Assembly: GCA_903860995.1 (NCBI GenBank)
Contig: CAIOSS010000042.1
Coordinates: 1 to 37,406, forward strand
Source: an uncultured delta proteobacterium
GTDB taxonomy: Bacteria > Myxococcota_A > Polyangia > Polyangiales > Ga0077539
Direction: 5' to 3'
DNA length: 37,406 nucleotides
Position numbers and translations under genes: made by a program. Shown piece after piece: positions 1 through 37,406 of the stretch (the stretch's first letter is position 1; each line of letters begins with the position of its first letter). The notes under the pieces were generated by a model. The model worked only from the letters and a program-made list of their open reading frames with translations. It searched no databases and had not been told where the DNA came from.

Positions 1-63
1 GAGTTCGAGGTCACCTCACAGCTCGGGCGAGGCACGGTGGTGCGTGCGCTGAAGCGAATCTGA
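1..63 (+). CDS. 3' end of an upstream gene (partial), probably a GHKL/HATPase_c-type kinase
   Basis: Frame +1 reads [20 protein letters not shown] followed by TGA at 61-63. The G-x-G-T plus hydrophobic strand is the usual C-terminal ending of HATPase_c kinases. The start lies outside the window. Confidence 0.35.
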
Positions 64-103
64 TGAGAAGCAGAAACGACCGGCGTCGGCGCGGGGAGGC
101 GGG

Positions 104-2809
104 ATGATCCCGATCGGTGAACTCGACGTCGGAGCGGACGACACGATCGTCTTTTCGCGGCGACAGGTGTGGGCGCTCGGACGGGCGCTCGGCGCGACCG
201 AGATTCAGGCAGTGCGGTGCGCGTTGGACTTCTCCAGCTGGGCGCGGTCGCTGCGCCGCGTGAGGCCAGGCGACGGTCGAATCACGGTGGAGTTGGAGCA
301 CCTGCCGGGGGACACGCGGCTGCGCGTGACCGACCACGCCGGGGATACGCGCACCTGGCCGCTCGTGACGGCGGCGCGGCTCGACGCCGGGGCCATCGAG
401 CGCCTGCGCGAGATCGTGGCCAAGCGCCCGGAACGGATCCTCCACCGGCAATTGGAGGCACAAAACCAGGAACTCGTGGCCAACAAGGCCTCGCTGGAGG
501 AGATCATCTCGACGCGCACGCACGAGCTGGTGCGCGCCAAGGAGCTGGCGGAGGAAGCCACGCGGGCGAAGTCCCTCTTCCTCGCCAACATGAGCCACGA
601 GATCCGCACGCCGATGAACGCCATCATCGGCCTGTCGCACCTCGCGCTGCGCACGGAGCTGACGACGCGGCAGCGGGACTACCTCCAGAAGATCCATCGC
701 TCGAGCACGAGCCTGCTCCGACTCATCAACGACATCCTGGATTTCTCGAAGATCGAGGCCGGGCGGCTCGACCTCGAGACGACCGAGTTCGATCTCGCGA
801 CGGTGCTGGACAACCTCCGCGTCGTCGCCGAGCAGACCGGCAGCGAGAATGGCATCACGCTCGAGTTCGACGTCGACCCGAGGCTGCCCCCGGTGCTCGT
901 CGGGGACGCGCTCCGACTCGGGCAGGTGCTGCTCAACCTCACCTACAACGCCATCAAGTTCTCCGCACAAGGCGCATCGGTGGTCGTCGCGGTGCGCGCG
1001 CTCGAGCACGACGGCGGGCGCACCCGCATCGAGTTCGCGATCCGCGACATGGGCATCGGCATGACCCCGGAGCAACGCGGGCTCCTCTTTCGCGCGTTCA
1101 CCCAGGCCGACGGCTCGGTGACGCGGCGCTACGGGGGGACGGGCCTGGGCCTCTCGATCTCGCAGCGCCTTGTGGAGATGCTCGGCGGGGAGATCAAGGT
1201 CGAGAGCGCCCTCGGCGTCGGCAGCACGTTCTCCTTCGCGCTCTGGCTGGAGAACGGCCAGTCGTACCTCGCCGGGACGCATACCTGCCCGGAGCGGCTC
1301 CACAGCAAGCGCGTGCTGATCGTCGACAAACAGGACTTCTTCCGCTCACTCCTCGAGGAGCAGGTCAGCGCGTGGCGCATGCGGCCCGACGGGGTGGCCA
1401 CCGCGGAGGAGGCCATCGAGCGGATGCTTGCCAGCGCCGAGGAGGGCGACCCGTACTCCATCGTCCTGCTGGACTGGACCCTCAAGACCCTGAGCCGGGC
1501 CGAGGCGGTGCTCCGCCTGCGCCGCGCGGATCCGTCGGTGCCCATCGTCATCGTCACGGCCCACGGACGCGACGACTCCCGCAGCGAGGCCCTTGAGGCG
1601 GGCGCCAACGCGATTCTCTACAAGCCCGTCAGCACCTCCATGCTCTTCGACTCGGTCGTCGACCTGCTGCGCGTTTCGGACGCCCTGCGGCCCGCCGCGC
1701 CCACCGTCGATGCGGACAGCGCTCGGCTCGCCGGGATGCGGGTGTTGCTGGTCGACGACAACGCGATCAACCGCCAGATCGGGACCGAGGTGCTCACGCA
1801 GAGCGGGGCGACCGTGGAGACCGCCAACGACGGCGAGGACGCGCTGAGCCGGTTGGAGCAGGACGCGCGTGGCTTCGCGCTGGTGCTGATGGACCTCCAG
1901 ATGCCGGTGCTCGACGGTTACGCCACCACGACCCGGCTGCGCGCCGTGCCCCGGTTCGCAAACCTCCCGATCGTCGCTCTGACCGCCAACGCGACACGCG
2001 AAGAGCGCGACCGCTGCCATGCGCTCGGGATGAACGAATATCTCACCAAGCCGATCGACCCGGAGCGGCTGGTGCGCACGGTGCTCCGCTTCCGAGACGG
2101 CGGTGACCCGAAGGGCGCGGACGCCGACGCGGGCCAGCTCCCGCTCGCGGAACTGGCCGCCCCGATGGAGTCGGTGATCGAGCGGAGCCGCGGGCTGCGC
2201 TTCGTCGGCGAGAACGAGCAACTCTACCAGGTCATTCTGCGACGCTTCGCGGCGACGCACGCGAGCGTCATCGAGGAGATGCGCGATCTCCTGGCGCGCG
2301 GCGACCGGGCGGAGGCGCGGAGGCTCGCACACACCATGACGGGGCTCGCCGGGACCATCGGCGCCCGGCCGCTCGCCGAAAAGGCGGGCGACCTCGAGCG
2401 TCTCCTGCTGGGTCCGGCGCCGGTGACCGAGGCCGACCTGGCGCCCCTGCGCGCGTGGCTGCCGCGCACGCTGCTGGCGATCGAGGACCTCCTCCGGGCG
2501 AGCCCTGAGATGCTCCCGAGCCTGCCGCCGCCACCCGCCCCGGAGGCCTGGAGCGCGGAGTCTCAGAGCGAACTCCTGCGGCTGGCGGAGATGCTCCGCG
2601 CGCAGAGTCCGGCCGCGCTCGAACAGTCGCGCGCCCTCGAGCCGCTCTTGCGGGCGCGCCTCGGCGCCACCTGGGGAGAGTTCGCGAGGGCGCTCGAAGA
2701 CTTCGAGTTCGACACGGCCGTTGGGCTGCTCGCCCCGCTGTCAGCGAGCGCTCCCGCGGCCACGTCCGGAACGCTCGACGACCCACCCGCACCCGCGGAG
2801 ATCGGGTAG
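104..2809 (+). CDS. Hybrid sensor histidine kinase / response regulator (input domain - HisKA - HATPase_c - REC - REC - Hpt)
   Basis: 901-aa ORF with ATG at 104 preceded by GGGGAGG. H-box [12 protein letters not shown]-box [12 protein letters not shown]1 DMGIGM, G2 GGTGLGLSI. Two receiver domains (IVLLDW..., [13 protein letters not shown]...LTKP) and a C-terminal Hpt ([12 protein letters not shown]). Confidence 0.9.
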
Positions 2810-3109
2810 TGGGCTCTCTGTAGATCCGAGCAGATTCGTTCGGGCGAGGGTGCCGTTCACGCGGACGATCTCGCCCGACCGGATCGTCGTCGGCTCCCGC
2901 TGCCAGAACAGCGCGAAGTACCCCTCCAGGATCTCGGCGCGATCCTCCGTCAGTTGGGACCCGTCGCAGGCGGCAGTGTCGGTCGCGTCCAGGGCGGCGA
3001 GGGCTCTACCGCGCCCGGAGCTTCTCGCCCACCGCCCCCCAACCCCAACGCCGTGACCGTATCGACCCCTACAAACCGAGGGATTCAGGCGCCACCTGCG
3101 GAACCCTGC

Positions 3110-3589
3110 TCAGAGGTCGGTCGGGGGAGGCGGCGGTATCGTGCGTGCGAACACGGTCACCACGAGCGGCTCACCCTCGCTGTCAAACCGTGTTGACTGT
3201 ACAGCCACAGAGTCAGGAACATGCAAGCTGCTGTCGAATCCCTCTGCGACCGAGGGTAGCGACAGGGTCGCAGGGCCAGTGAGCAACCCCTTGAGGTTGC
3301 CCCCGATGATGTTGGCGACCTCGCCCATGGCGTCATTCACCTCCTCGGCCGACGCCTCCTCGGGCACGACGCCAAACATGGCCGCTGCCGCCCGCCGCGC
3401 CGCGGCGGACGAGCAACCGATCGTGATGGTTCCGCTCCACGAGCCGCTGATGGTCACCCAACTCGTCACGTAATCATGGCTCTCCTGCGGTGGGGCGCTC
3501 TCCCACTGCAGGCGCAGGGGCATCCCGAGCATCGTGCTCCAGACGCTCTCGGTGACCTCTTGAATACACTCATCTTTGAAGGACATCAT
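3110..3589 (-). CDS. cheX: CheX-type CheY-P phosphatase
   Basis: The ATG at 3589 overlaps the cheR stop (ATGA). 159 aa. The CheC/CheX active-site motif D-x3-E-x2-N is present as DAMGEVANIIGGN. The track start at 3622 would overlap cheR by 37 nt. Confidence 0.75.
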   Translation of the reverse strand: MMSFKDECIQEVTESVWSTMLGMPLRLQWESAPPQESHDYVTSWVTISGSWSGTITIGCSSAAARRAAAAMFGVVPEEASAEEVNDAMGEVANIIGGNLKGLLTGPATLSLPSVAEGFDSSLHVPDSVAVQSTRFDSEGEPLVVTVFARTIPPPPPTDL

Positions 3590-4422
3590 TGACCTCGCGC
3601 GCTGGGACGGGGGCGGTGACAAGTAGTGTTTCCGATGTGCACGTGCTCAAACACATCCTGAACGCGGGTTGTCGTCTCCGCGCAACCGAGAAAGAGGTAG
3701 CCGTCTGGCGCGAGCGCCGTCCGCACGCGGCGAAGCACCGCGGAGCGTGTCTCTTCATCGAAGTAGATCAACACGTTGCGGAGAAGCACGATGTCGGCAT
3801 GAGGAAACGGCTCGGTCGGGGCGACCAGATTGGAGGGCTTGAACTCCACCATCGAGCGGATACTCGCGTCAAGCGTCCACTCGGCGCCGTCGCGCACGAA
3901 GTACTTCACCAAAAGCGCCGCCGGGAGCCCGCGGTTGATCTCTAGCTGCCGAAAACGCCCCGCGCGCGCCCGCGCCACGACCGACTCGGCGAGATCAGTC
4001 CCAAAGATCTTCACGCGGCCATTCGGCAACCCGGGGAAGTGCTCCCGCAGGAGCATGGCGATGCTGTACGCTTCTTGCCCGGTCGAGCAGGCCGCCGACC
4101 AGATGCGGATCGGATGCGCTGGCGAGCGGGCGGCTAGAAGCGCCGGAATCACATGGTCGCGCAGCGCATCGAAGGGATGTAAGTCGCGGAAAAAGGTCGT
4201 CTCGTTCGTGGTCAGGGCCTCGACTATTTTCTGGTTGAGCGCCCCCGAACCGCCAGATCTGGCGCCCTTGATCACTTCTTCGACCGTCGGAAAGTTGAGC
4301 TCTCGCGCCAGCGTCGAGAGGCGCGCCTCGATGAGGTAGTACTTGTCGGCGCCCAGTACGATGCCGGCCCGTCGGTAGACGAGTTCTCGTACGTAGTCGA
4401 GCGCCGCCGGAGAGGTGCTCAC
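3586..4422 (-). CDS. cheR: Chemotaxis protein methyltransferase CheR
   Basis: 278 aa. N-terminal CheR helical domain (TTNETTFFRDLHPF) and SAM-binding fold (IRIWSAACSTGQEAYSIAM). The GTG start overlaps the cheB stop (GTGA). Confidence 0.9.
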   Translation of the reverse strand: MSTSPAALDYVRELVYRRAGIVLGADKYYLIEARLSTLARELNFPTVEEVIKGARSGGSGALNQKIVEALTTNETTFFRDLHPFDALRDHVIPALLAARSPAHPIRIWSAACSTGQEAYSIAMLLREHFPGLPNGRVKIFGTDLAESVVARARAGRFRQLEINRGLPAALLVKYFVRDGAEWTLDASIRSMVEFKPSNLVAPTEPFPHADIVLLRNVLIYFDEETRSAVLRRVRTALAPDGYLFLGCAETTTRVQDVFEHVHIGNTTCHRPRPSARGQ

Positions 4423-5483
4423 GAAGCAACCTCCCGCATTCCTGTGCCCTTGCGATTTCGCAGCCGCTGCACGATCTCACGCTCCAATTCGGTGAGAGGC
4501 AGCACCGCCTGCGCCAGGCCTGCGCGGGCGACGAATCCCGGCATACCCCAAACGACAGAACTCGCCTCGTCTTGAACGATCACCTGCGCACCCACCGCGC
4601 GCAGACGCTGACAACCAATCAGGCCATCCTGGCCCATCCCGGTCAGCACGACTGCCAACGCTCCTGGTCCATACGTTTCTGCGGCCGAACGGAATAGCAC
4701 ATCGACCGAGGGGCGACATGAATTCTCCGGCTGGTCACGATTGAGAAAGAGCTTGATGTGCATTCCCTCTCGTCGCGTCGTCACGTGAAAGTCGCCCGGC
4801 GCGATGCGCACCATGCCCGGCGCGAGAATCTCTCCGTCGGCCGCCTCGGCGACGTCGCTGCCGGTCTGCGCCGCCAGTCGTCGAGCAAGCTGCTGCGTGA
4901 AGACCGGCGGCATGTGTTGCACGATGACCACGGGGACAGGCATCGTCTGCGGGAGCGCGCGGAGCAACGTAGTGAGCGCGTTGGGCCCTCCGGTCGACGC
5001 CCCGATCACGATCACGTTGATGTCCGTGTTGAAGCGCCCCGCCTCGCGCGGGGCCACTTGCCCGGCCTTCACGCCGACTTCGGGGAATAGGGCCAGAATC
5101 TTCGCGATCAGCTGCTCGCGAATCTGCCCGATCGTCGCGGCTCCAGGCGCCCCGGAGGGCTTCGGAATGCTGTCCACCGCCCCCAGGGCGAGGGCCTCCA
5201 GGGTTGACCGGGCCGCCCGCTCGGTGATGGCACTCACCATGATCACTCGCACCTTCGGGAAGAGCTTGCAGATCTGCCCGAGGGTCTCAAGACCGTCCAT
5301 GCCCGGCATCTCGAGATCGAGCGTGACCACGTCGGGCTGTGTATGGGCCATGCGTGCGAGGGCCAGGCGACCGTCGGAGGCGGTCCCGATAACCTCGAGT
5401 TCGGGGACGTCTGACAGCGCTTGTGAGAGCGCGCGCCGGGCAACGACCGAATCATCAACGATGAGCACCTTGATGGGGGGCAT
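4419..5483 (-). CDS. cheB: Protein-glutamate methylesterase/deamidase CheB (REC + CheB_methylest)
   Basis: 354 aa. Receiver (KVLIVDDS...DVVTLDLEMPGMDG) followed by the esterase domain (VIGASTGGP, VQHMP, GMGQDG). Confidence 0.9.
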   Translation of the reverse strand: MPPIKVLIVDDSVVARRALSQALSDVPELEVIGTASDGRLALARMAHTQPDVVTLDLEMPGMDGLETLGQICKLFPKVRVIMVSAITERAARSTLEALALGAVDSIPKPSGAPGAATIGQIREQLIAKILALFPEVGVKAGQVAPREAGRFNTDINVIVIGASTGGPNALTTLLRALPQTMPVPVVIVQHMPPVFTQQLARRLAAQTGSDVAEAADGEILAPGMVRIAPGDFHVTTRREGMHIKLFLNRDQPENSCRPSVDVLFRSAAETYGPGALAVVLTGMGQDGLIGCQRLRAVGAQVIVQDEASSVVWGMPGFVARAGLAQAVLPLTELEREIVQRLRNRKGTGMREVAS

Positions 5484-5488
5484 GAGCT

Positions 5489-5890
5489 TCAGTGCGTTGC
5501 GAGTCCGAGGATCGCCAGCTTTTCACGCAGCGCATCCTGCGTGAACGGTTTCATCAGATACTCGTTGGCGCCCGCAGAGAGGGCCCGAGTCATCTGGTCA
5601 AGCTCCGTCTCGGAGGTGACCATGACCACGCGCATCGAGTTGAACGCATGATCACCACGCACCGCGCACAAGAACTCGAACCCGTTCATCTCGGGCATGT
5701 TCCAGTCGACAAGCGCGAGGTCAGCTGCCCCGAGTTCGCGCAGCCGCGCCAGGCCGTCGGCGCCATGCACGGCCTCGGCGATCACCTCGCACCCGACTTC
5801 CATGAGGTTCTTTCGTAGAATCGACCGCATGGCACGCGAATCGTCGATGACGATCACCCGGGGTTTGCGTTCCACGCCATCGATCAGCAC
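5489..5890 (-). CDS. cheY: Single-domain CheY-like response regulator
   Basis: 133 aa. [11 protein letters not shown]...[13 protein letters not shown]...MVTSE...KPF. GTG start at 5890 overlaps the MCP stop by 7 nt. Confidence 0.85.
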
Positions 5891-7620
5891 GAGAACTGCT
5901 CCGAGAGAGACTGGAGCGCAATCGCCATCTGGGCCATCTCGGCCGCGGCGCGCTGCGTGTCCGTCGCCCCGGCCGAGGTGCTCTGCGCCGACGCCGCGAC
6001 GACGGTGATCGTATGGGCGATCTCCCCGCTGCCCTTGGCGACCTCCGTGACGCTACGGGTGATCTCGTTGGTGGTCGCGGTCTGCTCCTCGATCGCAGCC
6101 GCGATGGTGTTCTGGATGTCGCTGATCTGGTTGATGATCTGCCCGATCTGCGCGATCGCAGCCACTGCGCCCCGGGTGCTAGCCTGAATCGAATCGATCT
6201 TCTGGCTGATGTCCTCGGTCGCCTTGGCGGTCTCCTTGGCGAGCTCTTTCACTTCGTTGGCCACCACCGCGAAGCCCTTGCCGGCCTCTCCGGCGCGCGC
6301 GGCTTCGATGGTCGCGTTGAGCGCGAGCAGATTGGTCTGCTGTGCAATCGAGGTAATCACCTTGATGACCTTCCCGATCTCGGCGCTGCTTTCACCGAGT
6401 CGGGCCACGGTGGCGTTGGTGCTCTCCGCGACCTTCACGGCTCCGGAGGCCACGCGGGTCGCCTCGGAGGCGCTCTTGGCAATCTCCCGGATGCTCGCGG
6501 TCATCTCTTCCGAGCTCGCCGCGACGGTCTGCACGTTGGTGCTGATCTCCGTGGCGGCGGTGGAGACCACACCCGCCTGCTCCGCGGTGCGCTCGGAGTC
6601 GTCTCCCATCGTCTTGCTCACCGTGGTGAGCTGAGAGCTGGCGGCGGTGAGCTGCCGCGCCCCCTCGGCGATCTGGCCGAGAATCTCGCGCAGGGAGACC
6701 ACCACCTGGTTGATGGCAAGGCCGAATGCGCCGTCGATCACGACATCGAGCACCGAGTCATTGAGGCGCTTCCCGGCGATCGCCTGCACCTGCTGGGTGA
6801 GCTGCTGGACGTTGGCCTTCAGCTGGTCGAGGTGCTCGGTCTTGTCGGTCTCTTCGTCCTGCGAAACGTCGATGTCGAATCCCATCGACTCGATCGTATT
6901 GAGAAAGAACGAGTCACAAACCGCCTGCATGTCGTAATTGAAGACCCGGGAGAGCGCCCGCTCGGCGCGCGCGACGAAGTCCGCATCCTCAAAAGTGGCC
7001 TGCAGGTGGTTCTTCGCCAGAAACTGATATTCAGCGTACGCGCCGATGTACCACTTCATGGGCAGGTCGATCTGGTCATGGAGCCAGCCGATGTGCAGAC
7101 GGCTCTCGAAGTAGGCCTCGTCCCACATGTTGTTGGCGCCCTCGAAGACGCCTACGAAGTAACCGGTCTGGGCAGCTTCGAGGTGGCGGCGGAGGTTGCC
7201 CAACGAGATGCCCTTGCGGTCGGCGTAGGCGCCGAAGAACTCCCGGGTGCGCGAGAACGCGAACTGCCAGTCGTAGAACTCCCGCGCAATGGTCGGCGCA
7301 TGCTCGCGGGCCCAGGGAATGAGTTCGATCATCAACTCCCGGTCTTCGTCACCCAGCCGCAGGAACTCCCGCCGGTAACCGAGCGTGCGCTCGGTGATGC
7401 CGTAGCGACGCGTAAACTTCTTGCTGTCACCCTCGGCCCCCGGCGGCCGTCCCGCGGAGCCGTTGCCGACGCCGCGGTGCGAGGCCGGGCCCGGACGCCC
7501 GACGGTGGTGGGCGCTGCGCCCCGCGCCGAACCAGTAGCGAATCCACCCGCGGCCGCTGCGGCGCGGGAGGGAGGGGGAGGAGGAGGAACGGCCGGGGAC
7601 TTCTTGCTGGTCGGGTTCAT
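5884..7620 (-). CDS. Soluble globin-coupled methyl-accepting chemotaxis protein (protoglobin sensor + MCP signalling domain)
   Basis: ATG at 7620 with GGAG about 9 nt upstream. The track start at 7680 is TTG, and the 60 nt in between have low third-position GC. No TM segment seen. Pro/Gly/Ala-rich tail, then a protoglobin-like region ([11 protein letters not shown]...FYDWQF...[22 protein letters not shown]), then the MCP hairpin [34 protein letters not shown]. Confidence 0.85.
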
Positions 7621-7676
7621 CGAGAGGGTCTCCGCTGAAGTAATCTGTTGCTTGTGAGAAAGGCTTAACGTTCCGC

Positions 7677-8120
7677 TCAACTTCGGGCTTCGCGACCCTC
7701 GGTGATGCCGATGGCACGCTCCGCGTCCAGCACCAGGAGGAGTTGGTTGTTGAGTTTGTAGAGCCCCTTAAAAAGCTCGCGGTCGCCGGCGGCAATCGTC
7801 TCGGGCAAGGACTCGAACATCTCTTCGGAGACCTCGACCACGTCGCCGATCTCATCGACCAGCAGGCTTACGTTGCCCCAGTTGGTTCGAATCACGACGT
7901 TCATGGGCTGCCGATCCTCAGGACGCGGCGGCAAGCCCATCCGCGCACGCAATTCAATCGCGGTCACGATCTGCCCACGAAGGTTGATGAGCCCACGAAT
8001 CTCCGGCGCCGCCAGCGGTACGCGAGTCATCTCTTGATAGCGAATCACCTCCTGGACTCGGGTCACGTCGACGCCGAGGTAAAGGTCATTGAGGTAGAAG
8101 GTACAGAGTTGACGGGGCAT
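7677..8120 (-). CDS. cheW: Coupling protein CheW
   Basis: 147 aa. Typical CheW pattern ([22 protein letters not shown]...[14 protein letters not shown]...[10 protein letters not shown]). Sits in the operon between cheA and the MCP. Confidence 0.9.
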
Positions 8121-8138
8121 CGTCGGGTTCGCTCTTTC

Positions 8139-10328
8139 TCAGGCAGCCGAGCGCTTCTCGAGCAGCGCTGGATCAAGGGCCTTGATGACGCTGACCACGT
8201 CCAGCAGGTCGGTGACCTTGCCCTGGATCGTCGTGGAGCCGAAAAGCCCTGGCGACGCTGCGTCGCACTCGATATCCGGGGTTTCATCGACGATGTCCAC
8301 GATGCGCCGCACGACCAGCCCGAAGCGGCGGCCGTGCTCGGCGTAAACGATAACCTGCAGTGACTCGGTCAACTCCTGCGTGTGGCCGTTGCCAAAGAAC
8401 TCGCAGAGATCGATCAGCGGGAGAATCTCGCCGCGGTATTGAACGACCTTCCGACGCCCCGCCCGCTCGACCCGCGTTCGCGCGAACTCCTCGAGGCGGG
8501 CGACCTTCGCGAGCGGGAGAGCGATTCGCGAGTCATCGTCCACCTGGAAGAGCAGCAGCGCCTGCCTGGACTTCGCGCTGGCATCGAGCGCCTTGTCGTC
8601 GGTGCGCATCCGTTCTCGGCTGGCCGTCATGATGCCGGCGCGCTTCGCCACGCCGAGCACGTCAAGGATGAGCGCCACACGTCCGTCGCCCATGATGGTC
8701 GCGCCGGCGAAGACCGAAACGTCCTTGATCTCCCGTCCGAAGGGCTTCACCACGATTTCACCGGTGTCGCTCACGCCATCGACGACCAGGCCGAAGGGGC
8801 GGTCATCCGCTTGTACGACCACGATGTTGAGCACGTCGTCCTCGGCGATTCCCCGGGGGGCACCGCCAAGCGCGGTGCGGAGGTACACGAGCGGGAGGAG
8901 ATTGCCGCGGAGCCGAAAGATGGGCGCGCCCTGAAGCGTCTCGATGCCCGCGAGCGCCTGAGCGCCTTCGAGGCGGACGAGCTCAAGCAGGCTCACCTGC
9001 GGAATGGCATAGCGCTCGCCATTGTCATGAATCACCAGCGCCGGGACGATTGCGAGGGTGAGGGGAATCTTGATCTTGAGGACCGTGCCTCGACCGAGGA
9101 CGCTGTGCACCTCGACGGTGCCGCCAATCTTCTCGACGTTCGTGCGAACGACGTCCATGCCGACGCCTCGCCCGGAGAGCCGGGTGACCTGCTCGGCGGT
9201 CGAGAATCCGGGCTTAAAGATCAGCGCGATCGCTTCGGCCTCGGTCAACCGGGCCGCGCGCTCAGCCGAGATGATCCCCCGGCGGATGGCCGTTTGCTTG
9301 ACGCGCTCGGGGTCGATGCCTGCGCCATCGTCACTCAGGTCGATGTTGACGCGTCCACCTTCGTGAAAGGCCCGGAGCGAGAGGCGCCCGGTCGAGGGCT
9401 TTCCCGCGGCGACACGCACGTCGGGCATTTCGATGCCGTGGTCGATGGCGTTGCGAACCACATGCGTGAGCGGGTCACGCACCGCCTCGATGATCGTTCG
9501 GTCGAGTTCCGTCTCAGCGCCCTCCATCTCGATCTCCACCTGCTTGCCGCAAGAGTAAGCGAGGTCGCGTACCACACGGGGAAACTTGTTGAGCACGTTG
9601 CCGATCGGCTGCATGCGCGTCTTCATCACCCCCTCTTGCAGTTCGGTGGTGATGAGATTGAGTCGCTGCGAGGTGCCCGCGAACGTGGCGTCACGATGAT
9701 CGACCAGCTGCAGGATCTGATTGCGAGCGAGCACGAGTTCGCCGACCAGGTTCATAAGCCGATCGAGGAGCCCAACGTCCACGCGCACGCTCGTCTCGGC
9801 GACCTGGACTTCGCGAAGTTCGAGGTGCTGCTCGACGGGCGGCGACTCGCGCAGGACCGAGCTGCGGTCCACGGTCGGGACCAGCGGCGGCGGCGGCAGA
9901 GTCAGGGGGACACGCACGCCGTTGGGCGGTGGAAGAGCGCTCGGAGCCATGTGCAGCCTGTTGAGCATATCGACGAGGGACCGATAGTCACCCTCGCCCT
10001 CGTTCCCATGCTGCTCGACTGCTTCGAGAATCTGTCGCACTGCGTCGCACATCGCCAGGAGCGACGTGGTCATCCGGCCGGTGAACTTGATGCGCCCGTC
10101 TCGCAGCCGACTGAGAAGGTTTTCGCCTGCGTGGGTGACCGACTCCAGCTGCTTGAAATCGAGGAACCCCGCAGTGCCCTTGATGGTGTGCACTGCCCGA
10201 AAGATCCCCGCGATGCGCTGCTGGCCCGCGGGTTCGCGCTCCAGAGCAACCAGTTCTCGGTCGAGCAGGTCGAGGTTCTCGCGGCTCTCCGCCAAAAACT
10301 CCTGCAGGATTTCATCGTCAAGTGTCAT
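8139..10328 (-). CDS. cheA: Chemotaxis histidine kinase CheA with two tandem CheW-like domains
   Basis: ATG at 10328 (MTLDDEILQEF). P1/Hpt AVHTIKGTAG; HATPase boxes HVVRNAIDHGIE, DDGAGID, GRGVGMDVV. Two successive CheW-like regions follow (ORF-track residues ~445-578 and ~603-735). No receiver domain. Confidence 0.9.
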   Translation of the reverse strand: MTLDDEILQEFLAESRENLDLLDRELVALEREPAGQQRIAGIFRAVHTIKGTAGFLDFKQLESVTHAGENLLSRLRDGRIKFTGRMTTSLLAMCDAVRQILEAVEQHGNEGEGDYRSLVDMLNRLHMAPSALPPPNGVRVPLTLPPPPLVPTVDRSSVLRESPPVEQHLELREVQVAETSVRVDVGLLDRLMNLVGELVLARNQILQLVDHRDATFAGTSQRLNLITTELQEGVMKTRMQPIGNVLNKFPRVVRDLAYSCGKQVEIEMEGAETELDRTIIEAVRDPLTHVVRNAIDHGIEMPDVRVAAGKPSTGRLSLRAFHEGGRVNIDLSDDGAGIDPERVKQTAIRRGIISAERAARLTEAEAIALIFKPGFSTAEQVTRLSGRGVGMDVVRTNVEKIGGTVEVHSVLGRGTVLKIKIPLTLAIVPALVIHDNGERYAIPQVSLLELVRLEGAQALAGIETLQGAPIFRLRGNLLPLVYLRTALGGAPRGIAEDDVLNIVVVQADDRPFGLVVDGVSDTGEIVVKPFGREIKDVSVFAGATIMGDGRVALILDVLGVAKRAGIMTASRERMRTDDKALDASAKSRQALLLFQVDDDSRIALPLAKVARLEEFARTRVERAGRRKVVQYRGEILPLIDLCEFFGNGHTQELTESLQVIVYAEHGRRFGLVVRRIVDIVDETPDIECDAASPGLFGSTTIQGKVTDLLDVVSVIKALDPALLEKRSAA

Positions 10329-10969
10329 TTCGCGCTCTGGCCGTACGAGTTGCGTGGCTGTCCGATGAGGCACCGACGGCGTGGCCCTTCATCCCGCTCA
10401 AGCCCATTACATCCCCGCACTGCGCCATTGACGCAACGGCCGGGCACCATAGCGCACGGTCTGGAGGACCACATGCGGCTGAGAGTCTGCGAAGAGGCGC
10501 GTCGCCTTCGTTGCACCTGTACTGTTCGGGGCAGGCTATCGACCGCCCGTGCCGATTCAGGAGCCCGGCTCGCAAATTATCTTGGTACCGCTGCCGATCC
10601 GGACCCCGGCGCGCGATCGATCGATCCGACGCGATGAGGCGCGAGCAGCCTCGGCCTTGAAGTTGCGCCGTCATGACGAGGACACAGAGCCGTCCTCGCC
10701 CGGCTCGGCTTCTGGCTTGCGAGCGACCCCCGATCGGTTGCGAAACGACGCGCCCGTTGTCCGCGGCTGGCACCGCGCGGGGCTCGTCGATGGGGCGACG
10801 TACCCGGTCGCGGGCGCCTCGGACCCCACGGTAGGAATTTATTTTCCGAACGACAAATTTCGCGAACAGCAGCGAAAATCGTGGCCACGCCCGGCCGAAC
10901 GTCGTGGGAGAGGGCGACGGCAGGCCTCTTGCCGTTCCCGGTTCGACCGATGTGTGGTCTGATCCCAAC

Positions 10970-11332
10970 ATGAAGATCCTAATCGTCGATGACAGCAAGG
11001 CCATGAGGATGATCATCACCCGCTCCCTGCGTCAAGCCGAGCTGGGTGAACTGACGCTTTTCGAAGCGTCCAACGGCGCCGAGGCGCTGGCGTGCGTCGC
11101 GAGCGACCAGCCAGACCTTGTTCTCACCGACTGGAACATGCCGACGATGAACGGCCTCGAGCTGCTGCAGGCTCTCCAGGCTCAAGGAGCACCTCCCAAG
11201 GTGGGCGTCGTGACCTCGGAAGGCACCGTCGCGATCCGTCATGCGGCGAGCTCTGCCGGTGCTGCCTTCATCATCACCAAGCCATTCACGCCGGAAATCT
11301 TTCGAGCCGCGCTTTCGCCGGTGCTGCGATAG
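10970..11332 (+). CDS. Single-domain CheY-like response regulator (second copy)
   Basis: ATG at 10970 (MKILIVDDSKAMRMII...LVLTDWNMPTMNG...VTSE...TKPF), 120 aa. The track start at 10904 adds a non-receiver leader. Confidence 0.85.
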   Translation: MKILIVDDSKAMRMIITRSLRQAELGELTLFEASNGAEALACVASDQPDLVLTDWNMPTMNGLELLQALQAQGAPPKVGVVTSEGTVAIRHAASSAGAAFIITKPFTPEIFRAALSPVLR

Positions 11333-11397
11333 GTTAACGTGCAGCGAGCAGACCTTTCATGACGGCCTCAACTCTGGACAATGGGTGATCACTGACG

Positions 11398-11892
11398 ATG
11401 TCCGTGCAGAAGAACGCGCTCCCGTTGCCAACTGGCAGGCAGGTGGGTCTCTTACTCAACCAGTTGCTCGGGCGCTCGGTCCGGGTCGAGCAGAATGCCA
11501 CCGCGATGGCGGTCAGGCAGCCATGCGTCATCGGCATTTACGTGGCGGATGACGACGCAGTAGTAGCGCTGTGCGTGTTCGACCTGAAGCTCGGCTGCCA
11601 CCTCGGCGCGTGCTTGTCGATGATTCCGCCGGTGATCGCGGAGGAGTCGGTTCGCCGCGGCGTGCTGGGCGAAAACATCGCGGAAAACCTCTACGAGGTG
11701 GCCAACATCATGTCCAGCATGTTCAACCACGACGGACAGGCCCATGTGCGGCTTCGCGAAATCGTACAGGCTGTGAAGGCGGTCCCGCCTTTCGTAGGGG
11801 AGATGTTGGTCCGCAAGCCGATGCGCCTGGACCTCAACATCAACATCAGTGGCTACGGTGCTGGTCCGATGGTTTTACTCATCGAACCGTAG
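11398..11892 (+). CDS. Divergent CheX/CheC-superfamily-like protein (putative CheY-P phosphatase)
   Basis: 164 aa, high third-position GC, 66 nt downstream of the second cheY. Contains ENLYEVANIMSSMF, which aligns by eye with the cheX motif DAMGEVANIIGGN (E-x2-N conserved, first acidic residue is E instead of D/S). Confidence 0.55.
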   Translation: MSVQKNALPLPTGRQVGLLLNQLLGRSVRVEQNATAMAVRQPCVIGIYVADDDAVVALCVFDLKLGCHLGACLSMIPPVIAEESVRRGVLGENIAENLYEVANIMSSMFNHDGQAHVRLREIVQAVKAVPPFVGEMLVRKPMRLDLNINISGYGAGPMVLLIEP

Positions 11893-12028
11893 CTTCCAGG
11901 CGCGCGTGCATGCACTTCGCAGGCTTCCCCTCCGATGCTGATGCCGGGGAAGGGTCGTGCTCGTGGTGATTGTCGCGCCTCTTGAAACGGTCCGGCTCAA
12001 CGACTGACACCGCGACCTTTGGGGCTCA

Positions 12029-12533
12029 TCACGCAGCTCGCGTGGCCGGCTCGATCACGACTAGGACATGCGCGCCGGTATCCTCGTGCCATCGCGCGCC
12101 AGGGCGATTCATCCTCACTTCGACGAGGCACTTGCAAGTCGCCTCGACGTTGCCGCTTCCGATGGGCAGCCCCGCGGCGCGGGCGTGCGCGGAGAGCATC
12201 CGCGAGGCGTGATGAGCCAGGGACGTCCGTGCCTCATGCATCGGGCAGGACGTGTCCTTTGGGGGCGTCGGGATGTCCCACGTCGCGATCTCCGACGCGA
12301 CCCGCTCGGCACCGTCGGGACGTTCGAGCAGCAGCGCCTTCCAGCGAGCGAGCAACTTCGATCCCTCGGCTGCGCTCTGCGGGTTCGAGCGCCGGCAGTA
12401 CTGGGACGTAGGCCGACCGTTCGAGCGCGGCCGTGTGCTCGCCGAGCGCGCGCTCGAAGGTCGCGAGACCACCCGGCGACGCCGCCGACGATGCGGCGAT
12501 CTGCTCGGACAGCAGACGAATCAGCGACTCCAA
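12029..12533 (-). pseudogene. ISKra4-family transposase fragment (C-terminal part, frameshifted/truncated)
   Basis: The minus frame reads ...HHASRMLSAHARAAGLPIGSGNVEATCKCLVEVRMNRPGARWHEDTGAHVL. This matches my recollection of the ISKra4-type C-terminal signature (LPIGSG-VE--CK ... G-RW). The upstream part continues in another frame (ORF 12234..12533). No intact N-terminus. Confidence 0.55.
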
Positions 12534-12843
12534 ACGGGCATCTTGCGAGCGGGCAGGTCTCCCTCCTCCTCCGGTCGATGACTGGTGTGATGGGGTTGGT
12601 CGCGCTCGTGGTCGCTGTGGTCTTGATCACGCGCCGCGCGATCTTCGCTGTCTCGCGCCGAGGATAGCTGACCCTGCCGTTGCACGGGGTTGTCAAGCCA
12701 TCGGGGAGCCCCGAGACCCCCAGGGCTCGCCTCCAGGCAGAGCGCCATCACGCAGCATCAACTCCGCGTTGATTCACGCGGGCCGCGCCCGGTAGGGCTT
12801 GCATACTGGTGGGCACTTCACGTCATATGTCTGGTAACACTGT

Positions 12844-13740
12844 ATGTCATACTTTCGTGACCGCGACCGACGCCCTGAAGAACCGTCTCCGCGCAAGAAG
12901 CTAGAGGCCCTGGCCCGCGCCTACCGGGTCCAGGGGGCGGGCACCCTCGATGCGCTGATCGATGGGCTCAACCCTACCGAGTGCCGCAACCGAGGGCGCT
13001 GCGTCCCGACCGACAAGATCGTCGAAGACGCCGTGGGCGTGTACCTCAAGGCCTTCGATGCGCTGCGGCGCGGCAGCGAGGCGCAGCGGACCTCGGTCCG
13101 TGGCTGCACCCTCGAGCTGCTCGTGCTCATGACCGAGCAGGTCGTGCGCCTCGCTCAGCGCAGCGAGCAGCGCGCGACGGAGCAGGCCGCGCTCGCCGAC
13201 ACCATCGAGAAAGCGATGGCGCAGCTCCGCTCGCAGTACGCGCGCGCGCTGACGACGCGCGAGCAGGCGCGGCGGCTCCTCGGGGGCATGGCGCGCGACG
13301 ACGGGGCGTTCCAGGAGGAGGTGCGAGGCGCGGCGACGGCGGCCGCGGGCGGCGGGTCAGCGAGCGCGGCGATGCTGGCACTGGCGGCCCTCGGGCGCCG
13401 GGTGCTGACCGACCCTGACCCGAAGATCATCGTGCGCGCGCGCCTGCTGGGGCTCGACGAGGCATACGTGACGTCGCTGGAGACGCTCGGCGGCGACCTG
13501 CGTACGCGCGAGGCCGAGCTCCAGCGACTGACGGGTCACGACGACACGGTCGACGACGCGCTCGCCGTCGAAGCCGGGATCACGCTGCACCTGATGATGA
13601 TGGTGATCGAGGCGTTCGAGTCGGCGCACGAGATCGAGCCCAGCGTGGCGGTGCTGCGCCCGGTGCACACCCAGCGCCTCGTGCGCCGGCTCTCGAAGCT
13701 GCCGCCGCCGGTGGCGCTCGTCGTCACGCGCGGCCGCTGA
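12844..13740 (+). CDS. Hypothetical alpha-helical protein (298 aa), orphan between IS fragments
   Basis: ATG at 12844 after an AT-richer patch (TTGCAT 12799-12804 ... TCATAT 12823-12828). High third-position GC over most of the ORF. No motif I recognise. Confidence 0.6.
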   Translation: MSYFRDRDRRPEEPSPRKKLEALARAYRVQGAGTLDALIDGLNPTECRNRGRCVPTDKIVEDAVGVYLKAFDALRRGSEAQRTSVRGCTLELLVLMTEQVVRLAQRSEQRATEQAALADTIEKAMAQLRSQYARALTTREQARRLLGGMARDDGAFQEEVRGAATAAAGGGSASAAMLALAALGRRVLTDPDPKIIVRARLLGLDEAYVTSLETLGGDLRTREAELQRLTGHDDTVDDALAVEAGITLHLMMMVIEAFESAHEIEPSVAVLRPVHTQRLVRRLSKLPPPVALVVTRGR

Positions 13741-13755
13741 CCTCCAAAGGGGTCG

Positions 13756-13820
13756 AGGGGATCGGCGAACCAACGCGGCACCCTCGTTCGAACGGATCCG
13801 CTGCGGTTACCGGAACACCC
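13756..13820. repeat. Copy A of a ~64-nt dispersed repeat (copy B at 34408-34471)
   Basis: aggggatcggcgaaccaacgcggcaccctcgttcgaacggatccgctgcggttaccggaacaccc versus copy B aggggagaggcgaaccaacgcggcaccctcgctgccacggatccgctgcagtgaccgaaacacc. About 85% identity, including 23-nt and 12-nt perfect blocks. Confidence 0.75.
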
Positions 13821-14121
13821 TCCCAAGATCTCTTGGGGTGGCCGCTGGAGAGCTCGCTGGCAGGTCGAACGAGGGACGTGCGTGGTGGCGGAGGGTTGGG
13901 CAGGGTTGTGGCGCACGGCTCGTCGGCGTGGTGGGGGTTGGTGTTCGCAACCCGTCTCCTGCCCCGACGCGTGCCGTGTCTGCAACCCCCGCCAGAAGCT
14001 CCCGTGACCTCACGCCGTGTCGAAGTGATGCGCGAGGCCGAGCTTCGGGCTCGGGCCCAGTCCGCCCGGCAGCGGCGCCAGGACGGCGGCCTTGCAGTCA
14101 CGGCAGCGACCCCGGTGCTGA

Positions 14122-14164
14122 GCGACAACTACATCGCCCCAACGGCGACAACTACATCGCCCCA
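14122..14164 (+). repeat. Perfect 20-nt direct repeat x2 (period 23 nt), putative IS21-family subterminal transposase-binding repeats
   Basis: gcgacaactacatcgcccca occurs at 14122-14141 and 14145-14164, about 60 nt upstream of the istA-like start. IS21-family ends are known to carry multiple short subterminal repeats. Confidence 0.6.
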
Positions 14165-14225
14165 TTGGGGTGACTGCGGTTCGACGGGGTAGCGCGGCGG
14201 CCTCGCATGGGGCGACTGCCGGCGC

Positions 14226-14600
14226 GTGAAGCCCGCGCCCGACAACCAGGTGAGGAAGCTGATGGAAGAGTTGAGCAAGCACGGCGCGGTCGGCCTCGCG
14301 GCGATCAAGGCCGGCATGGATCGCAAGACCGCGCGCAATTACATCGTGGCCGCTACGCTGCCCTCGCAGATGCGCGCACTGCGCGACTGGCGCACCCGCG
14401 AGGACCCCTTCACCGAGCACCGCGAGGAGGTCGAGGCCCTGCGCCGAGACACCCAGGCGCTGGGATGCCAGGACGGTCGTCGATCTAACCCGCCGACGAA
14501 GCACCTGGACCGCTTCTAGCCCGGGCAGTTGCGCATGTTTCAGCGGATGATCCACGCAGTGCGCCGACATGCACGTGGGGCGTGCGCACGCTCCCGCCGG
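14226..14600 (+). pseudogene. IS21-family istA-like transposase, N-terminal fragment with in-frame stop
   Basis: GTG at 14226: KPAPDNQVRKLMEELSKHG...AIKAGMDRKTARNYI...LRDWRTREDPFTEHREEVEAL, an HTH plus the WRTR-DPF motif. In-frame TAG at 14517-14519, after which the same frame continues PGQLRMFQRMIHAVRR (compare GQLRTLQRRV). Similarity is lost by ~14600 and the catalytic domain is absent. Confidence 0.55.
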
Positions 14601-14746
14601 GCGAGCCCGACGCCGCACCACCGAGCGGCGCCACGGCGTTCACACGCGACCCGGCGACGTGTCCGGCGCCCGGTGGCCCAAGGGCCAGCGCACGCGATGC
14701 AGATTCAAGCTCGCAATTTTGCTGTGCTTTTTCTAGTATCCATCGA

Positions 14747-15871
14747 GTGAAGCCCACCAGGATCACGGTTCCCCGACGCGTCGTGGTCGCGGGTGGTGGC
14801 GTCGCCGGACTGGGCTGCGCCCTGGCCCTGCGGCGGGCCGGCGCCGATGTGACGGTGTACGAGCGCGCTCCATCCGAGACGGGCACGCAGCGCGGCGGCA
14901 GCGGGTTCATCCTGTCGAGCGAGGCGATGCGCTCGCTCGCCTCCCTCGGCGTGACCGTCGAGGGGGCCCCGCTCCGACGCTTCGAACTCCGCGCGGCCGA
15001 CGATGCCGTCCTCGCTGCGCACGACCTCAGCGACACGCGAGCCATCTCCCGCTCCGCCCTGCTCGGCGCCCTCGCCGGGGCCCTGGGCGAGGGCGCCATC
15101 CAGTGCGGGCGGGGCGCGAGCGCGCTGTGCGGGTCGCCCGCCCATCCGCGAGTGGTGCTCGACGACGGCACGGAGGTCGAGGCCGACCTCGTCGTGGCCG
15201 CCGATGGGGTCAACTCGTTCGTGCGTCGCACGCTCTTCCCCGACCGCCAGCTCGTGGTCGGACGGGTCCGCGAGCTCGTCGGCCACCTCGAGGTCCCCGG
15301 TCTCGCGGAGTCCCTCGGGGACCGGTTCGTCAAATACCGTGATCCGGAGCGACGACGCGCCGTCGGGATCGTCCCGTGCGGCGGCGCGCGCGTCGTGTGG
15401 TACCTGCAGCTCCCGGCAGAGCTGCTGCCGGACGACAGCGTCGACCGCGCCGCGTTGGAGCAACTCGTGCGGGCGCACCTCGAGCCGTGGCCGGCGGCCA
15501 TCCGCATGCTCTCCGCGCACCTCCACACCGGACCCATCCACGTGTGGAACACCGCGGACCTCGACCCGCTGCCGCACCTCCACGTGGGCCGGGTGGTGCT
15601 GACCGGCGACGCGGCGCACCCCATGCTGCCGTTCACGAGCCAGGGGACCGCGAGCGCGCTCGAGGACGCCGTGGTGCTCACCCGCACCCTGCTCGACACC
15701 GGCTGGCTGACCGCGCCCGAACCCGATGACGACCGACGCGAGGACGCCCTGCAGCGGTACGGGCAGGAGCGCCTCCCGGTGCTCCGGCGCTTCGTCGAGG
15801 CGGGGCGCCGGATGCGCGACGAATTCCTGGGAAGTTCCGACGGCCCGGGGTTCGCGGTACCCATCGCGTGA
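14747..15871 (+). CDS. FAD-dependent (class A flavoprotein) monooxygenase
   Basis: GTG at 14747 (VKPTRITVPRRVVVAGGGVAGLGCALALRRAGADVTVYER = GxGxxG). DG motif DLVVAADGVNSFVR and GD motif VLTGDAAHPMLPFTSQGTASALEDA. The track start at 14582 adds an Ala/Pro/Arg-rich leader. Confidence 0.85.
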   Translation: MKPTRITVPRRVVVAGGGVAGLGCALALRRAGADVTVYERAPSETGTQRGGSGFILSSEAMRSLASLGVTVEGAPLRRFELRAADDAVLAAHDLSDTRAISRSALLGALAGALGEGAIQCGRGASALCGSPAHPRVVLDDGTEVEADLVVAADGVNSFVRRTLFPDRQLVVGRVRELVGHLEVPGLAESLGDRFVKYRDPERRRAVGIVPCGGARVVWYLQLPAELLPDDSVDRAALEQLVRAHLEPWPAAIRMLSAHLHTGPIHVWNTADLDPLPHLHVGRVVLTGDAAHPMLPFTSQGTASALEDAVVLTRTLLDTGWLTAPEPDDDRREDALQRYGQERLPVLRRFVEAGRRMRDEFLGSSDGPGFAVPIA

Positions 15872-17055
15872 TGAGCGGCCCCGGATTCCTGGACGAAGAT
15901 GTTCCGATGGCGCTGCTGCGGCAGCGCGCGTTCAACCTGCGCTGGGCGACCTTGCCCCCGGGGGTCATCGCCCTCACCGCCGCGGACCCGGACTTCGCCG
16001 CGGCGCCCCCCATCCGTGATGCGCTCGCCGAGTACGCCCGCAGCGGCGTGTACCCGTACGGACCCCCGGAGGGGCTCCCCTCGTTTCGCGAGGCCTGCGC
16101 GCGCTTCCAGCGCGAGAGACGCGGGGTGCCCGCGGAGGCCGCGCAGATCCTGGCCGTCGACAGCGCCGCCGCGGGCATGCTGCACGTCGCCCGAACGCTG
16201 CTCCAGCCCGGCGACGAGGCCATCATTTTCGACCCGGTGGACTTCCTCTTCGCCGCCTCCGTCGAGGCCGCGGGCGCCACGGTGGTTCGCCTGCCCGTCG
16301 ACCCGCGCACGGGCACCTTCGACCCCGACCGGCTCGCCGCGCTCGTCACCCCGCGCACCCGCCTGCTGTGCCTCTGCAACCCGCACAACCCGCTCGGACG
16401 CGTGTGGCGCCGCGAGGAACTCGAGGCCTTCGCCGACGTCGCCGTGCGCCACGGCCTCCCGGTGCTCAACGACGAGATCTGGTCCGACATCGTCTACGAG
16501 CCCGCACGCTTCGTCTCCCTCGCCTCCCTCGGCCCCGCGGTGGCGCGGCTCACCTGGACGGTGAGCGGCTTCTCGAAGAGCCACGGTCTCGCCGGGCTGC
16601 GCGTCGGCTTCGTGCATGCGCCCGACGCAGCGGGGCTCGAGCGCCTCGCCGAGCGCTCGCTCTGTCGCACCACCATGACCGGCGCCAGCACCCTCTCGCA
16701 GGTGGCCGCCATGGCCGCGATGGAACACTGCGCCGATCACCTCGCGGCCTTCGTCGCGCACCTCCGCCGCATGCGCGACCTCGCGGTCGAACAGTTGTCC
16801 CAGGTGCCCGGCGTGTCCTTGCGCGCGCCGGAAGGAACCTTCGTGTTGTTTCCCGACGTCTCCGCGCTGGGCGTGCCCGCCGAGGTGCTCGTCGAGCGAC
16901 TGCTCACGCAGTACCGCGTCGCCGTGGTGCCCGGGGCGCCGCGGTGGTTCGGGCCAGGGGCCGCCGGGCACCTGCGCCTGGTGTTCTCGACCTCCGAGGG
17001 GATTCTCCGCGAGGGCCTCGCCCGCCTGGCCGCCGGGCTCACCGCCCCGCGGTGA
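15868..17055 (+). CDS. PLP-dependent aminotransferase, class I/II fold (MalY/PatB-like or similar)
   Basis: The ATG overlaps the upstream stop (ATGA at 15868-15871). NPHNPLGRVW, LNDEIWSDIVY, and SGFSKSHGLAGLRVGF with the Schiff-base Lys. Confidence 0.85.
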   Translation: MMSGPGFLDEDVPMALLRQRAFNLRWATLPPGVIALTAADPDFAAAPPIRDALAEYARSGVYPYGPPEGLPSFREACARFQRERRGVPAEAAQILAVDSAAAGMLHVARTLLQPGDEAIIFDPVDFLFAASVEAAGATVVRLPVDPRTGTFDPDRLAALVTPRTRLLCLCNPHNPLGRVWRREELEAFADVAVRHGLPVLNDEIWSDIVYEPARFVSLASLGPAVARLTWTVSGFSKSHGLAGLRVGFVHAPDAAGLERLAERSLCRTTMTGASTLSQVAAMAAMEHCADHLAAFVAHLRRMRDLAVEQLSQVPGVSLRAPEGTFVLFPDVSALGVPAEVLVERLLTQYRVAVVPGAPRWFGPGAAGHLRLVFSTSEGILREGLARLAAGLTAPR

Positions 17056-17192
17056 CCATCCTGTCCCTCTTCAGTGCGGCGAGGATCCAGCGCGGGGGCA
17101 GCGGGCCGAGGTGCCCGCGGCAGGGGCGGATCCACGGCCAGAGCGTGAGCCCCGTCGCGGCGAGCGCGACCAACGAGGGTTGAGGGAATCCC

Positions 17193-18434
17193 TCAGGCTC
17201 CCAGAGCGACGTAGCGATTTCGTCCTCGGCGCTTGGCTTCATAGAGCGCCTCGTCGGCCCGATTCAACGTCGCGACGAGGTTCGCGTCGGTCGCCTCCAG
17301 CTCGGCGACGCCGATGCTGACGGTGACCTCCTCGCCCTCGATGCTCGCGCAGCGCAAGCCTCGGACGGACGCGAGCAGGCGCTCGGCGACGCGCGCCGAG
17401 GAGACCCGGTCGCAGTGCGGCACCAGCAACGCGAACTCCTCGCCTCCCCACCGAACCAGCACGTCTTCTGCGCGCAGCGCTTGCTCGCAGCAGCGGGCGA
17501 CCTCGATGAGCACCTGATCGCCGACGGCGTGCCCCCATCGGTCGTTGATCCGCTTGAAATGGTCGAGGTCGAGCACGAACACCGACACCGGCCAGGAATG
17601 TCGGCGCGAACGCTGGAGCTCGACCTCCGCGGCGGACTCGAAGAGTCGCCGGTTGCCAAGTCCGGTGAGGGCATCGGTCAGCGCATCGCGGCGCAGCGCG
17701 TCGTTGTCCTGCCGGAGCCGCGCCACGCCGCGCCCCTCGACTTCGAGGATGAGCCCCATCGCGACCGACAACGACACCAGCATCGCGCCCGCGAGGGCGA
17801 CGCAGGCCACCGGCGACCGTGTCAGATCGGAACCCGGAGCGTCAAAGAACACCGTCGAGGCACGGAGGCCGTGCATGACCGTGGCCGCGGTCGCCCCGAA
17901 GACGACGAAGCGGGCGCCTGCGGATCGGGGCGCCCGTTCTTTCCGCCGCAGCCGCCGGTTGAGGGACGCGCTGGCGAGCCCCATGGGCACCGCGGACGCA
18001 AGCACGCGCAAGTGCGCCAGCGCGGCGTGATTCGGCGACGCGTCGACGAGCAGTGCGACCACGAGCGCTCCGAGCGCCACGGCGGTGAGCGCGTCGATCC
18101 AGCGGGGCGTCGGGGCGAGTTCGTACAACTCCTCGATGGCGCGGTAGAACATCCGCTGGCCGACGACCGCGAGCCCCACGAACAGCAACACCGCGAGCCC
18201 GAGCGGGAGCCGGCTCCGCGCCGCGAGGAGCAGGAGCGCCGCGACCCACGCGAGCGAGCCGAAGAGAGTGCCTCGGGCGAGTTTGGGAAACCCGCGCTCG
18301 CGCCACACCGACGCGGACACCCCGCCGATCAGAAGAATCTGTGCCCCGCTCAAGAGCACGATGATTTGCAGCGGCGACAGGGAACACCTCACGGTTTGTC
18401 TGCCGCCCGAGGCTCGACGGCAGCGGCAGAACAA
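17193..18434 (-). CDS. Membrane-bound diguanylate cyclase (polytopic N-terminus + GGDEF)
   Basis: The C-terminal GGDEF domain has an active-site RWGGEEFALLV and an RxxD I-site (RAED) five residues upstream. The N-terminal ~230 aa are hydrophobic helices. The start is uncertain (TTG 18434 or GTG 18392). Confidence 0.85.
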   Translation of the reverse strand: MFCRCRRASGGRQTVRCSLSPLQIIVLLSGAQILLIGGVSASVWRERGFPKLARGTLFGSLAWVAALLLLAARSRLPLGLAVLLFVGLAVVGQRMFYRAIEELYELAPTPRWIDALTAVALGALVVALLVDASPNHAALAHLRVLASAVPMGLASASLNRRLRRKERAPRSAGARFVVFGATAATVMHGLRASTVFFDAPGSDLTRSPVACVALAGAMLVSLSVAMGLILEVEGRGVARLRQDNDALRRDALTDALTGLGNRRLFESAAEVELQRSRRHSWPVSVFVLDLDHFKRINDRWGHAVGDQVLIEVARCCEQALRAEDVLVRWGGEEFALLVPHCDRVSSARVAERLLASVRGLRCASIEGEEVTVSIGVAELEATDANLVATLNRADEALYEAKRRGRNRYVALGA

Positions 18435-18798
18435 CCACTCTCGAATGTATCAGTCGCTCGGAATCCCCGAGCGCAAAAGGCGATCAGCGTCGGAATCCAG
18501 ATCGCCTGCAGTCCGCCGTGCGTCACCGGGGTTCGGGCGATGGCCCTCACCCCGGGCAAGCGAGAGCAGGCGCCCGCTCCGCGGGCTTTCGAACAGGAAA
18601 TCGATCGACCTTCTGCACGCGAACGCACGCCCCTCGGGAAGGTTCGTGGAGAGCACGGTTTGCTAGCCCGCGGAGCGGGCGCATGTTCTCGGCGTCGGGG
18701 CTACGGGCCCTTGGATGCCCCATCCGCTCGAGGGTTCGAGCGACGAGGGACGAGCGTCAGCACATCCGCGAGCACGTACTGCGCTACGAGATGTACCT

Positions 18799-21700
18799 TT
18801 AGGGGGTTTCCCGGACGCACCGGAAGCCGAGGTAGTCGAGGCGGCTGTCGGGCGAGTTGTACTCGCGCGACGCGGCGCGCAGGGAGGCCGCGCCTTCGCG
18901 CATCGACCCACCGTGGTACACGACGGGGCCATTGGGGACTTGAGAGCGAAAATTGCAGAAAGGATTTCTGCTCGAAATCCTGCACGACGGGTAGAAGCCG
19001 AAGTTGTCAGCGGTCCACTCCGACACGTTGCCCGCCATGTCGAAGAGGCCCGCCGTTGCCGCGAAGCTCCCCACGCGACGCGTACGCCGACCGTCGGCAC
19101 CCGCGCAGCTGTTGAAATGCGCGCGGTCACAGGCCACCGAGCTGCTCCCTACCGGAGCGGTGTCGCCCCACGGGTACACGCGGCCTGCTGTCAGGCCCTC
19201 GACCGCGATCCCACGCGCCGCGTACTCCCACTCCGCCTCCGTCGGCAGGCGACCCCCGTCCCACACGCAGAACTCCTGCGAGAGCCAGAAATCAACACCG
19301 TTCATCGGGTGCTCCGTCACCGTCGGGCTCGTCGCCGACCAGTTGGTGAAGGTGTCGAGGGGCAGCGGGGCTTGCGCTGCCGCGCCCCACGCGAGCGGCG
19401 CGTTGTTGCGGTATGGGATGGGGCTCGCGCGAAGCACCGCGGGGGCAGCCGTGGTACTGCGCGCCGCCCAGAACACGCGGAAGCGCGCCACCGTGACCTC
19501 GTACGCGTCGATGGCGAAGTTGCCCATCGTCACCGTCTGCACCGGCGACGCCTGGATGGCCGGAGCGGCCCCGCCCTGCGTGAAGGTGCCGCCGGTGAAG
19601 GTGACCATGCCGCAGCCCGCCGTGCCCTCCACTGCGCAGCTGCGCTGCACCAGCGAGCCCGTGCCGCCACTTGTGCACATGCCGCTGACGCACGACTGCC
19701 CCGACGCACACACTACGCCGCAGGCACCGCAGTTCGTGGCGTCGCTCCCCGTCGTGACGCACGCGCCGCTGCACACCGTGGTGCCCGCGAGACAGGCGCA
19801 CGCGCTCGACGCGTTGCACACGCCGCCGCGCGGTGACGTGCACGAGCCCGACGTGCGCGGCGTGGCAGAGCACTGCAACGCGCCGCCCACGCACGCCGTC
19901 ATGCCCGACTGCTCGCACCCGCCGCTCCCCAGCGACGTGCACGAGACGCCCAGCGTGACGCAGGCCGCACCGCACTGCGTGGTGCCCGCGGGACACGCGC
20001 ACGCGCCCGAGGCGCACACCTGCTCGGCGAGGCACGCCCTCCCACACCCACCGCAGTTCGCGTTGTTGCTCGCCGTCGACACGCACGCGCCGCCGCACAC
20101 CGTCATTCCCTCCGCGCACGTGCACGCGCCCGACGCGCTGCACACCCCGTCCGTCGGCGACGTGCACGACCCCGACGTGCGCGGCGTCGCCGAGCACTGC
20201 ACCGCGCCGCCCACGCACACCGTGGTGCCCGAGCGCGCACAGCCGCCGCTACCCGTCGATGTGCACGACGCCCCCAACGTGACGCAGGCCCCACCGCACA
20301 CCGTGGTGCCTGCGGGACACGCGCACGCGCCCGAGGCGCACACCTGCCCCGGGGAACATGCCCTGCCGCAACCACCGCAATTGGCTGGGTCTGTCGCGGT
20401 GGTGACGCACGCCGCGCCGCACGCCGTCTGGCCCGCGGGGCACGAGATGGCGCAAGCGCGGCCGATGCACGCCAGACCGCTGGGGCACACGGTGCCACAG
20501 GCGCCGCAGTTGAGGCGATCGGTGGCGAGGTCGCGGCAGGCGCCCGCGCAGATCGAGAGGCCCGCGCCGCAGGTGACCATGCAGCGGCCCGCCGCGCAGG
20601 CCTGGCCGCCGTCGCACACGAGGCCGCAGGCGCCGCAGTTGGCGTTGTCGGTGCCGAGGTCGCGGCATGCGCCGCTGCAGTTCGTCGTGCCCGCGCCGCA
20701 GGTCACCGCACAGGTGCCGCCCGAGCACACGGTGCCCGCGGCGCAGGCACGGCCGCACGCGCCGCAGTTGCCATTGTCCATCGACAGGTCACGGCAGGTG
20801 CCCGAGCAGTTCGTCGTGCCCGCGCCGCAGGTGGTCGCGCAGGTCCCGCTCGAGCACAACTGCCCCGACGAGCATCCCGCACCACACGCGCCGCAGTGGT
20901 TCGCGTCGCTCTGCAGATCGCGGCACACGCCGCCGCAGTTCGTCGTGCCCGCGCCGCAGCTCACGGTGCAGGTCCCCGCGGAGCACACCTGGCCCGCCGC
21001 GCACGCGCCCCCGCAGGCACCGCAATGCCCGAGGTCGCTCGCGAGGTCGCGACAGGTCCCGCTGCAGTTCGTGGTCCCGGAGCCGCAGCTCACCGCACAC
21101 GCTCCCGCGGAGCACACCTGGCCTGCAGCACACGTGACGCCGCACGCGCCGCAGTTCGCGCGGTCCGTGTCCAGGTCACGGCAGCTCGTGCCGCACACGC
21201 TCTGCCCCGCAGGGCACGAGGTCGCGCAGCGGCCCGCCACGCACGCCTCGCCCGACGCGCAGGCCGTCCCGCACGCGCCGCAGTTCAAGCGGTCCGTCGC
21301 GAGGTCGCGGCACGCGCCGCCGCAGTTCGCCGTGCCCGCCCCGCACGAGGTCGTGCACACACCGCCGGAGCACACCTGGCCCGCCGCGCATGCAGTCCCG
21401 CACGCACCGCAGTGGTTCAGATCGGTCGTCAGGTCGCGGCAGGTCCCGCCACAGGGAACCGTCCCCGTGGCGCAACTCGCGGCGCAGGTGCCCCGCGTGC
21501 ACGCCGTCCCCGCAGGGCACGCGTTGCCGCAGGCGCCGCAGTTGCCCGGATCGGTCGCGAGTTCGCGGCAGATGCCCCCGCAGTCTACGGTCCCCGCGGC
21601 GCAGGTCGTCGCGCAGGCCCCTGCAGAGCACACCTGGCCCGCAGCGCACGGGCCTCCGCAGACGCCGCAATGGTTCAGGTCGGTGTTCAGGTCGCGGCAG

Positions 21701-23226
21701 GTGCCGCCGCAAGGCACCAGGCCCGCCCCGCAGCTCACAGCGCACGCCCCGCGAGAGCACACCTCGCCCGCCGCGCAGGTCGCCCCGCAACGGCCGCAGT
21801 TCCCGCGGTCGGTTTCCAGGTCGCGACAGGTGCCGCCGCACGCCACGGTGCCCGCCGCGCAGGAGAGGGTGCAGCTCCCCCGCGCGCACACCTCGCCCGC
21901 CGCGCACGCGCGGCCGCAGGCCCCGCAATGGTTCACGTCGGCGTCGAGGTCGCGGCACCGGCCGCCGCAGTCCGAGAGGCCGGGCCCGCACGTCGTCGCG
22001 CACGCCCCCGCGGAGCACACCGTCCCCGCCGCGCACGCGTTGCCGCACGCCCCACAGTTCGCGTTGTCCGTCGAGAAGTCTCGGCACGCGCCGCGGCACG
22101 AGGCCGTCCCCGCGCCGCACGAGGCCGTGCACGCGCCGCCGGAGCACACGGTCCCCGCAGCGCACGCGTTCCCACACGCGCCGCAGTTCGCGTTGTCCGT
22201 GGCGAGTTCGCGGCACACGCCCGCGCAGGCCGTGAAGCCCGAGCTGCACGTCGCCTGGCACGTCCCCGCCGCGCAGAGCTGCCCGGGCGCGCAGGCGTTG
22301 CCGCACGCGCCGCAGTTCGCTGCGTCGTTGCGAACGTCGCGGCACCCACCCCCGCACGCCGCGAGGCCCGGGCCGCACGAGGGCACGCACGCCCCAGCCT
22401 CGCAGGCCTCGCCGGAGCCGCACACGTTCCCGCACGCCCCGCAGTTGCGCGCGTCGCTCGAGAGGTCCCGGCACGAGCCCGCGCAGGCCGTCGCCCCGGC
22501 ACCGCAGGTTGTCGCGCAGGCGCCCGCGGCACACACCTGCCCCGCCGCGCACGAGGTCCCGCAGGCGCCGCAATGGCGCGGGTCGGAGGCCAGTTCGGCG
22601 CAGGCCACCGCGCCCGATCCGGCGCAGGCCACCTGCCCCGCGGGGCACAACACGCGGCACGCGCCGCCCTCGCACGCGTAGCCCTCGGCGCAGGCGAGGC
22701 CGCAGGTCCCGCAGTTGCGGCGGTCCGCGGAGAGGTCTGCGCACGCGCGCGCCATGCCGCCGTCCATGGACGCCGCCACCGCGCACTCGCTTGTGCCGCC
22801 GCTGCACGTGAACGCGCACGCGCCCCGCGAGCACACCTGGTCGGACCCGCACCGCACCCCACAGGCCCCGCAGTTCGCGGGATCGGTGTCGAGCACCGCG
22901 CACCGCAGCGCGCCCGCCGCGCCGCACAAGCTCTCGCCCGCGGTGCATCCGGGCACGCACGCGCCGTTCTGGCATCCCTCGGTAGCCCCGCACGTCTGGC
23001 CGCAGGCCCCACAGTTGGCTCGGTCCCGCGACACGTCGGCGCACCTGCCGCCACAGCGCGCCAGGGGCGTGGGACAGCCCGTGCCCCCGTCGGCCGTAAT
23101 GCCGCCGCCGCCGCCGCCGTCGGTACTGCCCACCACAGAGCGCCCTACGCACCCCGCGACCGCCACCAGCATCACCAACACCACCCCAAGTGAGCGGCTC
23201 CACACCTCCAGCACGTTACGGATCAT
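18799..23226 (-). CDS. Giant Cys-rich repeat lipoprotein with C-terminal FGE/SUMF1-like domain
   Basis: 1475 aa. Signal peptide with lipobox LVAVAGC, 23 (N/H)CGxCG-centred repeats, and C-terminal FGE-type motifs (RLPTEAEWEYAARG, YPWGD, FDMAGNVSEW, LGFRCVRE). The start is uncertain (ATG 23226 or GTG 21 nt downstream). Confidence 0.85.
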   Translation of the reverse strand: MIRNVLEVWSRSLGVVLVMLVAVAGCVGRSVVGSTDGGGGGGITADGGTGCPTPLARCGGRCADVSRDRANCGACGQTCGATEGCQNGACVPGCTAGESLCGAAGALRCAVLDTDPANCGACGVRCGSDQVCSRGACAFTCSGGTSECAVAASMDGGMARACADLSADRRNCGTCGLACAEGYACEGGACRVLCPAGQVACAGSGAVACAELASDPRHCGACGTSCAAGQVCAAGACATTCGAGATACAGSCRDLSSDARNCGACGNVCGSGEACEAGACVPSCGPGLAACGGGCRDVRNDAANCGACGNACAPGQLCAAGTCQATCSSGFTACAGVCRELATDNANCGACGNACAAGTVCSGGACTASCGAGTASCRGACRDFSTDNANCGACGNACAAGTVCSAGACATTCGPGLSDCGGRCRDLDADVNHCGACGRACAAGEVCARGSCTLSCAAGTVACGGTCRDLETDRGNCGRCGATCAAGEVCSRGACAVSCGAGLVPCGGTCRDLNTDLNHCGVCGGPCAAGQVCSAGACATTCAAGTVDCGGICRELATDPGNCGACGNACPAGTACTRGTCAASCATGTVPCGGTCRDLTTDLNHCGACGTACAAGQVCSGGVCTTSCGAGTANCGGACRDLATDRLNCGACGTACASGEACVAGRCATSCPAGQSVCGTSCRDLDTDRANCGACGVTCAAGQVCSAGACAVSCGSGTTNCSGTCRDLASDLGHCGACGGACAAGQVCSAGTCTVSCGAGTTNCGGVCRDLQSDANHCGACGAGCSSGQLCSSGTCATTCGAGTTNCSGTCRDLSMDNGNCGACGRACAAGTVCSGGTCAVTCGAGTTNCSGACRDLGTDNANCGACGLVCDGGQACAAGRCMVTCGAGLSICAGACRDLATDRLNCGACGTVCPSGLACIGRACAISCPAGQTACGAACVTTATDPANCGGCGRACSPGQVCASGACACPAGTTVCGGACVTLGASCTSTGSGGCARSGTTVCVGGAVQCSATPRTSGSCTSPTDGVCSASGACTCAEGMTVCGGACVSTASNNANCGGCGRACLAEQVCASGACACPAGTTQCGAACVTLGVSCTSLGSGGCEQSGMTACVGGALQCSATPRTSGSCTSPRGGVCNASSACACLAGTTVCSGACVTTGSDATNCGACGVVCASGQSCVSGMCTSGGTGSLVQRSCAVEGTAGCGMVTFTGGTFTQGGAAPAIQASPVQTVTMGNFAIDAYEVTVARFRVFWAARSTTAAPAVLRASPIPYRNNAPLAWGAAAQAPLPLDTFTNWSATSPTVTEHPMNGVDFWLSQEFCVWDGGRLPTEAEWEYAARGIAVEGLTAGRVYPWGDTAPVGSSSVACDRAHFNSCAGADGRRTRRVGSFAATAGLFDMAGNVSEWTADNFGFYPSCRISSRNPFCNFRSQVPNGPVVYHGGSMREGAASLRAASREYNSPDSRLDYLGFRCVRETP
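19672..23076 (-). repeat. In-frame tandem repeat array (unit mostly 129 nt = 43 aa, 8 Cys per unit) inside the lipoprotein gene
   Basis: The array consists of consecutive units such as CGAGATACAGSCRDLSSDARNCGACGNVCGSGEACEAGACVPS. Sixteen successive units are 43 aa long. Two longer, near-identical insert modules (CTS-GSGGC...CSATPRTSGSCTSP) lie near the 3' end. Confidence 0.85.
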
Positions 23227-24802
23227 GGAACGGGAGCCTATTGCACTTCGAGACTACCTCGATCATCAATCTGAGCCCGTCGAGGTGAGGGCCCTCCCCT
23301 CGACCCGCGCGCGACGGTTCGTGGCAACATGCGCGCACGTGTTCGCCGTCACTTTCCTCGGTCATCAGGGTTGGCTCTTTCGCTCCGATCGCGCGTGCAT
23401 CGCGGTCGACCCGCTGCTGTTCGAGCACTTTGGCGCGCAGCATGCGCTCGAGTACCAGGTGTTCCCGCCGCGGCGGCTCGACCTCGCACGCTTCCCCGCG
23501 CTCGATGCGGTGGTGCTCACGCACGAACACGACGACCATTTCGACATTCCGTCCCTCGCCAGGCTGAGCCGCAAGATTCCCATCCATCTGTCCGCCCGCT
23601 CGTCGAGCGCCGCGCACCGGATCCTTCGCGAGATGGGGTTCCAGGTGGTGCCGCTCGAGCCTGGGGTGCCCGTCACCTTCGACGATCTGGAGGTCATCCC
23701 GCTGGCCGGAGATCACGTGAACGTCGACTGCGGCGACGAATGGGACACGCTGCCCCTGCTCGTGCGTGACACGGGCGGCGCCGGGAGCTTCTTCTCCATG
23801 GTCGACATCACACCGACGGAGCACCACCTCCACCTCGTCAAGGGCGTGCTGGCGAAGCCGGGGCTGGTCACCTGGACAAACAACGCCCTCGACTGGAGTC
23901 ACATGACCGACTTCGTGGACGAGATGAGCGGCAGCACGGAGGCGTGCGCGGCGCGGATGGGGGTCGGTCGCGAGCTCGTTCGCGCGGCGTGGGGGCGGCC
24001 CGCCGCGACGCTGCTGTGCGCGGGCGGGTTCTCGTTCTACGGCGAGCGGGCGTGGCTCAACCGGCGCGTGTTTCCCATCGACTGCGATCGCGCCTGCGCA
24101 TTGCTCGAGCGCGCCCATCCGCGCGAAAAGTTCGTCTCCACACTTCCTGGGCAGACGTTCTGGATGGAGGGCAATCGGCTCGTGCGCGTCGACGCGTCGA
24201 CCGACTTTCTCGCGACCGAGCCGCGCAACGTCTGGCCTTCGCGCGAGCCAGCCCACCTCGCCACGCTCCCGGATTTTGCACCCGCGAGCGGAGCACGCGC
24301 GCTCGGCCGCGGTGATCTCCCGCGCATCGAAAAAGGACTCCATGAGCTCGCCTGCGCGCTGGTGGGCGGTCCGCTTTTTCGATGCCTCTATTCAATGATG
24401 GCGGGCGAGTCCGAGGGGCGCCGGCCGACCTTTGCGTTTGCGCTCCGCGACGGGGCGCGACGGCACGTGTTCGAGTACGTGCCGTCCGCGTGCGTCTTCC
24501 GCCGCGTCGACGTCGACGATCCCGAGAGCGCCTATCTCCTGGGCCTGGAATGCTGGGCCTCGGACCTGCTCCAGGTGCTTCGGGGCGACATGGGTCCCAT
24601 GGCGCTGAGCTTCGGCCGCGCTCGCCTCTGGAACGCCGTTCCCGCTCTCGTCGCCGACGTGATCTTCGATGAGCTCTACCGTGTGAGCCATCCGCTCCGT
24701 CGACCGGCAGAGACCTTCCGCGCCTACGAGCGCCTCTGGAAGAGCGCCCCCACCGCGCGCGTGCGTGTCGCAGCGAAGAAGCGCACCCGCCGCACCTCGT
24801 AG
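23225..24802 (+). CDS. MBL-fold metallo-hydrolase with uncharacterised C-terminal half (possibly SCP2-like)
   Basis: HxHxDH motif LTHEHDDHFD after FAVTFLGHQGWLF...IAVDPLL. 525 aa from ATG 23225; alternative in-frame GTG at 23321. C-terminal ECWASDLLQVLRGDMGPMALSFGRARLW resembles an SCP2-type ending. Confidence 0.75.
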   Translation: MEREPIALRDYLDHQSEPVEVRALPSTRARRFVATCAHVFAVTFLGHQGWLFRSDRACIAVDPLLFEHFGAQHALEYQVFPPRRLDLARFPALDAVVLTHEHDDHFDIPSLARLSRKIPIHLSARSSSAAHRILREMGFQVVPLEPGVPVTFDDLEVIPLAGDHVNVDCGDEWDTLPLLVRDTGGAGSFFSMVDITPTEHHLHLVKGVLAKPGLVTWTNNALDWSHMTDFVDEMSGSTEACAARMGVGRELVRAAWGRPAATLLCAGGFSFYGERAWLNRRVFPIDCDRACALLERAHPREKFVSTLPGQTFWMEGNRLVRVDASTDFLATEPRNVWPSREPAHLATLPDFAPASGARALGRGDLPRIEKGLHELACALVGGPLFRCLYSMMAGESEGRRPTFAFALRDGARRHVFEYVPSACVFRRVDVDDPESAYLLGLECWASDLLQVLRGDMGPMALSFGRARLWNAVPALVADVIFDELYRVSHPLRRPAETFRAYERLWKSAPTARVRVAAKKRTRRTS

Positions 24803-24854
24803 GTCGAGTCGCCCAACGTCCGGTCGCTGTTCACGGGCACCGAGGCCGCGAGAA

Positions 24855-25208
24855 TCAGCGGGTGTTGGTGAGGGCCCTCGACGGGGCCGCGCTCACGTTG
24901 ACGGGGCGCAGGCTGTCCGGAGGAGCGCCCTGATCGCCCCCACGCCCGCACCGGACCGATGACCCGGGCACGCTTGAGTGACAGGGCCATCTCTCCTCCG
25001 CGGTGTACGGAATGAGCTGCGACGGCACCGCGGTCGACGGGAGCGAGAACGCGCCGAGGTCGTCGGCGCGCGCGATCGCGAGCGGGCGAAGGCACACGTG
25101 TCGGACGGATGCGCCGCCGTCGGCATCGAGCGGGGCCGGGTGGCCCGAACCGCACGCCACGGCGAAGAACGGGAGCATCGCCAGGGCGGCGCGAAGAGGG
25201 TGACGCAT
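24855..25208 (-). CDS. Small putative lipoprotein
   Basis: MRHPLRAALAMLPFFAVACGSG (lipobox), 12 nt downstream of the AraC gene stop. Codon-position GC periodicity is clear at 25141-25200 but absent at 24901-24960, so the 3' half is doubtful. Confidence 0.4.
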   Translation of the reverse strand: MRHPLRAALAMLPFFAVACGSGHPAPLDADGGASVRHVCLRPLAIARADDLGAFSLPSTAVPSQLIPYTAEERWPCHSSVPGSSVRCGRGGDQGAPPDSLRPVNVSAAPSRALTNTR

Positions 25209-25220
25209 CGCGTGCCGCCG

Positions 25221-26246
25221 TCAGCGCGGGCGCCCGCGCGCCCAGGCCGACGGGCTCTCGCCCACCTGACGACGAAACGCCCGCGTCCACGCGCTCTGGT
25301 CGGAGAAGCCCACCGCGAGGGCGATGTCGGCCAGCGAGCACCGGCCTTCGCGCAGCAGGCGCTGCGACTCGTCGGCGCGGAAGGCGTCGACCACCGCGCG
25401 CCACGTCGTGCCGCGCGCCAGCAGGCGTCGGTGGAGCGTGCGCTCGCTCGTCCCGAGGCTGCGCGCCATCGCCGCAGCGGAGACGTCGCCCTGGCGCAGC
25501 AGGTCGCGGAGGCGGGCGCGCACGGCGAGCTCGAAGGGGTCGCTCGCGGCGCCGAGGCCCATCGACGACGCGATGAGCCCGAGGGTGTACCGGAGCTGCG
25601 GGTCGGCGGTGCGCAGCGGGCGCGCGAGGGCCGCGGAGGGAAACCAGAGCGACCCCACCGCGGCGCCACATGCCACCGGGGCGCCGAACACCCGCGCGAG
25701 CTCGCCGGGCGCAGGGTCGGACCGCCGGACGGCGACGCGCACGCCGGGAAGCGCGTCGTCGCCGCCGAGGCTGTGACGGAGGTTCTTCAGGGTGACCGCG
25801 AGCGTGAACTCCTCGATGACCCAGGGGCGCTCGGCGAGGGAGACGTGCACCGCGAGGCGTGCCCCGTCGGGGTCGACCGTGAGGGTGAGCGCGGGCTCGG
25901 CGGTGATGCCGCGGAAGTGCGCCGTGAGGCCGTGCAGCGAGCCGCCGAGGGTGTCGGCGCTGACGGCGAGGTAGTCGATCACCCCGAAGGCGCCGAAGGG
26001 CGTGGCGCGGCCCACCTCGGCGGGGAGCGTCGGGCGGGGAAACTGCGTGAGCGCCTGGTCCCAGGCGAGGAGGATGGCGCGGGTGGGCCAGAGGTCGCCG
26101 GGCGCCGGGTCGCCGGCGGGGAGCGTCGCGCGCACGGCGCGGACGTCGACCCCGACCGCGGCCATGCCCGAGAGAATCGCCAGGACGGTCTGCGCCGGGG
26201 TGTCCACCATCGTCGCCGCCGCGCAGAGGAGCACAAGACCCGCCAT
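25221..26246 (-). CDS. AraC/XylS-family transcriptional regulator (AraC-binding-like N-domain + HTH_18)
   Basis: C-terminal double HTH (AAAMARSLGTSERTLHRRL ... LADIALAVGFSDQSAWTRAFRRQVGESPSAW). ATG at 26246 chosen (342 aa); the track ORF extends to 26525 across the divergent promoter region. Confidence 0.85.
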   Translation of the reverse strand: MAGLVLLCAAATMVDTPAQTVLAILSGMAAVGVDVRAVRATLPAGDPAPGDLWPTRAILLAWDQALTQFPRPTLPAEVGRATPFGAFGVIDYLAVSADTLGGSLHGLTAHFRGITAEPALTLTVDPDGARLAVHVSLAERPWVIEEFTLAVTLKNLRHSLGGDDALPGVRVAVRRSDPAPGELARVFGAPVACGAAVGSLWFPSAALARPLRTADPQLRYTLGLIASSMGLGAASDPFELAVRARLRDLLRQGDVSAAAMARSLGTSERTLHRRLLARGTTWRAVVDAFRADESQRLLREGRCSLADIALAVGFSDQSAWTRAFRRQVGESPSAWARGRPR

Positions 26247-26337
26247 GGCGCGAACTGCCAACGCGTTGGCCGATCCGGTCAGGACGCGGCGACGGCCGAC
26301 GCGCACGTTCGGGGACGAGAGAAGGAGACCTCCCACG

Positions 26338-27759
26338 ATGCCACGACCCACCCCGTTTTCGACCGACCACACCGCGTTCGCGTCTACCGCCCGCGCGGGC
26401 TTCGCCTCGCAGGAAGCCCGCGTGGAGGGGGAGATCCCGCCGTGGCTCCGCGGCGACCTCGTGCGTACCGCCCCGGCGCTCTTCGCCGAGGGCCGCTGGG
26501 CCGCGGCGCACTGGTTCGACGCCATCGGGATGCTCTACCGCTTCCACGTCGCCTCGCCGACGTCCGTCACCTGGTCGCAGCGCCTGCTCGAGTGCGACGC
26601 GGCCCGCGCGGCGCAGCGCGGCGAGATGCCGATGTCGTCCTTCGCGACGCCCAACACCCGCGGCGCCCTCGATCGCGCCCTGCATCCCGTGCCCGCGCGC
26701 TCGGACAACACCAACGTCAACGTGCTGAAGCTCGGGCCCGACTGGGTCGCGATGACCGAGACCGAGACCCAGTACGTCATCGACCCGGCGTCGCTCTCCA
26801 CCCGCGGGCGCGTGCGCTACGACGACGCGCTCGGCGGCGACCTCGCGATGATCGCGCACCCGCACCTCGACGTGGCCCGCCGCCGCGTGGTGAACGTCGG
26901 CACGCGCCTCGGCGCGTCCGCGGAGCTGGTGGTCTTCGAGCACGCGCCCGACGAGCGGCGGCGCGTCGAGGTCGGCCGCTGGAAGACCGGGGAGTTCCCG
27001 TACGTGCACGCCTTCGCGCTGACGCCCTCGAAGACGGTGCTGATCGATCATCCGCTGCGCGCGCGGCCGGCCTCGCTGCTGTGGTCCAACCGCGGGTACA
27101 TCGAGCACTTCGAGTGGCAGGGGCGCACGCCGACGCGGCTCGTCGTGATCGACCGCCGGGGCGGCCCCACGCGGGTGCTCGAGACCGACCCGATGTTCGT
27201 CTTCCACACCGTCCACGCCTTCGACGACGGCGACGCCCTCGTCATGGACGTGATCGCCTACCCCGACGCCTCGGTGATCGACGCCCTGCGCATCGACCGC
27301 CTGCGCGACGCCAACATTACCGCGCAGGCGTCGCTGGTGCGTCTGCGGCTCGACCTCGCGACGGGCGCCGTGCGCCGCGAGGTACTGCTCGCCGACGGGT
27401 TCGAGTTTCCGGCCGTGAGCTACGGCCAGGTGAACGGGCAGCGGCACCGCCGGGTGTGGGGCGCCCGGCTGGTCCGCGACGCCGACGGCCTGCGATCGAC
27501 CCTGGTGCGCCTCGACCTCGAGCGCGGCGACCTCGCGACCTTCACCGACGGCGACGTGGTCTACGGCGAGCCCGTGTTCGTCGCCCGCCCCGGGGCCACC
27601 GCGGAGGACGACGGGGTGATCCTCGCGGTGGGCTCGTCGCCGTCGCAGGGGCGGGCGCACCTCGCCGTGCTGCGCGCCGACGACCTCACCCGCGTGGCGA
27701 CCGCCCACGTCGACGTGCCGCTGCCGCTGGGGTTTCACGGCAGCTTCGCGCGGGCGTGA
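26338..27759 (+). CDS. Carotenoid/stilbene-cleaving oxygenase (RPE65/CCD family)
   Basis: ATG at 26338 with GAAGGAG 11-17 nt upstream. 473 aa. Family-typical His-containing strands (AAHWFD, MIAHPHLD, YVHAFAL, FVFHTVHAFDD, LGFHGSF). Confidence 0.9.
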   Translation: MPRPTPFSTDHTAFASTARAGFASQEARVEGEIPPWLRGDLVRTAPALFAEGRWAAAHWFDAIGMLYRFHVASPTSVTWSQRLLECDAARAAQRGEMPMSSFATPNTRGALDRALHPVPARSDNTNVNVLKLGPDWVAMTETETQYVIDPASLSTRGRVRYDDALGGDLAMIAHPHLDVARRRVVNVGTRLGASAELVVFEHAPDERRRVEVGRWKTGEFPYVHAFALTPSKTVLIDHPLRARPASLLWSNRGYIEHFEWQGRTPTRLVVIDRRGGPTRVLETDPMFVFHTVHAFDDGDALVMDVIAYPDASVIDALRIDRLRDANITAQASLVRLRLDLATGAVRREVLLADGFEFPAVSYGQVNGQRHRRVWGARLVRDADGLRSTLVRLDLERGDLATFTDGDVVYGEPVFVARPGATAEDDGVILAVGSSPSQGRAHLAVLRADDLTRVATAHVDVPLPLGFHGSFARA

Positions 27760-27780
27760 ACCGTCCCGCGACGGCGCCCG

Positions 27781-28040
27781 GAAGTTGCGCCGGTCGCCGT
27801 CGAAGAAGCCCGCCGCGCGCACGCCGACGCGGCCAAACACCATCGCTGCGGGCGCCGCGAACTGCGACGAGAACGGCATGAACCGATACACCAGCCGCTC
27901 GGCCCCGGCAGTGGTCACGACCGCCGCGCCGAGGTGATCGGGCCGCGCGGGAAACACCACCACCATCGCCTCGTCGGCGGACGTCGTGCCGGCGAGCGTG
28001 AGGGCGGCGTCGCGACCCGCGAGGACGTCGAGGCACCGGA
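27781..28040 (-). pseudogene. Coding remnant on the minus strand (no possible stop codon before it runs antisense into the oxygenase gene)
   Basis: Hand tallies over 60-nt windows (27781-27840, 27841-27900, 27961-28020) put 90-95% G/C on the third position of the minus frame of ORF 24724..28443 (...MVVVFPARPDHLGAAVVTTAGAERLVYRFMPFSSQFAAPAAMVFGRVGVRAAGFFDG...). That frame has no stop until 24724. Boundaries are approximate. Confidence 0.3.
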
Positions 28041-28050
28041 CGACCTGCCG

Positions 28051-28525
28051 GTGGACCTCGACCACTTCCAGGGGCTCCGTCGGAACCGCGTCGTCAACGA
28101 CCCGGTCGTGCTGTTCGAACTCTTCCGTCGCGGGACGTACGGGGTACCCATGTCCGACGGCGCGTGCGCGCGCCTGCGGCTGCACGACGACGAGAACGGC
28201 CAGCTTCTCGTGACCGCGGCCGGATACACCGCCATGGTGGTCGTCTGGGCGTCGACGCACCGACGCGGGCAGCCCGCGGAGTTCACGATCAACGACCCGC
28301 AGTACCGCGTGTTCGACGCGTTTCCCGCGGGCGACCGCGGCGTGCTGATGTTCCTCGTGGGCGACCGCCTTGGCAGCCGGTACCGTCTCACCCGGGATGG
28401 CACCAGCCTCGCGGTGACCGCGCCGAACAGCGTTGCCGGGCAACGCCGTCGTGCAGATGCACCCGAACCGTCGGACGTGCCTCGCCGAGGCCGCGGAGTT
28501 TCACGCCGTGGGCATCGCGCCGTGA
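28051..28525 (+). pseudogene. Frameshifted small gene (unknown function)
   Basis: Third-position GC is ~90-95% in the plus frame of ORF 27934..28698 at 28081-28320 (...QLLVTAAGYTAMVVVWASTHRRGQPAEFTINDPQYRVFDAFPAGDRGVLMFLVGDRLGSRYRLTRDGTSLAV). At ~28430 it moves to the next plus frame (LPGNAVVQMHPNRRTCLAEAAEFHAVGIAP, TGA 28523-28525). The possible start is GTG 28051. Confidence 0.4.
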
Positions 28526-28698
28526 CGGTCCATCCCCCGCGCGCTCGTCGTGATCCGCGCAGTCGTGCTCCATGGGCTCGTCCTCGCCGACCTCGCGACC
28601 GCGCACGCACGCCACGCAGCACGTCTCCGCCGGAGCCTCACCGTGAGAGGAGAGCCCCTCCGCGTGCGCCCGACGAGCCCCGGGGGAGCCTCGCATAA

Positions 28699-28814
28699 GC
28701 GTTAACCGTTGATCGATCAGGTTGTAGGGGCACCCCGTGTGGGTTCCCTCGTCGCCAACGTCGGGCATCCACAAGGGGTGCCCCTACAAAAACCACGGGA
28801 CGAACGGTTAACGC
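28699..28814. repeat. 116-bp compound inverted repeat (MITE-like or giant hairpin)
   Basis: Outer arms gcgttaaccgtt (28699-28710) and aacggttaacgc (28803-28814) match 12/12. Inner arms ttgtaggggcaccccgtgtgg (28722-28742) and ccacaaggggtgcccctacaa (28769-28789) match 20/21. The central loop is 26 nt. Confidence 0.85.
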
Positions 28815-28860
28815 CCATGGGACGAGGGGTGGCGGCGGTGGCGGCGGCGGGTGGCGGCGG

Positions 28861-30165
28861 CTATGGGCTGAAGGACTCGCTCCTCGCGGGGAACGGGTCC
28901 GTGGCATTCCCCGCAGCGCCGCCGACGGTCGCGAGCACCGCCTCGTGCACGACGTGTGGGCGCAGCCAGTCGGGCCAGCCGATCGCCACGACCTTGTCGT
29001 CCGGGCGCGGCGCGCCGCGCAGGCGCCCGGGTGTCACCAGCACCGAGCCCGCGAAATCTGACAGGTGTCGGGCGTAGTCCACCGCGTATCCGATCGCCTC
29101 ATCGAATCCCCGGTGCAGGTACGACGGGTCCTTGCTCAGCTTGACCTCGATCACCACGGCGCGCGGCTCTCTTCCTGGGCCGTCGCCGAGGACGACGACG
29201 TCGGGGCGAGACGATGCCTCGCCGCCAAAGTAGTGGGCGATCGCCTCCTGACGACGGCCCGAGGCGAGCGGCGACTGGTTGTAGAACATCCGGAGTCGAC
29301 GCCCGTCGTCGCACTCGAAGACGACGATCTCCTGGCGGCGCGGGTCGACCACCGCATGACGGATCTGCCAGCGGCCGGGCGCCTCGCGGGTGAGTCGGTG
29401 CTCGATGGCGTGTGCGAGCGTCAGGGCCACCGCCAGTTCGAACCGCTGCCAGGGCTCCATCGGCCACAGCGCTCCCTTCGCGACACATCGCGCGACGGAC
29501 CGCGGATCGTTCGAGTCGAGGGTCTCGCGGAGCGCGTCGAAGAGTGTCGCGGCGAGGGCGAATGCCCGCTGGGGTCGGCCCCGCAGTGCGTGCGGCTCCA
29601 CGTCGTCGAAGGCCACCACCGCGACCCGTCGCAGCGCGGTTCGCTCGAGCGTGCTCCGAAGCGCGCGATCCCACGCGATGGCGTGCGTGGCCCAGCCCGG
29701 AGGCGCTCTCCCCCACCCGCGGAGCAGCGAGGCGAGCACCGCGCACAGCCGCACCACGACAGCGCGAACGACCACCTCCGCGGGCTGGTCGTACCGACGA
29801 ACGCGCACCCGCGACACGAGCGTCTCGCGGTCTCCGCGCATCCTGGCCGCGAGCGTGCGAGGGACGTCGAGCCGCCCCAGCAGCCGCCCGCGATGGGCCT
29901 CCGGCGTCACCTCCGTGCGCCCGCGCAGTGCGCGGCAGAGGTCGGGCAGCGCCCGCAGGGCGAACTCTGCGATCTCGTTGCCGTGCGCGGCCACGAGGGT
30001 CGACGCGCGAAAGGTCGCGAACGACGCGCCCGGACCGAGCACGCGGCGCACCAGCTGCTCGGCTGCGGCCGGATCGATGGCGCCCTGCATCGCGCTCGGC
30101 AGGAGGTACGCGGGGAAGAGCGCCTCGAAGCGGGCCTCCCAGGGGTCGTCGAGCGGCGCGCTCAC
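28861..30165 (-). CDS. McrC-like PD-(D/E)xK nuclease partner (434 aa)
   Basis: The GTG start overlaps the stop of the upstream McrB-like gene (GTGA). C-terminal nuclease core RPDVVVLGDGPGREPRAVVIEVKLS (D322 ... E340-x-K342). The N-terminal ~300 aa are unassigned. Confidence 0.7.
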   Translation of the reverse strand: MSAPLDDPWEARFEALFPAYLLPSAMQGAIDPAAAEQLVRRVLGPGASFATFRASTLVAAHGNEIAEFALRALPDLCRALRGRTEVTPEAHRGRLLGRLDVPRTLAARMRGDRETLVSRVRVRRYDQPAEVVVRAVVVRLCAVLASLLRGWGRAPPGWATHAIAWDRALRSTLERTALRRVAVVAFDDVEPHALRGRPQRAFALAATLFDALRETLDSNDPRSVARCVAKGALWPMEPWQRFELAVALTLAHAIEHRLTREAPGRWQIRHAVVDPRRQEIVVFECDDGRRLRMFYNQSPLASGRRQEAIAHYFGGEASSRPDVVVLGDGPGREPRAVVIEVKLSKDPSYLHRGFDEAIGYAVDYARHLSDFAGSVLVTPGRLRGAPRPDDKVVAIGWPDWLRPHVVHEAVLATVGGAAGNATDPFPARSESFSP

Positions 30166-32333
30166 GCCGTCGGGCCGAACATGTCGATGAGACGCGCGCG
30201 GAGCATGGCGACCGCGGCGGGCGACGCGGCCCCATCGATCGATCGGTGCAGCGTCGCGGTGACGCGAGCGAGCGCCTCGGCGTCGAGCCCATCGAGCTGT
30301 GGCAGGAGGAAGAACGCAATGGCCTCGGCGAGCGCGTCGGCGCCGCCCTGTCGGCGGCGCAGGTACCGCACGACGTCGAGCGCGAGCGCGGGTCCGACGG
30401 GCCGATCGCGCAGGAGACCATCGCGGGAAAAGAGCGACTGCACGCGGCGCATCAGCGTCTCGTCGATGGGCGGATCGAAGCCCGGGCGAGAGGCGTGCGC
30501 GGCGATGAGCGACTGAAACGCAGTGTCGTCGGGCGGGTCGATGGTCACCACGGCGAAGCGGCGGAGCAGCGCGTAGGAGAGGCGAAAGAGCGACGACTTG
30601 TCCCAGGTGTTCATCGTGGCGATGACGCGGAAGCTGGGCGCGACGAGGTGTGTGTCCGTGGGCTCGAACCCGAGCGTGATGGGCCTGCCGTCGTTGCCGA
30701 AGAAGGGGGTCTCGGCGCCGCGTCCGGCGAGGACGGTGAGCAGCTCACCAAACGCGCGGTCGACGTCGGCGCGGTTGAGCTCGTCGATGAGGAGCCAGTG
30801 GTAGCTCGCGAGCGCGCGCAGAAACACCCCGGGCCGAAACTGCAGCGTGTTGTCTTGCTGCAACGCATAGCCTCCGACGGTCTCGAAGGTCGACCAGTCG
30901 GCGGAGGCGGTGGTCGTGAGCAGCCCGTGGCAATAGCCCTCCGCCTTCGCGGCGGCCGCGATGGCGCTCGCGAGCTCCGTCTTGCCCGTGCCCGGAGGAC
31001 CGATGAGCAACAGGTGCTTTCCGGTCGAGAGCGCCGCGGCGATCTGCGTGAGCAGCATCGGCGGGAGCACCAGATCCCTCAACTGCGTGGCGATGCGGCT
31101 GGGATCGAGCGCGAGGCGCTCCGCGCTCCACCCGACGGGCTCGCCGGACGGCGTGGGTGCGACGGGTGGTTCGCCGACGCCGGGGTCCGGATTCACGACG
31201 CCCGGTTGCACGTCGACCCCGTGGGCGCGGAGCACCTCGCGGCCGAGGGTCGTGGCGCGGTCGACGTCGTCCTCGCGCTCCGTGAGACCCAGGGAGATAA
31301 GCCAGTTGCGTCGAAAGCTCGGCTGGGCGTTCGTTCGCCAGGTGGTACCGAGCCTGGTGTTCAGCGCGGGCAGAGCGCGGGCAGACGTGCAGCCTTCGGG
31401 TTGTGCAGAAAGCTCCAGCGTGTCGAGCATGCCGCGGTAACGGGCGTCGAGGCGCTCGAAGAGCACGCGAGGCTCGGGAGCCGCCAGATACGAGCGTCCC
31501 GCCTCGGAGATCGTCAATCGCCCGTCGTCGCGGTCCGTCAATCCCAGGCTGAGGAACTGGCGTACGTAACCGTGGATCGAGGTCTTCCCATGCGCACCGT
31601 ATTGCTCGCGGAGCATCGTGCGGAGGTCCTCCACGGTTCGCTCGGCGTCCGCGATCCAGCGGAGGAGTGTGTCGTGCGTGTTCTTGTACTCGCGCATTCC
31701 GCCGGGCAGCGGCCAGAGACCGTCGTGGCGCTCGTCGTCGGCCGCCGCGACGTCACTGGGGACGAGACCCTTCGCGACCGTTTCCCCCGGCGTGACGGTC
31801 TCCTCCGTGGGCAGTGCGACCGCGTCGGCGATCACCCCCGGCAGGGCGTCGATCGTGCCTCTCCCCTCTCCTCTCGCGATCTTTTCCACGAGCAGCGCGC
31901 GCAGCGTCGGCCATGCCGTGGCGGCCACGGGGAAGTTCGTCCCCTGCGCATTGCGGATGATGCTGACCTCGCGAAGCGCCGCGTCGGCGACGAGCGTGGC
32001 GCGAGGAATCTCGCTCGTGAAGATCGCGAGGTAGCGAAACTCCACCCGCCATTTGACCAGTTGGTAGGGCTGCAAGGCGGTGTCCGTGCGCGCGTCGTCG
32101 TCGCGCTCGAAGGGCGGCGCGGTCAGCACCCCGACGGCGTGGATGCCCGCGCTGCGGCCCGAGGACCACAAGAGCACGATGTCGCCGGGGCGCATCCAGG
32201 CGCGCCGCTGCGAGGCGTTCCACCAGTCCGTGTCGCCCGGCGACACCCCCGGCAGATGGGCCGCCAGATCGAACTGCCCGGGGTTGGCCTGGAAGATCCA
32301 CGCGCGCGCTTTCCCTGACACGTCGTCGTTCAT
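30162..32333 (-). CDS. EVE-domain / unassigned sensor region / McrB-family AAA+ GTPase fusion (723 aa)
   Basis: N-terminal PUA-like EVE pattern (AWIFQANPGQFDL, RPGDIVLLWSSG, IIRNAQGTNFPV). Walker A GPPGTGKT, Walker B LLIDELN, McrB signature MNTWDKS (NxxD). Confidence 0.85.
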   Translation of the reverse strand: MNDDVSGKARAWIFQANPGQFDLAAHLPGVSPGDTDWWNASQRRAWMRPGDIVLLWSSGRSAGIHAVGVLTAPPFERDDDARTDTALQPYQLVKWRVEFRYLAIFTSEIPRATLVADAALREVSIIRNAQGTNFPVAATAWPTLRALLVEKIARGEGRGTIDALPGVIADAVALPTEETVTPGETVAKGLVPSDVAAADDERHDGLWPLPGGMREYKNTHDTLLRWIADAERTVEDLRTMLREQYGAHGKTSIHGYVRQFLSLGLTDRDDGRLTISEAGRSYLAAPEPRVLFERLDARYRGMLDTLELSAQPEGCTSARALPALNTRLGTTWRTNAQPSFRRNWLISLGLTEREDDVDRATTLGREVLRAHGVDVQPGVVNPDPGVGEPPVAPTPSGEPVGWSAERLALDPSRIATQLRDLVLPPMLLTQIAAALSTGKHLLLIGPPGTGKTELASAIAAAAKAEGYCHGLLTTTASADWSTFETVGGYALQQDNTLQFRPGVFLRALASYHWLLIDELNRADVDRAFGELLTVLAGRGAETPFFGNDGRPITLGFEPTDTHLVAPSFRVIATMNTWDKSSLFRLSYALLRRFAVVTIDPPDDTAFQSLIAAHASRPGFDPPIDETLMRRVQSLFSRDGLLRDRPVGPALALDVVRYLRRRQGGADALAEAIAFFLLPQLDGLDAEALARVTATLHRSIDGAASPAAVAMLRARLIDMFGPTA

Positions 32334-32438
32334 CGGCGCCCATCATCGGTCCGCGCCCGTCGCGCTGTCGACCTGGAAGCCCGTCGCGCGCACCGTCCCC
32401 CTCGCGCTGTCGCTCCGGAGCTCAGGTACGCTCGCGGG

Positions 32439-33206
32439 ATGGCCACTCCTCGCGCGAAGAAGCAGCCCGTCATCCCCAGGTCGAAGCCCGCCGCCGCGCC
32501 CGCGAAGCGGAAGCTGCCCGCCGCGCTCGAGCGGCGCGCGAGGGCGCTGCACGACGCGGCGCAGGCCCGACTCGTCGAGCAGGGCCGCGAGGCCATCGCG
32601 CTCATCCGTGCCCGCCGCGAGGCTATCGCCGACGACTACTTCGACGTGGGCCACGCGCTCATCACCCTGAAGAACACCGCCGTCGCGCTGGCCCTCGGCT
32701 ACGACGACGTCGCGACCATGCTCCGCGCCGAGCTCGACCTCTCCGTCGACACCGCCCACAAGCTTATCGAGCTCGCGACGCGCGTCGACCGCTCGCTCCT
32801 CCGCGAACTCCAGCAGGAGCGCGCCGCGGCCATCCTCGCGCTGGTCGACGCCACTCCCGCGGACGACACGGTCGAAGACCTCCTCCGCGCCCCCTTCGCC
32901 CTTCCCGACCGCAGCGGAGTCCTCGATCTCCGCACCGCCCCGATCGCCGCGATCAAGTCCGCCGCCCGCGCGATCCGGCAGCTGCACGCCCCCGCGGCGA
33001 AGCGCTCGGAGGGCTTCACCACCACGCCCGCCGAGCGCAAGGCGTTCGCCGCGCTCGTCGCCCCCGTCACGAAGCGCGCGTCGCTCCGCGGCGTGGCCAC
33101 CTTCAAGCTCGTCGCGTCACGCGGTGAGCACGGCCCGCTCGTGGAGTCCCGCATCCCGCTGCGCGACTTCGAGCGCGTCACGGCCCTCCTCCACCAGCGC
33201 CGCTGA
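32439..33206 (+). CDS. Hypothetical basic-tailed, HTH-like protein (255 aa), divergent from the McrB-like gene
   Basis: ATG at 32439, very high third-position GC. Lys/Arg/Pro-rich tail (MATPRAKKQPVIPRSKPAAAPAKRKLP) and a helix-turn-helix-looking segment (LGYDDVATMLRAELDLSVDTAHKLIELA). No family recognised. Confidence 0.7.
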   Translation: MATPRAKKQPVIPRSKPAAAPAKRKLPAALERRARALHDAAQARLVEQGREAIALIRARREAIADDYFDVGHALITLKNTAVALALGYDDVATMLRAELDLSVDTAHKLIELATRVDRSLLRELQQERAAAILALVDATPADDTVEDLLRAPFALPDRSGVLDLRTAPIAAIKSAARAIRQLHAPAAKRSEGFTTTPAERKAFAALVAPVTKRASLRGVATFKLVASRGEHGPLVESRIPLRDFERVTALLHQRR

Positions 33207-33219
33207 CTTGCCGCGCACT

Positions 33220-33281
33220 GGGTACGACCGCCGTACCCGGGAGTACGACGGTGGTACTCGACGGAAGGCGGGAGCCCCGCC
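33220..33281. terminator. Three consecutive GC-rich hairpins between convergent genes (putative bidirectional terminators)
   Basis: gggtacg-accgc-cgtaccc (33220-33238), gagtac-gacggtg-gtactc (33241-33259) and ggcggg-agc-cccgcc (33267-33281). No U-tract. Confidence 0.4.
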
Positions 33282-33284
33282 CCG

Positions 33285-33881
33285 TCACCACGCCCAGAGG
33301 GTCGCCAGCGCGAGCTCGATCGCGTCGAAGGGCTCCGCGCGCACGACCGCATCGCCGCTCGCGCTCAACACCAGCAGCCACCCGTCGGCGGTGCGCCGGA
33401 ACACCTCGATGCCCTGCGCTTCAGGGTCGACCATCCAGGCGTGCGCGGCGCCGTGGCGGAAGTACATCGGCATCTTCTTGAAGCGGTCGTGGCGCTGCGT
33501 GGACGGCGACCTCACCTCGCACACCCAGTCGGGCACGACGTCGATCGTCGACGCGGCGGGCATCGTCGGCAGGCGCTCGCGGTGCCACCCGGCCAGGTCG
33601 GGAACCACCAGATCGGGCCGCGCGCCGAGGCGCAGTTCGGGCTCCGGGAGGATGATCCAGCCGCCCGGTCCGCCGCGGCCCCAGCGGAACGGGGGCGAGA
33701 GCGACTGGTCGACCACCGAGGCCGCGCTCGCGTGACGTGGCGCCGACCGGGGCAGCATGGAGAGCTCGCCGTCGATGATCTCGGCGACGACGTTCTCGGG
33801 GGCGCGGCGCCACGCATCGACGACCTCGGCGGGGAGGTTGGGGTACTCCGGGTCGATGACTCCCGCGGGGTCGGACGCCAT
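33285..33881 (-). CDS. Uma2-family (DUF820) putative endonuclease
   Basis: ATG at 33881 (MASDPAGVIDPEYPNLP), 198 aa. Family-typical VVPDWVCEVRSPSTQRHDRFKKMPMYFRHGAAHAWMVDPEAQGIEVF. The 592-aa track ORF upstream of this Met is composite. Confidence 0.8.
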   Translation of the reverse strand: MASDPAGVIDPEYPNLPAEVVDAWRRAPENVVAEIIDGELSMLPRSAPRHASAASVVDQSLSPPFRWGRGGPGGWIILPEPELRLGARPDLVVPDLAGWHRERLPTMPAASTIDVVPDWVCEVRSPSTQRHDRFKKMPMYFRHGAAHAWMVDPEAQGIEVFRRTADGWLLVLSASGDAVVRAEPFDAIELALATLWAW

Positions 33882-33948
33882 GGCCCACGGTATCACGCGC
33901 CCCGCGCCGACCGATCGGGCCCAGCGGGGCGCCGCGCCCGCCGTTGGT

Positions 33949-34420
33949 TCAGCCTTCCGCGAAGACGGCGTCGAGCATCGCGGCGCCGAGCGCGCGGTCG
34001 GCCCAGCGCTCGATGAGATCAGCTGCTCCATCACCGACGGGTGCGGCATGGCCAGAATGCCCGCCTGCGTCGCCCGGCGCGCGAGGTCCACCGCGCGAGG
34101 ACCGTGCGGACCCTGCATCACCCACGCGGCGAACACCGCCATCTCCGGTGTCCCCCGGGCGAGGATGGCCTCGGCCTCGGTCGGTCCGAGGAGCAGCCAC
34201 GATGACCCATGAGCTCCCGTCGCGGAGCACGAGGTCCGGCAATGACCTCCACGGAAAACGCGGCCCGAAGCGGTTGCGGGAGACCTCCTTCGGGGTCTCA
34301 GGGCCGACCGACAGACTCGTTGCCGAGCAGACCGAGGAGCACCCGGTACGGCAGCGGAAGCTCCGGGTGCCACTCGAAGCGCGCCCGCTCGAACCACTGC
34401 ACCCAGTAGGGGAGAGGCGA
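33949..34420 (-). pseudogene. Decayed gene needing at least two frameshifts
   Basis: Third-position GC peaks in three different minus frames. At 34321-34380 the frame reads YWVQWFERARFEWHPELPLPYRVLLGLLGNE. At 34021-34080 it reads LGPTEAEAILARGTPEMAVFAAWVMQGPHGPRAVDLARRATQAGILAMPHPSV. At 33961-34020 it reads GAADLIERWADRALGAAMLDAVFAEG, with the stop at 33949. Confidence 0.5.
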
Positions 34421-34471
34421 ACCAACGCGGCACCCTCGCTGCCACGGATCCGCTGCAGTGACCGAAACACC
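34408..34471. repeat. Copy B of the ~64-nt dispersed repeat (copy A at 13756-13820)
   Basis: See copy A. Here the repeat sits exactly at the 5' truncation point of the IS66-type transposase fragment. Confidence 0.75.
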
Positions 34472-35174
34472 TATGATCCGTTGTACCCCTACCCGCGAGC
34501 ATTGGCAGAAGCTCACAGGCCGCCGCCTTGGCGACTCGGCCCGCAAGCTCCTGATCCACTTCCGGGGCGTGCTCGTGGTCGACCGCTGGCGCGCCTACGC
34601 GGGCGTGACGGTGGCGGCCTGGCAGTACTGCTGGGCGCACCTGAAGCGCGATTGGGAGAAGTTCCGGCTGCGCGGCGGGGAGGACGCCGAGCTCGCCGAA
34701 CGCCTCGCCCGCGAGACCGACCGTCTCTTCACCCGGTGGCACTGGGTGAAGCAGGGACGGCGCGACCGGGCGTGGTTGCAACGCTCGGTGGCGAAGCTCA
34801 AGCGCACCTTCCGACGGCTGCTCGAAGCGGGCGTCGAGACGGCGTCGGAGAAGACCCGTGGGACGTGCGGCGAACTGCTGGCGACCTTCGAGCGGATGTG
34901 GACCTTCGTCGACCACGAGGGCGTGCCGCCGACGAACCACTTCGCCGAGCAGCAGATCCGACACGGGGTCATCTGGAGGAAGACGAGCGTCGGCAGCGAC
35001 AGCGAACGGGGCTGCCTGTTCGCGGGGATAATCCTGACCGTCGTGGCCACTTGCCGTCAGCATGGTCGTGACGTGTTTGCATTCCTCGTCGAGGCCGTGA
35101 CAACGAAGCTACGCGGCCTCGCAGCTCCGTCGCTTGTGCCGCTCGAGCTGGCCACCAGCGCCGCTACGGCCTGA
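34458..35174 (+). pseudogene. IS66-family TnpC transposase, C-terminal ~238 codons only
   Basis: GVLVVDRWRAYA...QYCWAHLKRDW...PPTNHFAEQQIRHGVIWRKTSVGSDSERG matches my recollection of the DDE_Tnp_IS66 C-terminal half. The first catalytic Asp region and zinc-finger part are missing. Downstream ...cgttac at 35299-35304 fits an IS66-type GTAA terminus. Confidence 0.7.
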
Positions 35175-35313
35175 ACGATTACTGTGGGTTTTCAGGGTTC
35201 ATTCCGGATCCCTGCTGAGCGCGCCAATCCAGGGTGCTCCAAGTACGCAAATTATGCGTTTTTTGGATGGGGTTGGGATCGACAGGAGGCGAGGGCTTCG
35301 TTACGGTTGAGCC

Positions 35314-36534
35314 CAGGGCGGCTGCACCAAAATCACTTGATTCCCAGCGAAAGTACATGTTCGAGATACTCGATACTTCGCCCCGCCTTGGCGCGCTTCG
35401 CGGCGACTCCCCGGATCCTCTTCCCTCGTCGACAGGTATCGTCTCGGACGAGGAGAGTCAGCGCCATCCCACGGATCGCGGCAAGGTTCGCCGCGGCGTT
35501 GGCCTCGTGAACGGCGCATCGGTCCTCTCCCATCTGCACGTCGAGCGTCCAGTGCAGGCCGTTCTCGATGCCCCAGTGTTCGCGGGCGCTCTTGGCCAGT
35601 CGCTTGGCCGACGGCGCCAGACTCGACAGGAAGACGTGCAGCTCGCACGAGGTCTTGTCCCTCACCGTGCGAGTGCGCTCGACGAACGTGATGCTCCGGA
35701 GCGACGGCCACTCGTCGCCCGGAAGCACACAGACCTTCGACGGGATCGACCATGCCTCGCGCGTCTCGATCCGCCCGTGGCTCTCGTTCTCCGCCCGGCT
35801 GTGGCGCACGGTCACCCCGGCGAACCCGTCGGCGCGCGCGGTCGTGAAGTAGCCCATGGCCACCTCGTAGGCCGCGCCGCGATTGGCCTTCAGGTGGAGC
35901 AGATAGTCCGCCTCCCGCGCCACGATCGCCTGCGCCGTCTCGCGGCAGCAGTGCGCCGCGTCGGCGGTCACCAACGCGCCCTTGAGTTCCAGCACCGCGA
36001 GCAGATCGCGCATCCCCGCGATCTCCTCGGGCGCGCCCTCGACGGCGTGCTGGGCCAACAGCAGGCGCTGCTCGCACGCCCACACGTTGACCAGGTGGAG
36101 CTTCGATCCGAGCGCGGCCCGAGCCAGCGCGCCCCGCAGGGTCTTGCCGTCGAAGGCGACGACCTGCCCGGCGAGGCACTCCGCGAGGCTCTTGACCCAC
36201 GACTGCATGCACGCCCCGAACGCCTTCGCGTTCAGCGACTGGAACGTCCGGTAGAAGGTGCTCTCCGAGGGCACGCCGTTGGGCATGTCGAGGAACGTCG
36301 CGAACCATTCCTTCCGATCCTCCGCGAAGTCCTCGATCTCTTCCCAACCCTCGGCCCCGCCGATCACCGCGACCACCGCCATCAGGACGATCGTCAACAG
36401 CGGGTGGTCGGTGCGGCCGACGACCCGAGGGTCTTCAAGAGACTCGAAGTGCTGCCTGATCTTGCTGGAGCTCCGCATCGGCTCCGACTACGGGAAACCC
36501 GCAAAAACTCAAGCGTTTTGATGCAGCCGCCCTG
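35314..36534 (-). mobile_element. ISAs1-family insertion sequence (1221 bp) with imperfect terminal inverted repeats
   Basis: Left IR cagggcggctgcaccaaaatcacttgatt (35314-35342) versus the reverse complement of 36506-36534, cagggcggctgcatcaaaacgcttgagtt. 18 of the first 19 nt are identical. The transposase stop lies inside the left IR. Confidence 0.8.
35333..36478 (-). CDS. ISAs1-family (H-repeat-associated) transposase
   Basis: 381 aa, intact. N-terminal HFESLEDPRVVGRTDHPLLTIVLMAVVAVIGGAEGWEEIEDFAEDRKEWF...NGVPSESTFYRTF and C-terminal HWGIENGLHWTLDVQMGED. Confidence 0.9.
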   Translation of the reverse strand: MRSSSKIRQHFESLEDPRVVGRTDHPLLTIVLMAVVAVIGGAEGWEEIEDFAEDRKEWFATFLDMPNGVPSESTFYRTFQSLNAKAFGACMQSWVKSLAECLAGQVVAFDGKTLRGALARAALGSKLHLVNVWACEQRLLLAQHAVEGAPEEIAGMRDLLAVLELKGALVTADAAHCCRETAQAIVAREADYLLHLKANRGAAYEVAMGYFTTARADGFAGVTVRHSRAENESHGRIETREAWSIPSKVCVLPGDEWPSLRSITFVERTRTVRDKTSCELHVFLSSLAPSAKRLAKSAREHWGIENGLHWTLDVQMGEDRCAVHEANAAANLAAIRGMALTLLVRDDTCRRGKRIRGVAAKRAKAGRSIEYLEHVLSLGIK

Positions 36535-36788
36535 AGGATGCCCTGGAGGATGCCCTGCTCCTCGGGCGCGAAGCGCTCGGAGCTTCGGCCGTAGGGCTTT
36601 CGTAGCGCCGCGAGGAGGCGATGCTGCGTCGCCTCGTTGTGGTTGCGAAGGCGAGAGATCAGGTCGAAGAGGAGATCGAGCGCCCCGGCGGTGTCGCCGC
36701 CCGCGAGCACCCTCTCGATGTGCCCGCGCACCGCGTCGAGGTCATCGGCGCGCTTGGGGAGTGGGAGGTGGGCCGCGGGCTGATCCAT
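36535..36788 (-). pseudogene. IS66-family tnpC, first ~84 codons, interrupted by the ISAs1 element
   Basis: ATG at 36788 (MDQPAAHLPLPKRADDLDAVRGHIERVL...LRKPYGRSSERFAPEEQGIL). The reading frame runs directly into the ISAs1 right IR at 36534. Confidence 0.6.
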
Positions 36789-36854
36789 GAAGGATGTCCT
36801 GCGTGTAATGCCTTTGAGGCATTCACGCAATCGATACTTCGTGGCGATTGTCGA

Positions 36855-37226
36855 TTATCGAGAGTGCGTATCGGAGGGAGGAGTCCAGCGCGCTCGACGG
36901 CGTGACCGATGGAGGTCGATGCCTTCGAGGATGAGCGTGAGCTCCGGGGACTCGAGGTCGAAGTGCGTCGCGCCGGGCGCGACCTCCTTCGGGAGGCGGA
37001 AGCAGCCGCGCTCAAGACGCTTCGTGATCAGCACAAATCCAGTGCGATCCCAGAAGAGTACTTTGATCTGATGGCGACGCTTGCTGATGAAGCAGAAGAC
37101 GTGTCCCGACAGGGGTTGAATTGCCATGTCGGAGAGAACGGTCCCGGCGAGCGAATCGATGCCTCGACGTCCATCGACGGGCGTGGTGGCGAGGTAGATC
37201 CGAACCGAGGGCGGTAGCGTCAGCAC
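36855..37226 (-). CDS. tnpB: IS66-family accessory protein TnpB (IS66 Orf2)
   Basis: 123 aa. IYLATTPVDGRRGIDSLAGTV...GHVFCFISKRRHQIKVLFWDRTGFVLITKRLERGCFRLP. The GTG start overlaps the tnpA stop. Confidence 0.85.
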   Translation of the reverse strand: MLTLPPSVRIYLATTPVDGRRGIDSLAGTVLSDMAIQPLSGHVFCFISKRRHQIKVLFWDRTGFVLITKRLERGCFRLPKEVAPGATHFDLESPELTLILEGIDLHRSRRRARWTPPSDTHSR

Positions 37227-37406
37227 GCGCGGACCTCGCGCAGGACGTCGAGCAGTCGCGCCAGGCTGGTGGGGTCGAAGGACGGCGGCACACGGACGAG
37301 CACACCATCGGGCAGGACGAGCTCGATCGGGGCCGCGGGCGGCGTCGTCGTCGATGCCGAGCGCGAAGGCGGGGTCGCCGCGACCCGCACGGGCAGGAAC
37401 GTCACC
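37220..37406 (-). CDS. tnpA: IS66-family TnpA (Orf1), 3' part; gene probably continues beyond the window
   Basis: The C-terminal ...IELVLPDGVLVRVPPSFDPTSLARLLDVLR pattern and its position directly upstream of tnpB. The frame is open to the window edge. Confidence 0.55.
   Translation of the reverse strand, partial: VTFLPVRVAATPPSRSASTTTPPAAPIELVLPDGVLVRVPPSFDPTSLARLLDVLREVRAC

Follow-up and report, generated by a model that had tools for sequence, protein, structure and literature searches.

The systems closest to the locus analysed here are restriction enzymes of the McrBC type. In McrBC of Escherichia coli K-12 (EcoKMcrBC; 6HZ4, 6UT6), a motor gene lies upstream of a nuclease gene in a two-gene operon with a start/stop overlap; the motor has an AAA+ core with Walker A and B motifs, an MNxxD[RK]S signature and an Arg pair, while the partner joins a finger domain to a C-terminal D...(D/E)xK nuclease. 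In the archaeal system of Thermococcus gammatolerans (6UT3-6UT8), an EVE-like (YTH) reader is fused to the McrB motor, and the long McrC (458 aa, compared with 348 aa in E. coli; PMC7680126) carries extra material N-terminal to its finger. In the EVE-McrB fusions that Bell et al. catalogued (BMC Biol 2020, PMC7641849; eLife 2024, PMC11090510), the EVE domain precedes a McrB GTPase of the NxxD type, and a McrC of the DUF2357-PD-(D/E)xK kind is encoded downstream; 'additional domains [are] often present', and the fusions are reported to be most abundant in Firmicutes and Bacteroidetes. The non-canonical LlaI and BsuMI systems likewise combine a McrB-type motor with a McrC-type nuclease, and a DNA-binding module that is not a base-flipping reader may contribute, but they are site-specific, consist of three genes and include a separate DNA-binding protein, R1. 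Finally, MoxR-class AAA+ ATPases such as NorQ and CbbQ have the same AAA_5-type motor fold but lack the NxxD signature of McrB, and act as housekeeping chaperones with VWA-domain partners rather than nucleases.

Two adjoining minus-strand genes of a myxobacterial contig, examined within a window of 37,406 nucleotides, are best explained as a McrBC-type modification-dependent (type IV) restriction enzyme belonging to a divergent clade restricted to Myxococcota, a reading to which we assign a probability of about 85%. The first gene (30162..32333, ATG start) encodes a 723-aa McrB-like protein composed of an EVE domain, a linker, two winged-helix-like modules, a second linker, a McrB-type AAA+ NTPase and a C-terminal lid. 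The second (28861..30165, GTG start) encodes a 434-aa McrC-like protein with an N-terminal helical extension, a finger (DUF2357-like) domain and a PD-(D/E)xK nuclease. The mcrB-like stop codon and the mcrC-like start codon share the 4-nt GTGA at 30162..30165 (minus strand), an overlap that probably couples translation of the two genes. Both ORFs have a coding-type GC distribution over the three codon positions (0.70/0.52/0.88 for the 723-aa ORF, hence an mcrB-like GC3 of 0.88, and 0.77/0.53/0.88 for the 434-aa ORF). When the sequence was re-read, the positions of both ORFs and of the overlap in the first-pass annotation proved correct, and upon translation every motif it had named was found at the residues given.

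The EVE pattern reported at the N-terminus of the 723-aa protein was borne out by a match to Pfam PF01878 (residues 11-144, 31902..32303, minus strand; E 4.1e-8) covering profile positions 2-142 of 145 and scoring 33.8 bits, above the Pfam EVE cut-off of 23 bits. This PUA-like domain, a predicted modified-base reader, contains AWIFQANPGQFDL (11-23), RPGDIVLLWSSG (48-59) and IIRNAQGTNFPV (125-136), and in the AlphaFold2 (AF2) model, which has a mean pLDDT of 86 for the whole protein, it forms a beta-rich fold with pLDDT mostly above 85. EVE is also found in relatives 58-89% identical to the protein, while a search for a solved close relative of the domain found none. The reader of E. coli McrBC, in contrast, is DUF3578/ADAM.

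Between reader and motor, residues ~145-439 were unmatched by Pfam, in agreement with the lack of assignment noted earlier. What had been called an extra sensor region turned out to consist of two disordered linkers (AF2 pLDDT <50) and a tandem winged-helix-like module that is constant in the myxobacterial family whatever the N-terminal domain; E. coli McrBC has no such insertion between reader and motor, and T. gammatolerans McrB is without the winged-helix-like modules. Linker 1 covers residues ~175-198 (31740..31811) and linker 2, which is Pro/Gly-rich, residues ~379-394 (31152..31199). Module 1 (residues 205-287, 31473..31721) begins with an invariant WPLPGG-x-R-x-YK motif and has an H-H-H-beta-beta topology with pLDDT ~90; module 2 (residues 288-375, 31209..31472, all on the minus strand) contains an invariant NQxxFRRNWLxSxG motif. 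The two modules, delimited by AF2, hhalign and family columns, are homologous to each other by hhalign (probability 88%, E 2.9e-6), which suggests a tandem duplication, and both carry columns invariant across the family. Since Pfam and PDB sequence searches with the module gave no significant match, 'winged helix' is a prediction. Throughout the family, it is module 2 that lies next to the motor on its N-terminal side, and it is kept even in a minimal relative of 437 aa (L002). Extra domains are common in EVE-McrB proteins (PMC7641849). In contrast to LlaI and BsuMI, the N-terminal modules are here all fused to the motor, and the system has two genes.

The McrB-type AAA+ core could be placed at residues 417-625 (30459..31085, minus strand) by BLASTP against E. 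coli McrB (E 6e-20), PDB phmmer (E. coli McrB, 3e-13 over these residues; T. gammatolerans McrB, 3.7e-10) and family invariance, which substantiates the assignment made in the first-pass annotation. It is only 28% identical to E. coli McrB, but the motifs align in register: the pre-AAA loop LRDLVLP (residues 418-424) with LNDLFIP, Walker A GPPGTGKT (445-452, 30978-31001), Walker B LLIDELN (514-520, 30774-30794), the signature MNTWDKS (574-580, 30594-30614), whose NxxD is N575..D578, residue for residue with MNTADRS, and YALLRRF, which includes the Arg pair R591-R592, with YALRRRF (all on the minus strand). The motif residues are invariant across 44 homologues. The protein also matched Pfam AAA_5 (E 1.7e-19), and its top NCBIfam family was McrB (NF008457, E 3.7e-11), with a score of 42 bits that lies far under the equivalog cut-off of 637.

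Sequence searches of Pfam, NCBIfam, PADLOC and the PDB retrieved nothing for the partner itself; the seed Pfam models of Bell et al. miss it, and it is too divergent for PF10117. Its AF2 model (mean pLDDT 84), however, retrieved McrC chains as all four top Foldseek PDB matches, with T. gammatolerans 6ut7_G the best (E 1.4e-4), followed by 6hz4_M (2.5e-4), 6ut6_G (2.8e-3) and 6ut5_G (0.11, not significant alone); the alignments were near full length, with global TM values of only 0.2-0.3. A profile of the partner family aligned with a true McrC profile over 274 columns in hhalign (E 1.3e-4, probability 53%), starting at residue 83, with the stalk-tip RGRxD in register. The partner is a divergent McrC, although the Foldseek and hhalign statistics for this link are moderate. 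The family comprises 743 representative clusters, nearly all of them with lengths of ~405-435 aa. Among 52 diverse members, on which the conservation counts for the partner are based, weak Pfam matches were obtained to DUF2357 (23), McrBC PF10117 (10) and PDDEXK_7 (4), the three McrC models of the published census (PMC11090510), with one member exceeding Pfam's cut-off; the DUF2357 matches map to the finger region and the PDDEXK_7 matches to the nuclease region, collinear with the McrC architecture.

The finger domain spans residues 83-237 (29455..29919, minus strand) and has a beta stalk (83-92/115-124), a loop-helix-loop tip with RGRLLGRLDVPRT (92-104, 29854-29892) that aligns with RGRID of McrC, and a helical bundle, a topology in keeping with how the McrC finger has been described (PMC7680126). 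At the tip, G97 is invariant and T104 is found in 51 of 52 members. The nuclease domain follows at residues 238-400 (28966..29454), where E243 (RFEL) is conserved in 50 of 52 members, and D322 (RPD, 29200-29202), E/D340 and K342 (E340-V-K342, 29140-29148; all on the minus strand) in 52 of 52. The PD-(D/E)xK core recognised earlier from the sequence is corroborated by hhalign, which puts D322 in register with McrC D244 and the ExK with D257-x-K259, E. coli McrC having DxK in place of ExK. The points singled out as unusual, the sensor region and the partner's length and N-terminus, were nevertheless overstated. Although 86 aa longer than E. coli McrC, the partner was not 'clearly longer than classical McrC', since 434 aa falls within the 348-458 aa range, and its N-terminal half, considered unrecognisable, is recognisable as a McrC finger/DUF2357 domain by Foldseek, hhalign and the matches of relatives. 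Only the first ~80 residues are without an E. coli counterpart: this family-specific extension (residues 1-82, 29920..30165, minus strand) lies outside the McrC-aligned region, has predicted helices at 8-79 rather than the barrel-like N-terminal scaffold of T. gammatolerans McrC (PMC7680126), and contains a nearly invariant W9. The module thus adds a poorly annotated member to a familiar class of system and does not represent a class of its own.

The pair is confined to Myxococcota. In all 14 related loci a McrC-like gene is immediately preceded by a McrB-like gene, with a 4-nt [A/G]TGA overlap in nine of them, and the neighbourhoods of these loci do not resemble one another. In blastn comparisons, a 5.3-kb block (28849..34148) holding a Uma2 gene, a 255-aa gene and the mcrB-like and mcrC-like genes was 98.7% identical in two metagenome contigs (L005, L006) that differ on both flanks. 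Similarity to a third (L015) stops at the same 28849 boundary, and a fourth (L010, 89.5% identity) has just 28916-32387, the two-gene unit, in common; near-identical copies part ~12 bp past the stop codon. The pair has moved between genomic contexts, and these are variable, which leaves no sign of the housekeeping synteny that would have contradicted the first-pass annotation.

In the proposed mechanism, the EVE domain would recognise a modified base in incoming DNA, and the winged-helix-like modules may serve in general DNA contact or couple reader to motor. The AAA+ domain would bind a nucleotide, probably GTP, although ATP can take its place in non-canonical McrB homologues (bioRxiv 10.64898/2026.08.31.748284), and form hexamers. 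The McrC-like subunit, made in step with the motor via the GTGA overlap, would insert its finger into the hexamer pore and stimulate hydrolysis, and after translocation the site formed by E243, D322, E340 and K342 would cut the DNA, presumably in defence against phages.

Target choice could instead be independent of a modified DNA base, either because the winged-helix-like modules read DNA sequence or structure, like R1 in LlaI/BsuMI, or because EVE reads modified RNA. EVE is missing from most relatives, which nevertheless have the same partner and the winged-helix-like modules, site-specific McrBC homologues that need no modification exist, and modified RNA can be a ligand of EVE-superfamily domains (PMC7641849; PMC11090510). 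We consider this unlikely, as no defence architecture of EVE is commoner than its fusion to McrB, in which it is taken to be a reader of modified DNA (PMC7641849). The signature, moreover, is NxxD, whereas the RNA-linked CoCoNuT clade has NxD, coiled coils and HEPN partners are absent (Pfam, AF2 model), and the partner nuclease is an intact PD-(D/E)xK. It is far less probable still that the 723-aa protein works as a remodelling ATPase of the MoxR/AAA_5 type alongside an unrelated accessory partner, in a housekeeping role. By fold alone, the AAA+ domain does resemble NorQ and CbbQ as well as McrB, these ranking at or above McrB in Foldseek, and database names of relatives include 'MoxR-like ATPase', but the NxxD of MNTWDKS is McrB-specific, McrB leads the next NCBIfam family by six orders of magnitude, the partner has a McrC-like fold with invariant nuclease residues and no VWA domain, and genomic contexts vary.

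A type IV module with an EVE reader and a coupled PD-(D/E)xK partner, as originally proposed, is backed by profile, fold and context evidence. That it is an inactive or decaying remnant seems improbable, even though an intact ISAs1 element and an IS66 fragment adjoin it (<3 kb away), near-identical copies have differing flanks, and Pro198, flanked by R197 and R200, replaces a basic residue of the finger helical bundle that is conserved in 42 of 52 members and aligns with the stimulatory K157 of E. coli McrC. Neither ORF is truncated when set against its homologues, the coding signature is strong in both, and no nucleotide-binding or nuclease residue has been lost. The block recurs at 97-99% identity in three or more different contexts, which points to the recent transfer of a functional unit. 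The description of the surroundings as a decayed, IS-rich island holds for these two elements but not for the remaining window genes, which belong to chemotaxis, signalling and metabolism. Likewise, the claim that the window lacks a methyltransferase applies to DNA methyltransferases, of which none was found, as CheR, a chemotaxis protein methyltransferase (3589-4476, minus strand), is the only methyltransferase it encodes; as in E. coli McrBC, a cognate methyltransferase would not be needed. The neighbouring Uma2 gene matches a PADLOC candidate defence model.

The 723-aa/434-aa pair is an under-annotated member of the McrBC systems, and its identification as such in the first-pass annotation, which was made from the sequence alone, was correct. 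The mcrB-like ORF (30162–32333, minus strand, 723 aa; the motor) and the mcrC-like ORF (28861–30165, minus strand, 434 aa; the partner) overlap in the tetranucleotide GTGA at 30162–30165, where the stop codon of the former overlaps the GTG start codon of the latter. GC by codon position (0.70/0.52/0.88 and 0.77/0.53/0.88, respectively) follows the pattern of real genes in both ORFs, in DNA of approximately 70% GC. The two minus-strand ORFs and their overlap had been reported previously and were confirmed at these coordinates, as were the quoted motifs, each of which translates at the residue numbers used here. The arrangement recurs in all related loci with enough upstream sequence (14/14), in which the McrC-like gene directly follows the McrB-like gene on the same strand; as in the window, the McrB-like gene is thereby upstream of and adjacent to its McrC homologue in one operon, and a 4-nt [A/G]TGA overlap is found in 9 of the 14.

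The McrB-type core claimed for the motor is borne out by profile, BLASTP and PDB matches to McrB over residues ~417–625. Pfam AAA_5 matches residues 440–593 (E 1.7e-19), and the best NCBIfam family is McrB (NF008457, E 3.7e-11, residues 417–619), with the runner-up being six orders weaker. The best single-domain matches in a PDB sequence search were Escherichia coli McrB (EcMcrB; 3e-13, residues 417–625) and Thermococcus gammatolerans McrB (3.7e-10), and BLASTP against E. coli K-12 McrB gave an E-value of 6e-20 at 28% identity, with Walker A, Walker B, MNTWDKS and YALLRRF in register. The motifs sought in an McrB-like motor were Walker A GxxGxGK[ST], Walker B hhhhDExN and an NxxD inside MNxxD[RK]S (N333/D336 in EcMcrB). 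The corresponding segments are GPPGTGKT at 445–452 and LLIDELN at 514–520, which align with GPPGVGKT and IIDEIN of EcMcrB and are invariant in 44 homologues, and MNTWDKS at 574–580, which matches the EcMcrB MNTADRS column for column and whose N575, W577 and D578 are likewise invariant. The signature is hence of the NxxD type, as opposed to the NxD or NxxxD variants (PMC11090510). The neighbouring arginines expected after the consensus loop as a trans-acting finger/sensor pair are found in YALLRRF (R591 and R592, both invariant), which corresponds to YALRRRF in EcMcrB, while the pre-AAA loop LRDLVLP, which contains invariant positions in the 44 homologues, is aligned by BLASTP with LNDLFIP, the guanine-reading loop of EcMcrB (PMC7680126). 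The NF008457 equivalog score of 42.4 bits is below orthologue level, and being so far under the cut-off of 637 it points to a distant relative; judged by its sequence, the 723-aa protein is a distant member of the McrB clade and no orthologue of EcMcrB.

An EVE domain had been proposed at the N-terminus of the motor, and Pfam EVE (PF01878) indeed matches residues 11–144 above its curated threshold across the whole domain (profile positions 2–142 of 145, E 4.1e-8, 33.8 bits against a cut-off of 23), with relatives of the protein reaching E-values as good as 2.5e-12. A sequence search of the EVE domain alone against the PDB found no match and no close solved relative. The ~240 residues that lack a Pfam assignment fall into four parts in the AlphaFold2 model of the motor (44 homologues, mean pLDDT 86), namely a disordered linker (175–198), two consecutive helix-helix-helix-beta-hairpin modules (~205–287 and ~288–375) and a second disordered linker (379–394). 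The two modules are homologous to one another (hhalign probability 88%, E 2.9e-6). A Pfam search with these middle modules gave no match, and comparison with PDB sequences gave only winged-helix proteins below threshold (DtxR, E 0.17; Sso10a, E 0.32). Since no significant Pfam or PDB match was found, the designation winged helix rests on the AlphaFold2 topology together with the internal duplication, and the modules are predicted to be winged-helix-like.

Several hundred homologues of the motor were found, and they differ mainly in what precedes these modules. The combination of EVE and both modules occurs in the window and in relatives at 58–99% identity, a different N-terminal domain is joined to both modules in forms such as the 813-aa protein of Myxococcus stipitatus, a minimal form of 437 aa retains module 2 only, and a Sorangium form has ~620 aa. 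As the N-terminus varies while the middle modules stay, the middle region is a constant chassis across the clade and it is the reader domain that is swapped, so the earlier description of the middle as an extra sensor region does not stand. In most relatives (~770–830 aa, from Myxococcus, Corallococcus, Sorangium and Polyangiaceae; locus L001 at 6001–8442, proteins P0024–P0132), EVE is replaced by a conserved N-terminal region of ~200–300 aa, which has no Pfam match and whose consensus includes CxWxGGS and WW motifs. This region is a candidate for an uncharacterised specificity domain.

The 434-aa partner alone gave no match in Pfam (E ≤ 1), NCBIfam, PADLOC or PDB sequences; Pfam PF10117, PF09823 and PF04411 all fail on the protein itself, and the profile of its family found no match in the PDB. 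Its identification as a divergent McrC comes from its fold, profile–profile comparison, weak matches of its relatives and its catalytic residues. The AlphaFold2 model (12 homologues, mean pLDDT 84) shows a strand (83–92), a helix (101–109) and a second strand (115–124), followed by five helices and an alpha/beta nuclease domain; this agrees with the layout published for McrC, in which a finger domain, made up of a long beta stalk tipped by a loop-helix-loop and of a helical bundle, precedes the nuclease (PMC7680126). When the model was compared with the PDB by Foldseek, the best four matches were all McrC chains, 6ut7_G (1.4e-4), 6hz4_M (2.5e-4), 6ut6_G (2.8e-3) and 6ut5_G (0.11, non-significant taken singly). 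The alignments span 237–426 columns (385–426 for the three significant ones) at a global TM of only 0.2–0.3, which is in keeping with an elongated protein of two domains.

An exhaustive profile search placed 743 representative clusters (counted at 50% identity) in the partner family at E ≤ 0.001, nearly all of them of 405–435 aa. Weak Pfam matches were obtained among 52 diverse members to DUF2357 (23/52), PF10117 McrBC (10/52) and PDDEXK_7 (4/52), all of which served as McrC models in a published census (PMC11090510); they run collinear with the McrC architecture, and the DUF2357 cut-off was exceeded in one member. Alignment of the family with a true McrC profile by hhalign (E 1.3e-4, probability 53%, 274 columns) paired partner residues 83–424 with McrC 60–355, bringing the stalk-tip RGxxRGRxD onto McrC RGRID, RPD322 onto TD244 and ExK340–342 onto D257-A-K259. 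The proposed PD-(D/E)xK core is supported by this register, in which D...(D/E)xK aligns with McrC D244/D257/K259. An McrC profile was needed for this result, as the comparison of the family profile with the single EcMcrC sequence was non-significant (probability 1%), though the catalytic motif was aligned. All 52 members have D322, E/D340 and K342, and 50 of them have E243. The column on EcMcrC K157 (R263 in the T. gammatolerans protein), the basic residue of the helical bundle that stimulates GTP hydrolysis by the motor (PMC7680126), is basic (R/K) in 42/52 members; the protein in the window has P198 there, between R197 and R200. At 434 aa the partner is within the range of McrC proteins from E. 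coli (348 aa) and T. gammatolerans (458 aa) (PMC7680126), contrary to the suggestion that it exceeds classical McrC in length. One feature particular to the Myxococcota clade is a family-specific helical N-terminus of ~80 residues.

The pair behaves like a mobile defence module, unlike a housekeeping gene pair, as it occurs in shared blocks with differing flanks and in unrelated contexts. The block at 28849–34148, comprising a Uma2 gene, a 255-aa gene and both module genes, is common to the window and two metagenome contigs at 98.7% identity, and three near-identical copies part ways ~12 bp after the McrC gene ends. A more distant copy (89.5% identity) has the two-gene unit alone in common with the window, and the genomic neighbourhoods of related pairs bear no relation to one another; conserved housekeeping synteny, named in the first-pass annotation as a finding that would speak against a restriction module, was looked for and variable contexts were found instead. 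A single scan of reference genomes placed the partner family in Myxococcota only (Sorangium, Polyangiaceae, Polyangiales and Bradymonadia), and it is essentially absent from plasmids, with one weak match. A contig from an Alphaproteobacteria-binned metagenome-assembled genome (L015, 1–365) opens with the final 113 codons of this McrC-like gene, at 96% protein and 97% DNA identity to the window, before diverging, which suggests mis-binning or a recent transfer of the module.

The canonical McrBC mechanism is the most likely reading of the pair, with a probability of roughly 0.85. The EVE domain would read a modified base and the motor would hexamerise on nucleotide, whereupon the finger of the McrC-like protein would enter the hexamer pore and stimulate hydrolysis; after translocation, the PD-ExK site would cut the DNA. 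The domain identities, the conservation of key residues, the pairing of the genes and their mobility follow from the analysis itself; the modified base that is read, a preference for GTP, assembly of the complex and activity in defence are what we infer for this pair, and some McrB homologues are promiscuous in their use of nucleotides. A less conventional and rather improbable reading is that the Myxococcota clade is an McrBC branch of its own, where the tandem winged-helix-like module provides a second obligatory layer of DNA recognition or coupling. In that case a modified base, bound by EVE or the domain replacing it, and a winged-helix contact would both be required for cutting, and the helical N-terminus of the partner would dock on the module. 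Should such a branch exist, it would be one unnamed by current annotation, given a partner without a curated Pfam or NCBIfam match, and would include one or more reader domains of a new type.

Other known arrangements were weighed against the canonical McrBC reading. A chaperone pair of MoxR and VWA proteins is suggested by the fold of the motor, for which Foldseek returned NorQ (2e-11), EcMcrB (1.9e-10) and CbbQ (9e-10), each with probability 1.00, in a search with the whole 723-aa model that was dominated by the AAA+ domain and left McrB and MoxR unseparated. The McrB assignment therefore rests on the sequence signatures and the partner. The MoxR–VWA pair was rejected, since the partner and its 52 relatives gave no consistent VWA match (one VWA_CoxE, E 0.11). 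The CoCoNuT branch was assessed by its NxD signature, long coiled coils and HEPN or inactivated nuclease partners, and was likewise rejected, as the motor has the NxxD signature, its model has no long coiled-coil helices and the PD-(D/E)xK site is intact. A three-gene system of the LlaI type was also rejected for this locus. The locus is an NxxD-type system and none of these three.

Among the EVE fusions of defence systems EVE–McrB is the most frequent, known from nearly 300 genera and frequently with extra domains (PMC7641849), and existing knowledge of McrBC systems in general is unchanged by this locus. Particular to the Myxococcota clade are an McrC missed by curated profiles and the constant tandem winged-helix-like module. 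A limited search of the McrBC literature found no description of the clade, and the accessions of named relatives had no match in the part of the published census supplements searched. Databases at present name the clade proteins AAA family ATPase, MoxR-like ATPase or hypothetical protein; re-annotation as type IV restriction systems of the McrBC kind is possible. Defence catalogues of myxobacteria, a group with little-studied phages, may therefore miss such systems. In the clade, specificity domains have been exchanged in nature on an unvarying chassis of winged-helix-like module and motor, a series that could be used to study the coupling of reader and motor. PADLOC recognised neither module protein, and a control with E. 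coli mcrBC (PADLOC-DB 2.0, locus L004) showed the same blindness: K-12 McrC had no model match and EcMcrB matched generic REase_II AAA models only. PADLOC negatives are consequently uninformative for McrBC-type systems.

Upstream of the pair, a plus-strand gene divergent from the mcrB-like gene (32439–33206) encodes the 255-aa protein, which has no Pfam, NCBIfam or PADLOC match, and a minus-strand gene (33288–34100) encodes a Uma2-family putative endonuclease that matches PDC-S03, a candidate defence model of PADLOC (E 4e-15). The two genes accompany the McrBC pair in the copies at 98.7% identity and are absent from the copy at 89%. The region had been described as an IS-rich island, which holds for 34.4–36.5 kb only. 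There, a fragment of an IS66-family transposase, truncated at its N-terminus (34410–35174, plus strand), lies beside an intact ISAs1-family insertion sequence (35314–36534) with 19-nt inverted repeats (95% complementary) and a 384-aa transposase (35333–36487, minus strand; NCBIfam E 1.9e-103).

On the other side, ~40 nt beyond the McrC-like stop and just outside the block boundary at 28849, lies a nested near-perfect palindrome (28691–28822; arms 28722–28748/28763–28789 within 28691–28710/28803–28822). Present as a single copy in the window, it lacks a T-run and folds as RNA at −92.9 kcal/mol (z −6.8); a hairpin serving as terminator or stabiliser is one possibility, a MITE-like insertion that marks the breakpoint another. 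Scans of the window for tRNAs, Rfam families and terminators found nothing relevant. The ~1.1 kb between an RPE65-type carotenoid oxygenase gene (25975–27759) and the McrBC block (27760–28848) contains no convincing gene or family match, is missing from the near-identical contigs and may be remnant or junction DNA.

Further away, 18995–24802 (plus strand, GC up to 78%) encodes a 1228-aa protein with no match in Pfam, NCBIfam or PADLOC and, directly after it without a gap, a 706-aa protein of the metallo-beta-lactamase fold. The claim that the window holds no methyltransferase is right for DNA methyltransferases, as Pfam scans of its ORFs gave CheR as the sole methyltransferase, and no DNA methyltransferase was seen beside the pair in related loci. 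CheR belongs to a complete chemotaxis-type cluster at 3110–11332, which also comprises CheX, CheB, a response regulator, a protoglobin-MCP (globin-coupled sensor), CheA-CheW and a second response regulator, and whose GC of ~64–65% is below that of the rest of the window.
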